Shown here one piece after another: positions 1 through 53,857 of a stretch of 53,857 nucleotides of DNA (positions within the stretch are counted from its first letter, which is position 1; every line of letters begins with the position of its first letter). Source of the stretch: Candidatus Jorgensenbacteria bacterium GW2011_GWB1_50_10 (GTDB lineage: Bacteria; Patescibacteriota; Minisyncoccia; UBA6257; GWB1-50-10). The DNA lies in contig LCQK01000002.1 in NCBI GenBank assembly GCA_001004105.1, forward strand, positions 141,419-195,275, in the 5' to 3' direction. The position numbers were made by a program, and so were the translations under genes. A model generated the notes under the pieces. The model saw only the letters and a list, made by a program, of their open reading frames with translations. It searched no databases and had not been told where the DNA came from.

Positions 1-737
1 CTCTGAACATTCATGCTCCCATCTTCTAATAAGTATGGGTATTGTTCGGGTAAATAACGTGATAAAAAATCTGCCTTGGGAATTTGAGCGTACAATATAT
101 CCATGGGGATGCCATATCTTTCCAATACTGCCTCAACTTTCCGTCGTTGGGTATCTACGTCTCCATAGGTCAAAATGTGAACGCGCGATACCGGCGAAGA
201 AGTAAGAAGTCGTAGTAAGTGCGCCATATCTTCATGAATGAAGTCGCCGTACGAAACGTCGCGAAACGCTATTTCTATCGCTTCTACTTGTTCAGGAAAA
301 CGATCTCTTAATTTATCTATAAATACATCCTGGCGATACATCTTCTCGCCTGTCCTTTCGTCAGGGATCTTACAAGATTCGTACAATTCAACGATCTGAT
401 CTCTAGTAAGACCAAGAGTTTCAAGATGTTCCCATATAGCATTATAGTAACCGGTGGTGTCAAAAAGCGTATCGTCGAAATCAAAAAAATATTCGGTGGC
501 TCTGAACCGGTTATTGTTTTGATATTCAGGATTCGTAGCCGAAGAGGCCGGAATATCGTGGGTTTCCTTGATCCGCATCCGATATCCATAATCACCCACT
601 TCCTCCATAACCCTTTCTTCTTCAGGTATTACATCTATTTCTCTGCGCCTCCCCTCAAGATATTGCTCAACCCACTGGTAATAACGCTCTTGTGGAGATC
701 GTTCTTCTCGTTCAGCTCTAAAAGTTTCTTGATTCAT
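1..737 (-). CDS. HAD-superfamily hydrolase-like protein (partial, 3' end beyond window)
   Basis: Hand translation of the minus strand from the ATG at 735-737 stays open to the window edge: MNQETFRAEREERSPQERYYQW...ATEYFFDFDDTLFDTTGYYNAIWEHL. FDFDDT fits HAD motif I (DxDxT). It is missing from the ORF track because no stop lies inside the window. Confidence 0.5.
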   Translation of the reverse strand, partial: MNQETFRAEREERSPQERYYQWVEQYLEGRRREIDVIPEEERVMEEVGDYGYRMRIKETHDIPASSATNPEYQNNNRFRATEYFFDFDDTLFDTTGYYNAIWEHLETLGLTRDQIVELYESCKIPDERTGEKMYRQDVFIDKLRDRFPEQVEAIEIAFRDVSYGDFIHEDMAHLLRLLTSSPVSRVHILTYGDVDTQRRKVEAVLERYGIPMDILYAQIPKADFLSRYLPEQYPYLLEDGSMNVQ

Positions 738-752
738 TGAACTTCTCTTTAG

Positions 753-825
753 TGCTCCCACGGGGAATCGAACCCCGGTTCCAGCGTTGAGAACGCTGTG
801 TCCTAGGCCACTAGACGATAGGAGC
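753..825 (-). tRNA. tRNA-Glu (anticodon CUC)
   Basis: Minus-strand cloverleaf. Acceptor GCUCCUA/UGGGAGC, D stem GUCU/GGAC, anticodon arm CAGCG-UUCUCAA-CGCUG, T arm CGGGG-UUCGAUU-CCCCG, discriminator A. No CCA is encoded. Confidence 0.85.
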
Positions 826-2126
826 TATTCATACAAACTTTTTCTTCTCCACCACACTGGGCTTTGGCGGACTAATAACTCACGGGCTCTTTGCGGTTCG
901 GCCATGACCTCCAGAACAATTTTCTCCATCCGGACGCCTTGCGAGCCCTTCACGAGAATCAAATCGCCTTTCTGAATCATCCCTTCAAGCGCCCGGGCGC
1001 ATTCTTCCAGATTGGTGAAAGCGAAAACCTTTCTTCTAGGTACTCCGCTTTTAACCGCTCTTTCGGCGATGAATTTCGCTTTCATGCCGAGCGTCATTAT
1101 GATGTCCGCACTTTTAGCCGCGAGCTTGCCGATGCCCTCGTGGGCGAGAAGGGTGTATTTGCCCAACTCCAGCATATCGCCCAAGACTGCTATTTTCCTT
1201 TTGGCTTTCAAACTGCGGAGAACATCCAGAGCCTCGTGTGTGGCGGTCGGCGAGGAGTTATAAGTATCGTCAATGATAAAACTCTCTTTCTCCCCGCTTA
1301 TAAGGCGGAGACGACCTGGCGGAGGATTAAACTCCAGTAATGCTTCGGAAATTCTAACCAAGTTCAGGCCGTAAATCAAACCGACGGAAGCGGCGGCGGC
1401 AGCCGCATAAGCGTAGGTTTTGCCGAAAGCGCCGCGAATTTTGACCGGCACGATGTTCCCGGCGTAGCTCAATTTGAAAACCGCGCCTCTGAAATCTTTT
1501 TCAAAACGGTTTTCAAAGTTTGTAATGCAAACATCGGTACCGCTCTCAAATCCGTAAGTAACCGGGTGGGCGCGAGCTTGTTCTTTCATATCCGAAACTA
1601 CCTCATCATCGGCGTTCAAAATCGCAAAACCGGTCGCGGGGAGCGCCGCGACAAGCTTGGTTTTTTCTTCGGCGACTTTTTCCGGTCCGGCAAAAAATTC
1701 CACGTGCACGGGAACCTCGCCTATAGCCGTGACGACGCCGATATGGGGCTTCGCCACGCGAAGGAGATAATTCATGTCGTCGGGCCTATCCACGCCGTAT
1801 TCCAAAACAATGAGTTCTGGATAGTTCGGATTTCTGAAAACCAGCTGGCTAATTGCGAAGAAGAAAACCTTAAACCAGAAAAATCTGCCCTCCGTTCTAT
1901 CCCAGTCACCCAAAATGGTGAGCGGCAGGCCAATTTCGTTGTTAAAGCTTTTGCCCGAGGCCCGCACCTTCCGGCTGCTCCCCAAAACCGCCGCAATCGC
2001 CATTTTGGCGGAGGTTTTGCCGACGCTGCCGGTTACGCCAATCAAACTTGGTTTGTAACGATTCAGAGTCAGTGCCGCGAGCCATCTTAAAATTCCGGCT
2101 AATGGTTTCAATAAAATTCTTTTCAT
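825..2126 (-). CDS. murF: UDP-N-acetylmuramoyl-tripeptide--D-alanyl-D-alanine ligase
   Basis: 433 aa with the Mur-ligase P-loop GVTGSVGKTS. It sits at the end of the dcw cluster, downstream of ftsI. Confidence 0.85.
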   Translation of the reverse strand: MKRILLKPLAGILRWLAALTLNRYKPSLIGVTGSVGKTSAKMAIAAVLGSSRKVRASGKSFNNEIGLPLTILGDWDRTEGRFFWFKVFFFAISQLVFRNPNYPELIVLEYGVDRPDDMNYLLRVAKPHIGVVTAIGEVPVHVEFFAGPEKVAEEKTKLVAALPATGFAILNADDEVVSDMKEQARAHPVTYGFESGTDVCITNFENRFEKDFRGAVFKLSYAGNIVPVKIRGAFGKTYAYAAAAAASVGLIYGLNLVRISEALLEFNPPPGRLRLISGEKESFIIDDTYNSSPTATHEALDVLRSLKAKRKIAVLGDMLELGKYTLLAHEGIGKLAAKSADIIMTLGMKAKFIAERAVKSGVPRRKVFAFTNLEECARALEGMIQKGDLILVKGSQGVRMEKIVLEVMAEPQRARELLVRQSPVWWRRKSLYE

Positions 2127-3721
2127 AAGTCGTTTGTAGTCAGGTTATCCGGCGGAACCTGATAATAGTTTAAAACGTATTCGGCGAGTTCCCTAAAAGC
2201 CGGCACGACCGTCTGGCCCGCCAAAGGGCTCTGCGGCTTATCCAACTTGATCATGATCACGAAACGGGGGTTACTTACCGGCGCAAAACCGATAAATGTG
2301 TGAATGAGCTCACCGCCGTATCCGCCGCGGACGAAATCGGGCACTTGGGCCGTGCCGGTTTTGCCGGCCACTCGGTAATTGGGGATTGAGGCCACCGCGG
2401 CCTCCCGAACAGCGGATTCCATCATTCCCATCACTTTTTGGGCCGTATCTTCGTTTATCACGCGTCTTACTTCTTCCGGTTCCAGGCTCGCGCTCACGTA
2501 CGGCCTCATTAGAACTCCGCCGTTTGCCAAAACCGAAAAAGCGTTGATTATCTGAATAGGTGTCACCGCCGTCCCTTGGCCGAAAGAAGCGGTCGCGAAA
2601 TCAATGGCTCGGGCGTTTTTGTTTTCCAAATTTTTCAAACTGCCTCTCGTTTCGTCGGGCAAATCAACATTCGACAGTTGGCCAAAGCCGAATTTTTTCA
2701 GATATTCGTAAAAATTATCGTGGCCTATTTTCGATTCGGCGAAAACCGCGCCGGTGTTCACCGACCGCTCGATTACCCGCGTCATGGAGATTTGGCCGTA
2801 GGCCTTATGGTCCCAGTTCTCAATCGTCTTGCCGTTTAAAGTAATCTTACCGCTGTCGTAATAAGTGGAGGTCGGCGTGATCACACCCAAATCGATGCCG
2901 GCAGCCATCGTAATCGGTTTAAAAACAGAACCAGGCTCGTAAATCGCCTGGACTACAGGATTAGTAAAATTTTTGACTGGCGAGGCGCCGTAATCGTTCG
3001 GATTGAAACCAGGCGCGCTCGCCATAGCAATAATTTTGCCGGTTTTGGGTTCTTCAATGATAATCGAGCCGCCTTCGGCGGAAAATTTTTCCACGAGCTC
3101 TTTCAGGAGTTCTTCTGATTTTGATTGAAGATTAATGTCAATCGTAAGATTGACGTTGCCGCCGTCTTTTAAATCATCGTCATGCTCTCGTTCCAATCCG
3201 TAAAGGCCGACTGGCTCGTCGTATTTGTCGTTCACGCCCACGAAGCCGATGAGTTGAGCAGCCAAGTCATCAAACTGATAAGAACGATATTGTTTCTGGT
3301 CAATGTAAATTCCTTTTAAATTGAGTTCCTCCACCGCCCGCAACTCATCGCTCTCTGCCCTCTCCACGAGGAGGCGAAACAAACTCTCTTTATTGCTTAA
3401 AATCTCCTTCAGTTCTTCCTCTTCCCAGCCAATTAGGGGTGAAAGCAGAGCCGCCGCCTCGGCCGCGTCTTCAACGTCCTTGGGCGAGGCAAGAATAACC
3501 GGGTAATCCCGATTTAAAGCCGCCGAAGTTCTTTTCCCCGTCCGGTCGGTTACGGTAATTTCGCCCCGCCGGAGATCGAGCGCCGCCTGGAACTCACTCC
3601 GCGCCTCGGCTTTGGCGAAATAATATTCCCCTTTTTGTATTTGAAGATGAAAAAGATTGGCCCCTAAAAGGCCGAAAAGAACTAAAAATACCCCGCTTAG
3701 TAGGAAGAATCGGACAGCCAT
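2123..3721 (-). CDS. ftsI: Penicillin-binding protein, division transpeptidase (FtsI-like)
   Basis: N-terminal TM helix and the transpeptidase motifs SVFKP (SxxK), SVN (SxN) and KTGTA (KTG). Located between ftsL and murF. Confidence 0.8.
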   Translation of the reverse strand: MAVRFFLLSGVFLVLFGLLGANLFHLQIQKGEYYFAKAEARSEFQAALDLRRGEITVTDRTGKRTSAALNRDYPVILASPKDVEDAAEAAALLSPLIGWEEEELKEILSNKESLFRLLVERAESDELRAVEELNLKGIYIDQKQYRSYQFDDLAAQLIGFVGVNDKYDEPVGLYGLEREHDDDLKDGGNVNLTIDINLQSKSEELLKELVEKFSAEGGSIIIEEPKTGKIIAMASAPGFNPNDYGASPVKNFTNPVVQAIYEPGSVFKPITMAAGIDLGVITPTSTYYDSGKITLNGKTIENWDHKAYGQISMTRVIERSVNTGAVFAESKIGHDNFYEYLKKFGFGQLSNVDLPDETRGSLKNLENKNARAIDFATASFGQGTAVTPIQIINAFSVLANGGVLMRPYVSASLEPEEVRRVINEDTAQKVMGMMESAVREAAVASIPNYRVAGKTGTAQVPDFVRGGYGGELIHTFIGFAPVSNPRFVIMIKLDKPQSPLAGQTVVPAFRELAEYVLNYYQVPPDNLTTNDL

Positions 3722-4008
3722 GTGTTCTCAGTCAGGTATTCCGGATTTCTCTCTAAAATCAGGCTTGCCGCGGCCGCTTCTTTTTCCAAGAGCACCGGGT
3801 TAATCGTTTTGTAGAGCGCGTTTTTCAGGTCGGCGTTCAGGGCCTCCACTTTAACGATTTCTGCTTTTAGATTCTTCAGTTCAAAACGGTTATCAACCAA
3901 AGAATTGTATTCAAAAATATACACAAGAGATCCTATTAGAACTATAGCAAACACTAGCATTAAAAAACGGGCATAACTTTCTTTTGCGGCTGGTTTAATG
4001 ATGGTCAT
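3697..4008 (-). CDS. ftsL: Small bitopic coiled-coil division protein (FtsL-like)
   Basis: 103 aa with one TM helix (FLMLVFAIVLIGSLVYIF) followed by a coiled-coil-like segment. It occupies the canonical slot between rsmH and ftsI. Confidence 0.55.
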   Translation of the reverse strand: MTIIKPAAKESYARFLMLVFAIVLIGSLVYIFEYNSLVDNRFELKNLKAEIVKVEALNADLKNALYKTINPVLLEKEAAAASLILERNPEYLTENTWLSDSSY

Positions 4009-4907
4009 TGAATCTGTTTTTCTTGAGCGACCTTTAAACCTCTAAGTTTTGCCGAACGGCTGCGGGGATTGTTTTGGATTTCTTCGGGCGAGGGGGTTAT
4101 CGGTTTTTTAGTGAGGATTTCCACAAAGCCGTTTTGCTTCCACTGTCTGAACTCATTCTTGACAATTCTGTCCTCAAGCGAATGAAAAGAAATCACCGCA
4201 AGACGGCCGCCGGGATTCAGAATTTGCGGGACTGATTCCAAGAACGTTCTCAAATTTTCCAGTTCTTGATTCACGAAAATCCGAAGCGCCTGAAAAGTGC
4301 GGGTGGCGGGATTTATCCGTCCGTGCTCGTAATTCTTCGGAACAGCCGAAGCGACGACTTCGGCGAGTTTTTTGGAGGTCGCGACCGGCAAATTCTTCTT
4401 TATGGTCCTTGCGATTCTGCCTGCAAATCTTTCTTCGCCGAAGTCCTTGATTACTTTTGCGAGGTTGGATTCGCTCTCTTCGCTGAGCACGCGGTAGGCC
4501 GGCCTCGTCCTATCCGAGTAGGTCATCAAAAGCGGTTCATCACGCAAAAAACTGAATCCGCGGCCCGCTCCGCCAGCTGGCGGATCAAGCTGTTCGGAGG
4601 AAAAACCCAAATCCAGGAGAACTCCGTCCGCTTTGACAATATTTTCATTTTTCAGAATTTCTTTCATATTTTTGAAATTATCGTTCACTAAAATAATCGT
4701 TGACTGATGATTCGTGATTTTTAATTCAAATTTTTCAATAGCGTTTTTATCCCAATCGATGCCAATCAACTTCCCACCAGGTGAGATTTTCTCCAAAATC
4801 GCTTTTGCGTGTCCCCCGCCGTCAATCGTGCCGTCCACGAATATTTCACCGGCTTTGGGATTTAATACCTCCATTACTTCATTTAAAAGAACTGGCTTAT
4901 GCTCCAT
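4005..4907 (-). CDS. rsmH: 16S rRNA (cytosine1402-N4)-methyltransferase
   Basis: 300 aa starting HKPVLLNEV...DGTIDGGGHA, with LLDLGFSS and FHSLEDR segments typical of MraW/RsmH. Follows mraZ. Confidence 0.9.
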   Translation of the reverse strand: MEHKPVLLNEVMEVLNPKAGEIFVDGTIDGGGHAKAILEKISPGGKLIGIDWDKNAIEKFELKITNHQSTIILVNDNFKNMKEILKNENIVKADGVLLDLGFSSEQLDPPAGGAGRGFSFLRDEPLLMTYSDRTRPAYRVLSEESESNLAKVIKDFGEERFAGRIARTIKKNLPVATSKKLAEVVASAVPKNYEHGRINPATRTFQALRIFVNQELENLRTFLESVPQILNPGGRLAVISFHSLEDRIVKNEFRQWKQNGFVEILTKKPITPSPEEIQNNPRSRSAKLRGLKVAQEKQIQ

Positions 4908-5338
4908 CAGATTCCCAGCTCGCCTATTTTTTCCGCAATTTCGTCGGAGGCGGCTTCGGTCTTGGATTTATAATTCATCCAGTTCCTGGCATCCCAAACC
5001 TCTATTCGGTTGTAAAGGCCGGCGAGAACTACTTGTTTTTTGAGTCCGGCGTACTCGCGCAAATAATCCGGCACCAGAACCCTGCCCTGGGAATCTATTT
5101 CCGTATCGCTCGCGCCGGCGAGCATCAAGCGGACGAAAGCCCGAGAGTTGGCTTGAGCCAAAGGAAGCGCAACGAGCTTCAGAACCACTTTTTCCCACTC
5201 GCTTTTATTGAAAATGAAAAGCGAACGGTCCAAACCGCGGGTAATAATCGCGCCAGCCGACAAATCACTCCGAAACTTGGCCGGAATGGCAAGCCGTCCT
5301 TTTGTATCTAGATTATGTTTGTATTCACCAAGTAGCAT
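4907..5338 (-). CDS. mraZ: Transcriptional regulator MraZ
   Basis: 143 aa. MLLGEYKHNLDTKGRLAIPAKFR and a second DSQGRVLVP repeat give the duplicated SpoVT/AbrB-like MraZ fold. First gene of the dcw cluster. Confidence 0.9.
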   Translation of the reverse strand: MLLGEYKHNLDTKGRLAIPAKFRSDLSAGAIITRGLDRSLFIFNKSEWEKVVLKLVALPLAQANSRAFVRLMLAGASDTEIDSQGRVLVPDYLREYAGLKKQVVLAGLYNRIEVWDARNWMNYKSKTEAASDEIAEKIGELGI

Positions 5339-5362
5339 GTTAGTTTTCCCCAGATTGAGGCC

Positions 5363-5392
5363 TTATCCCCATACTTATCCACAATTCCCCAC
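5363..5392 (-). promoter_or_regulatory. Putative MraZ operator (three 10-bp-phased GTGGG-like direct repeats)
   Basis: The minus strand reads GTGGGGAATT-GTGGATAAGT-ATGGGGATAA, 25-55 nt upstream of the mraZ ATG. Further TGGGG motifs flank it. Confidence 0.45.
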
Positions 5393-5455
5393 TTCTATTG
5401 AATGATAAGCCACTACTCCCCAAATAACAAAATGACGCCCTACGGGATTTATGAA

Positions 5456-5488
5456 AAGAAAAAAACCTGATTAAATCAGGATTTTTTC
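5456..5488. terminator. Bidirectional intrinsic terminator after rplJ-rplL-tRNA-Val
   Basis: CCTGAT-TAA-ATCAGG hairpin flanked by an A-run and a T-run. On the minus strand the hairpin is followed by UUUUUUUC. Confidence 0.6.
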
Positions 5489-5551
5489 CAAAACGAAACT
5501 GAAATTATTAACAAGTTATTCCCAGCGCCAAAAACAATATCAATTCATTCG

Positions 5552-5623
5552 TGGGCGTTGCTGGAATCGAACCAGCGGCCTCTGTCGTGTGAGGACAGCG
5601 CTCTACCACTGAGCTAAACGCCC
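5552..5623 (-). tRNA. tRNA-Val (anticodon CAC)
   Basis: Acceptor GGGCGUU/AACGCCC, D arm GCUC-AGUGGUA-GAGC, anticodon arm CUGUC-CUCACAC-GACAG, T arm GCUGG-UUCGAUU-CCAGC. No CCA is encoded. Confidence 0.85.
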
Positions 5624-5633
5624 ATCTGTTGAG

Positions 5634-6002
5634 TTACTGCAACTCAACAGTCGCGCCGACTTCTTCCAGTTTCTTTTTCAATTCCTCCGCTTCTTCTTTT
5701 TTAAGATTTTCTTTTACCACTTTAGGTGCACCGTCGGCAATGTTTTTAGCTTCCTTCAGACCCACGCCCGCGGCTTCTTTGATGATTTTGATGACGTTGA
5801 TTTTCTGGTCACCGGCCGCCTTGAGAAGAACGTTCCAAGACGTTTTCTCGGCCGCTTCCGCATCGCCGGTCACGCCTCCGCCAGAGGCTACGGCGACCGA
5901 GGCCGAAACGTCGAATTTTTCCTCGAGCGCCTTAACAAGATCGGAGAGTTCCACCACCGTCAACTTTTCGATTTTTTCGATTATGTCGTTGAATTTTTCC
6001 AT
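5634..6002 (-). CDS. rplL: 50S ribosomal protein L7/L12
   Basis: 122 aa with an Ala/Gly-rich hinge and the C-terminal domain [56 protein letters not shown]. Confidence 0.95.
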
Positions 6003-6010
6003 CTTTAAAT

Positions 6011-6505
6011 TTATGACTTACGACCTTTTTCGTTCAAAACATGCATCAGCATCTTTATTGGCGTTCCGAGCATTCCCATAAGCTGAGAAAGAAGCACCTC
6101 CCGCGAAGGCAGTGAACCGAAACGAATGACGTTAGCGCTTTCAATGAATGTTTTATCCTTAACATTAAACCCGCCTAAAATTTTCATCGCCTTGTCCGCC
6201 GTTTTCCCAAATTTATAAACGACGGAGGCGGTTTCCTGCAAACCTTCTGGCGAGAAAAGAACGCCGGTCTGGCCTGCAAACGCTTTCGGGTTGAATTCAA
6301 GACCCGCCTTCTCAAAAACAAATTTCAGGAGACGTTTCTTGATCAACTGGAAAACACCGCCCATTTCCTTCACTGCCCGGCGGAAAGCGTTCAGCTTATT
6401 CACGGAAAGGCCGGTGAAATCAACTAAAATTACCGTCTCACTTTTCAGGAGAGAATCGCTTCCACTTTCAATGGCCTTATGCTTTTGTTCTTTTGTTTTA
6501 GGCAT
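6011..6505 (-). CDS. rplJ: 50S ribosomal protein L10
   Basis: 164 aa immediately upstream of rplL, with an L10-like sequence ([23 protein letters not shown]). Confidence 0.9.
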
Positions 6506-6572
6506 AAAAAAAGCTGCGTTTCCGCAGACGTAAAAATATCTTTTGCCTCGGTAGGACTTATTGCTTGCCTAC
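6506..6572 (-). promoter_or_regulatory. Candidate rplJ leader (two hairpins, second followed by U7 abutting the ATG)
   Basis: The minus strand has GTAGG-N12-CCTAC, then CTGCG-GAAA-CGCAG followed by CTTTTTTT-ATG. No Shine-Dalgarno is visible. Resembles an L10-leader-type attenuator, but I cannot verify the fold. Confidence 0.3.
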
Positions 6573-6623
6573 TGTCTACGGATTACTTACTATCTTACCA
6601 CCACCAAAAATAGTGTCAAGAGC

Positions 6624-6816
6624 GAATAGCTTTTCTCTTCTTCGTCAGACAGCTTCGGCCCTGCCTGCCGGCAGGCAGGTCGGGCGATTTCGTCCCGCTT
6701 CGGCGGGACTCAACCCTTCGCTCCGCCTAGATCCGCAAGCGGATGGCGTCGCTCACCCTAAAGGGCTCCGCCGAAGAATTGAGGGGAAAGTCTGACTCAA
6801 AAAAGAAAAGCTATTC
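6624..6816. repeat. Multi-hairpin palindromic element, copy A (candidate structured RNA or MITE-like element)
   Basis: Closed by the inverted termini GAATAGCTTTTCT/AGAAAAGCTATTC. Contains the 20-bp palindrome CCTGCCTGCCGGCAGGCAGG (6660-6679) and the hairpins GTCCCGC-TTCG-GCGGGAC, ATCCG-CAAG-CGGAT and CCC-TAAA-GGG. Homologous in inverse orientation to 32431-32658. Confidence 0.7.
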
Positions 6817-6855
6817 TTAATTCCAATTTAAGTCGAAGCAAACGAGAAAATCTAT

Positions 6856-7959
6856 CTACAACTCTTTATCTAAATCCTCTAATAATTTTTTAGCTTTTAC
6901 TGAAAGCCGCTTCGGGGTTTTAAGGGAAAACGAAACATAGAGGTCGCCGCGCTTACCGCTCATTCCGAAAACCGGCATGCCGCGCTCCGGCACCCGGAGC
7001 TTTTCCTTGAAATCAAAATCCGGCGGCACCCGAACGGCGAAATGTTCGCCGCTTATATCTTTAAATTTTATTTCCTTCCCGAGCATCGCGTCGGTCAAAC
7101 GGGTTTCCACTGTTATAAATAAATCATTTCTTTGCCGAGAAAAAATCGGATGAGATTTGACGTTAATGACGACATAAAGGTCGCCGGCCTTGCCTCCGCG
7201 TTCCCCGTCTTCTCCCGCCCCCGGTACTTTAATGAGCTGACCGTCCTCCACGCCGGCGTTCACGTTGATTGAAACCTCACGAAGGCCGGAGATTCTGCCC
7301 ACGCCGCCGCAAACCGGGCAGGAACTATTGGGCATTTCGCCTCGACCGAAACAGGTGGGACAGGTTTTGATTTGGGCAAAATTGCCGAAAAACGTTTTCT
7401 TCTGTTCCTTGATTTCGCCTCGGCCCTGGCAGACGGAACAGGAGATGAGGCCTTTGGCCTTATCGTAGCCCAAACCGCCGCATTCCTTGCAGGCAAGGTT
7501 AGTGCGAAAACTTATTTTTTTTCGGAGGCCGCGAAAGGCCTCTTCAAGGGTGATTTCCTGCCTTACCTCCACATCTGAGCCGGCAGTGTAGGTTTGGCGT
7601 CTCACGCCGCCCTTGAACTGGCTAAAAAAGCTATCAAAAACATCGCCCCAATCGAACATTTCGTCGCCGAAGTCAGAACTCCAATTGAAACCGGGGAAAC
7701 CGCCCCAGCCGGAGGCTGGTCCGCCTTCGGCGGAGAATCCACCGCCCTCAGAGAAAACGCGGCCAAACCGGTCATATTGGCTTCGCTTTTCCTTGTTAGA
7801 GAGCACCTGATAGGCCTCGTTGATTTTTTTGAACCGCTCGCCGTCACCACCGGACTTGTCCGGGTGATATTTATGGGCAAGGCGCCGATAGGCCTTTTTA
7901 ATTTCCTCCTCGCTCGCCTCCTTGGTAACGCCCAAAATTTTGTAGTAATCATCCGCCAT
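6856..7959 (-). CDS. dnaJ: Molecular chaperone DnaJ
   Basis: J domain (DYYKILGV...HPDK), a G/F-rich region and four CxxCxGxG zinc-finger repeats. Confidence 0.95.
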
Positions 7960-7969
7960 AATTTATGTC

Positions 7970-9022
7970 CTAACTAAGCAGTATAAACTGCCGACCTCTG
8001 TTTTCCACGGTAATATAAGCGAAGCCAGTAATCAAGAGGAATTTAAAAAGAATGAAAGCCATAAATTCAATGAGCCAGTAAAGAAGAAAAGCGACACCCT
8101 TCACGGTAAAGAAGAAGAGAACGGCAGCAATAATTTCCACGGACGATCTAAGGGACGGCGTGAGATTTTCTAAATAATCCCGGCTGAGCCGAAAAGCGAG
8201 GTCCCGAAAAGTTTCTCTAACTTCAAATGCGCCGATGAATTTTTTAAGCTCTTCGGCAAGCTTTGACGAGGACTCGCTCACAATTCTCACCTGTTCCAAC
8301 GCCGGCAGGCGCTGGAAGTCGATAGCCGCATCCGAGGCGCCCGAATCAAAGCCGCCGGGCGAGAGCCGCCGAAGTTGGTTTCGGGCGAGAGCGTTCAAGA
8401 AATCGCCGACTGTCCCCTCGGGAGCGAAATCCACAGTAAGAACCAGTTTCACAACCGGCCGGGCGGCGACGAGCGTCTCGTTTACGATAGCGCGGCCGAC
8501 ATTCTGGTTGAAATTGCCCCAGACGAAATAATTCAAATAGAAAACAGCCGAGAGAAATAGAATGAAGCCGGTCACGGCCCGGGGCAAAACACTCTTCACG
8601 ATGGAAAAAAATCTGATCTCCAAACTGTTGGAGAGTTCTCGCTGGCCGCGAATTGAGGAAGAAAGAAGCGCGAGGAATAACACCGCCGCACCGAAAACAA
8701 GATAAAGCGGCGTCCCTGGACCGTTAAAAAACCGCGAGTAAAAAACAAGGAGCGGCGCCAAAGTTTCCAAAAGAATGAGAGGCACCATCTTCAGGCGGCT
8801 TTTTACAAAAAAAACCTGGAGCAGAAAAAGGACGAAAAACAAAAGGGCGAAAACGAAGCACCAGAGAAGGTCTGTTCCTTGGACGGAAAGAAGGAATTTA
8901 TTAAATGAGCTGACGGCGAAAAAAACAAAAAAAGCGGCGAGCACTGCGATAATGACCGCTTTCCAAAAACTGCGGTCAATTTCCTCTTCCCTTGATTCCT
9001 TAATTACTTGGAGGGGGCTCAT
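7970..9022 (-). CDS. Polytopic membrane protein of unknown function
   Basis: 350 aa with many hydrophobic helices and no motif I recognise. Inserted between dnaK and dnaJ, overlapping the dnaK 3' end. Confidence 0.6.
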
Positions 9023-10853
9023 TATCGGACTCTTTCTTTACATTATACAACGCCTCCCCCACCCGCTGGATTTCGGCCGTGAGTTCCCCTAAAGCGCTTT
9101 TGATTTGGGCAACGTCGTCACCTTTTAAGGCGTTTTTGAGATTATCTATTTTTTTACCGACTGAATCTTTAATATCGGCGGCCACTTTGTCGCCGGCTTC
9201 CCGCAGAGCTTTTTCGGAGGAATAAATTAAGGCCTCAGCTTGGTTTTTCGTCTCAACTAATTCTTTTTTCTTGATATCTTCCGCAGCGTGGGCGGCGGCT
9301 TCGTTTTTCAGTTTCTCAATCTCTTCCTTGTTCAAACTAGTTGAAGCTTCTATCTTAACCGATTGGGTTTTACCGCTCGCTTTGTCTTTGGCGCTCACGT
9401 TCAAAATCCCGTTCGCGTCAATATCGAAAGTGACTTCAATCTGAGGAACGCCGCGGGGAGCGGGCGGCAGGCCATCCAAAATGAACCGCGCAAGGGTTTT
9501 ATTGTCCGCCATTATCGGCCGCTCGCCCTGGCCGACGTGGATTTCCACCGACGGCTGGTTGTCGGCGGCGGTCGAGAAAACCTGGGTTTTGGCGGTCGGA
9601 ACGGTGGTGTTTTTGGAAATCATGGGAGTGGCGATGCCGCCCAATGTTTCAATGCTGAAGGTTAGAGGCGTCACGTCCAAAAGGAGAACGTCTTTGACAT
9701 CGCCCTGCATAATGCCGGCTTGGACGGCGGCGCCGACCGCCACCACTTCGTCGGGATTGATGCCCTTGTGCGGTTCCTTGCCGAACAGTTTTTGCACCGC
9801 TTCCTGAATGGCCGGCATCCGGGTCTGGCCACCAACCAAAATCACTTCGTTAATTTCCGAAAGTTTGAGACCCGCTCCTCTAGGCGTGGGCGATGTCACC
9901 GTTTCTTTCACCAACTCAATGGAACGGGCGATTTCATCCTTCACCAAATTCTCAAGTTTGGCCCGGGTGAGCTTCATTAAAAAATGTTTTGGGCCGGAAG
10001 CGTCGGAAGTGATGTAAGGCAGATTGATTTCGGTTTCCATCGCCGTTGAAAGTTCGTGCTTCGCCCGTTCGGCCGCCTCCTTCAAGCGCTGGACGGCCAA
10101 AGAATCGCTGGAAATATCCACGCCTTCCTGCTTTTTGTATTCGGCGACGAGGTACTCGATTATTTTCTTGTCAAAATCGTCTCCGCCAAGGTGTGTGTCG
10201 CCGCCGGTCGCTTTCACTTCCACCGTCCCTTCCCCGACGTCAAGAACGGAGATGTCGAAAGTGCCGCCGCCGAAATCGTAGACGACGATTCTTTCGTTCT
10301 TATCGCGGTCAAGGTGATAAGCAAGGGCCGCGGCCGTCGGCTCGTTGATAATCCTTTTTACCTTGAAACCCGCGATTTCCCCGGCGTTTTTGGTTGCCTG
10401 TCTCTGGGAATCATCAAAATAAGCCGGCACGGTAATCACCGCTTCCTCTATTTTTTCGCCGAGCTTGGCCTCCGCGTCGGCTTTTAATTTCTGGAGAACC
10501 ATGGCGGAAATCTCCTCCGGAGAGTACCACCGCTCCCCCATCTTTATTTCCACGCCGCCGTGCTCACCGCCCTTCAGCTCGTAAGACAGCCACTTTTTGT
10601 CTTCCTGCACTTCTTTGTCGGAATATTTCCGGCCGATGAGGCGCTTCACCGAAAAAATCGTGTTCTTGGGATTCACCACCGCCTGGCGCTTCGCCAAAAG
10701 CCCGACCAACCGCTCGTTTGATTTGGAAATGGCGACGATTGAGGGAGTGGTGCGGTTGCCTTCGCTCGATTCGAGCACGCGCGGCTCGCCGCCCTCCACG
10801 ACCGCCATCGCCGAGTTCGTCGTTCCCAAATCTATTCCTAAAATTTTGCTCAT
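9000..10853 (-). CDS. dnaK: Molecular chaperone DnaK (Hsp70)
   Basis: 617 aa with [17 protein letters not shown] and [11 protein letters not shown] signatures. Confidence 0.97.
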
Positions 10854-11329
10854 GTTGTGCGAGATAATTTAACTCTTGCGGGTTTCACGACTTTGCCGTT
10901 TAAAATATAACCTTTTTCTACTTCCTCCGCCACAGCGCCGGGCTTCTCTTTTGATTCAACTTCGCCAACCGCTTCATGGCGGGTAGAGTCAAAACTTTCG
11001 CCTGGCTTCACCGTAATTTTCTCCAAGCCGTATTTTCGGAGCAAATCCTCCAGTTGGTTTCTGATAAGAAGCATTCCTTTGTGGGCCGGGCTGGAACTGT
11101 CCACGACGGCGAGCCCCAACTCAAAACTATCCAGAACCGTCGTAAGCTCGCTTATCAAGCCCTCGTTGCTCAACCGCGCGAATTCCCCGAACCGTTCGGC
11201 TTCCTCTTTCTTGTAATTAATGAAATCGGCCTTGGCCCGCTTCCAGCCGTTTAAATATTCTTCTCTCTCCTTCTCGCACTCCTGGAACGCTTTTTTGAAC
11301 TCTTCCGGGTTTTTGTCCTTTTTCTCCAT
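10850..11329 (-). CDS. grpE: Nucleotide exchange factor GrpE
   Basis: 159 aa with a coiled-coil N-terminus and a C-terminal GrpE beta domain (FDSTRHEAV...[14 protein letters not shown]). Overlaps the dnaK start by 4 nt. Confidence 0.9.
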
Positions 11330-11349
11330 GTATCCTTTTAGAATTGAAA

Positions 11350-11377
11350 ATTATAATCTCGGTACCCGCCCTGTCAA
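11350..11377 (-). promoter_or_regulatory. Consensus sigma70-type promoter for the grpE-dnaK-dnaJ operon
   Basis: Minus strand: TTGACA (11377-11372), 16-nt spacer, TATAAT (11355-11350). AAGGA lies ahead of the grpE ATG at 11329. Confidence 0.6.
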
Positions 11378-11445
11378 GCGCTAATCACTCTTAGTCTTTA
11401 TAGTTGGTCAATCCCAAATTAAGTTGTTAAAAGCTACAACAAAAA

Positions 11446-14214
11446 CTAGAAACCCAACTTTTTTAGTGGACTCGAATAATATAATACTCCGTCAGAACCG
11501 ACAACAGTGCATCCCCTACCCTCAAATTGTCCGCCTACTCTATCCACGAAAAGCTCCCAGTTTAAGTTACCGTCTTGGTCGAACGAAAAAACAGTATCGG
11601 AGTCATTGTTCACAAAAACGTTATTATGCTGATCTACCGACCCTATACAGAAAACTCCTCTGTTGACAACTCTCTCCCAAACTACTGCTCCGCTGGAGCC
11701 ATCCAAAGAATAAAGCTTGAAAGGAAATCCTGAATTTGCGAAGTATATCCTACCATTCGCGTAGTTCAATGAAACCGAAGAAAAGAAAGAAGAGGACCTC
11801 ATCAAACGCGACCACCTCACCGTTCCATTCGGTCTAATTCCATATAAAAAACCTTCTCCGCTTGAAATATAAATAGTACCATCGTCACCAACCACAGGAG
11901 ACGTTTCTTCGAACTGAAACAAACCAAACGTCCATTTTAGAGTACCATCCGGATTTACCGCTACCAGTTCAGAAGTCCTACCAGGGGTTAAGCCTCGTAC
12001 GGCTACATATAAAGTGCCGTCATCACCGATGGCAGGAGAACAAGGGGTTCCTCCTAACCCGGCCCCGGAACCTAAATCCGCAGTCCATCTTATACTACCG
12101 TCAGGATTAAAAGCATATAAGTTAGCTCTGTGGGACATTGCGTAGATCGTACCATCTGGAGCAATAGTCGGAGAGCATCTTTGGAAAGACTCATCTCCAT
12201 TTTCAAACACCCACTTTGCGGTCCCATCTGGATTCAAAGCATAAAAGTTACCAGCGGGGAAGTACACAACGCCGCTACGATCTACGGCGGGCGTCGCCCA
12301 GTTCCCCGGACCTGGTGGTGAAACAGTCGGTGCTTTCCCCTGAAAACTCCATTTTATTCTGCCACTATCATCAACAGCAAATAGCGCGTGGCTATCGCTA
12401 ATAATATAAATCGTGCCATCAAATCCTATCGCAGGCTCTGAACGACCACCTACACCGGCGTTCCACAATAAACTCGGTGAAGCGGTAGGCCCAGAAAAAG
12501 TACTTCTTCCTGTACTTCTAGCATCGTGCCTAAACACTGACCAAAAACCTTCTGGGGGGGCTGTCACACCGGTTTTTGCACTGACCTCGTTGCTTGCCGC
12601 GTACAGGCCAGCTTTATCAAAAACAAAAACTTTATAAAAAAACTCTGTTTTTGATTGAAGATTAGTCTCAGTGAAAGAAAGTTGGTTAACATCATCGGTA
12701 GTCTCAACTAAGGTACTTTCCAAAGTTACCGGAGAGGTCGTAGACCGAAAGATTCTATAAGAGTCAAAATCGGGGGTAGTAAAAGCAAAATCAAGAGGAT
12801 TTACCCAAGAAATTGATATAGAATCTGATGTTGTAGCTGCAACGCTAAGTGTTGTTGATGCTGGCGGGAAAAACCAGGCAACTGCACGGTGAGCATTTAA
12901 GCGGCAACCAGTAGTAGTGGTAGTTTCGTTGAAACAACCGAAGCCTAACCGTTTGTCGGGTTGAATGGGATCTGCTGAAGCGACAAGGGTGTTTTTGATG
13001 GTAGTGGGGTCCATCATAAGACCAGGGATGAATTTCTGATACTCCGGTTCAAGGGTTTTCAAAACGGCAGCCACACCCGTAACCATGGGAGCCGCTGCAG
13101 AAGTACCAGAGAAAAACTGATCGTAGTTTAAAGCGCCTATTGGAAAATTGCCTCTGCCGCGGGGCGCAGGGCTATAAACCGCCACGCCTGGAGCGGCAAC
13201 ACTAACGACACTGCCGAAGCTACTAAAACTTGCTCTGCTATCTTCCCTTGAAAGCGTAGTATCCGTCGCCCCGACAGTAACAACGTTATTAAAATTATCG
13301 CCAAGGTTAGCGGGCACAACTAACTCGGCGTCAACGCCTTCGACGTCAAAACCCAAAAAATCAAACTCAAAATTTCCCGCACTTGCGACAAATAGTACAT
13401 CCGGGTTTCTTGCAAACGCTCTAAAAAACATCGGTGTGAATATTGGAACACCCACAGGTGAAAGCAACGGACGCGTGCCGAAACTCATGTTTATAATCTT
13501 CGCCTCTCTTTTCACCAACGCATCAATTGTAGAAGCCGCGCTAAAGATTGATAAAAAAGTAGGTGATTTTCCTAGTTCCAAACTGTAGTTCAAACCATGA
13601 ATCCCGCTTAAAATTCCATTCATATGAGGAAACGCATAGTTGGCTGGGTCGGGAAAGGAAATATTATTAGCACCGATTATGCCTGCTACTTGAGTACCAT
13701 GTCCTTTTCTGTCACCTTCACTATCTTCAAATAATTGAGGCGATAGTGCATTCAAAAAAACTTCTTGAAACTCCGGGTGCCGACCGTCAGAAGCATCAAC
13801 ACCGGTATCGATGATTCCCACTTTAATATCGGTCAAATCAACATCTCTACTATTCAAAAAATCCCAAACCTCACCCATTCTAATTTGAGAATAAGCTTTA
13901 AATAAAAACGGATCTCTTACAGCAAGGTTTCTAGAATCTTCTGTAAATATACTCTCTTGGGCAGCCACAAAGAGAACAAAGTGAGAAGCAAAAAATATTA
14001 TCCAAATCAAATTTATTACTAGACCCATTATTATAAGCTTCTTCTTTTTCTGCACAAATAAGAGCAGTAGGCCGACAATTACAAGCAGTATGATAGACGC
14101 AGAAAAAAACCCGGCGGTATCTCTCTTGAGATAGTACGAAAACACTGCGTCTGCGACGACGAGAGCTACCGACAGTAGCAGGTAAAGGCTTGCTATGTTG
14201 ATTCTATCTCTCAT
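11446..14214 (-). CDS. Membrane-anchored subtilisin-like (S8) serine peptidase with FN3-like and PQQ/beta-propeller repeat region
   Basis: 922 aa. N-terminal TM helices, then the S8 triad contexts GIIDTGVD, HGTQVAG and GTSAAAPMVTG. The C-terminal half has many DGT(I/L)Y(I/V/F) propeller-type repeats. Confidence 0.8.
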   Translation of the reverse strand: MRDRINIASLYLLLSVALVVADAVFSYYLKRDTAGFFSASIILLVIVGLLLLFVQKKKKLIIMGLVINLIWIIFFASHFVLFVAAQESIFTEDSRNLAVRDPFLFKAYSQIRMGEVWDFLNSRDVDLTDIKVGIIDTGVDASDGRHPEFQEVFLNALSPQLFEDSEGDRKGHGTQVAGIIGANNISFPDPANYAFPHMNGILSGIHGLNYSLELGKSPTFLSIFSAASTIDALVKREAKIINMSFGTRPLLSPVGVPIFTPMFFRAFARNPDVLFVASAGNFEFDFLGFDVEGVDAELVVPANLGDNFNNVVTVGATDTTLSREDSRASFSSFGSVVSVAAPGVAVYSPAPRGRGNFPIGALNYDQFFSGTSAAAPMVTGVAAVLKTLEPEYQKFIPGLMMDPTTIKNTLVASADPIQPDKRLGFGCFNETTTTTGCRLNAHRAVAWFFPPASTTLSVAATTSDSISISWVNPLDFAFTTPDFDSYRIFRSTTSPVTLESTLVETTDDVNQLSFTETNLQSKTEFFYKVFVFDKAGLYAASNEVSAKTGVTAPPEGFWSVFRHDARSTGRSTFSGPTASPSLLWNAGVGGRSEPAIGFDGTIYIISDSHALFAVDDSGRIKWSFQGKAPTVSPPGPGNWATPAVDRSGVVYFPAGNFYALNPDGTAKWVFENGDESFQRCSPTIAPDGTIYAMSHRANLYAFNPDGSIRWTADLGSGAGLGGTPCSPAIGDDGTLYVAVRGLTPGRTSELVAVNPDGTLKWTFGLFQFEETSPVVGDDGTIYISSGEGFLYGIRPNGTVRWSRLMRSSSFFSSVSLNYANGRIYFANSGFPFKLYSLDGSSGAVVWERVVNRGVFCIGSVDQHNNVFVNNDSDTVFSFDQDGNLNWELFVDRVGGQFEGRGCTVVGSDGVLYYSSPLKKLGF

Positions 14215-14229
14215 ACTTCAAAAGGTAAC

Positions 14230-15372
14230 TCATAAAATTAGGGCGTTAGGAATAACCTCCTCAATCAACGGGTTGTTAGAACTCTTTATCAAATCTATTA
14301 AACTATTCAGTTCATCCACTGTCTGCGTAGTAACCTCGATTTTACCTATACCCAAATCGGGCAAAAAGCCAGTTGCTTGTCCTTGAACAAGATCGGCGAC
14401 AGTCAACAGATCGCCAGCAGCGGCTCCTTCTCCAAAAAGAACAACTATCTCGTTGACAATAAACTTCACTCCTTGATCTTCAACCACTTTTTCCGGATCG
14501 CTTTCCTTCTCAAATGCGTTTTCTCTACCCAAAACCGCCCCTTCCCCAACTTGAATCTCCTTGGCTATCGCTTGACCTATAAAAGTGGCTCTGTTTCCGA
14601 AAACGACCTTGGCACTCGGAGCCAGCAACCTGGCCGAAATAAACGAGTCCTCACCAATAGTAACCGGCTGGGCGTCTTTCAACTCCCGCTTACCTTTACT
14701 TTTGTCGGCGACTTTTGATTCTGACACGACGTTTACGGTTAGCGCCGTGGGATCAAGGTTAGTGCTAGACACTGCAAAAACTCTGTTTTTAATGTCCAAA
14801 GTCTGTCTAATGTTGATGACAGTCGTAGCAGAGAAAAAGAGTTTGGAACCGTCCTTGAGTTTCAACTCGTTGAGATTGTAGATACCGGGATTCAAGGTGA
14901 GCCTTGCTCCGTCTTTTACCTCAATTATATTGAAGTCGCCGGGGCCTAAGGTTTCCTCTCCTTCTACGGTTACATTTTCAGCGCCAGCAGAGAAATTCGG
15001 GATACTGGGAAGTTTTATGATCGGGAGGGAAACGGGCGTTGAAGTAGTACCTAATATCCCTGAATTATCGGCAAGATGAAGTTTATTAAAAGTGGCGTTG
15101 CCGTTTATCTGTGTTTCTTCCGCAATTCTTATCTCGTCAGAAAAGATGTTGCCATTAATGACATCATTCTCCGATATCCTCAACCTTCCGTTCACAATAA
15201 TATCACCAGAAGATACTTGGGTGTTTTGAGCAATATGGATATCGCTCTCGGCAACCAAAACAAACTGATCTAAGTCAGAAAAGAGCGATTGACTGGTAAA
15301 GTTCAGAGCGGCGAGAATCAGTCCGCCGGTGGCCAATCCTGAGACAATAAGGTGGGCCTTGATTTTTCTCAT
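14230..15372 (-). CDS. Secreted/anchored beta-helix repeat protein with subtilase-propeptide-like C-terminus
   Basis: 380 aa. N-terminal hydrophobic anchor and bactofilin-like repeats (SGDIIVNGRLRISENDVINGNIFSDEIRI). The C-terminal ~75 aa end in ...LIKSSNNPLIEEVIPNALIL, resembling inhibitor-I9 propeptides. Confidence 0.4.
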   Translation of the reverse strand: MRKIKAHLIVSGLATGGLILAALNFTSQSLFSDLDQFVLVAESDIHIAQNTQVSSGDIIVNGRLRISENDVINGNIFSDEIRIAEETQINGNATFNKLHLADNSGILGTTSTPVSLPIIKLPSIPNFSAGAENVTVEGEETLGPGDFNIIEVKDGARLTLNPGIYNLNELKLKDGSKLFFSATTVINIRQTLDIKNRVFAVSSTNLDPTALTVNVVSESKVADKSKGKRELKDAQPVTIGEDSFISARLLAPSAKVVFGNRATFIGQAIAKEIQVGEGAVLGRENAFEKESDPEKVVEDQGVKFIVNEIVVLFGEGAAAGDLLTVADLVQGQATGFLPDLGIGKIEVTTQTVDELNSLIDLIKSSNNPLIEEVIPNALIL

Positions 15373-15374
15373 AA

Positions 15375-16142
15375 TTAGAACGGACAGGCTGCTGAACTGG
15401 TGGCAATGTTACCGGAATCATTGAGTTTCAGGTGGAAACAGGAACCGCCCGGCGCCACAAAGATAATGCCAGCCGACGAGCTCGCAAAACCGATGTCGCC
15501 TTTCACTCCTAACTTCGCGGCCGGGGCGGGTCCGACACCGATGCCGATATTCCCCGAGAAATAGGCGTCTTTCCAGTTGAAGCCGGAATTGCCGACATCG
15601 TAGGAATTGTTGATATTCGGCAAGACGCTGGAGTCAAAGGTGGCGGCGGAAATCTTGGTAATCGCGGTTTTCAAGCTCCGCGCGGCCTTGGCTTGGATGT
15701 TTGTGGTATTGTATTCCACCGCCAAATCAATCTGGACGATGGTCGGCCCGCCCGGATTCTCGAACTTGGTGGCGAGGAAACTCACAATCTTCACCTTGGA
15801 ATCGGTCAAAGCCACCGCCGTGCTCGTTCCTTCCTGGAGATAAATCGCAGTGTTGGAAGCATCAACGTAGATGGTCGTCGGGTCAAGCGTGGAAGAGGAC
15901 ATCCTCAAAGTTAAGGTGGTGGTAGCGCTCCCAGCGGTCATATCCACCAAACTCGCGCTCCGCACGAGGCGCCCGACGGTATTATTGACGAACGAAATCT
16001 GGTCATTTACTTCGTTCACCGACGATTGCCGGCTCTGGACGCGGGTGATAGCGGTTAAAATCCCCACCAAAAACACGGCGCTAATCGCGAAAATAGCGGT
16101 GTAAATCAAAACCTCAACTAAGGTGAAACCACTTTTCCTCAT
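15375..16142 (-). CDS. Type IV pilin-like protein
   Basis: Prepilin leader and cleavage/methylation motif MRKSG|FTLVEVLIYTAIFAI. C-terminal Cys pair (GGSC...SSAAC) like a pilin D-region disulfide loop. Confidence 0.8.
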   Translation of the reverse strand: MRKSGFTLVEVLIYTAIFAISAVFLVGILTAITRVQSRQSSVNEVNDQISFVNNTVGRLVRSASLVDMTAGSATTTLTLRMSSSTLDPTTIYVDASNTAIYLQEGTSTAVALTDSKVKIVSFLATKFENPGGPTIVQIDLAVEYNTTNIQAKAARSLKTAITKISAATFDSSVLPNINNSYDVGNSGFNWKDAYFSGNIGIGVGPAPAAKLGVKGDIGFASSSAGIIFVAPGGSCFHLKLNDSGNIATSSAACPF

Positions 16143-16149
16143 TTTCAGC

Positions 16150-16159
16150 TATAATTATA
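16150..16159. promoter_or_regulatory. Overlapping divergent -10 boxes (TATAATTATA) in a 23-bp intergenic region
   Basis: TATAAT on the plus strand (16150-16155) lies 10 nt before the GT39 ATG (16166). TATAAT on the minus strand (16159-16154) lies 11 nt before the pilin ATG (16142). Confidence 0.4.
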
Positions 16160-16165
16160 ACAGAC

Positions 16166-17977
16166 ATGCGAAAAATCTTCCCCGTTGCCCTTATTTTAAT
16201 CGTTGTTTTTCTTTTGATGCTGAACGCCGCCCTAAAGGAGACGGCAATCTTTGATGAGACCGCCCATATTGCCGCCGGTTACGGTTACGTGCGATATTTG
16301 GACTACCGCCTGAACCCGGAGCATCCGCCGCTTGTGAAAGCTCTCTCCGCTCTGCCGCTTCTCTTTATGAATCTCAATTTCCCCACCGAAGCGGAGAGCT
16401 GGCAGAAAGACGTAAACGGCCAGTGGGACGTCGGAAACCGCTTTCTTTATTCGGAAGGCAATAATCCTGATGAAATCGTCGGCGCAGCAAGAATCTTCCC
16501 GATTATTCTTACTCTCCTTACGATTATTTTGATTTACGTCTGGTCGCTCCAAATTTTGGGCCGCGGCTGGGCGTTAGTCCCCGCTTTTCTTTTCGGTTTT
16601 TCGCCATCCGTTCTTGCTCACGGTCACTACGTCACGACCGACGTCGGAGCGACTTTAGGCGTGCTCTTCGGCTTCTACTTTTTCACTAAAATGCTTGCAA
16701 CGCCCTCACGGAAAAAATCAATCCTCGCCGGATTGGCCTTAGGCGCGGCGCTCCTTATGAAATTTTCCAACGTTCTCCTTCTGCCGATTTTTATCTTTAT
16801 CGGCTTCATCCACTACATTGCAAAAATCAAAAGGGATGGCGCAGCGCTCCATTATTTCTTGGTTTACTTCAAAAGATTCGTCCTGATGTTTTTTGCAGCG
16901 CTCTTTTTGATTTACGCGGTTTATTTTCTATTCACACTCAATTATCCGGCAACTAAAGAACTATCCGATGCCGCCACCACTCTCAGTTCTTTCAACCCGC
17001 GCTGGCTCGTCGATTTGGATTTAGCGCTCATTAAAAACAGCGTTCTCCGTCCCTTAGGCCAGTATCTTTTCGGACTGCTCATGATTCTCCAGCGGGCCGC
17101 CGGCGGCAACACCGCCTATTTTTTGGGCGACCTTTCCGCAGAGGGCTGGTGGTACTACTTCCCCGTTGTGTTTTTGCTCAAAGAACCGTTGCCGTCGCTA
17201 ATTATGATTTTATTGGCTGTGATTATCGGTGTTTCAAAATTCCTGCCTGCTGGCAGGCAGGTAAAATTTAAAAACTTCTCCGACTATTTAGGAACAAATG
17301 TCGCGGAGTTCGGCATGCTCGTTTTCATCGTCATCTACTGGGTACAAAGTATGAGGAGCCCGCTGAACATAGGAATTCGCCACCTTCTGCCTACTATGCC
17401 CTTTATTTACATTCTCGCAACCGGCACCCTGAAATCGTGGATTTTGAAACTCCACGAGTTTCCCCATCATTTTTTGCCTTCGCTTTTTGCCCGCATCAAA
17501 GCATTCTTCAAAATCTCGCTTAAATTCGCACTTATAATCATTTTGCTCGTCTGGTACGCCGCGGAAACCTTCGCCGGGAGTCCTTATTACCTCTCTTATT
17601 TCAACGAAATCGGCGGGGGGATCAAAAACGGCTACAAATACGTCACGGATTCAAACTATGACTGGGGACAGGATTTGAAGCGGCTCGCCGTTTTCGTTAA
17701 GGAGAACAACATTCAAAAAATCGCCGTGGATTACTTCGGCGGCGGCAGTCCGAAATACTATCTTGGAGAGGACGTGGCAGAAAACTGGTGGTCGGCTCGC
17801 GGCAACCCTAAAGACAAAGGAATTGAATGGCTCGCGATTTCCGTAAACTCCCTCCAGGGCGCCCAGGCCATTGCCGACGCTGATTTGAACCGCAAACCCG
17901 AGGACGAATACTCGTGGCTCCGCGACATCAAACCCGCCGCCCGCGCCGGCACATCAATATTCATTTACAAATTCTAA
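16166..17977 (+). CDS. GT39/ArnT-like (PMT family) membrane glycosyltransferase
   Basis: 603 aa and polytopic. The N-terminal loop DETAHIAAGYGY...PEHPPLVK is typical of lipid-carrier-dependent glycosyltransferases. It has a large C-terminal soluble domain and is the only plus-strand gene. Confidence 0.7.
   Translation: MRKIFPVALILIVVFLLMLNAALKETAIFDETAHIAAGYGYVRYLDYRLNPEHPPLVKALSALPLLFMNLNFPTEAESWQKDVNGQWDVGNRFLYSEGNNPDEIVGAARIFPIILTLLTIILIYVWSLQILGRGWALVPAFLFGFSPSVLAHGHYVTTDVGATLGVLFGFYFFTKMLATPSRKKSILAGLALGAALLMKFSNVLLLPIFIFIGFIHYIAKIKRDGAALHYFLVYFKRFVLMFFAALFLIYAVYFLFTLNYPATKELSDAATTLSSFNPRWLVDLDLALIKNSVLRPLGQYLFGLLMILQRAAGGNTAYFLGDLSAEGWWYYFPVVFLLKEPLPSLIMILLAVIIGVSKFLPAGRQVKFKNFSDYLGTNVAEFGMLVFIVIYWVQSMRSPLNIGIRHLLPTMPFIYILATGTLKSWILKLHEFPHHFLPSLFARIKAFFKISLKFALIIILLVWYAAETFAGSPYYLSYFNEIGGGIKNGYKYVTDSNYDWGQDLKRLAVFVKENNIQKIAVDYFGGGSPKYYLGEDVAENWWSARGNPKDKGIEWLAISVNSLQGAQAIADADLNRKPEDEYSWLRDIKPAARAGTSIFIYKF
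17242..17261. repeat. GC-rich palindrome CCTGCCTGC-TG-GCAGGCAGG inside the GT39 gene
   Basis: Same core as the palindrome in elements 6624-6816 and 32431-32658. Translated in frame as FLPAGRQVKF. Confidence 0.8.
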
Positions 17978-17978
17978 A

Positions 17979-18197
17979 TCAATCGGAAATTTTCCATTGG
18001 ACGCGGCCGACGATGCCGCTCCGCAGGCGCACCTTGATGCCGCGCGGGTGATTCTCCCCCGGGCTCAAGACTTCCTTTACGAACCCCTGGGTGTAATTCT
18101 TCGTGCCGTAGTGCTCCTTCTCAATAATCCAGACGAAATCCCCCGGACGAATCTCGCTCCGCTTCGGCGGTTTGGGATTATCGGTTGAATTCCTCAT
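17979..18197 (-). CDS. YwbE-family small protein (DUF2196-like)
   Basis: 72 aa. GDFVWIIEKEHYGTKNYTQGFVKEVLSPGENHPRGIKVRLRSGIVGRV matches my recollection of the YwbE family. Confidence 0.6.
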   Translation of the reverse strand: MRNSTDNPKPPKRSEIRPGDFVWIIEKEHYGTKNYTQGFVKEVLSPGENHPRGIKVRLRSGIVGRVQWKISD

Positions 18198-18200
18198 CTC

Positions 18201-18800
18201 TTAAAGATTCTTAATATCTTTCACCAGTTCCGGGAAATCCGATTGGAGGAAATGCCCTCTTTTTTTGAAAACCCTCACGACGGCGCCGGGTAGGGCTTTC
18301 TTGTATTTTCCCAAGTGGGCAAACGGAACGACCTTGTCGTCCTTACTGTGATACAGGAAAATCCGGCCGCCCTGTTTTCTCAGCTTTTTCAAGCTCTCGG
18401 GGAGAGTAAAGCCGCCCAATGATTCGTCCAAACTTTTATCGTCATATGGCCCAGAAATCAAAAAAGTCGCCCGAACTTTCTTCGGAAACCTGTTTTCCGA
18501 CAGATATTTTGCCAAAAATATCGCTCCGAGGGAGTGACCAATTAAAATGACTTTGTTTCTTAGGGCTCGCGCGATTTTTCCGAACAGAATTTTCCATTCC
18601 TCGTACCTCGCGTTCATCGGGTTCGGCATTTTCAGCAAGAGAACGTCGAATCCCCGACCGAGCTTTATTCCTAGAGAATTAGCCCACTTTTCGCCCCGGT
18701 ATCTGTCCAAATCAACTTTCAGTTTTTTCAAAAACGACAAATAATCCTTGTATGAGTCAAAAGTCGTCCCGCCGTGAATCATCAACACCTGTTTTTTCAT
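18201..18800 (-). CDS. Alpha/beta hydrolase (YdeN/RBBP9-like serine hydrolase)
   Basis: 199 aa with the nucleophile elbow GHSLG, a late Asp (SKDDKVVP) and His (RGHF). Confidence 0.65.
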   Translation of the reverse strand: MKKQVLMIHGGTTFDSYKDYLSFLKKLKVDLDRYRGEKWANSLGIKLGRGFDVLLLKMPNPMNARYEEWKILFGKIARALRNKVILIGHSLGAIFLAKYLSENRFPKKVRATFLISGPYDDKSLDESLGGFTLPESLKKLRKQGGRIFLYHSKDDKVVPFAHLGKYKKALPGAVVRVFKKRGHFLQSDFPELVKDIKNL

Positions 18801-18843
18801 AAACCCATTCTACCTCAAAACCTTTTATAGAGGGAAGTAACCG

Positions 18844-18865
18844 GAACAATTCCATAGAATTGTTC
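18844..18865. repeat. Palindrome GAACAATTC-CATA-GAATTGTTC
   Basis: 9-bp perfect arms, just downstream of the ArsR gene 18876-19154. A sister copy lies at 19186-19207. Confidence 0.8.
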
Positions 18866-18875
18866 AATGAACTTT

Positions 18876-19154
18876 TTATTTAAAGACGTTAGCCAAAATT
18901 CTACGGAAATCTTTCGGCATCTGGGGATTGAGTGAATAAAACACATGACCAGCAGAACCTTGGAATTCCAAAACATCTAAATTTCTAAGCATGGCTAAAT
19001 GGTTTGATGTGGCCTTGAAAGAAATATTCAAACTCTCTGCAATGTCCCCTACGTTCATCTTGCCGCCGTCAGAGAGTATCTTTATTATTTTCAGCCGATT
19101 GATATTAGCCAGGGCCCGAAAAATTAAGGTCCATCTTTTCATATTTTTTCGCAA
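18876..19154 (-). CDS. ArsR-family winged-helix transcriptional regulator
   Basis: 92 aa. FRALANINRLKIIKIL...MNVGDIAESLNISFKATSNHLAMLRNLDVL is an ArsR/SmtB-type HTH. Confidence 0.75.
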   Translation of the reverse strand: MRKNMKRWTLIFRALANINRLKIIKILSDGGKMNVGDIAESLNISFKATSNHLAMLRNLDVLEFQGSAGHVFYSLNPQMPKDFRRILANVFK

Positions 19155-19185
19155 CTTATTATAATTATAATATTATAACACCATA

Positions 19186-19207
19186 GGACAATTCTATGGA
19201 ATTGTTC
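19186..19207. promoter_or_regulatory. Imperfect palindrome GGACAATTC-TATG-GAATTGTTC upstream of the ArsR gene (candidate operator)
   Basis: One mismatch between the arms. Lies 32-53 nt upstream of the ArsR start at 19154. Confidence 0.45.
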
Positions 19208-19220
19208 AATGAGGATTATT

Positions 19221-19547
19221 CTAATTTTTGGTGGCTAAGCTAACCCATTCCGTGAAAACCTCCCGGTCTTCCAGAATTTCTTCCGGCACAGACCAGTAAG
19301 GGAGTTTGACTGGCTCCGGGTGGCTTTTTTTAACGTAATCAAACTGCTTGCCGCCTTTTTCCTCAAATACCCGGCTAGTTTCTTTGTTTCCTTTGAAATA
19401 CAAATCGCTATCAATTATGAACGCAAAAATTTTGCCGTTCTTGTAGATTCCCCACCCGGAGAACATCGGCCGCGAAACAACACCGTCTATCCCGCCCAAA
19501 AGGTCGTAGAGGACGTAGTCGTGAAAGCTCTTATCGCGTTTTAGCAT
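19221..19547 (-). CDS. TfoX N-terminal domain protein
   Basis: 108 aa. VVSRPMFSGWGIYKNGKIFAFIIDSDLYFK matches the TfoX_N pattern. The stop codon sits inside a junction-motif copy (GCCACCAAAAATTAG). Confidence 0.65.
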   Translation of the reverse strand: MLKRDKSFHDYVLYDLLGGIDGVVSRPMFSGWGIYKNGKIFAFIIDSDLYFKGNKETSRVFEEKGGKQFDYVKKSHPEPVKLPYWSVPEEILEDREVFTEWVSLATKN

Positions 19548-19554
19548 TAACTTA

Positions 19555-19575
19555 TCTCTCCTAATTTTTTGGTGG
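19555..19575 (-). repeat. Junction motif copy (CCACCAAAAAATTAGGAGAGA)
   Basis: Minus strand: CCACCAAAAAATTAGGAGAGATAAGTTA-ATG (TfoX start). Here GGAGAG is at Shine-Dalgarno distance from the ATG. Confidence 0.8.
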
Positions 19576-19591
19576 TACTCTTAAATATAAC

Positions 19592-19623
19592 ATGGCCCGG
19601 GAAACCTGCGTTTCCCGGGCCAT
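19592..19623 (-). terminator. Strong hairpin after the thioesterase gene
   Basis: ATGGCCCGGGAAAC-GCAG-GTTTCCCGGGCCAT (14-bp stem) followed by GUUAUAUUU on the minus strand. Confidence 0.5.
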
Positions 19624-19636
19624 ATTTTCCTCCAAG

Positions 19637-20008
19637 CTACTTGAGCTTTGCCCGGATTTCGTCGGGAATCCGAGCCGGGCCTTCGCTCGTCGTGAGGACC
19701 ACGACGAGCTTCATCTCCGCCGCGACCACGCCGTCTTTGGTGGCCGCCTGGTAATAGGTTATGCTCGTGTTGCCGACGGAAACCTCGGTCGTGATTTCCA
19801 CCTCGTCGCCTTCGCGAAGCTCCTGGTGATAAGCAACCTCCATGAGCTTCACGGGGCTTCGCAGGCCGAACAGCTGCTCAATCGCGGCAAAACCGATGCC
19901 GCGCTCGTTCATGAACGCGTCCTGAGCCGGCTCGAACAAACGCGGGTAGGCCTTGTAGTTCTTGTGGCAGTATTCATCAATATCCGAGCCATCGACGACG
20001 ACTTTCAT
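19637..20008 (-). CDS. Hotdog-fold acyl-CoA thioesterase-like protein
   Basis: 123 aa. Size and pattern fit the 4HBT/YbgC-like family, but the assignment is weak. Confidence 0.45.
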   Translation of the reverse strand: MKVVVDGSDIDEYCHKNYKAYPRLFEPAQDAFMNERGIGFAAIEQLFGLRSPVKLMEVAYHQELREGDEVEITTEVSVGNTSITYYQAATKDGVVAAEMKLVVVLTTSEGPARIPDEIRAKLK

Positions 20009-20063
20009 AGAAACCTCCGTATCTACCGGTTACACTAGGATGTGCCTGATTGCGATGTTCCAA

Positions 20064-20092
20064 ATACAAAAAAGCACATTATGTGCTTTTGG
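20064..20092 (-). terminator. Intrinsic terminator downstream of the ArsR-like gene and a junction motif
   Basis: Minus strand: AAAAGCACA-UAA-UGUGCUUUU followed by UUGUAUUU. Confidence 0.6.
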
Positions 20093-20102
20093 TCAATTAA
20101 TT

Positions 20103-20122
20103 ACTCTCCTAATTTTTGGTGA
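20103..20122 (-). repeat. Junction motif copy (TCACCAAAAATTAGGAGAGT)
   Basis: Same orientation as the other copies. Followed by a terminator rather than by a start codon. Confidence 0.8.
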
Positions 20123-20131
20123 TTGTTTTCT

Positions 20132-20169
20132 ACAATATTCTAACATTCTTAAGAATGTTAGAATATTGT
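20132..20169. repeat. 38-bp perfect palindrome ACAATATTCTAACATTCTT|AAGAATGTTAGAATATTGT
   Basis: Checked base by base. Overlaps the last codons and stop of the wHTH gene 20158-20424. Confidence 0.9.
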
Positions 20170-20424
20170 CATAAACTTGAAGAAAGATTCGCCGTAAGGC
20201 GAGAGCGTGTGGGTCACTTGCCGACCTTGATATCTTTTGTTCAAAAGACCAGCCTGGACTAACCGGCGAGTATGCTGGGAAATATTTTTGAAATCAGCGC
20301 CAAGCTCATCGGCAAGTCCCTCAACGGAAATCCCTTCGTTTCTTTCAACCGTCAACAAAATGGCTATCCGCCAGTGATTAGCTGCTCCTTTGAAATATCG
20401 TTCAAGTTGTTTGGGTGTCTTCAT
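20158..20424 (-). CDS. ArsR-like winged-helix transcriptional regulator
   Basis: 88 aa. GAANHWRIAILLTV...SVEGLADELGADFKNISQHTRRLVQAGLL is HTH-like. Confidence 0.65.
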   Translation of the reverse strand: MKTPKQLERYFKGAANHWRIAILLTVERNEGISVEGLADELGADFKNISQHTRRLVQAGLLNKRYQGRQVTHTLSPYGESFFKFMTIF

Positions 20425-20447
20425 ATCTTTCTATTTTGTCATTGTAC

Positions 20448-20487
20448 CACAACACTCCAACATTCTATAGAATGTTGGAGTGTTGTG
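20448..20487. repeat. 40-bp perfect palindrome CACAACACTCCAACATTCTA|TAGAATGTTGGAGTGTTGTG
   Basis: Checked base by base. Lies between the start of the wHTH gene and the 3' end of the DUF559 gene. Confidence 0.9.
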
Positions 20488-20527
20488 ATATACTCCCCCT
20501 TGAATACAATGAAGTCTCCGGCGGTTG

Positions 20528-21262
20528 TTAGCGAGCGGCTTTTTGAATTTTCCTCAAGCAGGCCTCCGCGTTCTCAATAATCTCCCGTTCCTTAAGGCGG
20601 ATGACCCGCCAGCCGGCTCGCCGGAGACAAAAATCTTTCACTCTGTCCCGGCGCTTCTGGAGTTTGCCGGCATGAGCCTTTTTATTATCGCATTCAATGG
20701 CCAGACGCCGGTTGCGGCGGACAATCGCAAAATCCAGGCGAAAACGTTTGCCGCAGGCGGAAACCGGAAATTCCGATAGGGCTTTAATGCCCCAGCGCCG
20801 GAGACAGCGGCCGATAATCTCCTCAGTCGGCATAATGTCGTAGAGCTCCAAAATATTCCGGCTTGAGAGCAGGTTTTTCAAAGTTGTGAAACCGAAAGAA
20901 ACGCGGCGGGGAACGATGTTCCTCACGGGCCGCGGCAGTTTCTTTAGTTCCTTAAATTCGAGTTTCAGGTAATCATCTTTGGCCCGCGGATGACCGATTC
21001 CTTCTGGCAGAAGTTTAATCCTCTTATAAACTTTCCGCCGGGAGACCCTAGCATAGTATTCTATTCTTTTGCCGTGCCGGCCAAAAACCGCCGGCTGGTA
21101 GAAAGCAACGTATTTAAATTTCCGTTTGGGCAGGAAAGCAAGGGGAATTCGGTACCAGCGCTCACAAAAAAGGATACGCCGGTCGCTCCTGCTCTTCAAA
21201 ACACTGACCAAAACGTTTTTATTATTCAACTTCTTTTTAACCATCACGGCTCGCCTTTTCAT
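20528..21262 (-). CDS. DUF559 (Vsr/PD-(D/E)xK-like) endonuclease-domain protein with unknown N-terminal domain
   Basis: C-terminus FRLDFAIVRRNRRLAIECDNKKAHAGKLQKRRDRVKDFCLRRAGWRVIRL fits the DUF559 pattern. Start moved to the ATG at 21262 (MKRRAV...), because the track start at 21280 lies inside a palindrome. Confidence 0.65.
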   Translation of the reverse strand: MKRRAVMVKKKLNNKNVLVSVLKSRSDRRILFCERWYRIPLAFLPKRKFKYVAFYQPAVFGRHGKRIEYYARVSRRKVYKRIKLLPEGIGHPRAKDDYLKLEFKELKKLPRPVRNIVPRRVSFGFTTLKNLLSSRNILELYDIMPTEEIIGRCLRRWGIKALSEFPVSACGKRFRLDFAIVRRNRRLAIECDNKKAHAGKLQKRRDRVKDFCLRRAGWRVIRLKEREIIENAEACLRKIQKAAR

Positions 21263-21264
21263 TT

Positions 21265-21304
21265 CACAACATTCCAACATTCTATAGAATGTTGGAATGT
21301 TGTG
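21265..21304. repeat. 40-bp perfect palindrome CACAACATTCCAACATTCTA|TAGAATGTTGGAATGTTGTG
   Basis: Differs from 20448-20487 only at a symmetric pair of positions (C>T and G>A), so the dyad stays perfect. Confidence 0.9.
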
Positions 21305-21319
21305 GTGCTTTAAGGATAA

Positions 21320-22630
21320 CTAATCACTGGGGATTAGTCTTTTAAATCGGGAACGGATCCCTCCGGTTTGTCTGCCAAGTTCTTTTGCCAGCACTGTTTC
21401 TTCCGATTTTCTTTGCAGTTCGGCATCAAACTCTAAAATTTCCGGGTGGACCTCAAGAGATTTTTCGTTAAACCCAAGAAGCTTCATTCCGTCAAGCGTT
21501 CGAACTCTTGAGAGCGCCACGTACCCCATACCTCTTTCAAAAGCGGCCGATAGATCAATCAAGGCGGCATCCAGCGTAATTCCCTGACTTTTGTGAATGG
21601 TAATCGCCCAAGCGAGACGGAGCGGAATTTGAGTAATTTTGGCGAGCCGTTTGCCGTTTTCCTCAACCATCCAGCTCTCCGGAGAAACACTGATATTTCT
21701 GCCTTTTAGGGTGATTACTCTGGGGTGGCCTTCTTCACTAAAGCCGACCACCCGGCCAAGCGTCCCATTCGCATATCCTTTCTCAAAATTGTTTTTAACG
21801 AACATTACTACGGCATCTTTTTTCAAAACTAAATTTTCGGGGGCGAGGCAACCGTTTTTCAAGGACTGTACAATGGCGGGAACACCGTGTGTTTCCATCC
21901 GATAATTTACCTCCTCTCCCGGCAAGCGCTGAAGTTCACGGAAGTTCTCCGCATCCACATCGGCGTTGTGCGAATAAAGTTTGGTAACGCGCCCGTTTGG
22001 CAAGTTCGCGTCGCACCGTCCGCGCAGACGGATTCTTATACTTTCATTAACCTCCGTGCGCCGAATGGCATTTAACACTTCGGAAAGTTTTTCGTCTCCA
22101 TGCCGGTGTTGCTCGTCAAGGTAACAAACTTTAAGACCAAGTTCTTCCCAAGCCGTAGAACGATACGCAAACTGCGGCGGGGGCTCATTTTCGTTCGCAA
22201 CCGGCGGGAGTTGAAAAAAATCGCCGCAGAGCACCACCTGCATTCCGCCAAAGGGTTCTTTGCCTCTCACGGCTCTTGCCACCCTATCAACCAATGAGAG
22301 GCGAGCCGCATCAAGCATGGAAACCTCGTCAATAATAAGCGTCTCGGTTTTGGCAAGACGCTTGGCAACCCTGCGGTTTGCCGCAAACATCCTAACTTCT
22401 TTATCTGAAGCGGTGCGTGAAATCCCGATTCCCGCCCAGGAGTGGATTGTAATTCCGCCAAGATGCGTGGCGGCAATGCCGGTTGAGGCGGTAATCCCGA
22501 CGTCGGTTTTTTTCTTCCGCAAGAACTCAATGTATTCGTTTAGAAGGTAAGTTTTTCCGCTGCCGGCGGCTCCGGTAAGATAAACGTTGTGGCCGGCTTT
22601 TAAAATTTCAAAAGCTTCTTTTTGAGTCAT
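21320..22630 (-). CDS. PIF1/RecD-like (SF1B) ATP-dependent DNA helicase
   Basis: 436 aa. Walker A GAAGSGKTY, Walker B LIIDEVSM, a CGDFFQLPPV motif and the C-terminal AITIHKSQG...YVALSR. Confidence 0.8.
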   Translation of the reverse strand: MTQKEAFEILKAGHNVYLTGAAGSGKTYLLNEYIEFLRKKKTDVGITASTGIAATHLGGITIHSWAGIGISRTASDKEVRMFAANRRVAKRLAKTETLIIDEVSMLDAARLSLVDRVARAVRGKEPFGGMQVVLCGDFFQLPPVANENEPPPQFAYRSTAWEELGLKVCYLDEQHRHGDEKLSEVLNAIRRTEVNESIRIRLRGRCDANLPNGRVTKLYSHNADVDAENFRELQRLPGEEVNYRMETHGVPAIVQSLKNGCLAPENLVLKKDAVVMFVKNNFEKGYANGTLGRVVGFSEEGHPRVITLKGRNISVSPESWMVEENGKRLAKITQIPLRLAWAITIHKSQGITLDAALIDLSAAFERGMGYVALSRVRTLDGMKLLGFNEKSLEVHPEILEFDAELQRKSEETVLAKELGRQTGGIRSRFKRLIPSD

Positions 22631-22637
22631 AAATCTA

Positions 22638-23045
22638 TTCTCCTAATTATATCTCAAAGAAAAAACGGCGCCGTTTTGATTACGGCGCCGCGGCGCGAAC
22701 TCTGGTTTCATGCGTCATCTCCTCCCGAATTCAAACGTTACCCTGTTTGCGGGCACGGTGTTTGATATCTTGGAGGAGAGTTTCGCCAGCACTTCATGGC
22801 CGGGGAACGGTCCCGAGAGCATCACGATTGGGGTGTAGGTCTTGGCATCACCCTGGACCCCGGCCGAGAAGATGCCCTCCGGGACTTCAACGGCAAGACC
22901 GTGCGGTCCTGGTGCACGTCAGACCAATCCCAGTCGCTGGGCTTGAATTCAAACGGCATTTATTCCTCTCTTCTGGGTACTAATTATCTTTTACTCCCCG
23001 CAGTGAGAAAAATCAATCCTAATCTACTCTCCTAATTTTTTGGCG
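22638..23045 (-). repeat. GC-rich ~410-bp repeated element, copy 1 (frameshifted small ORF or structured RNA, plus own terminator)
   Basis: Near-identical to 25921-26340. On the minus strand it has a junction motif, SD+ATG (22959) MPFEFKPSDWDWSDVHQ..., then a second frame GLAVEVPEGIFSAGVQGDAKTYTPIVMLSGPFPGHEVLAKLSSKISNTVPANRVTFEFGRR-stop (22715). A terminator GGCGCCGU-AAUCAAA-ACGGCGCC+GUUUUUUC follows (22655-22690). Confidence 0.85.
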
Positions 23046-23064
23046 AGCAGGTTCTGTTTATCAA

Positions 23065-23298
23065 CTATCCTCTTAACCATTCTGCTTGAGAAATCCCTGA
23101 CTGACGAATGATGCCTTTTAAGGTGCGCGGTTTTAGAGTTCTTGAACCGTGAAAGGGCACACATACCTGCCGAAAAGCGCCGCCGGCGTGACCGGCATAA
23201 AAATAATGACTCCCTTTCGTATGGTTTAAACGGAAATCGTGCGCCTTCAAAAAACGCACGACGTCTTCAGCCGTCCAATTATGTAGGCCTCTCGGCAT
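23065..23298 (-). CDS. hicA: HicA-family mRNA interferase toxin
   Basis: 77 aa. VVRFLKAHDFRLNHTKGSHYFY...VPFHGSRTLKPRTLKGIIRQSG fits YcfA/HicA. The gene is 1 nt downstream of the HicB-like ORF. Confidence 0.75.
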   Translation of the reverse strand: MPRGLHNWTAEDVVRFLKAHDFRLNHTKGSHYFYAGHAGGAFRQVCVPFHGSRTLKPRTLKGIIRQSGISQAEWLRG

Positions 23299-23299
23299 A

Positions 23300-23632
23300 T
23301 TACGCCGGCACCAAAGCCCGACCGCCCAGAATGTTCATCCTTCCGGCAAAAAATACCGAATTCGGCTGCCGCTTCGCTTGTATGCTGCCACGCCACTTTT
23401 CTTCGTATTCCCTGTCCACAGCTTGATTCAAAATGTGCGGCCGTGCCTTAGTTTTCTTGGCGGATTCCAAATACCCCTGCACCGCTTCAAAAAGAAGGAG
23501 CATTGCCTCCCGGGACGTATCTCCTGTTTCCACGATATTGAATTCCAAAGCAACCGCGTACCAAACGCCTGCTTCCCTAAACACCAAAATACGAACCGAA
23601 CCCCTCTGTAAGGTATTCTTGTACTTAGCCAT
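23300..23632 (-). CDS. hicB: HicB-like antitoxin
   Basis: 110 aa. ILVFREAGVWYAVALEFNIVETGDTSREAMLLLFEAVQGYLE has a HicB/UPF0150-like fold signature and is paired with hicA. Confidence 0.6.
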   Translation of the reverse strand: MAKYKNTLQRGSVRILVFREAGVWYAVALEFNIVETGDTSREAMLLLFEAVQGYLESAKKTKARPHILNQAVDREYEEKWRGSIQAKRQPNSVFFAGRMNILGGRALVPA

Positions 23633-23638
23633 AGTTAC

Positions 23639-23668
23639 ATTATAAACATATCAAGAGAAATTAATCAA
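23639..23668 (-). promoter_or_regulatory. Putative promoter giving a leaderless hicB transcript
   Basis: Minus strand: TTGATT-18 nt-TATAAT, then only 6 nt (GTAACT) before the ATG at 23632. Confidence 0.4.
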
Positions 23669-23678
23669 AAAACCTAGG

Positions 23679-23699
23679 TTTCTCCTAATTTTTTGGTGG
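23679..23699 (-). repeat. Junction motif copy (CCACCAAAAAATTAGGAGAAA)
   Basis: Begins 11 nt after the glycosylase stop. Followed by the mini-hairpin AACCTAGGTT plus a T-run. Confidence 0.8.
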
Positions 23700-23709
23700 T
23701 TACAATTCA

Positions 23710-24678
23710 TTATAACCTTATCTCTTTTTCCAGCCACGGGATTTTTTCGTTCTTTCTCCTCCAAAAAACGTCTTCCCAAATGTAATGAACCGCAAGCATT
23801 GAATATTTGCCGTATCGCTTCAGAATGTCATCGCGAATTTTCTTCGCAGGCACCGACTTCTTTCCATAAAACAATCTGGAATATATTTTCTGCTGCCACG
23901 GGGCGATATGCTCAAAAGTATCGTAATGGTGGTAGGCCTCAAAAAGAAGAATGCGGGCGGTTTCCGGCCCCACACCATAAAGTTTCATTAATGCTTCCTT
24001 TGTGCTTTCCTTATCAAGCTGGCGGAGTTTATACTCATCAACTCTCCTACTGGTAAAATCATGCGAAAGGCGTCTGATGAATTTGGCGCGATAACCGACT
24101 TTCAAATCTCGGAGTTTCTGCTCCGAAACTTCTTCCAAATCTTCGGGAAGCCAAATTGCCCAAAGTTTCTTCTTATCAAATTCAATTTTTGTCCCGAATT
24201 TCCCGAGGAGAGCATCCAGCATCTGCTGACTTCGCCGGACCGTGGTATTTTGGAGAACGATGGCAATAATAAGGAGTTCGTAAAGAGTGTATTGGCTCGC
24301 GTTCCTCATGCCCAGCCATTTTTTGAAAATCGGATAAAATCGCCTGTCTTTCCTAGCAAGACCGTTAAATTCCTTCAAGTCAGCGTATAGTTCAAAACGC
24401 CACGCTATCTCATTTTTCAATTGCTCTACTTCCTTGTCCGTAAAATCTCTGTTTGAATAAAATAAGACTTTCAGTTTTGGCTTTGCCACCGTTCCGGCAT
24501 TTTCTATTTTCAAGCCATAAAGTCTTTTGCCAAAGCGTAATCCCTGCCAATATTTGCCGGGTTCCCAATCATCAAGCTTCAATTTATTGGGAAAATGTGA
24601 CGGCTTATGAAAAGTCCCGTCAAAATGAAAAGGCGCTTTTGGAGCAATATTAAAATTTCTCTTGTGACTTAACTTCAT
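23710..24678 (-). CDS. HhH-GPD superfamily DNA glycosylase (AlkA/Ogg-like)
   Basis: 322 aa with the helix-hairpin-helix LMKLYGVGPETARILLFEA followed by an Asp-containing segment. Confidence 0.6.
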   Translation of the reverse strand: MKLSHKRNFNIAPKAPFHFDGTFHKPSHFPNKLKLDDWEPGKYWQGLRFGKRLYGLKIENAGTVAKPKLKVLFYSNRDFTDKEVEQLKNEIAWRFELYADLKEFNGLARKDRRFYPIFKKWLGMRNASQYTLYELLIIAIVLQNTTVRRSQQMLDALLGKFGTKIEFDKKKLWAIWLPEDLEEVSEQKLRDLKVGYRAKFIRRLSHDFTSRRVDEYKLRQLDKESTKEALMKLYGVGPETARILLFEAYHHYDTFEHIAPWQQKIYSRLFYGKKSVPAKKIRDDILKRYGKYSMLAVHYIWEDVFWRRKNEKIPWLEKEIRL

Positions 24679-25304
24679 TAAAGTTTTACCTCTTCGCCCT
24701 CACCTACTAAGGTATATAAATCGTTTTCAACTAAAATTGCTTGTCCGTCTCGTAAAATTCTTACGGGATGCGATGCTGTCTTTATCTTTTCCCTAAATAA
24801 ATTTTCCAATTCATCTTTATAATGTACTTTCAAGAGAAAGGGTACGAGGTTTAATCCAGTAAAATCAGTTAATCCATAGTCATCTTTTTTATCTGGTCCC
24901 CACGTTGAGGTTTCAATTGTAGGGCATACTATGTACGCGCCCGCGCTCGTTCCGACATAGATAACGCCTCTTAAAACCAATTCTTTAAGAACTTTATCGC
25001 ATCCGCTTTCTTTGATAGCCTTCAGAAGGTAAAAAGTATTACCTCCCTCAACGTGGATAACGTTTTTCCCACTAAAAAGCGCGTCTAATTCATTCAAGCT
25101 TTTCCCTTCAACGTCCATCTCTTCAAAGTCTAGTCCATTTGCGTGCATGCTTTTTTTGTGGTTCTCCAGATAATTTAGATCTCGCGCCCCCTTCGAGGCG
25201 GTGGTGATATAAGCAATTCTAATATGATCTTTCGGGACTCCTAAAAGATCATAACCTTTTTCAATCAGAAATTTACCATTTGATGCAAGTAGAAGTTTTT
25301 TCAT
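24678..25304 (-). CDS. pepE: Peptidase E / S51-family dipeptidase-like protein
   Basis: 208 aa. GGNTFYLL and the nucleophile context VYVGTSAGA are typical of S51 peptidases. Confidence 0.65.
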   Translation of the reverse strand: MKKLLLASNGKFLIEKGYDLLGVPKDHIRIAYITTASKGARDLNYLENHKKSMHANGLDFEEMDVEGKSLNELDALFSGKNVIHVEGGNTFYLLKAIKESGCDKVLKELVLRGVIYVGTSAGAYIVCPTIETSTWGPDKKDDYGLTDFTGLNLVPFLLKVHYKDELENLFREKIKTASHPVRILRDGQAILVENDLYTLVGEGEEVKL

Positions 25305-25326
25305 ATCTTTTTAATTTTAAACACCT

Positions 25327-25346
25327 ACTCTCCTAATTTTTGGTGG
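25327..25346 (-). repeat. Junction motif copy (CCACCAAAAATTAGGAGAGT)
   Basis: GGAGAG lies about 25 nt upstream of the pepE ATG, too far for a simple ribosome-binding-site role. Confidence 0.8.
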
Positions 25347-25358
25347 TTTTCTTAATAT

Positions 25359-25392
25359 GACATTCTAACATTCTGCAGAATGTTAGAATGTC
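25359..25392. repeat. 34-bp perfect palindrome GACATTCTAACATTCTG|CAGAATGTTAGAATGTC
   Basis: Checked base by base. Shares the AACATTCT...AGAATGTT core with 20132, 20448 and 21265. Confidence 0.9.
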
Positions 25393-25395
25393 TAA

Positions 25396-25914
25396 TCACA
25401 ATTCGAATTCGTGGACGGAGGTGTTACCGATGTGGTCCAGTTCTTCTTTTTTATGCAAATAATGTATCAATCTTATTATGCCGCCGTGGGTCACGACAAG
25501 AACGGTTTTATCGGGATAACTCTCTTTAACCTCCTTTATGAATTTCTCAAGCCGAGCTTTAACATCTTCCACTGATTCGCCGCCGTAGGGACGGTAGTCG
25601 TACTCTGGGTCACCAATACCCATTCTCTCCCCTTTTTCCCGCGCTTTACCTGATAAAGACCCTATATCGTGTTCCTTGAGATAATCACTAAAAATCAGTT
25701 TCTTATTGAATCGCTCCGCGATAATTTCCGCGGTCTCTTTAGCACGTTTCAGCGGTGATGAAAAAATGACGTCAAAATTATCTTCCAACTGATTAGCCAA
25801 TTCCCTGGCCTGATTCAAGCCCGCTTCGTTCAAAGATTCGTCTATCCGCTGACCCATTCGTCGGCGCAGTTTATTGTATTCCGTTTCCCCGTGCCGGACA
25901 AAAATGAATTTCAT
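25396..25914 (-). CDS. Histidine phosphatase family protein (phosphoglycerate-mutase-like)
   Basis: 172 aa with the RHGETEYN catalytic motif at the N-terminus and a later HGG. Confidence 0.8.
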   Translation of the reverse strand: MKFIFVRHGETEYNKLRRRMGQRIDESLNEAGLNQARELANQLEDNFDVIFSSPLKRAKETAEIIAERFNKKLIFSDYLKEHDIGSLSGKAREKGERMGIGDPEYDYRPYGGESVEDVKARLEKFIKEVKESYPDKTVLVVTHGGIIRLIHYLHKKEELDHIGNTSVHEFEL

Positions 25915-25920
25915 GGATTT

Positions 25921-26340
25921 ACTCTCCTATTATATCTCAAAAAGTAGCGGCGCCGTTTTGATTACGGCGCCGCGGTGCGAACATCGGCTCTCTGCGTTAT
26001 CTCCTCCCGAATTCAAACGTTACCCTGTTTGCGGGCACGGTGTTTGATATCTTGGAGGAGAGTTTCGCCAGCACTTCATGGCCGGGGAATGGTCCCGAGA
26101 GCATCACGATTGGGGTGTAGGTCTTGGCATCACCCTGGACCCCGGCCGAGAAGATGCCCTCCGGGACTTCAACGGCAAGACCGTGCGGTCTCCTCGGTTA
26201 GTCCCTGGTGCACGTCAGACCAATCCCAATCGCCGGGCTTGAATTCAAACGGCATTTATTCCTCCCTAGAAGTACTAACTATCTTTTACTCCTCGCAATA
26301 AGAAAAATCAATTCTAATCTACTCTCCTAATTTTTTGGCG
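25921..26340 (-). repeat. GC-rich ~420-bp repeated element, copy 2
   Basis: Same layout as copy 1: ATG at 26255, C-terminal frame stop TAA at 25997-25999, terminator 25938-25973. It carries a 14-nt insertion (GACTAACCGAGGAG) relative to copy 1. Confidence 0.85.
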
Positions 26341-26344
26341 GATT

Positions 26345-27028
26345 CTATTTTCTTCTAATAATCAGTTCTTCCTCGGGGTTATCTTTTTTGAGATTTTCAA
26401 TCAAGGTTTTGGCTACAGAACCGGGATCCATATACTTGTCATAATCCTCCGGCATCTTTTCATCAAAAAGGTGGGTTCTCATTCCGCCTGGATATACTGC
26501 CAATATCTTGATTTTCTCCGGTTGCGCCTCGAGGCGAAGCGATTTAGTAAAGCCGACTGCGGCATACTTGCTCGCAACATAACCGGATGAACCGGCACGG
26601 CCCTGGAGCGCGCTTGTTGATAGAATATTGACTATTGTGCCAGAGTGCTGTTTCTTCATTTGAATTAGAGCTACCCTTGAACCATGAATTGTGCCAAACA
26701 AATTAACTTCCACCATATCATGGACTCTTTTCAAATCCATTTCCTCCGCCGGCGCGTGAGGAACCCAAATACCGGCGTTGTTAACCCATACGTCAATTTT
26801 GCCGAATTTTTGGACGGCGAAATTGGCTAATTTGACCACCTCATTTTCATCAGTTACGTCTGCAGTAAAAACAGCAGCATTTAGTTCCCGACCGGCATTA
26901 TCTAACTCTGTGCCGCTGCGCGAGCTTAAAATTAATTTTGCGCCTTCTTTAGCAAAAGCAGCGGCTAAGGCCTTACCAAATCCCCCACTAGCCCCTGTTA
27001 TCACAACAATTTTGTCTTTAATAACCAT
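26345..27028 (-). CDS. Short-chain dehydrogenase/reductase (SDR)
   Basis: 227 aa with the cofactor motif TGASGGFG, NNAG, and the catalytic YVASK. Confidence 0.85.
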   Translation of the reverse strand: MVIKDKIVVITGASGGFGKALAAAFAKEGAKLILSSRSGTELDNAGRELNAAVFTADVTDENEVVKLANFAVQKFGKIDVWVNNAGIWVPHAPAEEMDLKRVHDMVEVNLFGTIHGSRVALIQMKKQHSGTIVNILSTSALQGRAGSSGYVASKYAAVGFTKSLRLEAQPEKIKILAVYPGGMRTHLFDEKMPEDYDKYMDPGSVAKTLIENLKKDNPEEELIIRRK

Positions 27029-27040
27029 ATAAATAAATCT

Positions 27041-27062
27041 ATTCTACTAATTTTTTGGTGGG
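27041..27062 (-). repeat. Junction motif copy, variant (CCCACCAAAAAATTAGTAGAAT)
   Basis: Overlaps the HAD gene C-terminus (…NPPKN-stop) and precedes the SDR ATG. Confidence 0.75.
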
Positions 27063-27640
27063 TTCAAAATCTCTCTCGTTTTTTCGGCGCTTTCGAATAA
27101 GTAAGATTTTATACCTAGGCCGTTTGCTACCGCAACGTTGCCCGGCGAATCATCAAAAAAGACGCACTCTTCCGGTTTTAAATTGTTTTCCTCAAGCAGT
27201 TTTTGGTAAGCGCCAGCATTGCTCTTTGTAAAACCGGTCTGCCATGAATAATAAACCTTCTCAAAAAGCTCTTTTAGAAACGGAAAGTTGTTATTGTAAA
27301 ATTTTGTTCTCTCAATAACGTTGTTCGAAAGAATGAAAAGTTTTACTCCCCTATCTTTCAATTCTCTGGCCAGTGATATCATTTCCGGAGCTTCTTTTTC
27401 GCCCGAAAACCAAAAGTCGAAGAAAGCTTCTTTTGATAAATCTAACCCCCACTTGTCAAAATATGGCTTCCAATAAGAAAAAGCGTCGCCGGCATCAGGC
27501 ATTCTCACTTTGGGCATAATAGCGTTCAGGGCTGGCAAAAATTCTTCTTGTTTGACACCAAATTTTTCCTCAAAACGTTCGCTCAACTTTCGGCTTTTTA
27601 TGAAGACGCCGTTTAAATCAAAAATAACAGCTTTAAACAT
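27047..27640 (-). CDS. HAD-superfamily hydrolase
   Basis: 197 aa with VIFDLNGV (motif I position), LSNN, and FFDDSPGNV (motif IV). Confidence 0.7.
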   Translation of the reverse strand: MFKAVIFDLNGVFIKSRKLSERFEEKFGVKQEEFLPALNAIMPKVRMPDAGDAFSYWKPYFDKWGLDLSKEAFFDFWFSGEKEAPEMISLARELKDRGVKLFILSNNVIERTKFYNNNFPFLKELFEKVYYSWQTGFTKSNAGAYQKLLEENNLKPEECVFFDDSPGNVAVANGLGIKSYLFESAEKTREILNPPKN

Positions 27641-27654
27641 GATATTTTGAATCT

Positions 27655-27674
27655 ACTCTCCTAGTTTTTGGCGA
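27655..27674 (-). repeat. Junction motif copy (TCGCCAAAAACTAGGAGAGT)
   Basis: Starts 3 nt after the Fic stop codon. Followed by AGATTCAAAATATC-ATG (HAD). Confidence 0.8.
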
Positions 27675-27677
27675 CCG

Positions 27678-28331
27678 TTACCTCCTACGTCTCTTTGCTT
27701 TAAAATACTCTAATTTCTTTCTTAGAGCTATCACGTAATTTTTCCTTTTGTGCTCTTCCAAACCGTCTATAATTATGTTTTCCAAACTGGAATAATTGCC
27801 GTCATCTGTCTGACGCATGGCCCTCAAGTATTGCGGCTTTTCTTTTTTAACGGCAATACTGGGCAAACCGGCTCGCATCAGAATCGCATCAATTAGTAAA
27901 CGCGAGGCGCGCCCATTGCCGTTTCTAAAAGGATGGATAGATGCCAAACGATGCGATAATTTCGCCGCCACGAATACTATTTTCTTGTATTCTTTTTCCG
28001 TTTTTGGTGGTTTTATATTTCTTGTTGCTTCTCTCAATTCATAGTCCAATTCGGCTATTTCGTTTGGAATATTTTTCCAATCGGTCATCTTTAAGGGCGT
28101 GCCGTCAATTCTCCGGAGATCCTGACTATTATCTTTCCGGTACTTGCCGCCGATCCCAGGTTGGCGCGCCACTGTAAATATAATCCTGTGCGCCTCCTTG
28201 ATGTACCGAATTTCAACAGGAAATTTCTTACGCAATAATCTCTTTATAATCCGATGTAAATAAGAATGGGCCTCCCAAAGGCCCTTTTCTTCAAGAATAT
28301 CTATGTCCTTCTTGCTTAACGAGCTTTGCAT
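27678..28331 (-). CDS. Fic-domain protein (AMPylase/toxin-like)
   Basis: 217 aa with the canonical Fic motif HPFRNGNGRASR. Confidence 0.85.
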   Translation of the reverse strand: MQSSLSKKDIDILEEKGLWEAHSYLHRIIKRLLRKKFPVEIRYIKEAHRIIFTVARQPGIGGKYRKDNSQDLRRIDGTPLKMTDWKNIPNEIAELDYELREATRNIKPPKTEKEYKKIVFVAAKLSHRLASIHPFRNGNGRASRLLIDAILMRAGLPSIAVKKEKPQYLRAMRQTDDGNYSSLENIIIDGLEEHKRKNYVIALRKKLEYFKAKRRRR

Positions 28332-28348
28332 GCAAAATAAACTATCCC

Positions 28349-28537
28349 TTAAAGAATAGCTCGCCGGGCTTCCTCCTTTGAAAGCTTATTGCCCTCCAAT
28401 TTATTGGAATAATAAACCGATTCGAAATTTTGCTCTTTATTCAAAACGGCTTTCTCAACTGGCGAAAGTTTGGGTAATTTCTGGATTTTTTTATCTAAAT
28501 CCAGAAGCTTCTTTATTTTCCTGTCGATTTTTTTCAT
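28349..28537 (-). CDS. Small protein carrying the Fic inhibitory-helix motif (antitoxin-like)
   Basis: 62 aa ending YYSNKLEGNKLSKEEARRAIL. SNKLEG fits the (S/T)xxxE(G/N) inhibitory motif. Lies 17 nt upstream of the Fic gene, in a different frame. Confidence 0.6.
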   Translation of the reverse strand: MKKIDRKIKKLLDLDKKIQKLPKLSPVEKAVLNKEQNFESVYYSNKLEGNKLSKEEARRAIL

Positions 28538-28555
28538 GAGAACCTTAGCAAGTAT

Positions 28556-28584
28556 AATATAGAATATTGTTTACTTTATGTCAA
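28556..28584 (-). promoter_or_regulatory. Putative sigma70-type promoter for the Fic module
   Basis: Minus strand: TTGACA (28584-28579)-17 nt-TATATT (28561-28556), about 20 nt before the ATG at 28537. Confidence 0.45.
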
Positions 28585-28623
28585 ATCCGAAAATAGCTCC
28601 CAAATATATCTTTATTGTAACAT

Positions 28624-28643
28624 ACTCTCCTAATTTTTGGTGG
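28624..28643 (-). repeat. Junction motif copy (CCACCAAAAATTAGGAGAGT)
   Basis: Starts 1 nt after the stop of the 87-aa membrane protein gene. It is the last copy before the AT-rich operon. Confidence 0.8.
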
Positions 28644-28644
28644 T

Positions 28645-28908
28645 TTATTTAAAAATCAAATATACGACCAAAAGAACAAACGCTATCCCCCAGTATGCGA
28701 CCCAAAATCTATCATAGTACTTTCTCCAGTTGGGTCGTTGCACCGGGCCATTTGGCGTCTTCATCCAATTGAAATGCGGGTAATAGTAAGAAAAAATTGA
28801 CTTGCTTCTTGTAAATTTCTCCTCCCCGCCAAGCCATTTAATAACGTGGCATGAAAAATCCCAAAAAATCATAACTAACAAAATGTATAGAATAATATCA
28901 ATTGTCAT
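28645..28908 (-). CDS. Small membrane protein, unknown function
   Basis: 87 aa with two hydrophobic helices at the termini and a Trp/Tyr-rich loop. Confidence 0.5.
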   Translation of the reverse strand: MTIDIILYILLVMIFWDFSCHVIKWLGGEEKFTRSKSIFSYYYPHFNWMKTPNGPVQRPNWRKYYDRFWVAYWGIAFVLLVVYLIFK

Positions 28909-28912
28909 AAAT

Positions 28913-29302
28913 CTACCTCTCCCATTCCTTGATATCGGGTGAAAAGTCCAACTGGTAATCCGGGATACCTAAAGAGATACCGTACGCTGTTGCGGCATCG
29001 TATTCTTCTTTTTTGGTCCTGTCCACTTTAAAAACCTTGCCGCGGAAAATTATGAAGTGGATATCGTCATTTTTGAAATCCGCGTACCAGTTGTGTTCGC
29101 TGTCCAACGACCAGCTAAGTTTTTCTGCGATGCTCTCGGCTTGGTTCTCTGGAATCTCAACCGTGTGGAGCGTCCACTGCTTTATCCACGGCGTTTTGTG
29201 ATTTTCCGTCACCGGCTCAACTTTGGTGCCCAAAACCCGCACGTCCTTCAAAACATCCTTATTCTCCAAACTTTCTTCAATTATCACGCCTTGGTAGTTC
29301 AC
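28913..29302 (-). CDS. Hypothetical protein
   Basis: 129-aa acidic soluble protein with no motif I recognise. Tightly packed within the AT-rich operon. Confidence 0.5.
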   Translation of the reverse strand: MNYQGVIIEESLENKDVLKDVRVLGTKVEPVTENHKTPWIKQWTLHTVEIPENQAESIAEKLSWSLDSEHNWYADFKNDDIHFIIFRGKVFKVDRTKKEEYDAATAYGISLGIPDYQLDFSPDIKEWER

Positions 29303-29321
29303 CTTTTCAATTCTATTTGAA

Positions 29322-30026
29322 TTATCTGAAGCCCATATTTTTCAACGTCAAAAGACATTCACTAGCTTCTATACACTCGTAGTATAGAGAAATTTCCTCA
29401 ATCAGTGCTGGTCTTAGAGAAGAAACAAAAGTTAGTAACTCAACTTCTGCTTTATTTCTGAAAAACTGAAACCAATCCACGTGTAATGGAACCCTCAATT
29501 CGGAGTAAGGAACCGATTGGAGGTAAGGAATATTATCCAGTGTATATAATAACTCTGTCTTATCACCTTTTGGTATCGGTAAGCTCTCCTTCCTAAACAA
29601 GTGTCCTCCGCTGTTGTCCAATTTTACATAAATACTTTCCCATCTAGTCAGCGCCTTACTATCTAGCGATGCTCGAACATAAATATACGCTTTAGCCAAA
29701 TCTCCTCGATCAAGAATTATAACTTTCCTAATTTTTTCATCCTGCGTATTCGCTCCTGGAGTCCAACTTTCAAAATCACTGACAACAACTAGTTTCTCCA
29801 GACGCGATAAAGAGTCGAAGTCTGGAAATTCTGATGGTTTTGAGAGTGTTTGCTCGACGCGGTTAACCACCTGTTCAGTAACGCTCTGACTAATCCTTTG
29901 AGTTAACTCCGCTTCCTTCTCTTGGCTCTCAAACTGCTGTTTAAAAGCAAGAAAAATTAGAACTGAGGCGAAAAGGAATAGAAATATAGTAACACCTGTA
30001 TTTGCCCTTTTTTTTGGGTCACTCAT
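29322..30026 (-). CDS. Membrane-anchored hypothetical protein
   Basis: 234 aa with a single N-terminal TM helix (GVTIFLFLFASVLIFLAF) and then a soluble domain of unknown family. Confidence 0.55.
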   Translation of the reverse strand: MSDPKKRANTGVTIFLFLFASVLIFLAFKQQFESQEKEAELTQRISQSVTEQVVNRVEQTLSKPSEFPDFDSLSRLEKLVVVSDFESWTPGANTQDEKIRKVIILDRGDLAKAYIYVRASLDSKALTRWESIYVKLDNSGGHLFRKESLPIPKGDKTELLYTLDNIPYLQSVPYSELRVPLHVDWFQFFRNKAEVELLTFVSSLRPALIEEISLYYECIEASECLLTLKNMGFR

Positions 30027-30031
30027 GATTT

Positions 30032-30448
30032 TTAATTATTATCTTTCAACTTTTTAGAAGAATAACTGGGCGGTAAAAGTATAAAGAATATATTAAGAAT
30101 ACTTAGAAAAAATATCCAGAAATTTAACATCGGTCGCTCAAAATCATAGAAAAATTCTCCTTTTATCAAATAAGTTATCCAAGCTGGCATCTTAGATTTT
30201 ATAGCGGACCATAAAAAAACTAACAGCCCCATAAAAATTAAGATAATAGCATTTGACAGTAACACGTCAGTTATAGGTAAAATCTTCTTGACAATCAAGT
30301 AACCTAATAAAAACCAAAGCAATTGTGCGGTTATGGCTCTAAAATACAAAGCAGCGCCTCCCTGCGACTCAACCCGTAAACGAAACTCGGAATGGAAATC
30401 CTGAATACGTTCTTTTAATCCTCTAAAACTACTGATTTTTTTGTTCAT
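30032..30448 (-). CDS. Polytopic membrane protein, unknown function
   Basis: 138 aa with 3-4 hydrophobic helices. Confidence 0.5.
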   Translation of the reverse strand: MNKKISSFRGLKERIQDFHSEFRLRVESQGGAALYFRAITAQLLWFLLGYLIVKKILPITDVLLSNAIILIFMGLLVFLWSAIKSKMPAWITYLIKGEFFYDFERPMLNFWIFFLSILNIFFILLPPSYSSKKLKDNN

Positions 30449-30463
30449 TTGGGTTGCGGCGGG

Positions 30464-31027
30464 TTATCTTCCCCTATGTGTAGCTATAGAAACAATTTTA
30501 AAAATATCTTCTCCTCTTTTTAAAGCTTCTAAAAGTCTTCGGAACATATATGCATCCGCCATATTAGTTTTTTCTTGAATCATTAATAATTTGGCCAGTA
30601 ATATTAGAAACTCTATTCTATACTCACCATACTGACTAATGCTTTGGTATTGTTTTATTTTATTTCCGTGCTTATAAAGAAGGTTTTTAATATCTAATAT
30701 TTTCTTTCTATCCGATTTACTTTTTATTGGAGTTGTCTTCTTCCATATATCTAGTAAGAAACCCAAAAATTTCTTTATTTTTCCTTTATCTGCGTGCATT
30801 TTAATTAGAAGATCAACGGCCCAATGAATGTGTTTTGGTGTTCTTATATTAGACCACTTTCCATTTTTTAATCCCTGGCGGTATTTTATTAAAATGTCAT
30901 ATTTACTTAAGCTGCCTTGATAAACTCCTACAATAATATTCTTTTCGGGAATAAAAATCCTGATCGGTTTGTGAGCCTTTCCTTCTTTGTTAAAAACCAT
31001 CTTTATTCCCGGGTCTTTTACGTTCAT
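30464..31027 (-). CDS. Hypothetical protein (positional candidate for the methyltransferase partner, e.g. endonuclease)
   Basis: 187 aa, Lys-rich and AT-rich. Its start lies 1 nt after the methyltransferase stop. I can find no defensible nuclease motif. Confidence 0.45.
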   Translation of the reverse strand: MNVKDPGIKMVFNKEGKAHKPIRIFIPEKNIIVGVYQGSLSKYDILIKYRQGLKNGKWSNIRTPKHIHWAVDLLIKMHADKGKIKKFLGFLLDIWKKTTPIKSKSDRKKILDIKNLLYKHGNKIKQYQSISQYGEYRIEFLILLAKLLMIQEKTNMADAYMFRRLLEALKRGEDIFKIVSIATHRGR

Positions 31028-31028
31028 A

Positions 31029-32153
31029 CTAATAGTTCATTATCACAAGCTCGCTGATTTTACCGCGTTTACTTCCATCGCAGTTGATAAATCTACTTGC
31101 ACTTACCGTTTCAATTCTGTACTTTTTGTATAAATCCTTTATAAATTTAGTATTAGAATTACTCAACATAACCTTGCAACCTTTTTCATCTAAAGCTCTA
31201 AAAATATCGGCCAATTTAGCTTGCTCTTTCTCGAGAAAATCCTCACTTGTATAAGTGGTAAATTTAGCGGTCTTAGTGAGTGGGTAATAAGGGGGGTCAA
31301 AATATATAAAATCATCTTTCTTTACCCTATCTATAATCTTCTCAAAAGACTCAGCATAAAGTTTTACATGCTTTAGAGCTTTACTGGTTGATCTTAAATT
31401 TTGCTCGTCTAGGATACCCGGATTTTTGTACTTCCCGGACGGCACATTAAACTCTCCTTTACTATTAACTCTATAAAGACCGTTAAAACCGGTTTTGTTT
31501 AGATATATAAAAGCTGCAGTTCGCTCAATCTTATTTAAAACATCGCTGTTATAATCGTCTCTAACTTGGTAATAGAACTTTTGGTCATGGTTATTTTTGT
31601 ATTCGTTTAAGACTTTAATAAGATTTTCTACATTATTCTTAATGACTATGTATGTGTTTATTAAGTCTCTATTAAGATCCGACAAAATTGCGCTCTCCGG
31701 CCGTAAATAAAAGAAAACTGCCCCGCCACCAACCATCGGTTCAAAATAGGTATTGTAAGTGTATCGTGGAGGAAAAAATCTAGCATATTGACTAAGTAAC
31801 TGATTCTTACCACCAGCCCATTTAACAAAGGGTTTAAGCTCATATTCTTTAGCACTATTGCCGTTCAATCTTCTAGCTAATTCAGAAGCGGCTCTAATTT
31901 GGACAGCTTTAGCTGAACCTATACCCCTAATTTTAGTTAGTTCTGGAACGGAGGCCTTAGATATATTTTCTAAACCTCTAAATTTGGCCCATAGTCTCTC
32001 AACCGTTACGGCAATAGATTCACCACGAGCGCCTTTCCCTAATAAGGCCATCAAAAGCTCCTTATCGCTAATATTATGAGTCCCTTTTCTAATAATCTTT
32101 TCCCTAGGTCGAAGTTCTAGTGGTAAATCTTTTATAGTGAAGGATTTAGCCAT
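31029..32153 (-). CDS. RadC N-terminal (HhH) domain fused to a Dam-type N6-adenine DNA methyltransferase
   Basis: Residues ~10-95, LRPREKIIRKG...ISDKELLMALLGKG...LTKIRGIGSAKAVQIRAASELARRL, resemble the RadC N-terminus without the JAB domain. These are followed by PFVKWAGGKNQLL, FEPMVGGGAVFF and the catalytic FDPPY. Confidence 0.75.
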   Translation of the reverse strand: MAKSFTIKDLPLELRPREKIIRKGTHNISDKELLMALLGKGARGESIAVTVERLWAKFRGLENISKASVPELTKIRGIGSAKAVQIRAASELARRLNGNSAKEYELKPFVKWAGGKNQLLSQYARFFPPRYTYNTYFEPMVGGGAVFFYLRPESAILSDLNRDLINTYIVIKNNVENLIKVLNEYKNNHDQKFYYQVRDDYNSDVLNKIERTAAFIYLNKTGFNGLYRVNSKGEFNVPSGKYKNPGILDEQNLRSTSKALKHVKLYAESFEKIIDRVKKDDFIYFDPPYYPLTKTAKFTTYTSEDFLEKEQAKLADIFRALDEKGCKVMLSNSNTKFIKDLYKKYRIETVSASRFINCDGSKRGKISELVIMNY

Positions 32154-32217
32154 GAGGGTTTAAATTATTACTCATAATTTTACCACAAATTCTGCCTCAT
32201 TTTTCGAGGGTTCTCTA

Positions 32218-32397
32218 TTACCTCCTCCAATCCTTTACTATCAACTTCCGGCCTTTGAGTTCCACGACCACTTTCTGCCGTTCGCGCCAGCCGAGTTTGC
32301 GGACAACCTCAATCGGCAGGGTGATGCCAAAACTCTTGCCCCCGCCCATTTTGGTGATTTTTCTTATGTTCTTTTCCGTCGTTTTCCTGCGAGCCAT
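32218..32397 (-). CDS. AbrB/MazE/SpoVT-family DNA-binding protein
   Basis: 59-aa ORF below the track cutoff, hand translated: MARRKTTEKNIRKITKMGGGKSFGITLPIEVVRKLGWRERQKVVVELKGRKLIVKDWRR. It has a looped-hinge-helix pattern. Lies 64 nt upstream of the methyltransferase. Confidence 0.6.
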   Translation of the reverse strand: MARRKTTEKNIRKITKMGGGKSFGITLPIEVVRKLGWRERQKVVVELKGRKLIVKDWRR

Positions 32398-32430
32398 AAA
32401 ACTACTGAATTAATTCAGTAATTAATTATA

Positions 32431-32658
32431 TTCGCTTTTTCTTCCCTAAGCCAAACTTGCCCCTCAATTCTTCGGCGGAGCCCACGCACTATGAGGCCGC
32501 ATAGTGCGTGTGGTGAGTGAGCTATCCAATGTATGACATGTCATACATTAGATCTAAAGCGAGCGAAGGGTTGAGGTCGCCTCAGGCGACCGAAATCGCC
32601 CGACCTGCCTGCCGGCAGGCAGAGCCGAAGCTGTCTGGCGCGGGGAAGAAAAAGCGAA
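32431..32658. repeat. Multi-hairpin palindromic element, copy B (inverse orientation to copy A)
   Basis: Closed by TTCGCTTTTTCTTCCC/GGGAAGAAAAAGCGAA. Contains CCTGCCTGCCGGCAGGCAG (32604-32622). Conserved spacers match 6624-6816, while the three side hairpins differ in sequence but still pair. Confidence 0.7.
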
Positions 32659-32783
32659 CCACAATCTTTTGAGAAACTCGCGAGTCGGGGCTACTAACCC
32701 CAAATTAGGTTTATTATAAAGGATTCTTGAGGGTTTGTGGATAACTATTGACGAATTGTTAAACGACTTGGTATGATACTAGT

Positions 32784-32840
32784 ATCACCACGGAAAAGAC
32801 CCTTATGGAGCTCGTCTCCATCGGGGGCTTTTTCTTTTTA
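32784..32840 (+). ncRNA. Possible ~55-nt plus-strand small RNA (promoter + hairpin + U-run)
   Basis: TTGACG (32748-32753)-18 nt-TATGAT (32772-32777), then the hairpin AAAAGACCC..ATGGAG-CTCGT-CTCCAT..GGGGGCTTTTT followed by CTTTTTA. It may simply be the bidirectional terminator of the NYN gene. Confidence 0.3.
32793..32835. terminator. Bidirectional hairpin terminator at the 3' end of the NYN gene
   Basis: Long interrupted stem directly after the NYN stop (32838-32840). U-runs are present on both strands and are stronger on the plus strand. Confidence 0.5.
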
Positions 32841-33335
32841 TCGAGTCCTTAATAAGGCACGTTGGTCATCAAGGTACGAAATAGGAGCACCGGTTCTCTT
32901 TAAGAGAATAGAGCACTTCTCCGGTTTATTCGGAGAAAGAATAGTTCCTAATTTACCTTTTTCTTTAAGAAATTCCACTAAACTAGCATAATCACCGTCG
33001 CTAGCCACAATTATTGTCTTCCCAAAATCGCTTTCGTAAGTATCCCGTGCCGCACGTAATACTAAATCAGCATCGCAATTACCTTTTGGCTTTCCTGTTT
33101 TATCATCATAAACAACCTCTTTAAAAACGAGCGTAAAACCGCATTCCTGTAAATCTGTGTAAATGTTTTTATATTTGGGGATCATCCCTATAAAAATAAA
33201 GGCTTTCTTAACTTTATACTTTTCATAAAGCCACGTGCGAAAGCGTTTATAATCCAATTTCCATCCAAGTTCCTCTACGCCTTTGTATAGGTTTGCTCCA
33301 TCAATATACGCTAAATTTGTTGCGTGAATTTTCAT
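32838..33335 (-). CDS. NYN (LabA/PIN-like) domain protein
   Basis: 165 aa. AYIDGANLY, CDADLVL and VASDGDYASLV provide the conserved acidic residues of NYN/LabA ribonuclease-like domains. Confidence 0.7.
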   Translation of the reverse strand: MKIHATNLAYIDGANLYKGVEELGWKLDYKRFRTWLYEKYKVKKAFIFIGMIPKYKNIYTDLQECGFTLVFKEVVYDDKTGKPKGNCDADLVLRAARDTYESDFGKTIIVASDGDYASLVEFLKEKGKLGTILSPNKPEKCSILLKRTGAPISYLDDQRALLRTR

Positions 33336-34120
33336 TTGTAATAAATCCTGTTGGGGACGCGGAAGTCAAAGTAAGCGAGTTTCCCGAAGTCAAATTCCTC
33401 GTCCAAATTATTCAAAATCCCCGCCAAATTCTCCGGCGTGAAACTCAAACTGAAGAGAAACCGCAGGCCCGAGGCCGTTTCCGCTTCCCATTCCTCCAAC
33501 GAATAATTCCTGACAAGAACGGAAGAAACGGCGATATTATTCTCCTCAAAAACGGCAAGCGTTTTGAAAAGATTCTCCCGCCACTCTTCTTTCGGAAAAA
33601 TTGAAGAACCCAGAACAAAGGACTTGCTGTTCTCGTCGTCTATTTTCAAAATGAGGTAGCCCTGAATGTTCGGGGTTCTGGCGAAAACGATGCCGCTCTC
33701 ATCAAAACCGTAGCAATCGTCGCCGCGGCAGAGAACACCGGCAATTTCCCTCTCTTTCACCCCAACCGACACTTTTCTCGCCGAGAGATTTACATCCACG
33801 GCCGCGACGGAAACAATCGGCGAGCCGGGCAAACTCTCGGGTTTCGCACCGAACTCCCAGAACAAAATATTGTCCGGGCCGAGCATTGCTCTCCAGAGCG
33901 AAGCGGAGAGCATTTCGTTCTTCAATTGGCTCAAAAACCTTTCCTGGTCTATGGAACGCGAGCCAGTCACTTCCAATTGCCTAACCTTGAAAAAATCGTC
34001 GTAGAGAACGAAATAGGAGGCGCCGATAAGCGCTCCGCCCAGAAAAAGCAGAATTAGAGACCATAAAACCACCTTCCCTCTTAGTTTTCTCTTCTTTTTT
34101 TGAAAGACTAGTTCCTCCAT
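33332..34120 (-). CDS. ftsQ: Cell division protein FtsQ/DivIB-like
   Basis: 262 aa with an N-terminal TM helix and a POTRA-like segment FKVRQLEVTGSRSIDQERFLSQL. Confidence 0.6.
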   Translation of the reverse strand: MEELVFQKKKRKLRGKVVLWSLILLFLGGALIGASYFVLYDDFFKVRQLEVTGSRSIDQERFLSQLKNEMLSASLWRAMLGPDNILFWEFGAKPESLPGSPIVSVAAVDVNLSARKVSVGVKEREIAGVLCRGDDCYGFDESGIVFARTPNIQGYLILKIDDENSKSFVLGSSIFPKEEWRENLFKTLAVFEENNIAVSSVLVRNYSLEEWEAETASGLRFLFSLSFTPENLAGILNNLDEEFDFGKLAYFDFRVPNRIYYK

Positions 34121-34161
34121 ACCTCACATAATAAGAACTTTTCTTTCATTGCGCCAGCGTT

Positions 34162-35442
34162 CTATTTGCCTATTTCTTTCTTGCCGAGATAGTCCTGGAG
34201 AACTTTCGGGACTTTCACGGTGCCTTTTTCGGTCTGGTAATTCTCAATAATCGCAAGGATGGGGCGCTGAGAGAAAACCGTGGCGTTTAGCGTATGAACG
34301 AATTCTTTCTTACCGTCTTTTGTTTCGTATTTTGCGTTTATTCCTCTTGCTTGGAAATCGGTGGTGTTTGAGGCCGAATGCGTCTCGCGGTATTTATTCT
34401 CCGAAGGAAACCAAACTTCAATATCATACTGCCGGGCATCACCCCAGGTCATGTCGCCCGTAGAAAGCTCCACCACCCGATACGGCAACTCCAGCTTCTG
34501 CGCCAGTTTCTCTTCCAAGAACAGCAAAAATTTGTGCTCTTCCTCGGATTTGTCCGGATGGACGAAAGAATACATCTCCAGCTTGTCAAATTGATGCACC
34601 CGCAATATTCCTTTCGTGTCCCGGCCGTAGGAGCCGGACTCCCGCCGGAAGCAAGTTGAAAACCCCACATAGCGGCGGGGCAACTCTTTTTCCTTGAAAA
34701 CGTGATTCATGTGAAAAGGCCCAAGGGTATGCTCCGAACTCCCAATTAAATACAAATCGTCGTCTTTAACATAAAAAGCGTCACTCTCGTCAATGAACTT
34801 GCCCTTGCCCATTTTGCGCATCACCTCCGGCCTTTCCATGACCGGCGGCAGAACCGGAATGAATCCGTGGGGCATTAGTTCATCTAAGGCGAGTTTTACG
34901 AGAGCGAACTCTAGAAGCACCGCATCGCCCAGGACATAGCCGAAGCGCGTGCCTGTAACCTCAGCCGCTTTTTTAACATTTATGAGGCCAAGATTTTCAG
35001 CAATCTCAAGATAACTTTTCGGCTGGAATTTGAACTGCGGCTTCTCCCCCACCTCGCGCAAAACCTTGTTTGCCGACTCATCCTTGCCAACCGGCACGTC
35101 TTCAAAGGGAATATTAGGCAAATTTCCAAGGATTTCGTCCCGTTTAACTTCCAAATCGTTTTTTTCTTTCTGAACCTCGCTGATTCTTTTCTTTAAAAGC
35201 TGGGCCTGGCTCATACCGTGGGCGGATTTCTTTTTGCCCATCTCCGCGCTCACCTTATTCTGCTCGGCTTGGAGTTGGTCCAAAGCGGCGGTTTTGGAAC
35301 GCCAGTCGTCGTCAATCTTCAAAAACTTATCAACCAGCTTCGGGTCAGCGTTCTTCTTTTCCACGCCCGCTTTAACTTTCTCCGGATTTTCTCTTATGAA
35401 ATTTACATCCAACATGTTTTTATTTATTTTCCTCGTAAGCAC
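34162..35442 (-). CDS. serS: Seryl-tRNA synthetase
   Basis: 426 aa with an N-terminal coiled-coil arm, class II motifs and TLNATVFSQRPILAIIENYQ. Confidence 0.95.
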   Translation of the reverse strand: MLTRKINKNMLDVNFIRENPEKVKAGVEKKNADPKLVDKFLKIDDDWRSKTAALDQLQAEQNKVSAEMGKKKSAHGMSQAQLLKKRISEVQKEKNDLEVKRDEILGNLPNIPFEDVPVGKDESANKVLREVGEKPQFKFQPKSYLEIAENLGLINVKKAAEVTGTRFGYVLGDAVLLEFALVKLALDELMPHGFIPVLPPVMERPEVMRKMGKGKFIDESDAFYVKDDDLYLIGSSEHTLGPFHMNHVFKEKELPRRYVGFSTCFRRESGSYGRDTKGILRVHQFDKLEMYSFVHPDKSEEEHKFLLFLEEKLAQKLELPYRVVELSTGDMTWGDARQYDIEVWFPSENKYRETHSASNTTDFQARGINAKYETKDGKKEFVHTLNATVFSQRPILAIIENYQTEKGTVKVPKVLQDYLGKKEIGK

Positions 35443-35800
35443 GCATCACCTTTATTTCCGGTTTGTAGCCGAGTTCGTCAAGGTGATTTTCTAAATCCTC
35501 TTTCAAGGCATTCTGGTCATGACCCACCGCGATGACATCCGGCTTGTAATTTTTAACGACCTCCCAGACGCCGAGATGCGCGTCACTCGCCATAACCTCG
35601 TCTACGCCGTCTTCATTCTCTAACGCCTCAAAACGCGAGGCAAGATTCAACTTCGGCAAACGCCCCTTTAAACGTTCCACGATATGGTCTTGGGCGACAA
35701 CCGCTACGAGATAATCGCCTTCAGCTCTCGCCTCCTCCAAAAAAGCGCGGTGGCCTTCGTGAAGGCCGTCAAAAGTTCCGAATACCATAACCTTCTTCAT
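35420..35800 (-). CDS. Cytidylyltransferase-like nucleotidyltransferase
   Basis: 126 aa. The N-terminal VFGTFDGLHEGH fits the (T/H)xGH nucleotidyltransferase motif. Confidence 0.7.
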   Translation of the reverse strand: MKKVMVFGTFDGLHEGHRAFLEEARAEGDYLVAVVAQDHIVERLKGRLPKLNLASRFEALENEDGVDEVMASDAHLGVWEVVKNYKPDVIAVGHDQNALKEDLENHLDELGYKPEIKVMRAYEENK

Positions 35801-37239
35801 CTTGGTTTCATTAAGGGAAAAATGACCGTTTCCCGAACGGGCTTGTCCATAATGACAGCGAAGAGCCGCTCTGACATGCCGAAACCGGAGGAGGGCGGCA
35901 TGCCGTATTCCAGGGCGAGCAAAAATTCTTCGTCCAACCGCTGGGCTTCCTTGTCGCCCTCCGCCCGCAGGCGCATCTGCTCTTCAAAGCGTTTGCGCTG
36001 GTCAATTGGGTCGTTCAGTTCGGAGAAGCCGTTGCCAACCTCGGTGCCGGCTGCCATAATCTGGAAACGCTCCACTTTATCCGGTTCATCTTCCTTGCGT
36101 TTCGCAAGCGGCGAGATGTCAATTGGCTGATTGATGATGAAACATGGTTCCCAGAGTTTCGGCCGCGCGGCTTTCTTGAAAATGACGTCAATCAGCCGCC
36201 CGCGGCCTAAATTTCTTTCCGGTTCCAGCCCCAGCGTTTTGGCTTTTTGAAAAAGTTCGTCACGGGTCGCTTTCTTCAAATCTAATCCGGTTTCCTGCTC
36301 AAAGAGTTCGTAATAATCAAGTTTCGGCCACTTCTTTCCCCAATCCACGGTTTTGCCGCCAAATGTCGTTTTTAACGAACCGACGACCGCCTTAATGGCT
36401 GATTTATACAAACCCTCGGTGAATTTCATCATATCGTTGTAGTCCTCGTAAGCGGCGTAGCACTCCATCTGGGTGTAATCCTGGAGATGCTCGCGGTCAA
36501 CGCCTTCGTTGCGGAAAATCCGGCCGAGCTCAAAAACTTTTTCGTAGCCGGCAACCAAGAGTTTCTTGAGCGGCAACTCCAGGGAAATCCGCATATAAAA
36601 ATCCGTGTCCAGGGCGTTGTGATGGGTTTTAAAAGGTTCGGCATCCGCTCCGCCGGGGACGGCCTCCAGTACCGGCGTCTCCACCTCCAAATAACCGGCT
36701 TTTTTGGAATAAGCGCGGATTTCATTCCAAAACAAACTTTTTTTGACAAAGGTTTCTTTGACTTCCGGATTCAAAAGAATATCTAAGTATCTTTGGCGCA
36801 GGCGCGACTCAATATCTTCCAAACCGAACCACTCCTGCGGCAGGGGCCGCAAACTTTTCACGATTAACCTCGCGCTCTTCGCGAGCAAGCTTTTTTCGCC
36901 GCGCACCGTGGAGAAAACCCGGCCGGTCGCCTCCGCGAAATCACCGGCCTCAAAGGTCTGCTTAACAACGTCAAAATTTTCGGTTTCCTCTTTTTTGAAA
37001 ACGAACTGGAACTTGCCCGTGCCATCGGAGACAGAGGCAAAAATTATCTTCCCCTGGTCGCGGAGAGATAGAATCCGGCCGGCGAGGGAAACGCTCTTTT
37101 TTGATTTCTCAAACTTCGCGAATTTCTCCGCAACTTCGGCAAGTGTCGCATCGCGCGCCACCCTTGCCGGATAAGGATTGCCTATTTTTTTATAGGCCTC
37201 CAGTTTCTTCGCTCTTTCTCTTAGAATGTCCTCTAACAT
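35797..37239 (-). CDS. lysS: Lysyl-tRNA synthetase (class II)
   Basis: 480 aa with an OB-fold N-terminal domain, class II motifs (FRNEG, GGADAEPF) and the C-terminal GMPPSSGFGMS. Confidence 0.95.
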   Translation of the reverse strand: MLEDILRERAKKLEAYKKIGNPYPARVARDATLAEVAEKFAKFEKSKKSVSLAGRILSLRDQGKIIFASVSDGTGKFQFVFKKEETENFDVVKQTFEAGDFAEATGRVFSTVRGEKSLLAKSARLIVKSLRPLPQEWFGLEDIESRLRQRYLDILLNPEVKETFVKKSLFWNEIRAYSKKAGYLEVETPVLEAVPGGADAEPFKTHHNALDTDFYMRISLELPLKKLLVAGYEKVFELGRIFRNEGVDREHLQDYTQMECYAAYEDYNDMMKFTEGLYKSAIKAVVGSLKTTFGGKTVDWGKKWPKLDYYELFEQETGLDLKKATRDELFQKAKTLGLEPERNLGRGRLIDVIFKKAARPKLWEPCFIINQPIDISPLAKRKEDEPDKVERFQIMAAGTEVGNGFSELNDPIDQRKRFEEQMRLRAEGDKEAQRLDEEFLLALEYGMPPSSGFGMSERLFAVIMDKPVRETVIFPLMKPR

Positions 37240-37246
37240 GGGGGCG

Positions 37247-37705
37247 TTATTCTATAGCAACGATTTTATACGTATTGAGGCCCGCGGCGGTTTGAACCGA
37301 GACCGTATCCCCCGCTTTATGGCCCAGGAGCGCCCGGCCGACCGGCGACTCATTAGAAATCATCCCTCCCGTCGGCCGCGCTTCGTTTGAGCCGACAATA
37401 TTGTAGGTAAAAGTATCGCCATTCTTTTCCAATTTCACGCGGCTGCCGATGCGCACCGTCGCCGTCCCGGACGATTTTTTGATGATGGAAGCGGCCCGAA
37501 GGAGTTCCTCAATTTCGCTTATTTTTTTCTCAAGCCGCGACTGTTCCTCCCGGGCTTCCTGGTATTCGGCGTTTTCGGACAAATCGCCAAGTTCCTTGGC
37601 GTGCTTCAGGCGCTTGGCCACCGCCTGCCGGCCTTCTTTCTTCAATTGACCGAGTTCGTTTTGAAGTTCGTCGTATTTTTCCTGGGATAAGTAGGTTATT
37701 TCCAT
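37247..37705 (-). CDS. greA: Transcription elongation factor GreA
   Basis: 152 aa with the coiled-coil LKHAKELGDLSENAEYQEAREEQ and a C-terminal FKBP-like domain. Confidence 0.95.
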   Translation of the reverse strand: MEITYLSQEKYDELQNELGQLKKEGRQAVAKRLKHAKELGDLSENAEYQEAREEQSRLEKKISEIEELLRAASIIKKSSGTATVRIGSRVKLEKNGDTFTYNIVGSNEARPTGGMISNESPVGRALLGHKAGDTVSVQTAAGLNTYKIVAIE

Positions 37706-39624
37706 TATTGGCGGGTTTTTATTCGGTTCTCATAGTACCACAGAAGAACGTCCTTGGCCACCGGCACAGCGTTCAAACTTCCCTCGCGGGCGTTTTCCAC
37801 GAGGACAAGAATGGCGATTTCCGGATTTTCGGCGGGCGCGTAGCCGACGAAAAAAGCGTTCACTTTCTCGTTATTCTGAATCTGGGCCGTGCCGGTTTTG
37901 GCGGCCGCCTTGAAAGGCAGATCGCTCAAAAGATACGCCGTGCCGTAGGGCTCTTCCACCGCATCAATCATTCCGTCTTGGATTTCTTTCAGAATGCTTC
38001 CCACTTCCGGACCCAGGTCTTTGAGAACTTTGGGCTCGCTTTTCAAAATTTCTTCACCTGCGCCGTCAAAAACATTTTTTACAACCCTCGGCGCGTAGAA
38101 CTTGCCGCCGTTTGCGACGGAGGCGATGTAATTCAAAAGTTCAAGCGGTGTTACGAGCAAATCACCTTGGCCGATCGCAACGTTATAAGTGTCACCGATG
38201 CGCCAGGGCTCCCCGAATTTTTCCTCTTTCCAGGCGGGTGAGGGGAGAAAACCTGCTTTTTCACCTGGCAAATCAATCAGGGTTTTCTCGTCAAGATTGA
38301 ATTTGTGCCACCAGGTCCGTAGACGCTCAATGCCCAAGCCGATTTGACCCTCAAAACCTGCCTGCGCAGGCAGGCCGCCGCCCACCTCGTAAAAATAGAC
38401 GTTAGAAGAACGAGCCAGAGCAGCCCTTAAATCAACCCAGCCGTGCGCCCTCCAGTCCAAAAACCGGCTGGGGCTTCCAGGAACATAAGGATTGGGAATT
38501 TCAATGAAACCGGCGGAATAAATTTGTTTCTCCTTATCAATAATGCCTTCCGCGAGAGCGGCAATCGCGACAAGGGGCTTAATGGTGGAACCGGGGTTAT
38601 AAAGCCCGGAAACCGCCCGATTGAAAAGAGGTTTGTTGGAACCAGTTAAAACATCGGAGACGTCGTTCACACCAAAACTAGGAATATTGAAAAGGGCGAG
38701 CACTTCCCCGTTTTGGGGATTCAAGGCCACGCCCACGCCGATTTCCCGGCCAAGATTTTGGAGAGCATCGGAGAGCCGGTTGTAAAAATATTCCTGAAAC
38801 TCCTTGTCAACAAAAGTAGCAAGGTTACGCCCTGGTTTCGCGAGAGATATACCGGTTTTTCCCTTGACTTCGCCTTCGGCGTTCCTCAAAACCGCTTCCC
38901 GGCCGTTTTCGCCCCGCAAGTAATCGTCATAATAGGCCTCCAAGCCCGCTCGGCCGATCTCATCGTCAATAAAAAGAGCGGGGTTTGTTTCCAAGTCATT
39001 TACGTCAACAAGACCGGTAAAACCGACCAAATGGGAAAAAACGCCCGTCGGCTGCGAGTCACGCTTGAAAACCGACTCCGCCGAAAGCCCCGGAATTTTT
39101 GCCGACTGGATCACGGCGATCTGTTCGTAATTCAAATTACCCGAGAGTTCCAATTTTTCGCTGAAATCCCAATTCTTAGCTTTTATTTTTTCCGTAAGCT
39201 CGGCTTCGCTGACGTTCAAAATTTCGCTTATTCTCCGCAAAACCTGCGAACGTTCGTCCAATGCCGCCGGCAGTTCGTGGGGCACCAAGTAGGCAACGAG
39301 CGCCGGAATGTTTTCCGTAAGCGGCTTGCCGAAACGGTCGAAGATTACGCCCCGCGGCGCCCGGCTCACTTCCATAAAGCTCATATTGGCGGAGGCCCGC
39401 GCTTTGTAAAAATCGTACTTCACCACCCCAACGTTCAAAATCTGGAAAGCCGCAAAACCGGCGATGACTATGACGGAGGCCGAAAAAAACCTGAAAACAC
39501 CCTCATGCAAAGGGACTTCCAAAAGGTCGTCTTCCTGAAAACGGTCGGTGAGAATATCTTCCAAATTGATTTCAGGCTCAGTTTTTCTCATTTTAATTTT
39601 GACCTCTCGCCGAGAGCGAGCCAA
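37705..39624 (-). CDS. mrdA: Penicillin-binding protein 2 (elongasome transpeptidase)
   Basis: 639 aa with STIKP (SxxK), SSN and KTGTA. Directly downstream of mreBCD. Confidence 0.85.
   Translation of the reverse strand: MARSRREVKIKMRKTEPEINLEDILTDRFQEDDLLEVPLHEGVFRFFSASVIVIAGFAAFQILNVGVVKYDFYKARASANMSFMEVSRAPRGVIFDRFGKPLTENIPALVAYLVPHELPAALDERSQVLRRISEILNVSEAELTEKIKAKNWDFSEKLELSGNLNYEQIAVIQSAKIPGLSAESVFKRDSQPTGVFSHLVGFTGLVDVNDLETNPALFIDDEIGRAGLEAYYDDYLRGENGREAVLRNAEGEVKGKTGISLAKPGRNLATFVDKEFQEYFYNRLSDALQNLGREIGVGVALNPQNGEVLALFNIPSFGVNDVSDVLTGSNKPLFNRAVSGLYNPGSTIKPLVAIAALAEGIIDKEKQIYSAGFIEIPNPYVPGSPSRFLDWRAHGWVDLRAALARSSNVYFYEVGGGLPAQAGFEGQIGLGIERLRTWWHKFNLDEKTLIDLPGEKAGFLPSPAWKEEKFGEPWRIGDTYNVAIGQGDLLVTPLELLNYIASVANGGKFYAPRVVKNVFDGAGEEILKSEPKVLKDLGPEVGSILKEIQDGMIDAVEEPYGTAYLLSDLPFKAAAKTGTAQIQNNEKVNAFFVGYAPAENPEIAILVLVENAREGSLNAVPVAKDVLLWYYENRIKTRQ
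38357..38374. repeat. GC-rich palindrome CCTGCCTGCGCAGGCAGG inside mrdA
   Basis: Perfect 18-bp dyad with the same arms as the palindromes at 6660, 17242 and 32604. Translated in frame on the minus strand as GLPAQAGF. Confidence 0.8.
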
Positions 39625-40046
39625 ACGACCGCTCCCAAAGCCAAATTATACAACGCCTCAAGAAAGATGAAACCGGCCGGCAAGGACGTTAGGCGGAAAA
39701 CCCCGATGAAGAGATATAAAAGAAGAGTGCCCGTAAGGACAAAAACTAAAAAATCCAAAAACGGCGTGCCGGTCATGAATTTCTTGATAAAATGAAAAGC
39801 CAAAACCAAAAGAAGAAGCACGGCGGAGGAGACCGTGAGATATGGCGAGAAAAAAAAGACGAAAACCGCGAGGGAAGCGGCAACGGAGGCAGCAAACCAA
39901 AAAGCCCTGGCGTTAAAAACAAAAAAGAGAAAAGCGATCAAAAACAGGTTGGGATTTACGCCGTAAACGCTAAACAAACGGTATTGCTCCAAAATGAAAA
40001 TTACGGCAAGAACAACAAAGATAAAAACGAATTTCTTTAACATCAA
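39588..40046 (-). CDS. mreD: Rod shape-determining protein MreD-like membrane protein
   Basis: 152 aa and polytopic. Positioned between mreC and mrdA. Confidence 0.6.
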   Translation of the reverse strand: MMLKKFVFIFVVLAVIFILEQYRLFSVYGVNPNLFLIAFLFFVFNARAFWFAASVAASLAVFVFFFSPYLTVSSAVLLLLVLAFHFIKKFMTGTPFLDFLVFVLTGTLLLYLFIGVFRLTSLPAGFIFLEALYNLALGAVVWLALGERSKLK

Positions 40047-40057
40047 AATTATTCTCC

Positions 40058-40753
40058 CTAAGGGAAATTAGTGAGAACCAGCACTTCGTTCAAATCATCA
40101 AGATTGTAAGGGGTTTGGAGCTCCGCTTTCTGCCAGACGTCGCCGACGCCGGCACTGACCGCTTGAATCGTTCCTAAAAAAGCGTGGAGCGGAAATTCCG
40201 GCGAAAGATTGAGGACGCTCTCGCCATCTTTGATTTCGGCGCTTTTGCTCACCAACTCCACACTCGGCGGCAGGCCACCCCGCAAGAGGGCTTTGACCGT
40301 GTCATTGCCGATGGAGACGCTCCCGCGCCATTCCGGGTCAAAAATGGTCGTGACAAGCGACTGGGACCTCTTGACGCCCGTGATTCTGCCCAAAATGACG
40401 CCCTCGGCGGCAAAAACGGGCATTCCTTCCTTCAAACCATCACGGCTTCCTAAATTAATCACGATGAGGCGCCGGTCATTGAAGGGGTAGCGGGAATAAA
40501 CGCCCGCGGTTTTATAATCCTCCGCCTCACTCAAACCGATACGGAAATTCAATTGGTCAATCTGCGCCCGCAATCCTTCGTTTTCAGTTTTCAGCTTCAG
40601 GAATCCGGCGTAATCAAAAGACCGGTCAAAAAGTCCGACGACGAGGCTGCGGCTCCGAAATAAAAATCCGTTAATACCTTCACGGTAAAAAAACACCGCA
40701 AAGAGAAAAGCCAGGATGAGAGCAATCGGGAGAACGAATCGAAGAGACCGCAT
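40058..40753 (-). CDS. mreC: Rod shape-determining protein MreC
   Basis: 231 aa with an N-terminal TM helix, a coiled-coil (LKTENEGLRAQIDQL) and a beta-barrel domain (GMPVFAAEGVILGRI). Confidence 0.85.
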   Translation of the reverse strand: MRSLRFVLPIALILAFLFAVFFYREGINGFLFRSRSLVVGLFDRSFDYAGFLKLKTENEGLRAQIDQLNFRIGLSEAEDYKTAGVYSRYPFNDRRLIVINLGSRDGLKEGMPVFAAEGVILGRITGVKRSQSLVTTIFDPEWRGSVSIGNDTVKALLRGGLPPSVELVSKSAEIKDGESVLNLSPEFPLHAFLGTIQAVSAGVGDVWQKAELQTPYNLDDLNEVLVLTNFP

Positions 40754-40759
40754 TGGGCT

Positions 40760-41782
40760 TCAGGCAATTTTTATGGTTGAAAAACTGCCGAGCAGGTGCT
40801 TATATTTTTTGAAATTTTCAATAATCATGCCCGTCCCCCGCACAACGCAAGTGAAAGGTTCGTCGACGAGCTTCACTTCCACGCCGATTTCCTTCTTAAG
40901 CATTTCGGAAAGACCTCGAAGCTGACTGCCGCCGCCGCACATATAAATGCCGTTTTTGTAGACGTCGCCCACGAGCTCCGGCGGCGCGGCTTCAATCAAG
41001 TCCTTCACCCCCTCCACGATGAGTTTCAAAGGCCGGTGGAGCCAACCGCGAACCATGGTGTCTTTGATGGTCGCCTCCCGCGGCAGACCGCTCGTAACGT
41101 CCCGGCCGCGCACCATCACTTCCAGTTTCTCATTTTGGGGAATGGCCGAACCAACAGCGATTTTAATCTCTTCGGCGGTCGGCTCGCCGACGTTAAGTTT
41201 CAGCTCTTCCCTCACCGCTTTCATAATTTCACCATTTAAATAGTCGCCGGCGACTTTCAAGCGCCTGGAAACAACAATGCCGTTCATGGAAATGACGGCC
41301 ATATCGGTGGTGCCGGCGCCGATGTCCAAAACCAGATAGGCCGTGGGTTGATGGATGTCCAACTGGCTTCCCAGGGCAGCCGCGAGCGGCTGTTCCACGA
41401 GATACACTTCGTTCGCGCCCGCTTCTTTCAATAAATCTTCCACTGACTTCCGCTCCACCTCCGTGAGATTGGTCGGGACGGAGACCACCATCCGCGTGGA
41501 CCAAGACCAGGGAATGCGCTCATGCTTCAAAAAGCGCTGAATCATTTCTTTGGCAATGTCGAAATCGGCTATCACGCCGTTCGTAATCGGCCGGGAAACG
41601 GTGATGTGGGCCGGCGTCCGGGAAAACATCCGTTTCGCTTCCGCGCCGTAGGCGACGACGCGATTAGTGCGGTTGTTGAAAGCGGCGATGGAGGGCTCGC
41701 TGAACACCACGCCGTTCCCGCCCAAATAAACCTGAGTGGTGTCTGTTCCTAAATCAACGCCGATTTTTTTCTTGAATTTCAT
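40760..41782 (-). CDS. mreB: Rod shape-determining protein MreB
   Basis: 340 aa, an actin-like ATPase with GVDLGTDTT, DIGAGTTDMAVIS and GIYMCGGGSQLRGL. Confidence 0.95.
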   Translation of the reverse strand: MKFKKKIGVDLGTDTTQVYLGGNGVVFSEPSIAAFNNRTNRVVAYGAEAKRMFSRTPAHITVSRPITNGVIADFDIAKEMIQRFLKHERIPWSWSTRMVVSVPTNLTEVERKSVEDLLKEAGANEVYLVEQPLAAALGSQLDIHQPTAYLVLDIGAGTTDMAVISMNGIVVSRRLKVAGDYLNGEIMKAVREELKLNVGEPTAEEIKIAVGSAIPQNEKLEVMVRGRDVTSGLPREATIKDTMVRGWLHRPLKLIVEGVKDLIEAAPPELVGDVYKNGIYMCGGGSQLRGLSEMLKKEIGVEVKLVDEPFTCVVRGTGMIIENFKKYKHLLGSFSTIKIA

Positions 41783-43029
41783 TTTAGTGAGTCAATGAAT
41801 TCCTCAACCTTCATTAATTTTTCCTCTTTTTCGCCGCGCCTTTTCACTTCCACTTTCTCCTGCACCGTTGTTTTTTCGCTAACCACCAGCCGATAAGGAA
41901 TGCCGAGTAAGTCGGCGTCGGCGAATTTCTCGCCGGCGCTTGCCTCCCCGCGGTCGTCGTAGAGAACATCAACACCGGCTTTTACGAGTTTATTATATAG
42001 AGCATCCCCGGCTTTTTTCAATTCGGGCGTCGCCTCGCCAATGAGAAGGAGGTGCGCCTGAAAAGGGGCGATACTTTCCGGCCAGATGATGCCCCCTTCG
42101 TCGTGATAAACTTCCACCGCCGTTCCCATCACCCGGCCCAAGCCGATGCCGTAGGAGCCCATCACCACGTGCTCACTTTTGCCTTTCTTGTCCCGGTATT
42201 TCAGATTGAAGGCCTCGGCGTATTTGGTGCCGAGCGGGAAGATGTTCCCGACCTCAACGGCGTTCACCTTGTCCAAAATCCCACTCTCGCACTTGGGACA
42301 GTGTTCGCCCGCCTTATGCTCCCCCACTTCCCTATTTTCCGCAAAACCGCACAGGCGGCAGACCATAATCTCGTCCTCGCCGGCAACGAGCTCCACCTGA
42401 AATTCGTGGGTATTGGAAATGGTGAAATCGCCTCCGGCGGCCACTGTATAAAATGTTTTCAGGCCGCACCTTGAGAAGATTTTCTCGTAGGCCTTTTTGA
42501 CTTCCTCGTAATAGCGGAAAAGGTCCTTTTCCGACTCGTGAAAACTGTACAAATCCTTCATCAGGAACTCCCGGCCGCGCAGAAGCCCCGATTTCGCGCG
42601 TGCTTCGTTGCGGAATTTGGTCTGGAATTGGTAAGCGTAGAATGGCAAATCCTCGTAGGAAGCGATGTATTTGGAAGCGATTTCCGCCAAAACCTCTTCG
42701 TGAGTCCAGCCGAGGACGAATCCCGGAGTTTTTTCTTTCTTGCCTTTCACTTCAAACCCGATTTCCACGTCCCACCGGCCACTCTTGTCCCAGTATTCTT
42801 TGGGCACGAGCGCCGGCATGTTAAGCTCTTGCCCGCCAATGGCGTTCATCTCCTCCCGGATGATATTCATAATCTTTTCAATCACCCGCCACCCCAAAGG
42901 CAAAAAAGAATAGACGCCGGCCGAATTCTTATAAACAAAACCGCCCCGCGTTAAGAGCTTGGCGTTTACGCTCACCTCGTCTTTGGGGGCTTCTTTGAGG
43001 GTCTTCGTAAAAAGCTCGGACTGCCGCAT
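41779..43029 (-). CDS. proS: Prolyl-tRNA synthetase, short form lacking the INS editing domain
   Basis: 416 aa with a bacterial-type N-terminus (MRQSELFTKTLKEAP) and class II motifs. A CxxC...CxxC mini-insertion (C224, C227, C244, C247) sits where INS normally is. Confidence 0.85.
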   Translation of the reverse strand: MRQSELFTKTLKEAPKDEVSVNAKLLTRGGFVYKNSAGVYSFLPLGWRVIEKIMNIIREEMNAIGGQELNMPALVPKEYWDKSGRWDVEIGFEVKGKKEKTPGFVLGWTHEEVLAEIASKYIASYEDLPFYAYQFQTKFRNEARAKSGLLRGREFLMKDLYSFHESEKDLFRYYEEVKKAYEKIFSRCGLKTFYTVAAGGDFTISNTHEFQVELVAGEDEIMVCRLCGFAENREVGEHKAGEHCPKCESGILDKVNAVEVGNIFPLGTKYAEAFNLKYRDKKGKSEHVVMGSYGIGLGRVMGTAVEVYHDEGGIIWPESIAPFQAHLLLIGEATPELKKAGDALYNKLVKAGVDVLYDDRGEASAGEKFADADLLGIPYRLVVSEKTTVQEKVEVKRRGEKEEKLMKVEEFIDSLK

Positions 43030-43090
43030 TGATAATAGAATATCAAAAACGACGAGCGCTTACAAACTACCGGGCATCACTATAAAGCTC

Positions 43091-43128
43091 TTCCTCAATT
43101 ATGTACCATATGGTACATAATTGAGGAA
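43091..43128. promoter_or_regulatory. 38-bp perfect palindrome TTCCTCAATTATGTACCAT|ATGGTACATAATTGAGGAA (candidate operator or terminator)
   Basis: Checked base by base. Abuts the stop of the PaaX-like gene and lies 62-99 nt upstream of proS. A half-site-plus-centre copy, GTACCATATGATACAAGATTGAGGAA, lies at 43622-43647 upstream of the regulator. Confidence 0.55.
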
Positions 43129-43602
43129 CTATTCCAAAATCTCAACAAACATCGGCCGGCAAAATTTTTCCAGTTTATTCTCAACGATAAACTCCCAAAC
43201 TTCTGCCGAGAGCGGTTCGGGACCAATCCAAACACTTTTCTGAAAAGGATAAAAATTAAAATCGCGCAAAAGACGGCGTAGAGCAACACGCTTGGAATTC
43301 AATTTCACGGGGATGTCAAAACTTATAAGATACCACTTCCCTTCTTTGGGGATGGCTGTCATTTTATTTTTCATGTGCCTCCGAAAAAATCTTAATCCCT
43401 CCTTTGTTGGAGAAATTTTGCCGTCTTTTGTTTTCAAAAAACCGCGGGCAGTCAAACGCTCTAGACTTTGGCGAAGATATTTCTTGCGTTTGTATTGGTT
43501 GATAAATTCTTCCACTATTTCTAGAGCGATTTCCTTACCGTCGCGGAAGAATTCACTCAACTCCCGAATGTGTTTGTGAGCGTCGCGTGATGTTTTAGCC
43601 AT
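43129..43602 (-). CDS. PaaX-like winged-helix transcriptional regulator
   Basis: The N-terminal wHTH (LRQSLERLTARGFLKTKDGKISPTKEGLRF) and the WYLISFDIPVKLNSKRVALRRLLRDFNFYPFQKSVWIGP module are typical of the PaaX family. I prefer the ATG at 43602 over the TTG at 43617. Confidence 0.6.
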   Translation of the reverse strand: MAKTSRDAHKHIRELSEFFRDGKEIALEIVEEFINQYKRKKYLRQSLERLTARGFLKTKDGKISPTKEGLRFFRRHMKNKMTAIPKEGKWYLISFDIPVKLNSKRVALRRLLRDFNFYPFQKSVWIGPEPLSAEVWEFIVENKLEKFCRPMFVEILE

Positions 43603-43661
43603 ATTGTCTATCTTCAAAATTGTACCATATGATACAAGATTGAGGAAACAACCAAAATTAA

Positions 43662-44636
43662 TTATAATAACAATTGCTCTTTCTCTAAGCGGCGGGCGAG
43701 AGGCAAAAACTCCCTCACCAAAAACAGTGTGTAGCTTTCGGGCACGTACCTGATGGGCACATGGTACAAATCAACCCAAAGATGGCTGTAAATCGCAAAG
43801 AGAATAGATTGCTTCAAATAATTATTTTCTTTTTTGGAAAGTTTTCTTTTCTTGTTATATCCTTCCAGAAATTTCTTGATTAACGTCCCATCCAATCCTC
43901 TCTTGTTCAGGCAATTCCACATAATTGTTTTTCCCACATCAAATATAAAGGTGTCTACGTATGTGTTTCCGAAATCAATAACTCCGGTCAATTTATCGCC
44001 AACAAAAAGTTCGTTGTCGGGTTTGATATCCACGTGAATTGGGCCCCGGGGAAATCCCCTGGGCAGACGGTTATTTTCCACTCCCTGCCTTACCTCTTCA
44101 ACGACCGCCTTGAGCTCGGGATGGGTTTGCTTTTTGGCATAACGATACATCAACGCCATAACCTTAGGATTCAAATCATAAAACCTTCGTCTGCCCAACA
44201 TTCTTTTCCTGAACTTGCTGCCCAACCTGTGAAACTCGCCGACGAATTTACCGAGTTGGTACGCCATCCTTAGCGTAATCTTCCTGGGCTGACGGCCTTG
44301 TAAAAATCTGTACGCGCTCACTGCATATCCTTTGAAATTTTCAAGATATTTCCCGCGACTTGATCTAATATAATGCGGAACCGGCAAACGCTTTAAGTGC
44401 GTTAGAAAACTTATCTCGTGCAGGAGCGCGATTCTGGGAACGATTTTCATGTCCGCAACGACAACTTTCTTGCTTGATAAATTGTGCTTCGCAACGATAA
44501 ACCTGCCTTTCGGGGTTGTAATCACTACCTTAGGCGTTTGATAGCCCTGCCGGAAATAATCAATATCGTCTATTCTGCCGAGGTTAAACAAATCTGCGAT
44601 TCCCTCATATTCTTTTCTAGAGAAAAACTTGAGCAT
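43662..44636 (-). CDS. APH/CotS/homoserine-kinase-II-like phosphotransferase
   Basis: 324 aa with the kinase catalytic loop HVDIKPDNELF (HxDxxxxN) and VIDFGN (DFG-like). Starts 5 nt after the stop of the last Cys-rich paralogue. Confidence 0.7.
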   Translation of the reverse strand: MLKFFSRKEYEGIADLFNLGRIDDIDYFRQGYQTPKVVITTPKGRFIVAKHNLSSKKVVVADMKIVPRIALLHEISFLTHLKRLPVPHYIRSSRGKYLENFKGYAVSAYRFLQGRQPRKITLRMAYQLGKFVGEFHRLGSKFRKRMLGRRRFYDLNPKVMALMYRYAKKQTHPELKAVVEEVRQGVENNRLPRGFPRGPIHVDIKPDNELFVGDKLTGVIDFGNTYVDTFIFDVGKTIMWNCLNKRGLDGTLIKKFLEGYNKKRKLSKKENNYLKQSILFAIYSHLWVDLYHVPIRYVPESYTLFLVREFLPLARRLEKEQLLL

Positions 44637-44641
44637 GGATT

Positions 44642-46432
44642 TTATGCTACTTCAGCGTTATAGCATTGCTCGCAGTAGATAATTTCTGGGCGGTCCGGTG
44701 AATACGAGGTTTCAAATTCGTTGGGACAATGGCTGTTCTCGTGGAAGTGTTTGGTTGTATTCTGATAGATACTGTTTTCCGACCTCTCTCCGGCGCAGGT
44801 ACACTTACGATGCCAAAGTTTTAGGGGATTCCTCTGTTTCAAGCGCTGGTAATGCCTACAGTTAGGACATAACCTCGGGAGAGGCAGGTTCATCTTTCGG
44901 TAGAACTGGAGCTCGGGTTCGATGATTTTGAAGGCCTGGGTGCACTGTTCATTGCACTTGCCTCCGTGGGCGCAACTGATGGTCTCCTTGAGAATATCGT
45001 CTCCTACCTCCTTCACGTGGTCGGGGAGATCTTCTGGTTTTATGGTTATTTTGTAATCCTTGGTTTCCGGGTTTTTCCAACGGTAACCCTGAGTCAAAGC
45101 CTGTTCTTTGGTCAGCGGGAAGTACTCCTGGGCAATGGTCTCATTGTAGGCGAAGGGAGAGAGTTCTGGCGGGAAGAATTCGCCGTACTTATAGATCCGG
45201 CCCTTCACATCTACGTAAGGCCTATCATTCATGTGATCTACTATCTTAGGGACCAGCTTCTCATATTCTTCCTTGGTGTATTGCTTATTCAAGATGCAGT
45301 ATTGCTTGTTGCGTAATCCAGCGCAACCAAAGAGATTGGAGCAACCAGCACAATTCACAATATACCTAAGATTGGAAAGATTGATTTGCTTCCTACCGAG
45401 GTTTTTGGGTAGAGCCCGATAAGAAAATTGGACGTTGTACCCTCCGGCTTCCTCCAATTCGTAGCACAGCTCGCCTGCCGCGACCGAAATGTCAAATGAA
45501 TCCTTGGTCGGCATAAAGAGAATAAGTTGACAGTAGGCGCAGTTCTCGAGGTCACGACAAAGGAAAGAATTACGAACGTTCCTTGAATGGTCAATATAAT
45601 CGCCGGTAACGGAATAATTGTGCGTACCGTGCATAAAACGGGCGGGATATTTCATAATGTGGTTTTTAACTTCTTTCCTGACGTTATCTACAGCTACGTG
45701 GGAACCAAAAGAAAAATTCTTTTTGTACTTCTCGTACTCCTCCTTTGTATGCTGTTGGTTGAAAATGCAATATTGCTTGTGCCGCAAGTTCACGCACCCA
45801 AAACAATCACGGCAATCAAGTAAGCGGTAAGAAAAATAAATATTTGAACATTCTACGCAATCGACGCAAAAAAACGATTGGTAACATTTTTCGCAATCCA
45901 ACAACTCATAGGACAATTCCGAGCTTACCGTCTTCGTAGAATCGAAAACGCTCTTTGAATGAAGCAATTCCGTACAATATCCAGAATCCTCGGAAAATCC
46001 AGAGTTAAAAAGAAAATAACAATCTTTAAGATGCGATACGTTGAAACAATAATCACTCCTAACCGAAAAAAGATTCCATCCATGAGGCCAAGGGACAAGA
46101 TTCATAAGTTCTTGAATCTGTTCAAAGAAAGGGCGAGAAAAATCGTAATCCCGGCCATAAACCATGGGGTCCCAACTATCCGAAATCCAATAATCGTATT
46201 TGTATACAGGAAAAGGAACAGCCGGAGAATAGTTGGAAATAACCTTCTTTTCCGAACCGACAACGTCTCTCAAGTGGAGAGTGCGTAAATTACGAAAAAT
46301 CATTCTCCTTACCGCCCTGCACTCCGGGCACCACGTCGGCGGCGGGACTTTTACTTTCTCGTAAAAATCAAAATCCTCCGGCTCTATGACGAAGCTCTGC
46401 TTACAGTTTTGGCAGGTTTTTGTTTCGCTCAT
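44642..46432 (-). CDS. Cysteine-rich multi-zinc-ribbon paralogue, copy A
   Basis: 596 aa from MSETKTCQNCKQSF. Its ATG overlaps the TGA of copy B (ATGA at 46429-46432). The C-terminal ~110 aa are nearly identical to copy D. The second N-terminal ribbon has lost its four Cys. Confidence 0.8.
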   Translation of the reverse strand: MSETKTCQNCKQSFVIEPEDFDFYEKVKVPPPTWCPECRAVRRMIFRNLRTLHLRDVVGSEKKVISNYSPAVPFPVYKYDYWISDSWDPMVYGRDYDFSRPFFEQIQELMNLVPWPHGWNLFSVRSDYCFNVSHLKDCYFLFNSGFSEDSGYCTELLHSKSVFDSTKTVSSELSYELLDCEKCYQSFFCVDCVECSNIYFSYRLLDCRDCFGCVNLRHKQYCIFNQQHTKEEYEKYKKNFSFGSHVAVDNVRKEVKNHIMKYPARFMHGTHNYSVTGDYIDHSRNVRNSFLCRDLENCAYCQLILFMPTKDSFDISVAAGELCYELEEAGGYNVQFSYRALPKNLGRKQINLSNLRYIVNCAGCSNLFGCAGLRNKQYCILNKQYTKEEYEKLVPKIVDHMNDRPYVDVKGRIYKYGEFFPPELSPFAYNETIAQEYFPLTKEQALTQGYRWKNPETKDYKITIKPEDLPDHVKEVGDDILKETISCAHGGKCNEQCTQAFKIIEPELQFYRKMNLPLPRLCPNCRHYQRLKQRNPLKLWHRKCTCAGERSENSIYQNTTKHFHENSHCPNEFETSYSPDRPEIIYCEQCYNAEVA

Positions 46433-48132
46433 ACTACTTCCTGAAGATAACACTTCTTACACAAGATATAATCTGCTTCTTCTTTTGGATAATGGGTTTC
46501 AAATCCGGCGCCGCACTTGGAACATGTTCTTTGAAATACTCGTAGATTTTTTACCCATTTGCGGAATTTTTCGTTAATTCGACAGAAGGGACACTCACGC
46601 GGCAAGGGCAGGTTCATCTTTCGCAGAAATTCCAATTCCATCGGGATAATCTTAAAGCCCCGAGAGCAACTGCTGCAACCAATTACTTCTTTCGTGATAT
46701 TCTCTGGCGCGTCTTTAATATGATCAGGCAATTTGTCTGCAGGTTTCGTAATGCTATGGGAACGGCTATCCGCCTCTCGCCACCCCCAGCCCTTAGAAAG
46801 GGCCTCTTCTTTGGTGATGGGAATAAAAGTCTGAGCCAACGTCTCGCTGTAAACGAAGGGACTAATCTCAACTGGAAAAAATTCGCCGTAGGTATATTTT
46901 AAACCCTGTTTGTCAAAGTAAGGCGTGGAGTTCATGTGCTCTATAATTTTCGCGCGCAACTTTTTAAATTCTTCCTCCGAGTACTGTCTGTTTAGAATAC
47001 AGTAATTGCCTTTCTTCATTGAGACGCAACCGAAATGGTTTGAGCCACCGGTTGAGAGCTTGCAGTACTCGGCGTTTAAGAGGTTAATGCCGGATTCCTG
47101 GCAGAATCTTACGTTAGAAGCGTTCTCGCCAACCACGCACGATTCATAGGCGAGCTGCAAATTATTGCCCCAACTGGAAACATCATAGGCATCTTTTATA
47201 GGAGATTCGGGAAGAAGAAATAAATATTTAGAATCTTCTGCGCCGATAACCTCAAAACATTCTTTGCAATTCTTAGATTGGAAAACATAACTGCCGGTGG
47301 AATTAACCGACAAATCATCAAATTTCGGCCGCGGCGGAAATTTCTTCCAGTGTTCCCTCGCCAAACGTTTTACTTCCTGATAGGTCTTGTAAGAGCCGAG
47401 GTCCCATTTTTTAATTTCCTGAAAATAATCTTCTTTGGAGTAGGGCTTGTTGAATATATGATATTTCCTGTTGCGGAGGCTGGCCGAAGCGAAACAATTC
47501 TGACAATTACTGGAATCTTTCATAAAAGCGCAATCAATTGATTCCACCAAGTCTTCGGAACCGACACAACGGTTGTCCTTATAGGCGTTCGCCAAGTCAT
47601 AACAGAATTCGCATAGCTTCAGCATGGAGCAATCAAGAAGCATCCGGTTGTCCACGACCACGAGCCCATAGGCACAATCCTCATCGAAGTCGGCATAAAA
47701 AAGCATGTAGCAATTTTTGAGGTGACCAGCGTGATTGTTATAAGGAGAAGTCGCTGCCACTTGGAAATCAATAGAAAGTCCCAGAAGCGGCACTTCATGG
47801 AATAATTCGTTAAATTGTTCAAAAAACGGCCTATTGAAATTGTATTCTCTACCATACGAAAGCGGCTCCCATTTATCCGACCACCAGCACTGCGGGCAAT
47901 ACACCTTATAGGGGGAGTTGGGCGAGTACATAGAAATTTTTTCTTCGCCACAAAGGTCACACCTCCGACGGTAAAGCGTCATCAAATTAAAAACTGCTAA
48001 CCGCCGCTGAAAACGACATTTCGGGCAAAAAGTTGGCGGCGGGACGTTGATTTTCCTGTAGAAATCGAAATCTTCCGGCTCAATTATAAATTGCTTTTTA
48101 CAATTCTGACAGGTTTTGGTTTCAGGACTCAT
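46429..48132 (-). CDS. Cysteine-rich multi-zinc-ribbon paralogue, copy B
   Basis: 567 aa from MSPETKTCQNCKKQF. The track's extra 40 N-terminal residues overlap the RelE-like gene, so I rejected them. Confidence 0.8.
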   Translation of the reverse strand: MSPETKTCQNCKKQFIIEPEDFDFYRKINVPPPTFCPKCRFQRRLAVFNLMTLYRRRCDLCGEEKISMYSPNSPYKVYCPQCWWSDKWEPLSYGREYNFNRPFFEQFNELFHEVPLLGLSIDFQVAATSPYNNHAGHLKNCYMLFYADFDEDCAYGLVVVDNRMLLDCSMLKLCEFCYDLANAYKDNRCVGSEDLVESIDCAFMKDSSNCQNCFASASLRNRKYHIFNKPYSKEDYFQEIKKWDLGSYKTYQEVKRLAREHWKKFPPRPKFDDLSVNSTGSYVFQSKNCKECFEVIGAEDSKYLFLLPESPIKDAYDVSSWGNNLQLAYESCVVGENASNVRFCQESGINLLNAEYCKLSTGGSNHFGCVSMKKGNYCILNRQYSEEEFKKLRAKIIEHMNSTPYFDKQGLKYTYGEFFPVEISPFVYSETLAQTFIPITKEEALSKGWGWREADSRSHSITKPADKLPDHIKDAPENITKEVIGCSSCSRGFKIIPMELEFLRKMNLPLPRECPFCRINEKFRKWVKNLRVFQRTCSKCGAGFETHYPKEEADYILCKKCYLQEVV

Positions 48133-48133
48133 T

Positions 48134-48394
48134 CTATTTTCTTTTATAAATTTCTTTTCTGTGGCCGACGGCGAAGAAAACAGCATCTTTAGCGCGAAAA
48201 TAAAAAAGAACCCGGTAACGGCGGGTAATCCGGATTGAGTAAACGCCCTCAAACCCTTTCAGTTTCTTGACGTGAAGACGGGGGTCAAGCCAACTCTTGA
48301 TAAAAATCGCTTCTTGCTTTTTTAAAAGGCGTTTCGCCTCGGTGGGTAGTTTCTCAACGTCGTGAAGAAAGTCATCAGTTCTGTAGATGACCAT
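48134..48394 (-). CDS. RelE/ParE-family toxin
   Basis: 86 aa. HVKKLKGFEGVYSIRITRRYRVLFYFRAKDAVFFAVGHRKEIY is a typical RelE/ParE C-terminal pattern. Confidence 0.75.
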   Translation of the reverse strand: MVIYRTDDFLHDVEKLPTEAKRLLKKQEAIFIKSWLDPRLHVKKLKGFEGVYSIRITRRYRVLFYFRAKDAVFFAVGHRKEIYKRK

Positions 48395-48401
48395 GGCTTG
48401 T

Positions 48402-48590
48402 TTAAGCCCTGGGATAATTCCTGAGGGCTTTCTCCAGAGACTTCTTTATTGCGGCGGCATTCCGATAACCCTTGAGCCTTTCTTCCGGAATAGCTAAAAT
48501 CTTCAAAAGGATGGCTTTAACTTCTGAAACATCACGGCGGAGCACCTTTACTTCCTTATTAAGTTTCTTGACAAGAATTTGAGTAGACAT
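48402..48590 (-). CDS. Small helical protein, positional antitoxin candidate for the RelE-like toxin
   Basis: 62 aa from MSTQILVKKL. Its start overlaps the stop of the upstream HicB-like ORF (TAATG). I recognise no family. Confidence 0.45.
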   Translation of the reverse strand: MSTQILVKKLNKEVKVLRRDVSEVKAILLKILAIPEERLKGYRNAAAIKKSLEKALRNYPRA

Positions 48591-48796
48591 TAAAAGCACT
48601 GTATCACAATTCTTTCTTCACGGCCGCCTGACAATAACTTATTAGCTTCAAGAACCAGGAGGAGAGCCTCTTTAAGATTTGATTTTGTCTCTCTTAAAGT
48701 TTTGCCTTGAGTATTTACGCCGGGAATTTCCTCAACCCAACCCAAATACCATTTTCCTGACTTTTTATAAACTGCTGTAAATTGTCTCTTTGCCAT
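48590..48796 (-). CDS. HicB-like (UPF0150) antitoxin-fold protein, no adjacent HicA
   Basis: 68 aa. FTAVYKKSGKWYLGWVEEIPGVNTQGKTLRETKSNLKEALLLVLE matches the HicB N-terminal fold signature. Confidence 0.6.
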   Translation of the reverse strand: MAKRQFTAVYKKSGKWYLGWVEEIPGVNTQGKTLRETKSNLKEALLLVLEANKLLSGGREERIVIQCF

Positions 48797-48839
48797 AATT
48801 ACTTAATAATACCACGAATATTTCACAAAAATCAACCAA

Positions 48840-50513
48840 CTAAACTACTTCTCGTTGGTAACACTCTTCGCAATAAACAATCTCCGGCCTTTCGGGGGCG
48901 TAGGTGGTTTGAATCGGTTTGCTGCATTTGGCGCAGGTGCGCGAATACAATTTGAACGGCCCGCGGCGGCGGAGGCGGTCGGCATGGCGGCAGTAAAAAC
49001 ACTTGCGCGGAACGGGGATGAGCATTTTGCGGTAGAAATCCAATTCCGGCTTGATGATTCTGTAATTCCGGCCGCAGGAAACACAGGCAAGAGTTTCTTT
49101 TAAGATATTGTCTGTCACGTCCTTGATGTGGTCGGGAATTTGCTCCGATTTTAAGGTTTCCTTACCAGTCGTCATCTGCAAGTCGTCCTGCCAGCGGAAT
49201 CCTTGCTTCAACGCCTCTTCTTTAGTGAGCGGCATATTATCCTGGGCGATTGTTTCGTTATAGGCGAAGAAAGCAAGCTGAGGCGGCATGAATAAGCCGT
49301 ATAAATTCTTAGTTTTAAGCTCACTCACAATGTGTCCTCTTATTTTCTTGTACTCTTCCTCGCTGTATTGCTTGTTCAAAACCGCATATTTGGCCTTCCT
49401 CAACCCATCGCAACCGAAGCAATATTCCCCTCCTTGAAGGGCTATTGAATATTCAACGTCATGAGTATTAATACACCACCAGGAGCCGATGACGCGAGAC
49501 GAGGTTCCAACTGCCACCCCTTCAAGCAATAATTCGCTCTCCCTCCCGTGGCCGATAAGGTCATAACTGTCTTTAACGTTTTTTATGGAAAAAAGGTTTT
49601 TGGAATCTTCGCAAAATGATGCCTCAAAGCAGTTGAAACAATTTTTTGATTCAAAAATATAATCGCCGACAACGCGAACGCTTCTTAAATTACTATTTTC
49701 CCGGTGAGGAAATTTAAGCGAAAATTCATCAAATTTTTTGCGCATTTCTTCTGTTTTCTGATAACTCCCTAAAATATCTTCCACCCTGCGGTTCCATTCC
49801 TCTTTGTTTAATGGTTCATTAAAGAAATGGTAGGATTTGTGTCTTAAATTAACACATCCAAAACAATTCCGGCAACCAACGCAATTTAAAAGAAACCACG
49901 AATCAATGCAGTCAGGGCTGTTCTCTGCCTGGCAAACGCCATTGCTATTTTGGACATTCACGCCTTCATAAACACGCTCAGCTTTATCGGCGTAATAAGT
50001 GTCAAAAGTATCGCGGCTATTGGTGAGACCTCGCGAATAGGCGCAGTTTTCGTTGCGCGGACCGGAGTTAAAAATAAGATAGCAATCTTTGTTGGCGCCG
50101 GAAAAATTAGTCCAGTCGCTCCGAATATTCGGTCCCATGTCGGTGGAAGCGAATATGCCGGACTTAGGAACCTGAAGTATCAATTCAGAAAATTGCTCAA
50201 AAAACGGCCGCGAGAAATCGTAATCCCGGCCGTAAGAGAGCGGGTCCCACTTATCCGATAGCCAGCAATCGCGGCAATAGACAACATAAGGAGATTTGTG
50301 GTGGTACATCGCGACGGTGGATTTTCCGCAAAGTTCACACTTACGCGAGTAAAGATTCATCTCGTTTCTGAAAACCGCTCGCCTTCTAAATCGGCAATCG
50401 GGGCACAAAACCGGCGCCGGGACGCCCATTTTTTCGTAGAAACCCAAATCGTCCGGCGTGATTTCAAACTGGGCTTTGCAGTTTTTACAGGATTTTGTTT
50501 CTCTATTCATCAT
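48840..50513 (-). CDS. Cysteine-rich multi-zinc-ribbon paralogue, copy C
   Basis: 557 aa, MMNRETKSCKNCKAQFEITPDDLGFYEKMGVPAPVLCPDCR...YCEECYQREVV. Confidence 0.8.
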   Translation of the reverse strand: MMNRETKSCKNCKAQFEITPDDLGFYEKMGVPAPVLCPDCRFRRRAVFRNEMNLYSRKCELCGKSTVAMYHHKSPYVVYCRDCWLSDKWDPLSYGRDYDFSRPFFEQFSELILQVPKSGIFASTDMGPNIRSDWTNFSGANKDCYLIFNSGPRNENCAYSRGLTNSRDTFDTYYADKAERVYEGVNVQNSNGVCQAENSPDCIDSWFLLNCVGCRNCFGCVNLRHKSYHFFNEPLNKEEWNRRVEDILGSYQKTEEMRKKFDEFSLKFPHRENSNLRSVRVVGDYIFESKNCFNCFEASFCEDSKNLFSIKNVKDSYDLIGHGRESELLLEGVAVGTSSRVIGSWWCINTHDVEYSIALQGGEYCFGCDGLRKAKYAVLNKQYSEEEYKKIRGHIVSELKTKNLYGLFMPPQLAFFAYNETIAQDNMPLTKEEALKQGFRWQDDLQMTTGKETLKSEQIPDHIKDVTDNILKETLACVSCGRNYRIIKPELDFYRKMLIPVPRKCFYCRHADRLRRRGPFKLYSRTCAKCSKPIQTTYAPERPEIVYCEECYQREVV

Positions 50514-50537
50514 CTTAATTTGAGACAGTATGACGCG

Positions 50538-52325
50538 TCATACTACCTCGGCTTGATAACACTGTTCACAATAAACAATCTCCGGCCGCTCGGGAGCGTA
50601 GGAGGTCTCAAATTCGTTGGGGCAATGATTATCGCCGTGGAAATGCTGGGCGGTATTCTGATAGACGCTATTTTCTGATTTTTGCCCGGCGCAGGTACAC
50701 TGACGATGCCATAATTTGAGAGGATTTCTTTGTTTCAATCGCTCATAATGGCGGCAGTTGGGACATAACCTGGGGAGGGGCAGATTCATCTTCCGGTAGA
50801 ACTGGAGCTCCGGCTCAATGATTTTGAAGGCCTTGGTGCATTGTTCATTGCACTTCCCCTCGTGGGCACAGCCAATAGTTTCCTTAAGAATGCTCTCGTC
50901 TACGTCTTTGATGTGGTTAGGAAGGTTTGAATGTGTCAAGGATACCTTATAATCACGCTCTTTTGATTCTTGCCATTTATAACCTTTTGCCAAAGTCCGT
51001 TCCTTAGTAAGAGGAAAAATCTCAACGGCCGTTGTTTCGTTGTAAGCGAAAGGTGATAATTCCGGCGGGAAAAATTCGCCATACCGATATTCACGACCTT
51101 GTTTATCCTTATAAGGCAATTCGTTCATTTGCTCAATTATTTTTTCCCGGAGATTTTTATACTCGGCTTCACTATACTGCTTGTTCAAAATGCAAAATTG
51201 CTTATTCCTTAAACTGGCGCAACTAAAGAGGTTATTAGAGGCATAAGAAAGATTGGAGTACTCCGTATTATACGTAGCGTTGAAAGACAGAACACTCATT
51301 TTAATATCGCCCACCTCTTTCCCCGCAAGCAAAGTTTCGTAAACACGCTCGGCGGCATCGCCATATTCCGTGTAATCCCAACAATCCTTAACGGGTTTCG
51401 CGATAAGCCATAAACAATGTTTACAATTCTGCGATTCTATAGCCACGTATGAATGGAAAACATCGCGACAATGGTTTATATAATCTCCTGATACATTAGT
51501 ATTTTGTCTTCCATGGATGTACTTCTTTGGAATTTCCATAACCAACGCTTCGGCTCGCCCGGAAATATCACCAATATTCTTGAAGGAACCGATATCAAAC
51601 TTAACCAACTCAGCTTCATAATCTTCTTTTGAAAACGGCTGATTAAAAATGTGGTACTTCTTGTTCCTTAAACCAACGCAACCAAAACAGTTATCGCAAC
51701 CAATCAAATCACGCGAGAAGTATACGTTTTGGCAGCTCTCACAATCCACGGAAAAGAAAACGCGGGAACACTTACGACAGTTAACACAGCCATAAGCTAA
51801 CTCACACTGGTCAATCATGAGATTATCAAAGCAGTCTTTACTGCCTTCTACTTCCGTACCATAACAGCAACCCTCGTTGTAATCCGAATTAAAAATCAAG
51901 TAGCAATTTTTAAGATGACCGGCTTGATTCACATACTCACTATTAGTGAGGGTTAGATGAAGCGTGTTAAGAGCCGGTAGCGGCACTCTTCGGTGAAGTT
52001 CTCTAAATTGTTCAAAAAAAGAGCGTGAGAAATCATAGTCACGGCCATAAGCCAAAGAATCCCATTTATCCGACCACCAGCAAGGCGGACAATAAACCAC
52101 CTGATCTTTGTCGTCGGAATAAATTGAGAGCATGTCCTTGCCACATAAATCACATTTCCTCTTATACAAAGTTCTTTCGTTGCGCCATAAGAGGCGTCGC
52201 TCCAACCTGCACTCTGGGCACCACGTCGGCGGCGGGACGGAAATTTTCTTATAAAAATCAAAATCTTCCGGCTCAACCGTGAACTGATTTTTACAATTTT
52301 GACAGGTTTTTGTTTCTGAAGTCAT
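50538..52325 (-). CDS. Cysteine-rich multi-zinc-ribbon paralogue, copy D
   Basis: 595 aa with about 37 Cys by hand count. MTSETKTCQNCKNQFTVEPEDFDFYKKISVPPPTWCPECR...YCEQCYQAEVV. Its ATG overlaps the stop of the 97-aa ORF. Confidence 0.8.
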   Translation of the reverse strand: MTSETKTCQNCKNQFTVEPEDFDFYKKISVPPPTWCPECRLERRLLWRNERTLYKRKCDLCGKDMLSIYSDDKDQVVYCPPCWWSDKWDSLAYGRDYDFSRSFFEQFRELHRRVPLPALNTLHLTLTNSEYVNQAGHLKNCYLIFNSDYNEGCCYGTEVEGSKDCFDNLMIDQCELAYGCVNCRKCSRVFFSVDCESCQNVYFSRDLIGCDNCFGCVGLRNKKYHIFNQPFSKEDYEAELVKFDIGSFKNIGDISGRAEALVMEIPKKYIHGRQNTNVSGDYINHCRDVFHSYVAIESQNCKHCLWLIAKPVKDCWDYTEYGDAAERVYETLLAGKEVGDIKMSVLSFNATYNTEYSNLSYASNNLFSCASLRNKQFCILNKQYSEAEYKNLREKIIEQMNELPYKDKQGREYRYGEFFPPELSPFAYNETTAVEIFPLTKERTLAKGYKWQESKERDYKVSLTHSNLPNHIKDVDESILKETIGCAHEGKCNEQCTKAFKIIEPELQFYRKMNLPLPRLCPNCRHYERLKQRNPLKLWHRQCTCAGQKSENSVYQNTAQHFHGDNHCPNEFETSYAPERPEIVYCEQCYQAEVV

Positions 52326-52615
52326 CGAAAAATTGTGTCTTTGATTCGCTGGACCTCATCTTTGACCACGTCGCCGTCATAGTCGCCGCTGTGAGCGGTC
52401 ACACCTTCATAAATCGGCTTCTTCTGGTCAAGGTGAATGTTGAAAGTAATGATATCCTTATCATCTTTCACATAAATATGAAAACGCGGATAGTCGCCGC
52501 CCAAGGGACGGACGCAGTTCAATTCGCCTTGAGGCGTATATCCCAACGGCCGGTACCCCATCTTCCGTATCAAGTCCCGGAGATTATAACTTTTGTTGTA
52601 AATCTTGAAGGTCAT
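52322..52615 (-). CDS. Hypothetical 97-aa protein translationally coupled on both sides to Cys-rich paralogues
   Basis: ATGA overlaps at 52612-52615 and 52322-52325. The sequence contains YPRFHIYVKDD...IHLDQKKPIYEGVTAHSGDYDG. I recognise no family. Confidence 0.6.
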   Translation of the reverse strand: MTFKIYNKSYNLRDLIRKMGYRPLGYTPQGELNCVRPLGGDYPRFHIYVKDDKDIITFNIHLDQKKPIYEGVTAHSGDYDGDVVKDEVQRIKDTIFR

Positions 52616-53493
52616 GCTATTTCCACCTTATAACACTCCTCGCAATAGATAATCTCCGGCCTCTCAGGAGCGTAGGAGGTCTGAATTGGTCGGCTACACT
52701 TTTGACAGGAACGATTGTAAAGTCTCGGCGGATTAGTGCGCACAAAACGAGCATTGTGCCGACAGGTAGGACACTCTCGCGGCAGCGGGATTGAAAGGTT
52801 TTTCATAAGCGCGAGTTCCCCCGAAACAATGCAAAAGGCCTTTCCGCAAGAAGCGCAAGCGATTACTTCTTGGAGTATTGTATCCGGCGTTTCCGCAAGC
52901 GTATCGGGCATATCAACCCATTGCTTGGTAGCAGTATAAGGCGTGGCAGTAAATTCATGCCACTTGAATCCTGAAGCGAGTGATTCTTTCTCTGTTTTGG
53001 GAAAGTAAGCGTGGGCGAGGCTTTCGTTGTAAGCGAAGAGAGAAAGATTAATCGGTAAGAACTCTCCATATGACCAAATGCGCCCTTGAGGATCCCGATA
53101 CGGATTTCTTTCCATGTCCTTTTTAATTTGAGAAACAAGGCGCTCGTATTCCTCTTTTGGGTATCCCTTATTTAAAATGCAATAATGTTTCCTCTTTAAG
53201 CTGACGCACCCAAAAACGTGCTTGCAGGAAATAGCGTAAATAGAATATTCATTGTCCAAGGCGTCGGGCCAGCACTCAAAAGAAAATTTGACACCATTTG
53301 CTCCTTCCCCAACCACAGCGGCTTCATAAATTTTCTCCGCACCATTTCCCCATCCCGAATAGTCATAGCAGTCTCGGGCGTGGGGTACGCTCACAAACTG
53401 CGCATAACGGCTGTCTTCCGCGCCGGCTACCATGTAGGCGTCATGGGTGTTTTTTGATTCGTAGATATAATCGCCGGTTACCCTCACGTTCAA
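52612..53493 (-). pseudogene. Cysteine-rich paralogue, copy E (5'-truncated: only the C-terminal half is present)
   Basis: Homology to copies A-D begins at LNVRVTGDYIYESKN, which corresponds to about residue 275 of copy C, and runs to ...YCEECYKVEIA. No N-terminal ribbons are present, and only a TTG 'start' is available. Confidence 0.6.
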
Positions 53494-53857
53494 GGCGCTG
53501 CCTGTATAAACACGGCGGGGGGGTTTGTTCCAAAACCCCTTTTATTGCACCTATTATCTTAAGAAGTATTTCATGAATTGCCAGAGTTATTTCCTCTGAA
53601 GAAACCTCTATACTTTTTGGGAGTCCTGTTACAGAATCCCTACCTCTTATCTCAACTTTACTAACTTCAGATGGCTTCAGAAATATTGCTGATCCTATTT
53701 TCAGTTTAACTTCTTCAGTCATCTGATCACCAATTATCAGGTTATATTTTTTGCGGACATAGATTTGGATCGCCTCATCAATATTATTTCCCCCGACTCT
53801 TACAGAGTTGTGTACAACAACACCGCCCAAACATATAACTGCTGCTTCAGTTGTTCC
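53441..53857 (-). pseudogene. Second MreB/Mbl-like gene, fragment (5' end outside window, 3' truncated at ~53516)
   Basis: The frame reads GTTEAAVICLGGVVVHNSVRVGGNNIDEAIQIYVRKKYNLIIGDQMTEEVKLKIGSA...GVLEQTPP. Similarity is then lost exactly at a C7 run (plus-strand G7 at 53517-53523), and the frame runs into the copy E fragment. Confidence 0.6.

Follow-up and report, generated by a model that had tools for sequence, protein, structure and literature searches.

A candidate family of dispersed, structured non-coding RNA modules in Harrisonbacteria-like Parcubacteria

Two copies of one element lie in the stretch of DNA analysed here (the window, 53.9 kb in length), copy A at positions 6624–6816 on the forward (+) strand and copy B at 32431–32658 on the reverse (−) strand, and both are built to one plan, a four-way junction with the arms P4/P5, P6/P7 and P8 inside a stack of the three closing stems P1, P2 and P3. 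Copy A (193 nt) adjoins the L10 leader, is antisense to both of its neighbour genes and converges on dnaJ with no gene downstream of it; copy B (228 nt) is followed by genes for a MazE/AbrB-like protein and a Dam methylase. Both had been described in an earlier note made by reading the sequence, and we recover them at the same coordinates. Four shared blocks each occur exactly twice in the window. A shared 22-mer has no chance match in shuffled sequences, and two shared 14-mers are individually not significant at 2 mismatches. The folding energy is far better than that of shuffled sequences (z = −5.9 for copy A and −9.6 for copy B), and the covariance model of the family scores copy A at 142–158 bits on the forward strand versus 21 bits on the reverse, and copy B at 142–175 bits on the reverse strand. 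No third copy was found when this model was run with filters off over the whole 53.9 kb.

In copy A, all parts of which are given on the forward strand, the two ends form P1, with GAAUAGCUUUUCU (6624–6636) and AGAAAAGCUAUUC (6804–6816) joined by 13/13 Watson-Crick pairs. P2 pairs GUCAGAC (6644–6650) with GUCUGAC (6790–6796), and 6/7 P2 pairs covary in the family of nine copies, A to I, described below. P3 pairs CUUCGGC (6653–6659) with GCCGAAG (6770–6776) and becomes CUUCAGC/GCUGAAG in copy D, with copy C as a G.U intermediate. A 20-nt palindrome, CCTGCCTGCCGGCAGGCAGG, is inserted at 6660–6679 and is followed by the P4/P5 domain (6680–6723), which reads UC, GGGCGA (P4), UUUCG, the P5 hairpin (6693–6708), CUCAACCCU and UCGCUC (P4'). 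P5 is different in each copy, and the strands of the P4/P5 internal loop are identical in all copies, partly owing to the search patterns used. In the next arm (6724–6748) P6, here CGC/GCG but GCU/AGC in copies B to E, encloses a YUAG bulge and P7. No two copies have the same P7 hairpin, which in copy A is AUCCG-CAAG-CGGAU. The last segment (6749–6769) comprises J6/8 (UCGCUCA), the P8 hairpin CCC-UAAA-GGG and J8/3 (CUCC), the base of P8 being CCC/GGG in group 1 of the family and CUC/GGG in group 2.

The corresponding parts of copy B, all on the reverse strand, are P1, in which UUCGCUUUUUCUUCCC (32643–32658) and GGGAAGAAAAAGCGAA (32431–32446) form 16/16 pairs; P2, in which GCCAGAC (32633–32639) and GUUUGGC (32450–32456) pair with one G.U; and P3, in which CUUCGGC (32624–32630) is joined to GCCGAAG (32470–32476). 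The palindrome TCTGCCTGCCGGCAGGCAGG (32604–32623) occupies the same insertion site as that of copy A, and is followed by the P4/P5 domain (32561–32603, P5 being GUCGCC-UGA-GGCGAC), the P6/P7 arm (32521–32560, with P6 GCU/AGC and a P7 hairpin of 14 bp) and the J6/8-P8-J8/3 segment (32477–32520, with J6/8 UCACUCA, a long P8 hairpin and J8/3 CUCC). The closing stems differ between the copies and yet pair in each, as the earlier note had claimed, and its three side hairpins, different in each copy, all pair in the way it described. Its shared spacers, taken there to look single-stranded, are on the contrary partly helix, since CAGAC/GTCTG makes up P2, CTTCGGC/GCCGAAG P3 and GGGCGA/TCGCTC P4.

A shared hairpin, CCTGCCTGCCGGCAGGCAGG, had also been counted as part of the element. 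It is present in both A and B, with the palindrome of copy B beginning with T rather than C, but it is an optional insert outside the family consensus and is absent from all 7 other members (copies C to I). It recurs with 1 mismatch at 17242–17261, in-frame inside a CDS, and is a separate dispersed mini-palindrome, unrelated to the element family into which it is inserted. A 32-mer that includes it had no match among the metagenome contigs because the palindrome is specific to the genome of the window. Next to copy B lies a 3' module (32397–32430, reverse strand) made up of TATAAT, the palindrome TTACTGAATTAATTCAGTAG and UUUUA, which copy C has as well; its read depth is 4–6 times that of the flanks, and it is therefore a separate repeat. 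A promoter-like TTGGCT-18-TATAAT spans the 3' end of the copy B element.

Pattern scans and the covariance model revealed seven further distinct copies (C to I) in other CPR genomes and metagenomes, giving nine in total. The family element is ~165–230 nt long, and copy I has lost its 3' half. At least two copies per genome are present in two genomes, that of the window and MAG CAZGRD01 (loci L134 and L139), and the known range, as far as sampled, is a few Harrisonbacteria-like CPR genomes from groundwater. Homologues were detected by exact patterns containing TCGGGCGATTTCG and CTCAACCC, and the invariance of these two strings is partly by construction because the patterns contained both. Other patterns were rejected: an exact 19-mer of the 3' block gave three chance matches in genome contigs (L001-3), none with the other blocks, and CTTCGGC N{0,30} GTCGGGCGATTTCG gave at least 118 chance matches in GC-rich genomes, one of which, in a 'Nealsonbacteria' contig, is GC-rich coding sequence; this second pattern is uninformative because the G preceding TCGGGCG is a base of the inserted palindrome. 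A relaxed pattern run over 2.9 million viral contigs gave 46 loci, none of which passed the covariance model, and phage and plasmid collections held no match to the element.

The same positions were also followed in related DNA. Exact-protein matches of L10 and the MazE-like protein led to 13 loci that correspond in position to copy A or copy B, 10 of which have a whole or contig-truncated copy; at the remaining 3 the contigs are too short to tell, and an empty site was seen in none of the 13. In one contig copy A carries three base differences, which may be sequencing errors. DnaJ relatives with 10-kb flanks included Harrisonbacteria-like loci, none carrying a copy. Read depth over the core is 5–10 times that of the flanks, a figure that mixes several genomes with the separate palindrome, and no empty-site alleles were seen in the population reads. 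An apparent internally deleted third copy (joint 6692->6763) was rejected because its depth (5.2 and 11.3) exactly equals that of the contig holding the interior of copy B; it is copy B superimposed on copy A.

The earlier note had proposed that the element keeps its structure but not its sequence, and had named an absence of supported covariation in further copies as grounds for giving this up. With a covariance model built and seven more copies in hand, the covariation is strong and the proposal holds. In the covariance-model alignment of the nine copies, 34 of the 53 base pairs show double-sided compensatory change, and 89.8% of cells are paired versus 37–49% when the partner is slid by 1–3 columns. 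None of 500 shuffles matched any covariation measure, although these statistics derive from nine sequences, whose relatedness can inflate them. Independent MAFFT alignments concur, with compensatory change in 23/53 and 20/33 pairs, and compensatory substitutions beyond the controls, the generic mark of a structured RNA, are thus present. P1 has double-sided changes in 15/15 columns across the family, while P5, P7 and P8 are unrelated hairpins in each copy at fixed sites. The family exists, and its fold is kept both by compensatory change and by the wholesale replacement of hairpins.

The copies fall into two subgroups in which P1, P2, P5, P7 and P8 all differ. Conservation is lowest at the termini (P1) and highest at the interior junction, and blocks outside the search patterns, GGGCUYCGC, GC before UCGGGCG, and UCGCY, are kept across the two subgroups; the linkers UC and CUYC are conserved in the family. 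The P4 arm contains an asymmetric internal loop, UUUCG / CUCAACCCY, which is conserved in sequence and has the variable P5 hairpin as its cap. P6 (3 bp, with the YUAG bulge) lies beneath P7 in only one subgroup, and P8 stands on a CYC/GGG base. Two further structural features were considered and discarded. Tetraloops of the cUUCGg type failed as a marker of the strand, since only P5 of copy A is an unambiguous C(UUCG)G and the CCUUCGGA hairpins of copies F, G and I are more simply read as 4-bp stems with UUC triloops. Pairing of CUCAACCC with the 3' internal loop as a pseudoknot was set aside because the candidate pairs change register between copies.

Several observations bear on which strand is used. 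On the given strand G.U pairs outnumber A.C cells (18 vs 8), a G.U in P4 is kept in five copies and is G-C in the other subgroup, and 7–8 of the 9 copies point the same way as the gene upstream. These data suggest that the given strand is probably the transcribed one. Minimum free energy was rejected as a strand criterion, as the reverse complement is lower in 7/8 copies, probably because it is G-rich. The element is non-coding for protein. The P5 arm is 9, 11, 15 or 16 nt long, with differences that are not multiples of 3, and the frame is therefore shifted between the two conserved blocks; neither a single-frame translation nor a concatenate of 11 frames from 7 copies had a homologue in the protein databases. 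The open reading frame that crosses the element, which the earlier note had read as an artefact of translating the hairpins, is accordingly best regarded as one. Metatranscriptomes of the same studies cover neither the element nor its flanking genes, nor the organism at all, and copy D is present in no RNA run. No promoter or terminator was found consistently across the copies; copy F lies just downstream of a strong terminator.

All copies are intergenic, in unrelated housekeeping regions, and relatives do not carry them at the same genomic positions. Within a dnaJ-rplJ-rplL-tRNA-Val block that is syntenic in two genomes, copy A is found only in the window and copy D only in locus L124, and copies B and C are close relatives at different loci. 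Copy positions differ, then, between related genomes, and an unconserved position is unusual for a housekeeping ncRNA gene. Together with multi-copy occurrence, this reciprocal presence and absence and the strictly intergenic, unrelated contexts would fit a selfish or neutral repeat comparable to REP/BIME, ERIC, BOX or Correia elements, spread or shuffled at the DNA level and with no dedicated cellular function; its palindromic architecture would be tolerated, or of slight use in cis as an insulator or a barrier at transcript ends. Other short palindromic repeats, among them the 20-nt palindrome and the 3' module, do occur in the same genomes, a copy without its 3' half exists, and the outer stem is a hairpin on either strand, so that the antisense copy A could serve as a barrier at the end of dnaJ. 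The distribution of conservation runs the other way: variable termini around an invariant junction are the opposite of what is seen in elements mobilised by end-binding enzymes, and neither hairpin swaps at fixed sites nor a conserved asymmetric internal loop is needed for a simple barrier. In families of the REP/BIME or ERIC type, a genome has tens to hundreds of intergenic members that share a conserved palindromic consensus, and the copy number here appears low (two in the 53.9 kb of the window and at least two per genome in two genomes). Target-site duplications and empty-site alleles in the population reads were both lacking among the copies and reads inspected. We regard a repeat of this kind as a tentative alternative that deserves to be kept in view.

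The mobility of the copies could also be that of non-autonomous mobile DNA, either recognised as folded single strands (IS200/IS605-type, attC-like or REP/RAYT-type) or a MITE. A conserved structure with variable sequence, ends that are inverted repeats and positions that differ between related genomes would all be consistent with this. The terminal repeats are, though, unlike between copies, as the P1 strands GAAUAGCUUUUCU (A), UUCGCUUUUUCUUCCC (B), AAAAAUUUCUUCC (D), AGAAACUUUUGGUCUC (E) and AGAAAACUAUUCUC (G) illustrate, so that the conserved terminal inverted repeats of a MITE are missing, and inspection of the nine copies revealed no direct repeat beside P1 in either flank. The copies show no hallmark of a MITE, and a known MITE with target-site duplications was an outcome that the earlier note had set against its own reading. 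None of the 20 window proteins scanned is a transposase, Y1/HUH transposase, integrase or other mobility product, and the flanks of the other copies contain, by inspection, housekeeping-like ORFs and no transposase. Element ends inspected for attC R''/R' boxes (RYYYAAC ... GTTRRRY) had none, and there is no integrase or cassette array. The retention of G.U pairs at conserved positions, the orientation bias relative to transcription, and the absence of the element from the viral contigs (relaxed pattern) and the phage and plasmid collections argue further against mobile DNA, which we hold to be very unlikely. The earlier note had left the choice between a functional RNA and a mobile element recognised as single-stranded DNA; a folded functional nucleic acid is supported, and of the two options the mobile element is the less supported.

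With its conserved core, the four-way junction is reminiscent of an aptamer, and the positions of copy B, before the MazE/AbrB-like gene, and of copy A, beside the L10 leader, might suggest a cis-regulatory leader (a riboswitch or a protein-binding leader) of the downstream gene. Such leaders have a constant position in the 5' UTR of related genes. Here the downstream genes are unrelated (MazE-like in B, an oxidoreductase in C, tRNA-Val in D, a NUDIX gene in G and hypotheticals elsewhere), copy A converges on dnaJ with none, and four copies begin 0–7 nt past the stop codon of the upstream gene. A leader is accordingly the least credible of the explanations considered.

On balance, we favour the view that the element represents an undescribed family of dispersed, multi-copy structured ncRNA modules in Harrisonbacteria-like Parcubacteria (CPR). 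In its fold the 5' and 3' ends pair as a long A/U-rich P1, followed by P2 and then the 7-bp P3, and P3 closes a four-way junction with P4/P5 as arm 1, P7 as arm 2 and P8 as arm 3. Transcription would be mostly by read-through from the upstream gene, and the P1-P3 stack may shield the fold from the surrounding transcript. The invariant nucleotides of the junction and internal loop would be the putative working part, whether they specifically bind a protein or small ligand or form a catalytic core, and the peripheral hairpins may act as struts only. The genomes of CPR bacteria are tiny and contain very little non-coding DNA, and an element of ~200 nt that is kept there in several diverged copies, with its fold maintained and its core invariant, is therefore unlikely to be idle.

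A more specific and improbable version is that the element is a catalytic or guide-type RNA, either a ribozyme, self-cleaving or self-processing, that punctuates the read-through transcripts of these compact, promoter-poor genomes, or an RNA that works with an unlinked protein, the protein also moving the element. Such a mobilising partner, if real, would explain why the core rather than the ends is conserved and why positions differ between relatives. The ribozyme alone, in which the internal loop and junction would form the candidate active site on a scaffold of stems and cut read-through transcripts, we consider doubtful indeed. Its distribution resembles that of small ribozymes, in that a genome has several copies and these show no consistent link to particular genes, the conserved nucleotides lie in loops and junctions while the stems are variable and some optional, and several copies sit inside probable polycistronic transcripts, such as copy D between rplL and tRNA-Val. 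Set against this, no Rfam ribozyme model matched, the element is larger than most self-cleaving classes, and the sequences yielded no signature of a cleavage site.

Under the structured-RNA reading, the CPR lineage, in which, to our knowledge, almost no ncRNAs are known beyond the universal ones, gains a well-supported candidate family, and a covariance model for it is ready to use. The pattern of a fixed core, free termini, swapped hairpins and relocating copies hints at activity at the level of RNA. Were the element merely a structured repeat, it would still document how repeats evolve under fold constraints in reduced genomes.

The earlier note could match the element to no known RNA family, and neither could we. 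Rfam 15 (4227 models) gave no match at the gathering threshold in the window or at loci L123, L124, L127, L136, L140, L141 and L145, which together hold the nine copies, and at E <= 10 copies A and B gave only noise (mir-351, rsmX, Plasmid_RNAIII). In the literature, the core strings appeared in no paper in a relevant context and keyword searching yielded nothing on such an element. A possible resemblance of GCUUUAGAU...AUAGCUCACU to the L10/L11 binding region of 23S rRNA was set aside; it is not common to the second subgroup. Like a tRNA cloverleaf, the element has a 7-bp closing helix (P3), a 2-nt linker starting with U and three arms, but it lacks D-loop and T-loop signatures, has the extra P1-P2 stack and gave no ARAGORN or tRNA-model match.

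Among larger RNAs, the omega-RNA of IscB/TnpB and the bridge RNA of IS110 are similar in size (~150–250 nt), in their complex folds and in having several dispersed copies. These are always beside a nuclease or recombinase gene and have an unpaired guide; the element has neither, as no gene of the IscB/TnpB/IS110 kind lies within 2.5–10 kb of any copy, and its variable parts are paired stems rather than guides. Retron msr-msd RNA shares the paired ends (P1 being a1/a2-like), several hairpins and a similar size, and differs in its reverse transcriptase gene, which is found immediately downstream of no copy. With twister, twister-sister, hatchet and hammerhead ribozymes the element has in common a conserved junction and loops, variable or optional stems, and several copies in unrelated contexts, although it is larger and matches none of their models. 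The ERIC, BOX, Correia (CREE) and REP/BIME repeats are likewise dispersed, intergenic and non-coding, with positions that differ between related genomes; they too are imperfect palindromes that fold when co-transcribed, and are modular with optional internal inserts. In contrast to these, the ends of the element vary freely with compensation around a conserved interior junction, it folds as a four-way junction and not as a simple hairpin, neither TA nor another target is duplicated, and its copy number, two in 54 kb, seems low. Compared with orphan ncRNA motifs such as raiA, ROOL and HEARO before function was known, the element is limited, as sampled, to a few Harrisonbacteria-like CPR genomes and has several diverged paralogues per genome, and it shares with them a multi-stem fold supported by covariation, conserved loops and junctions, and no obvious gene association.

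The element that the earlier note described from sequence alone, a multi-hairpin unit present twice in the window, was confirmed at both positions and on both strands, 6624–6816 on the plus strand (copy A) and 32431–32658 on the minus strand (copy B), by the sequence itself, by block counts and by fold z-scores. Each shared block occurs exactly twice in the window; the chance expectation for the 22-mer GCTCCGCCGAAGAATTGAGGGG is zero, and two 14-mers are individually non-significant when two mismatches are allowed. Both copies are far more stable than their dinucleotide shuffles (z = −5.9 for A and −9.6 for B), and a scan of the whole window with the family covariance model, filters off, recovered just these two, each scoring 142 bits on the strand given here versus around 21 bits on the opposite one.

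In reads from the source metagenomes the depth over the conserved blocks is 5–10 times that of their flanks, and variants lacking the CCTGCC... hairpin are also present. A gapped exact pattern applied to JGI metagenomes yielded three new copies, C (the identical loci L122, L123 and L125), D (L124) and E (L126/L127). Another pattern, run on GTDB genomes and followed by the covariance-model search beyond the window that had been proposed, added F (L136), G (L141), H (L145) and I (L140), the last two from Harrisonbacteria and I with a degenerate 3′ half, bringing the additional copies to seven. C and E were recovered again by the GTDB search on two contigs (L134 and L139) of one MAG, which, like the window's genome, carries at least two copies. 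The element is a multi-copy family. All seven extra copies were sought through perfect matches to TCGGGCGATTTCG and/or CTCAACCC-type blocks, so that the lack of variation in these blocks is in part a product of the search, and members that diverge further would have escaped detection.

RNAalifold on plain MAFFT alignments and a covariance-model alignment of the nine copies agree on a single architecture. An outer stem P1 of 12–16 bp (5′ strand pyrimidine-rich, 3′ strand purine-rich) is separated by an internal loop from P2, whose two subgroup-specific forms are CCAGAC/GUCUGG and GGCAACA/UGUUGCC, and P3 (CUUCGGC/GCCGAAG; CUUCAGC/GCUGAAG in copy D, with copy C a G·U intermediate) closes a four-way junction. 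Within it follow, in order, the linker UC; P4 (GGGCGA/UCGCYC), inside which lie an asymmetric internal loop UUUCG/CUCAACCCY and a variable hairpin, P5; P6 (GCU/AGC, with CGC/GCG in A), which has a YUAG bulge and bears another variable hairpin, P7; a further linker; P8, a variable hairpin on a CYC/GGG base; and the linker CUYC. Across the nine copies standard pairs fill 89.8% of cells versus 37–49% when partners are slid by 1–3 columns, both partners change in 34 of the 53 pairs, and none of 500 shuffles attains any of the measures. Covariation is seen in 15/15 pairs of P1, 6/7 of P2 and 6/7 of P7; P5, P7 and P8 are unrelated hairpins at fixed sites; and GGGCUYCGC, the GC before UCGGGCG, and UCGCY, which were not used in copy discovery, are conserved across both subgroups. 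The fold is thus kept by compensation and hairpin replacement around a sequence-conserved junction core, in support of the proposal that structure is conserved while sequence is not, as in a functional folded RNA. The "spacers" reported as common to A and B are indeed shared but are not single-stranded throughout, since the alignments place them partly in helices P2, P3 and P4.

The element is non-coding. The P5 arm is 9, 11, 15 or 16 nt long depending on the copy, so the frame joining two conserved blocks changes between copies, and protein searches with the spurious translations gave no match, in support of the earlier reading of the ORF that crosses the element as an artefact. The strand used here is likely to be the right one: it shows 18 G·U cells versus 8 A·C cells or, by our own count of independent events, about six versus three, the former including a P4 G·U kept in five copies where the other subgroup has G-C, and a U·G at the P8 base of the second subgroup. 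The orientation of the upstream gene is shared by seven to eight of nine copies (for 8/9 a one-sided binomial test would give a probability of about 0.02). In 7/8 copies it is the reverse complement that has the lower minimum free energy, which we treat as a composition effect. In metatranscriptomes from the same studies, coverage is absent over both the element and its neighbouring genes, and copy D is in no RNA run.

The palindrome CCTGCCTGCCGGCAGGCAGG lies at the identical site in A (6660–6679) and B (32604–32623), after the P3 5′ strand and before the UC linker, and is absent from all other family copies; an A-like copy from another sample, identical to A over 97 nt, lacks it and has a different P1 strand. 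It recurs with one mismatch at 17242–17261, in frame inside the CDS of a PMT_2 glycosyltransferase (16166–17977, +), where the 20-nt perfect palindrome CCTGCCTGC(C/T)GGCAGGCAGG reads FLPAGRQV. Its read depth is 4–10 times that of the flanks, and it is also present, flanked by unrelated sequence, in other contigs of higher abundance, which identifies it as a dispersed mini-palindrome of several co-occurring genomes. The hairpin noticed in both window copies is therefore shared, but is an independent repeat and no feature of the family. B and C also share a 3′ module of TATAAT, the palindrome TTACTGAATTAATTCAGTAG and UUUUA (32397–32430, −, in the window; downstream of C in L122), which with the P2 3′ strand gives a promoter-like TTGGCT-18-TATAAT pointing towards the gene downstream; a read depth 4–6 times that of the flanks marks it as a separate repeat. 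Elsewhere in the window, many genes at 19500–28700 have near-identical RBS regions (TCTCCTAATTTTTTGGTGG on +) and 28–46-nt palindromes (ATTCTAACATTCT..AGAATGTTAGAAT) in front of them; the region encodes, among others, a REase_MTES_1575/DUF559 protein, a Pif1-like helicase and a Fic protein, and a 252-nt direct repeat of 94% identity occupies 22657–22908 and 25939–26190. At 44600–53500 (−) four or five paralogous proteins, each ~560–610 aa long, are encoded in tandem; they have common DNA blocks 60–80% identical and no Pfam domain beyond weak treble-clef zinc-finger matches.

Copy A lies between the dnaJ stop and the rplJ promoter and L10 leader, antisense to both; B between an NYN-domain gene and a MazE/AbrB-like gene, then a RadC_N-Dam methylase; C between guaA and an oxidoreductase gene; D between rplL, at whose stop codon it begins, and tRNA-Val; and E between a YggT-like gene and a secreted hypothetical. 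G, H and I begin 0–7 nt past the stop codons of PHP-domain, HtrA-like and RNase Y genes, respectively. A leader regulating the downstream gene in cis is hardly credible, as the downstream genes are inconsistent across copies. Among neighbouring features, the L10 leader (RF00557, 6498–6599, −) scores 44 bits, exactly the gathering score, and a strong promoter-like TTGACA-16-TAAGAT (6619–6592, −) adjoins the 5′ end of A on the opposite strand. Downstream of B, a RadC N-terminal domain (UPF0758_N, helix-hairpin-helix) is fused to a Dam-type N6-adenine methyltransferase (31029–32153, −), preceded by a 59-aa MazE/AbrB-like protein and followed by several domain-less ORFs; the methylase is shorter, 340 aa, in strain variant L268. 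The contig of copy I carries a group I intron (51–297, +; 92 bits) near tRNA genes, and L127 a tmRNA (8014–8343, −) 0.8 kb from copy E.

The block dnaJ-rplJ-rplL-tRNA-Val is common to the window and L124, whose DnaJ proteins are 59% identical. In the window copy A separates dnaJ from rplJ and the rplL–tRNA-Val gap is only 10 nt; in L124 the dnaJ–rplJ gap holds only the L10 leader and copy D separates rplL from tRNA-Val. This reciprocal presence and absence means that element positions are not conserved, and the element has relocated between relatives. The copy closest to B is C, and vice versa, yet the two occupy different loci. Changing positions of this kind would be expected of a mobile element recognised as ssDNA or of MITE type, which is nevertheless very unlikely: no target-site duplication was found at the copies, variability is greatest at the termini, no empty sites appear in population reads, and Pfam scans of 20 window proteins and inspection of flanking ORFs for the other copies detected no transposase, integrase, reverse transcriptase, TnpB or IscB near any copy. 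A passive structured repeat with cis effects at most, which the differing positions and a behaviour like that of ERIC, BOX or Correia repeats would suit, is a possible but minority reading. In the window tRNA-Val (5551–5623, −) is probably co-transcribed with rplJL, as the 10-nt gap to rplL (5634–6002, −) has no terminator. In L124 (~3880–3990, −) the last eight rplL codons are doubled around a 66-nt three-hairpin insert (GASVELQ*, insert, GATVELQ*), the second end matching the window's rplL end with copy D immediately after, which looks like a miniature insertion that arrived together with a duplicate of the rplL end. The window belongs to a CPR genome from Rifle-type groundwater; the nearest species representatives by DnaJ, 51% identical to the window's, are labelled Candidatus Harrisonbacteria, and the window's exact L10 protein is also found on LCPO01000018.1 (GCA_001003655.1) and in several groundwater assemblies.

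An RNA-level functional module is the reading we favour, if only by a modest preference. Such an element would be transcribed on the strand used here, mostly through read-through from the upstream gene, P1–P3 would isolate its fold, and the conserved UC, UUUCG, CUCAACCCY and CUYC nucleotides may form a specific site for binding or catalysis. That the site is a ribozyme's is unlikely, even with a ribozyme-like pattern of conservation, and there is a small chance of something mechanistically new. The impression that the element matches no RNA family held against Rfam 15, with no family at the gathering threshold at the loci of all nine copies and none for A and B even at E ≤ 10; phage and plasmid collections and 2.9 million viral contigs likewise gave no match. 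These data suggest a new, narrowly distributed structured-RNA family in CPR bacteria. It lacks the conserved terminal repeats and target-site duplication that define a MITE, the adjacent enzyme gene required of a retron RNA or an IscB/TnpB/IS110 guide RNA and the consistent downstream genes of a riboswitch, and fails the defining tests of an attC site and of a small protein gene. In behaviour it is closest to the ERIC, BOX and Correia intergenic structured repeats, and in conservation pattern to an orphan functional RNA or small ribozyme, with junction and loops fixed, stems free and peripheral hairpins replaceable.

What the first reader, a model, noticed from the sequence alone, without database searches (positions are those of the whole stretch)
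19221..28643. Conserved ~25-nt junction motif separating a string of unrelated small genes (cassette-like architecture)
On the minus strand, 5'-C(C/G)(A/C)CCAAAAA(A)TTAGGAGAGTAGATT-3' or close variants occur at least ten times in 9.4 kb, always in the same orientation. Plus-strand coordinates are 19221-19236, 19555-19575, 20103-20122, 23026-23045, 23679-23699, 25327-25346, 26321-26340, 27041-27062, 27655-27674 and 28624-28643. Partial copies (TTAGGAGA(A/G)TAGATTT-ATG) occur at 22631-22650 and 25918-25935.

The motif typically begins 0-20 nt after the stop codon of one gene. Twice it overlaps the stop itself, giving ...TKN-stop and ...PPKN-stop.

Its distance to the next ATG ranges from 8 nt to over 90 nt, and terminators or promoters sometimes intervene. 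It is therefore not simply a ribosome-binding site.

I did not see it next to core genes (rplJ, dnaJ, mreB and others). The genes it separates are functionally unrelated single-domain accessory genes.

This resembles a cassette array or a recombination or processing site. An RNase or translation-reinitiation signal in a long polycistron is also possible.
Basis: seen in the sequence. Interest (0 to 1): 0.7.

Follow-up and report, generated by a model that had tools for sequence, protein, structure and literature searches.

The report
Repeated junction motif between accessory genes
A 26-base motif sits, always in the same direction, at nearly every gene junction in a small island of unrelated accessory genes in an uncultured groundwater (CPR) bacterium; it most likely marks where single genes are swapped in and out, which would be a gene-cassette system without the known integron machinery.

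Summary
Ten copies of CC(A/G)CCAAAAA(A)TTAGGAGAGT(AGATT), plus three right-half copies, lie on the gene strand between 19.2 and 28.9 kb. None occur in the other 44 kb or in 10 kb beyond each end.

The motif ("M") is not a generic start signal. Genes outside the island have no Shine-Dalgarno sequence. M sits closer to the upstream stop codon than to the next ATG.

M arrays were found in three other Parcubacteria loci (L120/L269, L091, L046), with up to 26/26 identity. M is absent from more distant relatives.

Evidence that M is a module boundary:
- A 400-nt gene unit is duplicated with edges at M.
- Homology between relatives upstream of PIF1 stops at M's TTAG.
- Some M-bounded modules have no ORF.
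- The right half differs by genome (TAGATT versus TAAATT).
- GC3 of the separated genes ranges from 0.34 to 0.78.

M is unstructured, is not an integron attC, and no recombinase lies nearby.

Best reading (about 0.4): a junction repeat of a cassette-like accessory-gene array that also supplies stop and start signals. Main rival (about 0.28): an expression signal like the start-associated sequences of Cluster K mycobacteriophages. The mechanism is unproven.

The parts
28620..28643 (-). M copy W1. It starts 1 nt after the stop of the 87-aa gene and is followed by a TTGACA-17-TATATT promoter, then the 62-aa gene and Fic.
27650..27673 (-). M copy W2 (CGCCAAAAACTAGGAGAGTAGATT), between Fic and the HAD hydrolase.
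27037..27061 (-). M copy W3. Its TAG is the stop codon of HAD (...NPPKN*). The GGAG is mutated to GTAG. The SDR gene follows.
26316..26341 (-). M copy W4. It starts 3 nt after the SDR stop and is the left edge of copy 2 of the duplicated 106-aa gene unit.
25323..25346 (-). M copy W5. It follows the His_Phos_1 gene and a palA hairpin. Peptidase_S51 follows.
23681..23699 (-). M copy W6. It starts 10 nt after the HhH-GPD-like stop and is followed by a TTGATT-18-TATAAT promoter, then hicB-hicA.
23021..23045 (-). M copy W7. It starts 19 nt after the HicA stop and is the left edge of copy 1 of the duplicated 106-aa gene unit.
20099..20121 (-). M copy W8. It follows the MarR-like gene and a palA hairpin and is followed directly by a terminator. 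The GC-rich thioesterase gene comes next.
19555..19575 (-). M copy W9. It follows the thioesterase terminator hairpin. The TfoX_N ATG lies 13 nt after TTAG.
19215..19234 (-). M copy W10, left half only. Its TAG is the stop codon of TfoX_N (...ATKN*). It abuts the conserved arsR promoter/operator (palB).
22633..22648 (-). Right-half copy TTAGGAGAATAGATTT-ATG before PIF1, preceded by TATAAT in place of the A-run. Homology with the L120 PIF1 locus stops here.
25917..25929 (-). Right-half copy TAGGAGAGTAAATCC-ATG before His_Phos_1, preceded by TATAAT.
28909..28923 (-). Right-half-like copy GGGAGAGGTAGATTT-ATG. It contains the stop of the 129-aa gene and lies before the 87-aa gene, at the upstream edge of the array.
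22627..23045 (-). Duplicated unit, copy 1: M, leader, 106-aa GMP_synt_C-like gene, terminator, TATAAT.
25911..26341 (-). Duplicated unit, copy 2, with the same anatomy as copy 1. It is about 94% identical to copy 1 over the 3' 280 nt and about 90% over the 5' 150 nt.
25359..25392 (.). palA palindrome preceding W5.
20125..20176 (.). palA palindrome preceding W8.
19164..19212 (-). palB, the promoter/operator of the ArsR-like gene (TTGAAC...TATAAT). It is conserved in four lineages and marks the downstream end of the array.

Best explanation
M is the junction repeat of a cassette-like array of accessory genes in one clade of Parcubacteria (CPR). Each single gene, toxin-antitoxin pair or small ORF-less module is bracketed by direct copies of one unstructured, asymmetric sequence of about 26 nt.

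Inferred mechanism: DNA joining happens at M. It could occur in either of two ways:
- crossover between M copies, including copies on incoming DNA from relatives;
- an unidentified enzyme that inserts DNA at M and regenerates or duplicates M.

Either way, genes would be added, duplicated and reshuffled one module at a time. M would also make each new junction expressible. Its TAG/TAA triplets end whatever reads in from upstream. Its right half, TTAGGAGAGTA(A/G)ATTT, gives the next ORF a ready-made leader with the ATG about 9 nt after GGAG.

Shown: the anatomy, the confinement to islands, the cross-genome identity, and module boundaries at M. Inferred: that recombination at M is the cause, and which enzyme or pathway does it.
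For: 1. M occurs only in the island. There are 10 full and 3 partial copies in 9.7 kb and none in about 64 kb of flanking core genes. In relative L269 all copies lie within 4.4 kb of a 17.5 kb locus.

2. The same core occurs in other genomes between different genes: L120/L269, L091 (26/26 identical to window 26341-26316) and L046, a Jorgensenbacteria MAG, where two copies flank one GrpB-like gene. Loci around PIF1 homologues at 64-73% identity lack it.

3. Module edges fall at M.
- The 106-aa gene unit is duplicated behind HicA and behind SDR. Identity starts at CGCCAAAAAATTAGG and ends at TAGGAGA just before the next ATG.
- Homology between window and L120 around PIF1 (91% DNA identity) ends upstream at AATTAG.
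- PIF1 and arsR are neighbours in L120 but are separated by MTES, MarR, thioesterase and TfoX_N in the window. The two M-bounded units there (thioesterase, TfoX_N) lie between M copies W8, W9 and W10.

4. L120 carries ORF-less modules in the order M-palB-M-palC-M. Three start signals in a row make little sense as expression signals.

5. The right half is genome-specific: TAGATT in the window and TAAAT in all L120 copies. This implies copying or homogenisation within a genome.

6. M tracks the upstream stop: 0-19 nt in 7 of 10 copies, and after a hairpin in the other three. Its distance to the next ATG varies from 13 to 100 nt. Intact copies are followed by promoters or terminators rather than a start.

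7. The separated genes differ in composition (GC3 0.34-0.78). The thioesterase carries its own GGAGG and terminators on both sides.

8. The host's other genes are Shine-Dalgarno-less: 0 of 42 carry a 5-mer SD. M is therefore not the organism's ordinary start signal.
Against: - No integrase, transposase or other recombinase lies in the window, its 10-kb flanks, or L269, L270 or L046.
- M has no inverted-repeat arms or hairpin of the kind tyrosine, serine or HUH enzymes use.
- No presence/absence polymorphism of a single cassette was seen among about ten assemblies of the same population.
- The one rearranged junction (L262, L264) crosses over inside the 400-nt repeat, not in M, and may be an assembly chimera.
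- Boundaries of repeats that share a motif are intrinsically hard to place, so 'edges at M' is partly unavoidable.
- In relatives many copies sit at the canonical 9 nt before an ATG, which suits a pure expression signal.
Confidence: 0.4

Rival explanations
1. M is purely an expression signal: a conserved leader or translation-initiation element, like the start-associated sequences (SAS/ESAS) of Cluster K mycobacteriophages. A ribosome or a dedicated factor would use it to express a special class of accessory genes in a genome that otherwise lacks Shine-Dalgarno sequences. Copies far from an ATG would be decayed relics.
For: - M contains AGGAG. In relatives and in the partial copies the ATG follows GGAG by about 9-11 nt (L120 9959 and 6463; L091 2412; window 22633, 25917, 28909).
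- All associated starts are ATG.
- M is unstructured and A-rich.
- About half the copies have an inverted repeat just upstream (palA, palB), as ESAS do (PMC3203893).
- SAS are likewise asymmetric, one-orientation, restricted to non-structural genes, and sometimes contain the upstream stop codon.
- In two copies a perfect TATAAT replaces the A-run directly after a terminator, which suggests this position can act as a -10 box.
Against: - Only about a third of roughly 26 copies across four loci are placed to serve a real ATG.
- Fully intact cores sit before promoters, terminators or palindromes (W1, W4, W6, W7, W8; L120 9204 and 9066; L046 4754).
- Tandem M-palB-M-palC-M is hard to explain as an expression signal.
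- GGAG is lost at orthologous PIF1 (TTAGAAGAAT in L120) while the rest is kept.
- The best-conserved part is the left half, CC(A/G)CCAAAAAA, which has no known role in initiation.
- The host shows no SD use even for rplJ and rplL, and about half of Parcubacteria lack the anti-SD (PMC9297842).
Confidence: 0.28
2. M is an asymmetric operator bound by a DNA-binding protein that silences or gates transcription through the island. This would resemble the stoperators of Cluster A mycobacteriophages, which are one-orientation 13-bp sites in short intergenic gaps that block elongating RNA polymerase.
For: - The orientation is locked to the direction of transcription.
- M sits in intergenic gaps and on stop codons, with high sequence constancy regardless of distance to the ATG.
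- Arrays contain or adjoin winged-helix regulators: ArsR-like and MarR-like genes in the window, and two ArsR-family genes in L120.
- The island holds toxins (HicA, Fic) and restriction-modification genes that would benefit from tight control.
Against: - The ArsR-like gene is conserved in many Parcubacteria that lack M. Its likely operator is the palindrome palB, not M.
- No candidate M-binding protein co-occurs specifically with M in the four loci.
- An operator role does not explain duplication edges or ORF-less modules.
Confidence: 0.1
3. M is part of a selfish or neutral family of small intergenic repeats (REP/BIME-like or MITE-like). The true unit would be a palindrome plus flank (palA-M of about 75 nt, or the palB module of about 65 nt) that spreads into gaps after genes. 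Solo M copies would be fragments with no function for the host.
For: - In five cases across three genomes M's left half follows palA at a fixed distance: palA-GTAGAAGGAAA-CCA(A/C)CAAAAAATTAGG.
- One such copy exists in L271, a relative that has no array.
- palB modules are flanked by M-like ends (GGCAAG variant on the left, GGAGAG on the right).
- The mosaic combinations of M, palA, palB and palC resemble E. coli BIMEs (own knowledge).
- Variants are genome-specific.
Against: - Most window copies (W1-W4, W6, W7, W10) have no palindrome nearby.
- The copies cluster in one island instead of being dispersed.
- M has no terminal inverted repeats and no short target duplication.
- No RAYT, IS200 or other transposase was seen.
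Confidence: 0.12
4. M is an RNA processing or translation re-initiation site in long polycistronic transcripts.
For: - W2, W3 and W4 lie inside one predicted transcription unit, from the promoter at 28584 to the terminator at 25947.
- M is single-stranded and A/U-rich.
- RNases are encoded nearby (HicA, NYN).
Against: - Several copies follow terminators or precede promoters, so they are not internal to a polycistron.
- No Rfam family matches.
- No data on RNA ends are available.
Confidence: 0.05

Closest known systems
Integron gene-cassette arrays (sedentary chromosomal integrons, and CALINs, which are attC clusters lacking an integrase)
   Same: - A string of unrelated, mostly small genes, including toxin-antitoxin pairs, all in one orientation.
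- A lineage-specific repeat at every junction, placed just after or overlapping the stop codon.
- ORF-less units and heterogeneous base composition.
- No integrase nearby, as in CALINs.
   Different: - M is about 26 nt and predicted unstructured.
- It has no R''/L''/L'/R' boxes, no GTTRRRY core and no bulged hairpin, whereas attC is a 57-141 nt imperfect palindrome.
- Several units carry their own promoter or terminator.
- No IntI was found.
Start-associated sequences (SAS) and extended SAS of Cluster K mycobacteriophages (Pope et al. 2011, PMC3203893)
   Same: - An asymmetric motif containing AGGAG, in one orientation only.
- Confined to the accessory (non-structural) gene region.
- Just upstream of ATG starts, and sometimes containing the upstream stop codon.
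- About half the copies have an inverted repeat immediately upstream.
- Absent from the host genome at large, and of unknown function.
   Different: - The sequence is different (GGGATAGGAGCCC, 13 nt) and the setting is a phage genome.
- SAS are almost always 3-7 nt from the start, whereas M in the window is 13-100 nt away.
- M's best-conserved part is an extra 5' half, CC(A/G)CCAAAAAA.
- M bounds duplicated and rearranged modules.
Stoperators of Cluster A mycobacteriophages (L5 gp71 sites; own knowledge, mentioned in PMC3203893)
   Same: - Many copies of a short asymmetric site in short intergenic gaps or on stop and start codons.
- One orientation relative to transcription.
   Different: - Stoperators are 13-14 bp and spread over a whole phage genome.
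- Their binding protein is known. No binding protein is known for M.
REP/BIME mosaic intergenic repeats and MITEs such as Neisseria Correia elements (own knowledge)
   Same: - Mosaic combinations of palindromic units with short conserved extra motifs in gaps after genes.
- Lineage-specific families.
   Different: - Those repeats are dispersed genome-wide, and the palindrome is the core unit.
- M is usually solo, clustered in one island, and orientation-locked to the genes.
CRISPR arrays and casposon integration (repeat or target duplicated at each insertion; own knowledge)
   Same: - Direct repeats of 23-50 nt separating unique inserts.
- Complete repeats on both sides of foreign DNA that still carries its native flanks.
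   Different: - Inserts here are 0.06-2.5 kb and are genes, not 30-nt spacers.
- No cas1/cas2 is present; only a faint Cas2-like Pfam hit is recorded about 15 kb away.
- There is no leader.

Membership tests
Integron attC site / cassette array | The site is an imperfect inverted repeat (R''-L''...L'-R') that folds into a bulged hairpin as single-stranded DNA. | tested here: not met
   DNA folds of all 10 junctions leave M unpaired. Only 3 of 10 have a hairpin upstream, and those are perfect palindromes or terminators.
Integron attC site / cassette array | Site length of 57-141 nt with a GTTRRRY core at the crossover point. | tested here: not met
   The conserved block is 20-27 nt with sharp edges and contains no GTTRRRY.
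Integron attC site / cassette array | An IntI tyrosine recombinase with attI and Pc at the head of the array (absent in CALINs). | tested here: not met
   Pfam finds no integrase for the genes between 17.9 and 34.1 kb. None is recorded in the 10-kb flanks or in L269, L270 or L046. The rest of the genome was not searchable.
Integron attC site / cassette array | An array of unrelated genes in one orientation, with one repeat per junction. | tested here: met
Integron attC site / cassette array | Cassettes excise as circles and vary in presence between strains, with breakpoints in the site. | tested here: inconclusive
   Between species, the breakpoint upstream of PIF1 falls at M. No single-cassette polymorphism was seen among assemblies of the same population. 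Read-level data were not available.
SAS/ESAS (Cluster K mycobacteriophages) | Consensus 5'-GGGATAGGAGCCC in a Cluster K phage genome. | tested here: not met
   The sequence is different and the context is a bacterial chromosome. The only shared part is AGGAG.
SAS/ESAS (Cluster K mycobacteriophages) | The motif lies 3-7 nt upstream of the start codon of the downstream gene. | tested here: inconclusive
   This holds for about a third of the copies (mainly L120, L091 and the partial copies). In the window the distance is 13-100 nt.
SAS/ESAS (Cluster K mycobacteriophages) | Asymmetric, single orientation, restricted to the accessory gene region, with a subset preceded by inverted repeats. | tested here: met
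Ordinary Shine-Dalgarno / translation-initiation region | Found upstream of most genes of the genome at 5-10 nt from the start. | tested here: not met
   Of 42 genes outside the island, 0 have AGGAG or GGAGG and 3 have GGAG or GAGG, against a 12% background. M is absent from about 64 kb of core genes.
REP/BIME or MITE | A palindromic core or terminal inverted repeats, with dispersed genomic distribution. | tested here: not met
   M itself has no symmetry. The copies are clustered. A palA-M composite exists in 5 cases, so a partial link remains.
CRISPR array | Repeats regularly spaced by 26-72 nt spacers, with cas genes or a leader. | tested here: not met
   Spacing in the window is 340-2531 nt and the inserts are genes. 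No cas genes were found.
Known structured RNA family | A match to an Rfam covariance model. | tested here: not met
   The only matches are spurious miRNA-hairpin hits to palA, all below gathering score.

The most novel reading that the evidence does not exclude
M arrays are a gene-capture system distinct from integrons. A short, unstructured, asymmetric 26-nt site would be recombined, or duplicated at each insertion (as a CRISPR repeat or casposon target is), by an enzyme encoded elsewhere in these tiny CPR genomes. Alternatively, the array would be maintained by transformation plus short-homology recombination. Either way it builds expressible arrays of single accessory, toxin-antitoxin and defence genes next to restriction-modification loci.
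Probability: 0.15. Interest if true: 0.85.

Novelty: new variant of a known kind. Interest (0 to 1): 0.6.

Why it matters
CPR (Patescibacteria) bacteria have very small genomes and few recognised mobile elements. How they acquire and shuffle accessory and defence genes is poorly understood.

A short junction repeat that brackets single genes, is identical across genomes, and coincides with gene-order breakpoints would give a concrete, testable handle on modular gene exchange in this group. It could also reveal a recombination or insertion mechanism that needs neither an attC hairpin nor a nearby integrase.

There is a second point of interest. M is a strong SD-like leader confined to horizontally mobile genes in a genome whose core genes, including ribosomal protein genes, lack SD sequences. 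That makes it a natural experiment on translation initiation in Parcubacteria, about half of which are reported to have lost the anti-SD.

If M turns out to be only an expression signal, it would be a cellular counterpart of the still unexplained phage SAS/ESAS motifs.

Tried and rejected
- **Generic RBS or promoter.** Rejected. M is absent from the other 44 kb of the window and from 20 kb of extra flank, and core genes are SD-less.
- **Chance.** Rejected.
- **attC or structured DNA/RNA.** Rejected.
- **Phage origin or phage RNA-polymerase promoter.** The IMG/VR scan gave 76 single hits, judged (own estimate) to be about the chance level, and none had multiple copies. No phage genes or single-subunit RNA polymerase are in the window.
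- **tRNA or tmRNA 3'-end (CCACCA) att remnant.** There is no conservation 5' of CC(A/G)CC and no tRNA or tmRNA next to any array.
- **Derivation from the rpsK 3' end.** The M core is identical to the S11 C-terminal coding sequence RPPKIRRV* plus the rpsD start in a few other CPR genomes (L016, L020, L115). In L271, a relative that carries one M-like copy, rpsK ends differently (PRPRKVRRV*). I treat this as coincidence between an AT-rich coding sequence and an RBS-like string.
- **Other near-matches that proved to be coding.** The L016 hit (Roizmanbacteria) and the L046 hit at 1818 (a duplicated hsdS 5' end, PTKKLGE) are coding look-alikes, not M.
- **DNA uptake sequence or Chi-like site (GGTGG on the other strand).** Rejected because M is not genome-wide.
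- **Xer/dif-like site.** No dif-like arms are present, all sites are direct, and the cumulative GC skew is monotonic with no switch.
- **Public-collection scans.** The genome-contig scan returned 49 single hits and one real extra locus (L046).
- **Homologue walking.** PIF1 and ArsR homologues led to relatives without M arrays; only L271 carried a single M-like copy.
- **The 106-aa cassette protein.** No relatives were found outside this population.

Full report
**Source and setting.** The window comes from a Rifle groundwater Parcubacteria (CPR) population. Identical proteins occur on ENA ERZ909588 contig k127_36561 (162 kb) and in GCA_001003655.1 and GCA_001002095.1. Nearly all genes are on the minus strand. 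Core genes fill most of the window: murF, ftsI, mraZ, rplJ/rplL, dnaJ/dnaK/grpE, serS, mreBCD and proS. Between about 19 and 33 kb lies an accessory island with low and uneven GC content.

**The observation.** Right-half copies lie at 22633-22648, 25917-25929 and 28909-28923. I call the motif M.
- The 15-mer with up to 2 mismatches gives 7 hits against 0.12 expected.
- A profile HMM finds no copy elsewhere in the window, in 10 kb beyond either end (L248, L252), or in loci from more distant relatives.

**The genes M separates.** In transcription order they are:
- a 62-aa ORF plus Fic;
- a HAD hydrolase;
- a short-chain dehydrogenase (SDR);
- a 106-aa GMP_synt_C-like protein;
- a His_Phos_1 phosphatase;
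- Peptidase_S51 plus an HhH-GPD-like protein;
- HicB and HicA;
- the 106-aa gene again;
- PIF1 helicase, an MTES_1575 nuclease-like protein and a MarR-like regulator;
- a 4HBT thioesterase;
- TfoX_N.

The conserved ArsR-like gene follows the last M. Immediately upstream of the array are small unknown genes, a type II Dam-class methyltransferase, a MazE-like ORF and an NYN nuclease.

**Position of M.**
- It starts 1-19 nt after the upstream stop at five junctions.
- It supplies the stop codon itself at two (HAD ...NPPKN*, TfoX_N ...ATKN*).
- It follows a hairpin 36-61 nt after the stop at three.
- The next ATG is 13-100 nt beyond TTAG.
- Strong sigma-70-like promoters (28584-28556; 23668-23639) or a terminator (20090-20070) lie between M and the next gene in several cases.
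- W2-W4 lie inside one predicted transcription unit, while W9 and W5 follow hairpins.
- M is unpaired in all ten DNA folds and matches no Rfam family.

**Not the organism's ordinary start signal.** Outside the island, 0 of 42 genes have AGGAG or GGAGG and 3 of 42 have GGAG or GAGG within 20 nt of the start. The background rate is 12%. rplJ, rplL and dnaK have no SD, and many genes have TATAAT 5-11 nt before the ATG, which suggests leaderless mRNAs. This fits the report that the anti-SD is missing from about half of Parcubacteria (PMC9297842). An SD-like GGAGAG is therefore peculiar to M.

**Other genomes.**
- Exact-pattern scans of public collections mostly returned single, chance-level or coding look-alike hits. 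These include S11 C-termini (RPPKIRRV*) and ordinary ribosome-binding sites.
- Three loci carry several true copies, always on the gene strand:
  - L120/L269/L270, a relative whose PIF1 is 91% identical, has at least 10 copies within 4.4 kb.
  - L091 has 3 copies separating a zinc-ribbon ORF, a NUDIX gene, HicBA pairs and an unknown gene.
  - L046, a Jorgensenbacteria MAG, has two copies flanking a single GrpB-like gene next to a type I hsdS gene.
- The only DNA similarity of L091 to the window is M itself, at 26/26 identity. L046 also shares 73-75% identity over part of its HhH-GPD gene.
- Loci around PIF1 homologues at 64-73% identity have no M.
- ArsR homologues are widespread in Parcubacteria. 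Their loci lack arrays, although L271 has one palA-M-like copy.
- In the window, L120 and L046, the array lies next to restriction-modification genes. No recombinase is present.

**Evidence that M is a module boundary.**
1. The unit of about 400 nt (M, leader, 106-aa gene, terminator, TATAAT) occurs twice, behind HicA and behind SDR. Identity begins at CGCCAAAAAATTAGG and ends at TAGGAGA just before the next gene's ATG.
2. The window and L120 share PIF1 at 91% DNA identity. Upstream, identity stops at AATTAG. Beyond it the window has the duplicated unit, while L120 has a palB module and the M left half.
3. PIF1 and arsR are adjacent in L120. In the window they are separated by MTES, MarR, thioesterase and TfoX_N. 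The two M-bounded units there (thioesterase, TfoX_N) lie between M copies W8, W9 and W10.
4. L120 has ORF-less modules in the order M(GGCAAG variant)-palB-M-palC-M.
5. The thioesterase (GC3 0.78, its own GGAGG, terminators on both sides) and the L046 GrpB gene are each flanked by complete M cores.
6. GC3 of array genes ranges from 0.34 to 0.78.
7. The right half is genome-specific: TAGATT in the window and TAAAT in every L120 copy. That means copies are templated from each other within a genome.

**Interpretation.** These features fit a cassette-like array in which M is the joint. I infer that joining occurs at M in one of two ways.
- Homologous or short-homology crossover between M copies. 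26 identical bases is about the minimum for RecA-dependent exchange (own knowledge). CPR bacteria are thought to take up DNA, and pilin genes and TfoX_N lie beside and in the array.
- An enzyme encoded elsewhere that inserts DNA at M and regenerates or duplicates it.

M also contains in-frame-independent stops (TAG, TAG/TAA) and, in its right half, a leader with the ATG about 9 nt after GGAG in the 'clean' copies. Any junction made at M would therefore be expressible. I put this reading at about 0.4.

**Weaknesses of this reading.**
- No recombinase was found.
- M has no symmetry.
- No single-cassette polymorphism appears among about ten assemblies of the population.
- Only four M-bearing loci were recovered.

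**Rivals.**
- *SAS-like expression signal (about 0.28).* The closest described thing by anatomy is the start-associated sequence (SAS) of Cluster K mycobacteriophages and its extended form with upstream inverted repeats. It is asymmetric, contains AGGAG, has one orientation, is confined to accessory genes, sometimes includes the upstream stop, and has unknown function (PMC3203893). A pure expression-signal role explains the 9-nt copies. It also fits the TATAAT that replaces the A-run after terminators. It does not explain intact copies in front of promoters, terminators and palindromes, or the tandem modules.
- *Stoperator-like operator (about 0.1).* The orientation and placement fit, but no M-specific binding protein is evident.
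- *REP/BIME- or MITE-like selfish repeat (about 0.12).* This is supported by the conserved palA-M composite.
- *RNA processing site (about 0.05).* It cannot be excluded, and no data bear on it.

**Membership.** M fails the defining tests for:
- integron attC (hairpin, length, GTTRRRY core, IntI);
- CRISPR;
- REP/MITE;
- an ordinary SD region.

It shares the behaviour, but not the sequence or setting, of SAS/ESAS. I therefore class it as a new variant of a known kind (cassette-junction or start-associated repeat). There is a minority chance that it marks a new gene-capture mechanism.

**Caveat on the window assembly.** Both copies of the 106-aa gene in the window carry 60-76 nt internal deletions relative to other assemblies of the same population. 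Their ORFs therefore appear broken here. This does not affect M.

Noticed in passing
window 20125-20176, 20445-20490, 21265-21304, 25359-25392: A family of long, perfect palindromes (palA: AACATTC(T/C)AACATTCT-N3-4-AGAATGTT(A/G)GAATGTT) lies after or before island genes. In five cases across three genomes (window, L120, L271) palA is followed at a fixed distance by M's left half. Two other copies overlap the starts or promoters of the MTES and MarR-like genes, so palA may be the MarR-like protein's operator.
   Followed up: partly
window 19164-19212 and 18844-18870; L120 6800-6845; L271 and L273 upstream of arsR: The palindrome TTGAACAATTCCATAGAATTGTTC fused to TATAAT (palB) is conserved upstream of the 88-aa ArsR-like gene in four lineages. 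It is probably that gene's autoregulated promoter/operator. The regulator itself is 70-83% identical across many Parcubacteria. L120 has extra palB copies between M copies.
   Followed up: partly
window 22627-23045 and 25911-26341: The two copies of the 106-aa gene (weak GMP_synt_C similarity) have 60-76 nt internal deletions in this window compared with contig L050. GCA_001003655.1 (L051) has a still larger deletion. This is either assembly collapse in the most divergent part of a repeat or real heterogeneity. No homologue was found outside this population.
   Followed up: partly
L262 (Ga0103680_10051560) and L264 (Ga0208958_1082433): Two independent short contigs join HicA, the 106-aa unit and His_Phos_1. 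That is the junction expected from a circle or tandem duplication formed by recombination between the two copies. The crossover lies in the identical 3' part of the unit. An assembly chimera is not excluded.
   Followed up: partly
whole window outside 19-29 kb: Core genes lack Shine-Dalgarno sequences (0 of 42 with a 5-mer), including rplJ and rplL. Many have TATAAT 5-11 nt before the ATG, suggesting largely leaderless or SD-independent translation. rplK and rplA are not upstream of rplJ, which fits the uL1-lacking, anti-SD-lacking Parcubacteria subgroup.
   Followed up: partly
L016 4840-4870, L020, L115, L023: In some other CPR genomes the last codons of rpsK (S11, ...RPPKIRRV*) followed by the rpsD start read AGGCC(A/G)CCAAAAATTAGGAGAGTATAA. 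This is identical to the M core. The relative L271 encodes PRPRKVRRV* with a different sequence, so the match is probably coincidence, but common origin is not excluded.
   Followed up: partly
window 19637-20008: The thioesterase gene has GC 0.59 and GC3 0.78, against 0.47 for the genome. It has its own GGAGG 6 nt before the ATG and terminator hairpins on both sides. It looks like a recent import from a non-CPR donor.
   Followed up: no
window 20528-22630; L257 10001-12245: The PIF1-like helicase and the MTES_1575/DUF559 nuclease-like gene are adjacent both here and in a distant relative. They weakly match candidate defence families (PDC-S68, RecD-like). They may form a two-gene defence module.
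   Followed up: no
window 44642-53493; L120 1-5528: Five tandem paralogues of about 560-610 aa have CxxC zinc-ribbon-like N-termini and no Pfam domain. Three more lie in L120, next to CutA1 in both genomes.
   Followed up: no
L046 1800-1835 versus 2288-2325: The first codons of the type I hsdS gene (MTYPTKKLGE) are duplicated upstream of a GGCT/AIG2-like gene, as if that gene had been inserted into the 5' end of hsdS. The duplicate mimics M (CCAACAAAAAATTAGGAGAA).
   Followed up: no
window 29322-32153: The stretch with the lowest GC (0.30-0.39) holds a Dam-class methyltransferase fused to a UPF0758/RadC-like N-terminal HhH domain, plus three unknown genes. These may include the cognate restriction enzyme.
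   Followed up: no

Follow-up and report, generated by a model that had tools for sequence, protein, structure and literature searches.

The window analysed here, a stretch of 53,857 nucleotides, contains two near-identical GC-rich elements in which a coding-like signal is divided between two reading frames. This locus raises the question of whether such a layout represents a decaying gene, two overlapping small open reading frames (ORFs), a recoding event or a structured RNA, all of which were offered as candidates by the original prediction made from the sequence. The two loci, in the genome of a member of Candidatus Jorgensenbacteria (CPR), are paralogs of one small protein-coding gene. As a whole, the explanation that we consider very likely is that of paralogous genes resembling the tail of GMP synthase from which the stretch coding for helix alpha-1 is missing, most likely through assembly errors.

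Layout of the Duplicated Element

Both copies are located on the minus strand (copy 1 at 22638-23045 and copy 2 at 25921-26340), are each ~410 nt long, and show ~90% column identity when aligned over their whole length. Only one differing position was found in the 3' core of the copies (~183 nt), whereas they diverge more in their 5' part and also past the stop codon, as had been proposed for the latter. The GC content of the element (0.57-0.585 in 200-nt windows) is above that of the whole window (0.46) and of the neighbouring genes (0.38-0.50). The third-codon-position GC amounts to 0.66, compared with 0.34-0.57 in the neighbouring genes; the second frame with a G/C bias at the third position is present, as predicted.

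In both copies, the ORF starts with ATG CCG TTT GAA TTC, encodes MPFEFKP(S/G)DWDWSDVHQ, and is preceded by GAGAGGA or GGGAGGA, so that the ribosome-binding site and the start codon could be read in each. The core peptide ending in HGLAVEVPEGIFSAGVQGDAKTYTPIVMLSGPFPGHEVLAKLSSKISNTVPANRVTFEFGRR lies in a differing frame in each copy and is closed by TGA (22717-22715) in copy 1 and by TAA (25999-25997) in copy 2, which agrees with the difference in stop codons described before. At the frame switch, copy 2 has 14 additional nucleotides, GACTAACCGAGGAG. The expected strong intrinsic terminators were recovered as well: the hairpins at 22691-22665 and 25973-25947, in both of which 8-9 of the 10 pairs are GC and a T run comes next, are the top two terminator-like hairpins within 20-29 kb of the window. 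The 11-nt repeat CGTTTGAATTC was found at both ends of the core (22945-22955 and 22727-22737), where it codes for (P/T)FEF at both ends of the protein. In the protein family, the N-terminal FEF and the C-terminal NRVTFE are conserved independently of each other.

The RNA structure of the leader of copy 1 was not significant (z = -0.42). A possible upstream ORF of 10 codons with a TTG start just past the junction motif was seen on the minus strand of both copies (22993-23025 and 26288-26320). Its peptides would be MIFLTAGSKR (copy 1) and MIFLIARSKR (copy 2), with a conservation between the copies of only about that of the surrounding leader.

Taken together, each copy would be a monocistronic small gene composed of an initiation-type motif, a leader of ~65 nt, a putative ribosome-binding site with ATG, an ORF and a predicted intrinsic terminator (Table 1).

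Table 1. Positions of the features of the two copies and of their surroundings in the window.
Feature	Positions	Strand	Basis
Copy 1, junction / translation-initiation-type motif CGCCAAAAAATTAGGAGAGTAG	23024-23045	minus	exact motif match
Copy 1, 5' leader with Shine-Dalgarno-like GAGAGGA at 22964-22970	22960-23023	minus	sequence reading
Copy 1, gene 5' fragment, nt 1-52 (codons 1-17 + 1 nt), MPFEFKPSDWDWSDVHQ	22908-22959	minus	100% identity, L001 6001-6052
Copy 1, gene 3' fragment, nt 129-321 including TGA	22715-22907	minus	100% identity, L001 6129-6321
Copy 1, predicted intrinsic terminator GCGGCGCCGTAATCAAAACGGCGCCGT, then T run	22655-22691	minus	hairpin scan
Copy 2, junction motif	26319-26340	minus	alignment and motif match
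Copy 2, gene 5' fragment, nt 1-66 (codons 1-22), MPFEFKPGDWDWSDVHQGLTEE	26190-26255	minus	100% identity, L001 2643-2708
Copy 2, gene 3' fragment, nt 129-321 including TAA	25997-26189	minus	comparison with L001; gene nt 67-128 (62 nt, residues 23-43) absent
Copy 2, predicted intrinsic terminator	25937-25973	minus	hairpin scan
Genes between the copies: histidine phosphatase, peptidase S51, 322-aa protein, HicB/HicA pair	23065-25914	minus	
HicA/HicB pair	23065-23632		
MTES_1575/DUF559 endonuclease-like protein	20528-21280		
PIF1/RecD-like helicase	21320-22630		PDC-S68 and RecD-like model matches
Fic protein	27678-28331		SoFic and PDC-S04 model matches
Motif site	19557-19572	minus	
Motif site	20101-20119	minus	
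Motif site	23024-23043	minus	
Motif site	23680-23696	minus	
Motif site	25325-25343	minus	
Motif site	26319-26338	minus	
Motif site	27039-27058	minus	
Motif site	27653-27671	minus	
Motif site	28622-28640	minus	

Intact Gene in Other Assemblies

The core peptide was used as a query against the protein collection and led to a single cluster, represented by P0001, a single-frame protein of 106 aa (MPFEFKPSDWDWSDVHQGLTEERRERSRLVVAEIVKRVGEIVEPHGLAVEV...TFEFGRR, with the full C-terminal end NRVTFEFGRR). The first peptide of the original prediction stands at its start and the second at its end, with ~21-26 residues between them that are missing from the window. The cluster holds four further 106-aa variants (P0004-P0007), of which P0005 and P0006 are recombinant, as well as two NCBI entries of Candidatus Jorgensenbacteria bacterium GW2011_GWC1_48_8. 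Counted with these variants, P0001 is coded on at least 13 contigs (ENA, JGI, Logan). JGI assemblies and de Bruijn graph assemblies (127- and 141-mer) of the PRJNA268031 read sets are among them, and the genes are intact on all 13. It should be noted that the 13 contigs of P0001 were retrieved via the intact product, and such a look-up is incapable of returning deleted forms.

The search for an intact single-frame form, suggested along with the original prediction, was thus positive, and the 106-aa gene was found at both exact loci in other assemblies of the same clone. Locus L001, part of a 162-kb contig from the groundwater metagenome PRJNA268031, has the gene order of the window with both loci intact. 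Positions 16715-28897 of the window are 100% identical to it except that 76 nt are absent from copy 1 and 62 nt from copy 2, the deletion junctions being 22908/22907 and 26190/26189; in copy 1, the identity stops exactly at this boundary. Positions 1-20853 match contig L060 at 100.000% identity without gaps. Independent assemblies therefore match positions 1-28897 (~29 kb) at 100.000%, and the two deletions are the sole differences. The identity of the gene, its intact form and the exact boundaries of the deletions were in this way observed directly.

The two-frame layout arises because these 76 and 62 nt are missing from a single-frame gene of 106 codons for amino acids. In copy 1, the absence of gene nt 53-128 (76 nt, residues 18-43) puts the 3' fragment out of frame with the 5' fragment. 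The 14 extra nucleotides of copy 2, previously described as an insertion, are real but are not an insertion: they are gene nt 53-66, kept in copy 2 and lost in copy 1. Overlapping small ORFs need not be invoked and find no support. In the window, the absence of the stretch coding for helix alpha-1 splits each gene into two frames. Whether artefact or real deletion, the two-frame layout reflects damage to an ordinary gene and not a designed feature.

A third lesion was found in the NCBI contig LCPO01000012.1 (L012) of Jorgensenbacteria GW2011_GWC1_48_8, which is 100% identical to the window over 8.2 kb. At the copy-1 locus, it has an in-frame deletion of 111 nt resulting in a 69-aa protein (MPFEFEPHGLAVEV...). 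The right ends of the 76-, 62- and 111-nt deletions lie within 2 nt of each other, immediately before ACCGCACGG, which opens a run of ~180-190 nt that is identical between the paralogs except for one base. The junctions read CACCAGG/ACCGCACGG in copy 1, GAGGAG/ACCGCACGG in copy 2, and GAATTC/GAACCGCACGG. Between the intact paralogs, there are ~14 nucleotide differences inside the 76 nt absent from copy 1 versus 1 in the next ~190 nt, and the absent segment is the part in which the two paralogs diverge most.

Recoding and Structured RNA

Of the 14 codon differences between the intact paralogs, 10 are synonymous (the TGA/TAA stop counted) and 4 non-synonymous, and the earlier argument that the differences are constrained by codons was upheld.

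To join the frames, programmed frameshifting or another recoding event would have to shift by -1 in copy 1 and by +1 in copy 2. The two-frame layout is the only point in its favour, and this explanation, raised in the original prediction, is extremely improbable: every homologue is single-frame, including those at the same loci in the same clone, opposite shifts would be required in the two copies, the joined product would be devoid of the helix conserved in the family, and no slippery heptamer was seen at the junctions CAC CAG GAC CGC and GAG GAG ACC GCA. Genes with a programmed frameshift, such as prfB (+1) and dnaX (-1), likewise extend over two frames. However, such genes are recognised by a conserved two-frame layout and a slippery site at the junction, and the copies in the window have neither: their homologues are all single-frame, there is no slippery site, and the shifts needed are opposite.

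The GC content above that of the surroundings and a fold z-score of -1.9 for the gene would agree with the GC-rich core being a structured non-coding RNA or a cis-regulatory element. Against this, no Rfam family was matched at the gathering score (the only matches were chance-level ones to animal miRNA models, E 0.4-0.9), the substitutions between the paralogs are codon-patterned, and there is deep conservation at the protein level together with a confident protein fold. The probability that the core is such an RNA or element is accordingly negligible.

Origin of the Deletions

Frame-disrupting lesions relative to intact orthologues, one of the marks of a pseudogene, are present in the form of the 76-nt and 62-nt internal deletions. 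The proposal of decaying gene copies was thus right in placing the given sequence in the class of disrupted genes, but the disruptions are probably not biological, as they are the sole differences in 29 kb.

Judging from the compared sequences, the deletions are probably local assembly errors at a two-copy repeat. We favour this reading because no other difference from same-clone assemblies exists in ~29 kb, because the deletions fall at a site divergent between the paralogs and adjoining a long identical run, because a third assembly carries a further deletion that stops, on the right, within 2 nt of those of the window, and because the absent piece codes for a long helix kept in every homologue. 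Three differing lesions are found in one 110-nt segment of the two-copy repeat in one clone (the window and the NCBI genome). Contigs often end or change path within the repeat: contig L011 ends inside it, contigs L006, L008 and L009 pass from the flank of copy 1 to that of copy 2, and P0003 is a gene cut short by a contig end, where the NCBI genome of the same clone breaks inside the second copy. No obvious microhomology or k-mer overlap was seen at the deletion junctions, and no concrete assembler mechanism can therefore be named.

Alternatively, the deletions may be real, with a sub-population devoid of helix alpha-1 in both paralogs owing to very recent pseudogenisation or to a deletion hot spot whose 3' boundary is fixed; both copies would then be dead pseudogenes. 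The three differing alleles with right boundaries within 2 nt would fit such an origin, as would the strain-variable nature of the region (contigs L002 and L004 are without copy 2 upstream of the phosphatase gene) and the existence of the recombinant variants P0005 and P0006. We nevertheless regard real deletions as unlikely. The 29 kb are otherwise identical to assemblies with intact genes, and the loss from two paralogs in one clone plus a third allele elsewhere would demand an extraordinary site-specific rate. The deleted DNA contains no hairpin (z +0.8 and +1.0) and there is no clear microhomology. Finally, no intact/deleted polymorphism was observed among the contigs found via intact products (13 for P0001), a route by which deleted forms are not retrievable.

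Two specific mechanisms were considered and rejected. The DNA fold of the deleted segments is no stabler than that of shuffled sequence, which speaks against a hairpin-driven deletion, and most substitutions that separate the paralogs are transitions, which run both ways and are not adenine-specific, which speaks against a diversity-generating retroelement. It is conceivable, but very improbable, that the helix-alpha-1 segment is deleted at high frequency with a 3' boundary fixed before ACCGCACGG and a variable 5' one, serving as an on/off switch of the small protein resembling the GMP synthase tail, and that the gene copies are also recombination sites circularising a 3.3-kb module.

The pattern of the deletion junctions gave no match in the representative genomes (the source genome is not among them) or in the metagenome contigs. 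This negative result is weak because the control pattern of the intact form matched one contig only in the metagenome collection. The window's own 45-aa ORF and 108-aa antisense ORF, with which contigs carrying the deletions were sought, had no exact product on record; neither had the window gene at 37705-39624.

Local assembly errors have been described in short-read metagenome-assembled genomes, where the consensus may not be supported by even one read, and they were suspected to be especially prominent with IDBA-UD (Chen et al. 2020, Genome Res, PMC7111523). As in those cases, the consensus of the window is not common to assemblies of the same population, the lesions are located at a repeat with paralog and strain variation, the gene call is truncated or frameshifted, and a further lesion of this kind is present in the NCBI genome of the clone. 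The two-frame feature that drew attention to this locus is thus most likely not biological. A recoding-like signal in a metagenome-assembled genome that vanishes on comparison with assemblies of the same population calls for caution, and each locus is best annotated as one gene for a 106-aa protein.

Surroundings of the Copies

The junction motif noted at the start of each copy was confirmed: AAAATTAGGAGAGTAG has 8 matches at no more than 2 mismatches, compared with 0.01 expected. In its wider form, (C)CACCAAAAA(A)TTAGGAGAGTAG(ATT), ~10 occurrences were seen, all of them on the minus strand and only in the 9-kb accessory stretch 19557-28640. Every occurrence is on the coding strand and is followed by a start codon after 5-90 nt, the expected count of the motif being 0.01-0.5. 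The motif resembles either a promoter-leader and ribosome-binding module common to several genes or a cassette boundary; the breakpoint of contigs L002 and L004 upstream of the phosphatase gene is located at this motif. In these two contigs, which come from two other samples, the C-terminus of a membrane-like protein (L002 1-124 and L004 1-131, compared at window position 25929) replaces copy 2 before the block of phosphatase, S51, HicBA and copy 1. Copy 2 and the position of the module are therefore strain-variable.

The two gene copies flank a 3.3-kb block of accessory genes. They could be direct repeats bounding a mobile or amplifiable module that would recombine into a circle or tandem copies. 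Three short independent contigs, L006 (85-2406), L008 (1-1003) and L009 (1-698), join the HicA side of copy 1, the gene and the phosphatase side of copy 2, and such a junction of HicA, gene and histidine phosphatase (from upstream of copy 1 to downstream of copy 2) is what a circle or a tandem duplication would be expected to produce. The crossover, however, falls inside the identical run of ~180 nt, which is longer than the k-mers of the assemblers, so that chimeric graph paths explain the junction equally well, and the block contains no integrase or recombinase. A module of this kind is improbable.

Judged by its gene content, the region 20528-28331 looks like an accessory or defence-type island (Table 1). 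Near-perfect long palindromes of the type ACA(A/C)ATTC(T/C)AACATTCTnnAGAATGTT(A/G)GAAT were also seen at 20125-20176, 20445-20491, 21261-21306 and 25362-25389. They adjoin genes of small HTH (ArsR/MarR-type) regulators and follow the phosphatase gene, and may be operators or bidirectional terminators.

Relationship to GMP Synthase

The protein family was collected with HMMER by searching all of 1.84 billion representatives exhaustively, which yielded 77 representative clusters at E <= 1e-3 and 36 at E <= 1e-10, most members being 80-170 aa long. One of them, P0037 (2605 aa, 12 matched stretches), was discarded as a spurious repeat-protein match with He_PIG and RTX repeats, which leaves 76 of the 77 as real clusters. 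The conserved core of the family corresponds to residues 32-104 of the 106-aa protein. A subset that includes this gene also keeps the N-terminal FEFxPxDWDWSDxHxGL(S/T)xER; P0008, which belongs to it, is 53% identical to the protein over the full length. Helix alpha-1 (model residues 21-45), coded by the segment absent from the window, is present in all aligned homologues.

When the PDB was searched, no matches were obtained with the 67-aa core alone, and only chance-level ones (signal recognition particle, type III effector; E > 1) with the 106-aa protein alone. The sequence search succeeded with the family profile only: the profile of 51 members matched 13 solved GMP synthase chains (E 5.4e-9 to 2e-6), always in the C-terminal domain, the alignments spanning profile positions ~26-106. 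The Pfam family PF00958 (GMP_synt_C) was matched by 34 of the 51 members at E < 0.01, P0021 reaching 28.4 bits. As single sequences, P0001 (15 bits, E 0.025) and the core of the window (16.6 bits) stayed below the gathering score of 27 bits. The AlphaFold2 model of the 106-aa protein had a pLDDT of 93.8 and a pTM of 0.85, and in the Foldseek comparison with the PDB ranks 1-10 were all GMP synthases (probability 1.00, E 3e-4 to 4e-3, query-normalised TM 0.46-0.57). Profile homology and the modelled fold thus both place the protein in the GMP_synt_C superfamily, with the single-sequence Pfam score remaining under its threshold.

The 106-aa protein matched no family in PADLOC, PHROGs or NCBIfam, and its relatives gave only weak matches to guaA models. 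The motif [VA]GV[QG]GDxRTY, common to the family and to true guaA, recovered guaA genes of 500-650 aa, and all those listed end in (I/V/T/F)(E/G)WE. A search of the representative genomes with the family alignment gave only genuine guaA (500-650 aa) among the matches listed and is uninformative on stand-alone members. No conserved neighbour gene was found for three distant stand-alone homologues; one distant homologue is located after lexA near uvrAB and one near a uracil-DNA glycosylase. Some relatives are fused with other domains, namely PurS in P0021 (58.8 bits) and MOSC in P0053, and these fusions hint at a link to purine metabolism. In P0010, the domain is preceded by an N-terminal region that resembles a phosphoribosyltransferase by eye, where Pfam gives no match.

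The intact ORF thus encodes a stand-alone divergent homologue of the C-terminal (dimerisation) domain of GMP synthase with the N-terminal extension FEFxPxDWDWSD. The protein probably represents a small module that forms dimers and was kept from GuaA, with a role that may involve purine nucleotides. As a gene, it adds a new member to the superfamily of GMP synthase C-terminal domains and is otherwise an ordinary one that has been duplicated and that is broken in this assembly. The stand-alone derivatives of this domain form a widespread family without annotation (76 clusters), which is mildly novel.

The comparison with GMP synthase itself shows what separates the two and what they have in common. 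The SKPPATIEWE tail of GMP synthase contacts XMP. In contrast to the enzyme, the family proteins stand alone at 80-170 aa and have no ATP-pyrophosphatase or glutamine amidotransferase domain, no insertion of ~12 residues (RAVxSxDxMTADW) and no C-terminal SKPPATIEWE tail. A functional GMP synthase has an ATP-pyrophosphatase domain in the same polypeptide and a KPPxTIEWE tail, and the 106-aa protein has neither. Lacking this domain, the insertion and the tail, a protein of the family cannot itself be a GMP synthase. Meanwhile, the alpha-beta-beta-beta-alpha-beta core is common to the family and to the C-terminal domain of GuaA (PF00958; 1GPM, 7SBC, 2DPL, and the D1 subdomain of human 2VXO), and both share the signature (S/T)VGVxGDxRTY ... 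NRV(T/V)(F/Y)(E/D).

Follow-up and report, generated by a model that had tools for sequence, protein, structure and literature searches.

Tandem arrays of an undescribed cysteine-rich protein family and their genomic linkage to a type IV secretion-type ATPase module in Patescibacteria

Why would the reduced genome of a Candidatus Jorgensenbacteria organism carry five diverged copies of a large cysteine-rich protein, and with what would these proteins work? The question arises from the 53,857-nt stretch of DNA analysed here (the window), in which members of this family, termed F, lie head to tail on the minus strand: F1 at 44642..46432 (596 aa, 34 Cys, subfamily B), F2 at 46429..48132 (567 aa, 32 Cys, subfamily D), F3 at 48840..50513 (557 aa, 30 Cys, subfamily G), F4 at 50538..52325 (595 aa, 37 Cys, subfamily B), and F5 at 52612..53535, which comprises the C-terminal ~300 codons of a fifth paralogue. 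For F5, the mechanical ORF call covers 52612-53493 (293 aa, 14 Cys); homology to the intact gene reaches 53535. F2-F5 share 41-55% identity with F1, whose second N-terminal ribbon has lost its four Cys and whose C-terminal module is of the long form, with an extra Cys/His insert. An earlier note on this DNA had described four full genes and a partial fifth filling ~8 of 9 kb, with ~37 Cys in the 595-aa copy; ORF coordinates, occupancy (7,839/8,879 bp; 88%), and Cys counts all agree with that description, as do the N-terminal ETK(T/S)CxNCK..F and C-terminal (Y/L)CxxCYxxE(V/I)(V/A) motifs.

The same note had proposed a single coupled transcript. All three ATGA overlaps on which this was based are present (46429-46432, 52322-52325, and 52612-52615), but only the first, in which the F2 stop overlaps the F1 start, joins two paralogues directly. 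The other two connect paralogues to an unrelated 97-aa ORF (orf97; 52322..52615, minus strand), which is thus overlapped at each side. The array is also broken at 48134-48796 by three small toxin-antitoxin-like ORFs on the minus strand; i.e., an 86-aa ParE/RelE-like toxin ORF (48134..48394; Pfam ParE_like, 24.4 bits; ParE_toxin, 22.9 bits) that lies 1 nt upstream of the F2 start, a 62-aa ORF without a family match (48402..48590) that is probably its antitoxin partner, and a 68-aa antitoxin-type UPF0150/HicB-like ORF (48590..48796; Pfam UPF0150, 28.8 bits versus a cut-off of 27.3). Meanwhile, orf97 is a conserved protein with 378 homologues, all unnamed, the few labelled ones being from Patescibacteria lineages. 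Always encoded on the same strand as F, and abutting an F gene in 4/5 carriers (the window and four of 79 loci), it recurs as an accessory partner beside F. The 24-nt spacer between F4 and F3 contains a 16-nt perfect palindrome, GTATGACGCGTCATAC (50528..50543), that covers the F4 stop codon. A Cas2-like PaaX_M gene is found nearby.

Truncation of the fifth copy, as reported earlier, holds for the window and is specific to its contig. Identity to the window is 99.9-100% in five other contigs (L161-L165) as far as position 53535 exactly, beyond which they run on into a complete F5 (570 aa, 34 Cys). At 53535/53536, only the window switches, via a shared stretch of ~20 nt (TTTTGGAACAAAC(C/A)CCCCCG), to a fragment of a second MreB paralogue (53536..53857, minus strand), cut at '...LEQTPP' and joined to F5; this junction reflects a chimeric join or else a variant produced by rearrangement. 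The MreB fragment takes the place of a five-gene module that, in the L161 contig of this organism, lies directly upstream of the full F5 and encodes HARE, T1, o174, T2, and CutA, the last of these overlapping F5. As the junction at this one end resembles a chimeric join or variant, the tandem copies might themselves be read as collapsed or duplicated repeats of assembly. An assembler cannot confuse the copies, whose identity is 41-55% at the amino acid level and, over short stretches of DNA, no more than 65-83%. Furthermore, L161 (an ENA MEGAHIT contig of 47.8 kb) corresponds to window positions 42322-53535, across all five copies, at 99.99%, and parts of the array recur at 99.9-100% in shorter ENA, NCBI (LCLN01000020.1), and Logan contigs. 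A 295-kb NCBI contig (UY26_C0003) holds full-length F5 together with T2 and T1, and equivalent arrays are present in dozens of other genomes. With independent assemblies giving the same array at ≥99.9% identity, an artefact of the array as a whole is refuted, and we attach virtually no probability to it.

F is not covered by any family in Pfam, NCBIfam, PADLOC, PHROG, or PDB, in line with the earlier failure to name one. Searches of Pfam and NCBIfam returned sub-threshold zinc-ribbon matches at the protein ends only, and a PDB profile search returned weak LIM matches only. Foldseek with the AlphaFold2 model of F4 (pLDDT 87.7, pTM 0.87), a check that had been suggested, found nothing at E≤1e-3 in PDB or BFVD. 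F is a very large, never-described, unnamed protein family: the first search gave >7,781 matches, all 'hypothetical', and clusters at 50% identity numbered 5,219 (E≤1e-3), 3,783 (1e-10), and 2,229 (1e-30). All members with a name are from the ultra-small Patescibacteria (CPR); the exceptions among record titles are those that give just 'bacterium' and a single contig with a Gammaproteobacteria label. At least two copies were found in 48/79 loci, with a maximum of nine in 22 kb; tandem arrays are the rule, so the heavy investment by a reduced genome that had been remarked upon extends to related genomes.

Within F proteins, the layout is pseudo-symmetric (A-B-B'-linker-A'): a duplicated β-rung domain that bears Cys has a double zinc-ribbon module, likewise duplicated, on either side. 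Each A module would comprise a zf_Tbcl-type treble-clef ribbon followed by a CxxC-x17-CxxC ribbon, in a LIM-domain-like arrangement, while each B domain is β-rich, with rungs of 12-15 residues carrying CxxC knuckles, and ends in NCFGC..LR.K.Y.I.N..YSKEEY. Both duplications are supported by hhalign, at 99.9% probability (E 1e-36) for half 1 versus half 2, and at 99.7% (E 2e-25) for the N-module versus the C-module, against 1% for the negative control. From these Cys patterns, the multi-zinc-ribbon nature ascribed to F earlier seems well founded, with duplicated ribbon modules predicted at both ends. Conservation is concentrated in the terminal zinc modules and B-end motifs and extends to the last residues of the C-terminus (Y590, E593; ≥98%), whereas variability falls on the rung surfaces; Cys quartets are universal, and many rung Cys occur in only 15-50% of members. 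A CxxCxxC at positions 210-216 is conserved, at which iron-sulfur binding is still conceivable. F proteins have a near-neutral pI (6.1-8.1) and are predicted to be soluble, with no signal peptide or membrane segment.

The closest resemblances are confined to parts of the protein. In the spacing of their Cys and in the motifs around them (CxxC..F.I...D..FY.K...P.P..CPxCR, then CxxC-x17-CxxC with (Y/F)xPxxxxP(E)IVYC), the N- and C-terminal modules of F agree with zf_Tbcl (PF13451), zf_Tbcl_2 (PF23477), and TIGR04272 (CxxC-x17-CxxC), and weak matches to these models fall exactly on the terminal-module segments. However, F scores below the curated cut-offs (17.6-20.6 bits versus 24, 15.6-22.1 versus 27, and 10.2-18.6 versus 36, in the same order), and these domains span only ~190 of ~595 residues. 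They are also silent on function, as all three are uncharacterised 'probable' zinc fingers. LIM domains (CRP1, CRP2, MLP, PINCH; PDB 1ctl, 1b8t) likewise have two consecutive zinc knuckle pairs forming a double finger, and give the best, nonsignificant PDB sequence matches to the second ribbons of the C- and N-terminal modules (E 0.0095-0.2). As protein-protein adaptors, they would fit an adaptor role for F, but the likeness is of type only: LIM is a eukaryotic family with another ligand pattern (Cys/His/Asp), and Pfam LIM reaches 16.1 bits on F versus a cut-off of 22.9. For the F centre, the only recurrent Foldseek matches were left-handed β-helix proteins (LpxD, LpxA, GlmU, γ-carbonic anhydrase), which share short, regularly spaced β-strands with F. 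No relationship to them was detectable (E 0.01-1, probability <0.1, TM-score <0.1); F has no hexapeptide-repeat Pfam match, its rung period is ~12-15 residues with CxxC knuckles rather than 18-residue triple hexapeptides, and acyltransferase or carbonic-anhydrase active-site residues are not evident.

A local fivefold expansion, as first envisaged, is contradicted by the relationships among copies. Across multi-copy loci, 93% of copies have their nearest relative in another genome (median identity of 57% versus 45% within the array), and F3 itself is 77% identical to its orthologue in another locus (L007) versus only ~42% to its window neighbours. The five window copies simply belong to an ancient set of paralogues that is pan-lineage. 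F arrays in general are same-strand tandem mosaics of several to many ancient, diverged subfamilies, among which frequent fragments point to birth-and-death turnover; the copies show neither recent gene conversion nor similarity to one another at the DNA level. The arrays keep their chromosomal synteny with proS, mreB, and secDF, dnaJ and frr are also among the surrounding core genes, and recurrent neighbours include no mobile-element genes.

What, then, does recur beside F? In loci centred on T2, a conserved module of a HARE-HTH/sigma70-r4 regulator, T1, o174, T2, and sometimes CutA is followed directly by F arrays of the same orientation. F genes are present in 63-64/80 such loci, on the same strand in all 63, and within 4 kb downstream in 49 of the 60 loci with enough flank (upstream control, 0/47); in 31/80, a gene for CutA1 ('divalent ion tolerance') separates the first F gene from T2. 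Viewed from F, T2 occurs within 10 kb in only 24/79 loci, so most F genes are not adjacent to the ATPase, and the window contains neither T1 nor T2. For T4SS-DNA_transf, TrwB_AAD_bind, TraG-D_C, and DUF87, T2 exceeds the Pfam cut-offs, identifying it by profile as a soluble VirD4/TraD/TrwB-type P-loop ATPase. T1 (DUF8128) is a predicted membrane-anchored protein that lacks a P-loop, and its AF2 model (pLDDT 84) shows a VirB4-like fold (Foldseek to TrwK/VirB4, E 2e-4, probability 1.00, ~460 columns). Since their domains are fused in one ORF in some genomes (L041, L063, L042) and are both spanned by a phage family (phrog_5156), T1 and T2 constitute two halves of one secretion-type ATPase.

Family profiles of T2, the T1 fold, and T1-T2 fusions at VirB4 size all agree with type IV secretion ATPases (VirD4/TrwB/TraD, VirB4/TrwK), and F arrays sit directly behind T1/T2 much as partner genes often adjoin their ATPase. 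The module nonetheless differs in that the ATPase is split, one half being in the membrane and lacking a P-loop and the other being soluble and carrying it, and in that T2 is conserved like a core gene, unlike a mobile-element gene; its median identity is 79%, and in two genome pairs it exceeds ProRS (88.6% and 85.0% versus 83.1% and 77.4%), i.e., conservation is of housekeeping grade. Among the recurrent neighbours there is no gene for a relaxase or for a channel component (VirB6, VirB8, or another), and F resembles no known T4SS substrate, chaperone, or adaptor. In Patescibacteria, which are episymbionts, 5,713 VirD4-like T4CP homologues have been counted in 2,918 genomes, about two per genome, of which only 148 are near virB4; these mostly stand away from virB4 with their role unknown, exaptation being 'not ruled out', and no Cys-rich or zinc partner family is mentioned ('zinc' appears 0 times in the text) (PMC12102498).

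We tentatively favour F proteins being non-enzymatic, zinc-scaffolded cytoplasmic adaptors or clients of the housekeeping membrane ATPase T1/T2, a functional link drawn from gene neighbourhood. F proteins would share a partner, to which their invariant terminal zinc modules dock, the same ribbon type being carried by long T2 paralogues (TIGR04272; 48.6-52.7 bits versus a cut-off of 36). Diversified β-rung surfaces would then allow each subfamily to recognize another macromolecular ligand (DNA, RNA, or protein), and F would pass this ligand on to the translocase at the envelope, or take it over from there. Because profiles of the F terminal modules gave no significant detection against the ATPase ribbons (one marginal match, E ~1e-3), a 'shared docking module' is to be taken as an analogy of type and not as demonstrated homology. 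The near-neutral pI of F also speaks against this reading, as it gives no positive sign of nucleic-acid binding.

Alternatively, F proteins may be cargo; i.e., effectors, surface, or host-delivered proteins exported by T1/o174/T2, with the array as a substrate repertoire behind its motor, much like the arrays of substrates that follow EssC in type VII secretion loci, or like sets of T4SS effectors. Many paralogues encoded directionally, on the same strand and immediately downstream of a VirB4/VirD4-class ATPase, would suit such a role, as would the missing Sec signal peptide (as in T4SS-type substrates), the conserved C-terminal end, and the episymbiotic life of the organisms (PMC12102498). 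We consider this rather unlikely, given that VirB6 and VirB8 channel components are missing from the recurrent neighbours and that T2 conservation is housekeeping-grade. T4SS-type translocation requires unfolding, so that tightly folded multi-zinc proteins would be poor substrates, and effectors are usually lineage-specific or fast-evolving, whereas F subfamilies are ancient, with orthologues 57-77% identical from one lineage to another. The present data nevertheless do not separate adaptor from cargo. A further option, less probable than not but to be taken seriously, is that F proteins act autonomously as cytoplasmic nucleic-acid-binding or regulatory zinc-finger proteins (e.g., RNA or DNA chaperones, or specificity factors), with ATPase adjacency reflecting synteny and no direct functional coupling. 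Four or five zinc ribbons per protein, of types commonly binding nucleic acids or proteins, are compatible with this, as are the 55/79 F-centred loci without T2 within 10 kb, the core genes around the arrays, and the HARE-HTH/sigma-r4 protein at the cluster head. Set against it are the strong, directional, and invariably same-strand neighbourhood statistic, the CutA/F5 overlap in L161, as in a shared operon, and the near-neutral pI, with basic patches not being evident from F sequences.

Roles in metal or redox chemistry, in which F would buffer or store zinc or copper, or carry iron-sulfur centres, and act with CutA, would draw on the 30-37 Cys per full protein, the conserved CxxCxxC with periodic rung CxxC pairs, and the CutA1 gene between T2 and F (overlapping F5 in L161). 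Such a role is improbable; unlike metallothionein-type buffers, F is a well-folded, conserved protein of 600 aa with many invariant non-Cys residues, many of its rung Cys are dispensable, no ferredoxin or radical-SAM match or CxxCxxCxxxCP motif was found in F, and most loci are without CutA. The conflict role put forward in the earlier note, whether anti-phage or anti-host defence or offence with paralogue diversity as an arms race, finds some resonance in the variable surface regions of a multigene array, the toxin-antitoxin genes within it, weak PADLOC matches of T2 to HerA and mad8 models, the homology of phrog_5156 to T1 and T2, and the nearby Cas2-like gene. It is very improbable, as neither F nor orf97 has a PADLOC match, F is essentially absent from 2.9 million viral contigs (one marginal match), paralogues are ancient orthologous subfamilies with no recent expansion or gene conversion, the chromosomal site is conserved amid housekeeping genes without mobile-element neighbours, and T2 is more conserved than ProRS. 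A host-interaction role for F, also raised at that time, is possible on other ground, namely the conserved linkage to a T4SS-type ATPase module.

Ultimately, the linkage of F arrays to the HARE/T1/o174/T2 module, in T2-centred related loci, is new here. In related genomes, F arrays stand directly behind an orphan secretion-type motor ATPase; were F proteins its adaptors or clients, the resulting exchange at the cell envelope would serve an organism that depends on exchange with its host.

The array comprises four full-length genes of a Cys-rich multi-zinc-ribbon family, here termed F, all on the minus strand: F1 (44642-46432; 596 aa, 34 Cys), F2 (46429-48132; 567 aa, 32 Cys), F3 (48840-50513; 557 aa, 30 Cys), and F4 (50538-52325; 595 aa, 37 Cys), along with a partial fifth ORF on the same strand, F5 (52612-53493; 293 aa, 14 Cys). 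ORF listing and direct translation bear out the earlier note as to gene number, strand, and coordinates, and its hand count of about 37 Cys for the 595-aa copy was exact; together the paralogues cover 88% of 44642-53520, in line with the claim that they fill most of the region. The three ATGA overlaps claimed for the array are also all present, but two of them involve an unrelated 97-aa ORF, orf97 (52322-52615), that sits between F5 and F4. In a MAFFT alignment, copies 2-5 share 41-55% identity with F1, and 50 columns are invariant, many being Cys; at this level of amino acid identity, synonymous sites are saturated. In F1, all four Cys of the second ribbon have been lost.

Other elements punctuate and flank the array. 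Between F3 and F2, on the same strand, lie a UPF0150/HicB-like ORF (68 aa; 48590-48796), a 62-aa ORF (48402-48590), and a ParE/RelE-like ORF (86 aa; 48134-48394), all of toxin-antitoxin type; i.e., 48134-48796 holds two inserted toxin-antitoxin-like units, with 1 nt separating the ParE stop from the F2 start. The F4 stop codon, in the 24-nt F4/F3 spacer, is spanned by a perfect 16-nt palindrome (GTATGACGCGTCATAC; 50528-50543), possibly forming a small hairpin or serving to bind a protein. Scans for promoters and terminators returned scores no better than those of shuffled sequence. Directly downstream of F1, after a gap of 5 nt, comes an APH-family kinase (43662-44636), and then a small protein of winged-helix plus PaaX_M/Cas2-like type (43129-43617); PaaX_M-type proteins also adjoin F arrays in a few other loci, e.g., L010 (1267-1818) and L099. 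Elsewhere in the window, a low-GC stretch (~27600-32200; GC 0.33-0.43 versus ~0.48 elsewhere) encodes a Fic/DOC protein (27678-28331), two ORFs with no family match (29322-30026 and 30464-31027), and a D12-class N6-adenine DNA methyltransferase fused to UPF0758_N/HhH (31029-32153), and looks like an acquired island of restriction-modification type.

There is virtually no chance that the tandem copies are an assembly artefact, as independent contigs reproduce the array. L161, a 47.8-kb MEGAHIT contig (ENA, Rifle groundwater), matches window positions 42322-53535 at 99.99% identity, with NCBI LCLN01000020.1 (L162), another ENA contig, and two Logan contigs matching the window at 99.9-100%; the exact orf97 protein is recorded on 17 contigs. 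The DNA identity between copies is moreover too low for assembler confusion, which also supports a genuine array. Within F3, LCLN01000020.1 lacks 97 bp corresponding to window 49983-50079, splitting the gene into 143-aa and 373-aa ORFs; this absence reflects either an assembly error or a deletion variant within the population (pseudogenisation).

The truncation of F5 is a different matter. All five contigs that extend past window position 53535 run into full-length F5 (570 aa, 34 Cys), which is also present on the 295-kb contig UY26_C0003 among the GW2011 genomes of Candidatus Jorgensenbacteria. Only the window turns, at 53535/53536, into a fragment of a second MreB paralogue (53536-53857) in the same orientation, cut after "...LEQTPP"; the switch lies inside a ~20-nt stretch common to both genes, TTTTGGAACAAAC(C/A)CCCCCG. 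The F5 truncation is either a chimeric join or a rearrangement variant. In a sibling genome, the 246-aa N-terminal half of F5 is a separate ORF (UY55_C0003G0107) in the same 90% cluster as full-length F5, and this cluster also contains a 291-aa C-terminal half, identical to window copy 5 and read from an internal GTG start. A search for further contigs carrying this junction came up empty: neither half-protein was recorded in exact look-ups, and scanning metagenome and genome collections by pattern produced 0 matches. The fifth copy that the earlier note described as 5'-truncated is thus truncated in the window, but with F5 intact in five other contigs, truncation does not characterize the family. 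At 40760-41782, next to ProRS, the window also has a complete MreB gene, which gives the organism two MreB paralogues; the second is found immediately upstream of an F gene in several related genomes (L051, L054, and L060).

F is a large family. More than 7,781 significant matches were among those listed in a first search, all annotated as "hypothetical", and those with named sources came from Paceibacteria-type lineages plus one Curtissbacteria member. An exhaustive profile search of 1.84 billion 50%-identity representatives recovered 5,219, 3,783, and 2,229 clusters at E<=1e-3, 1e-10, and 1e-30, respectively, and species-representative genomes contain at least 574 relatives. Record titles of F loci name Patescibacteria lineages, except for generic "bacterium" labels and one locus labelled Gammaproteobacteria (L011); the many "Saccharibacteria" titles may be generic labels from a large ENA MAG catalogue. 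A search of viral contigs for F gave one marginal partial match. One representative (P0255, 731 aa; match covering residues 184-705) bears a ~180-residue N-terminal extension before the F architecture, possibly the product of a domain fusion and a potential clue to function.

Multiple same-strand copies (at least two) occur in 48 of 79 loci, with up to nine in 22 kb, and split or fragmentary copies are common across these loci. Within multi-copy loci, 93% of copies have their nearest relative in another genome, at a median identity of 57% versus 45% within the array; F3, for instance, is 77% identical to a copy in L007 versus ~42% to its window neighbours. Arrays are mosaics of dozens of subfamilies, with the window displaying the order [fragment]-B-G-D-B (subfamily letters, F5 to F1). 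These cross-genome relationships and mosaic arrays indicate that the window samples an ancient paralogue repertoire shaped by birth-and-death evolution, and not a recent fivefold expansion. A fixed subfamily order, which would suggest a fixed hetero-complex, was not found across arrays. Recent gene conversion between F1 and F4 was likewise not supported: their C-termini are 78-95% identical as protein, but only 70.6% identical as DNA, and third-position identity between the two genes is just modestly raised.

That no family could be named from the sequence held up against curated libraries, which gave nothing beyond sub-threshold zinc ribbons. The F copies and orf97 were scanned against Pfam, NCBIfam, PADLOC, and PHROGs, and the search also covered the PDB by sequence and profile and, with Foldseek, the PDB and BFVD. 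All Pfam/NCBIfam matches to F were sub-threshold and confined to the two ends of the protein (zf_Tbcl, zf_Tbcl_2/TIGR04272, and LIM). For zf_Tbcl (PF13451), F1 and F3 scored 17.6 and 20.6 bits against a gathering threshold of 24, with no match for F2, F4, or F5, and a few F homologues carry a precomputed match; F has the same CxxC...CxxC motif type as this domain. For PF23477 zf_Tbcl_2 and TIGR04272, direct reading of the F3 C-terminus (C-AK-C-SKPIQTTYAPERPEIVY-C-EE-C) reveals the literal CxxC-x17-CxxC spacing; against their cut-offs (27 and 36 bits), F3 reached 22.1 and 18.6 bits and F5 reached 15.6 and 10.2 bits, while LIM (PF00412) scored 16.1 bits versus 22.9, with LIM structures in a PDB profile search at a best E of 0.0095 and the rest at 0.06 or weaker. 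PHROGs matches were ribbon-sized only. In PADLOC-DB v2, F3, F4, and orf97 matched 0 families at E<=0.1, with generic HerA and mad8 P-loop matches coming solely from the neighbouring ATPase T2. F has no Fer4 or Radical_SAM match, and its conserved C210-xx-C213-xx-C216 has no fourth Cys at +4, so membership in the 4Fe-4S ferredoxin/radical-SAM group is not indicated.

Structure prediction extends this picture. A confident AlphaFold2 model of F4 built from a 68-sequence alignment (pLDDT 87.7, pTM 0.87) still had no match at E<=1e-3 in Foldseek searches of the PDB or BFVD. The best PDB matches were left-handed β-helix enzymes (E 0.01-0.1, probability <0.1, TM-score <0.1), the foremost at E 0.011, probability 0.07, and TM-score 0.07-0.1, and F has no Hexapep Pfam match; among the viral protein structures of BFVD, just 40-66-residue zinc-ribbon matches were returned.

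F nonetheless has a clear internal architecture. In profile-profile alignments (negative control, 1%), the β-rich half at residues 132-243 aligns with that at 280-396 (probability 99.9%, E 1e-36), and the N-terminal double-ribbon module (4-86) aligns with the C-terminal one (482-593; probability 99.7%, E 2e-25). These two internal duplications define an A-B-B'-linker-A' arrangement, in which A is the terminal double zinc-ribbon module and B is the β-rich rung domain. Across 167 full-length copies, the Cys quartets 8/11/36/39, 486/496/521/524, and 543/568/586/589 are 93-100% conserved, quartet 58/61/79/82 is 66-83% conserved, and the core Cys 210/213/216 and 369/378 are 83-98% conserved; rung CxxC pairs recur every 12-15 residues, but in just 15-50% of members. 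Conservation peaks in the terminal modules and the two NCFGC..LR.K.Y.I.N..YSKEEY motifs, and variability in rung regions 121-210 and 241-360. The proteins appear from sequence to be soluble (pI 6.1-8.1, no hydrophobic segment), and the Cys quartets predict zinc binding; no invariant His/Asp/Glu constellation that would suggest catalysis is apparent.

Neighbour clustering flagged a P-loop protein beside F genes, and this protein, T2, belongs to a module of conserved order: a HARE-HTH/sigma70-r4 protein, T1 (DUF8128), o174, T2, sometimes CutA1, and then the F array. Among 80 loci retrieved with T2 as query, the HARE-HTH protein was present in 59, T1 in 64, o174 in 62, CutA in 31, and F genes in 64. 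The linkage is directional: F lies on the T2 strand in all 63 strand-scored loci, and an F gene starts within 4 kb downstream of T2 in 49 of 60 loci (with contig ends accounted for), whereas, as an internal control, an F gene within 5.5 kb upstream of T1 was seen in none of 47. In the window's own organism, the module is directly upstream of intact F5, whose start is overlapped by the stop of CutA; the module is missing from the window solely because of the 53535 junction. The window array occupies the same chromosomal slot as that of L099, with PaaX-like, ProRS, and MreB genes downstream at 72-77% identity. The orf97 family comprises 378 unnamed proteins, the few labelled ones being from Patescibacteria lineages; of the five sequences with orf97 (the window and four of the 79 loci), four have it next to a same-strand F gene.

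T2, named in UniRef as [quoted passage not shown], exceeds the Pfam gathering thresholds for T4SS-DNA_transf (34.5 versus 20.1 bits), TrwB_AAD_bind (32.9 versus 20.5), and TraG-D_C (26.2 versus 22), thus fitting the VirD4/TraG/TrwB profiles, and its Walker A motif reads GKSGVGKS. Scores against all NCBIfam equivalog models (TraD, CD1115) fell far short of the cut-offs, so that T2 is a distant superfamily member and no orthologue of a characterized type IV coupling protein (T4CP). No transmembrane segment was found in T2, i.e., the N-terminal anchor that T4CPs have in the same polypeptide is absent; the anchor is instead on the separate T1 (2-3 N-terminal helices). By its predicted features, T2 is a soluble ATPase of the VirD4/TraD/TrwB/HerA class. 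Its median identity is 79% across 101 loci, and its conservation exceeds that of ProRS when both are compared within a given genome pair (88.6% versus 83.1%; 85.0% versus 77.4%).

For T1, a Walker A motif was found in 0 of 70 sequences. Its AlphaFold2 model (pLDDT 84.1) matches TrwK/VirB4 of the R388 T4SS (7o43_A; E 2.1e-4, probability 1.00, 463 columns, TMq 0.33) in Foldseek searches, with similar results for 7o42, 8rtb, and 8rtd (probability 0.96-1.00 across TrwK/VirB4 matches), consistent with a VirB4 fold. With no Walker A motif, T1 most likely corresponds to the non-ATPase N-terminal half. The neighbours are not two TraD-like ATPases, given that T1 has neither a Walker A motif nor BLASTP similarity to T2; T1 as a degenerate T2 paralogue was likewise rejected, the fold search pointing to VirB4-like similarity instead. 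Both domains are fused in single ~795-aa ORFs in L041 (3163-5547), L063 (5121-7505), and L042, in which the membrane anchor is also present, and the phage family phrog_5156 (824 aa) spans T1 at profile positions 76-215 and T2 at 388-815. These fusions argue that T1 and T2 are the two parts of one VirB4/VirD4-type ATPase, split and anchored in the membrane; this VirB4-like ATPase may also be encoded by phages that infect these bacteria. Long T2 paralogues (~700-835 aa; L004 3872-6376, L010 4459-6564, L024 11833-13995), often located downstream of F arrays, contain a bona fide CxxC-x17-CxxC ribbon (TIGR04272, 48.4-52.7 bits versus a cut-off of 36) followed by a long, probably disordered, low-complexity tail. 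This ribbon is of the same type as the last ribbon of F; the likeness is one of type only, as profiles of the F terminal modules gave one marginal match among neighbouring proteins.

From this gene context, we tentatively propose, at somewhat less than an even chance, that F proteins are adaptors or clients of the T1/T2 ATPase. They would be non-catalytic, cytoplasmic, and scaffolded by zinc, with the invariant terminal modules providing a common docking element and the variable rung surfaces affording each subfamily its own ligand specificity. The same directional linkage might be merely syntenic, with F proteins acting as autonomous nucleic-acid-binding or regulatory proteins, which we consider unlikely; that F proteins are themselves the translocated cargo is a rather less probable reading of their position behind the motor genes. 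Given CutA in a portion of the loci, a metal or redox role alongside it can also be envisaged, but we hold this to be improbable.

The conflict role raised by the earlier note is about as improbable: F has no match in the defence library and none among viral sequences beyond the single marginal one, its subfamilies are ancient and orthologous, its arrays are syntenic with core genes, and T2 is conserved at housekeeping grade. What stands of that interpretation is a large unnamed family without a detectable fold relative, whereas its conflict reading is weakened and its fivefold expansion was not borne out as a local event. Returning to F proteins as ATPase partners, a broader and more doubtful extension is that F arrays, T1/o174/T2, the HARE-HTH protein, and sometimes CutA and orf97 form an undescribed, Patescibacteria-specific apparatus for macromolecule handling, i.e., an exapted type IV secretion motor served by a genome-encoded repertoire of receptor proteins that are scaffolded by zinc and have a new fold.

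What is new is F as a protein family and gene module; the building blocks (zinc ribbons and a VirB4/VirD4-class ATPase) are of known kinds. Literature searches found no description of the F family, its Pfam/TIGR domains, DUF8128, or Cys-rich/zinc-ribbon CPR families, with a T4SS survey alone being relevant, and, as far as the searchable literature shows, the linkage of F to the orphan T4SS-type ATPases of Patescibacteria has not been described before. In that survey, a t4cp homologue was non-essential in Ca. Southlakia epibionticum, and no zinc or Cys-rich partner is mentioned (PMC12102498, Microb Genom 2025). The directional neighbourhood described here offers a concrete handle on the orphan VirD4-like ATPases left unexplained therein, along with a testable hypothesis, namely exaptation of the ATPase with F proteins as partners.

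A substantial part of bacterial diversity belongs to the Patescibacteria, and for most of the proteins specific to their lineages no role is known. Thousands of clusters at 50% identity place F among the larger unnamed families, and up to nine 1.7-kb copies in ~22 kb among the related loci sampled is a large investment for a reduced genome. Even if the ATPase link were spurious, F would merit domain definition, with a duplicated zinc module and a duplicated β-rung domain, the central domain having no detectable relative in Pfam or the PDB. The HARE, T1, o174, T2, CutA, F, and orf97 genes are nominated as a compact set to take into structural and genetic studies in those few Patescibacteria that can be cultured. 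If true, the apparatus reading would account for thousands of "orphan" T4CP homologues in these episymbionts.
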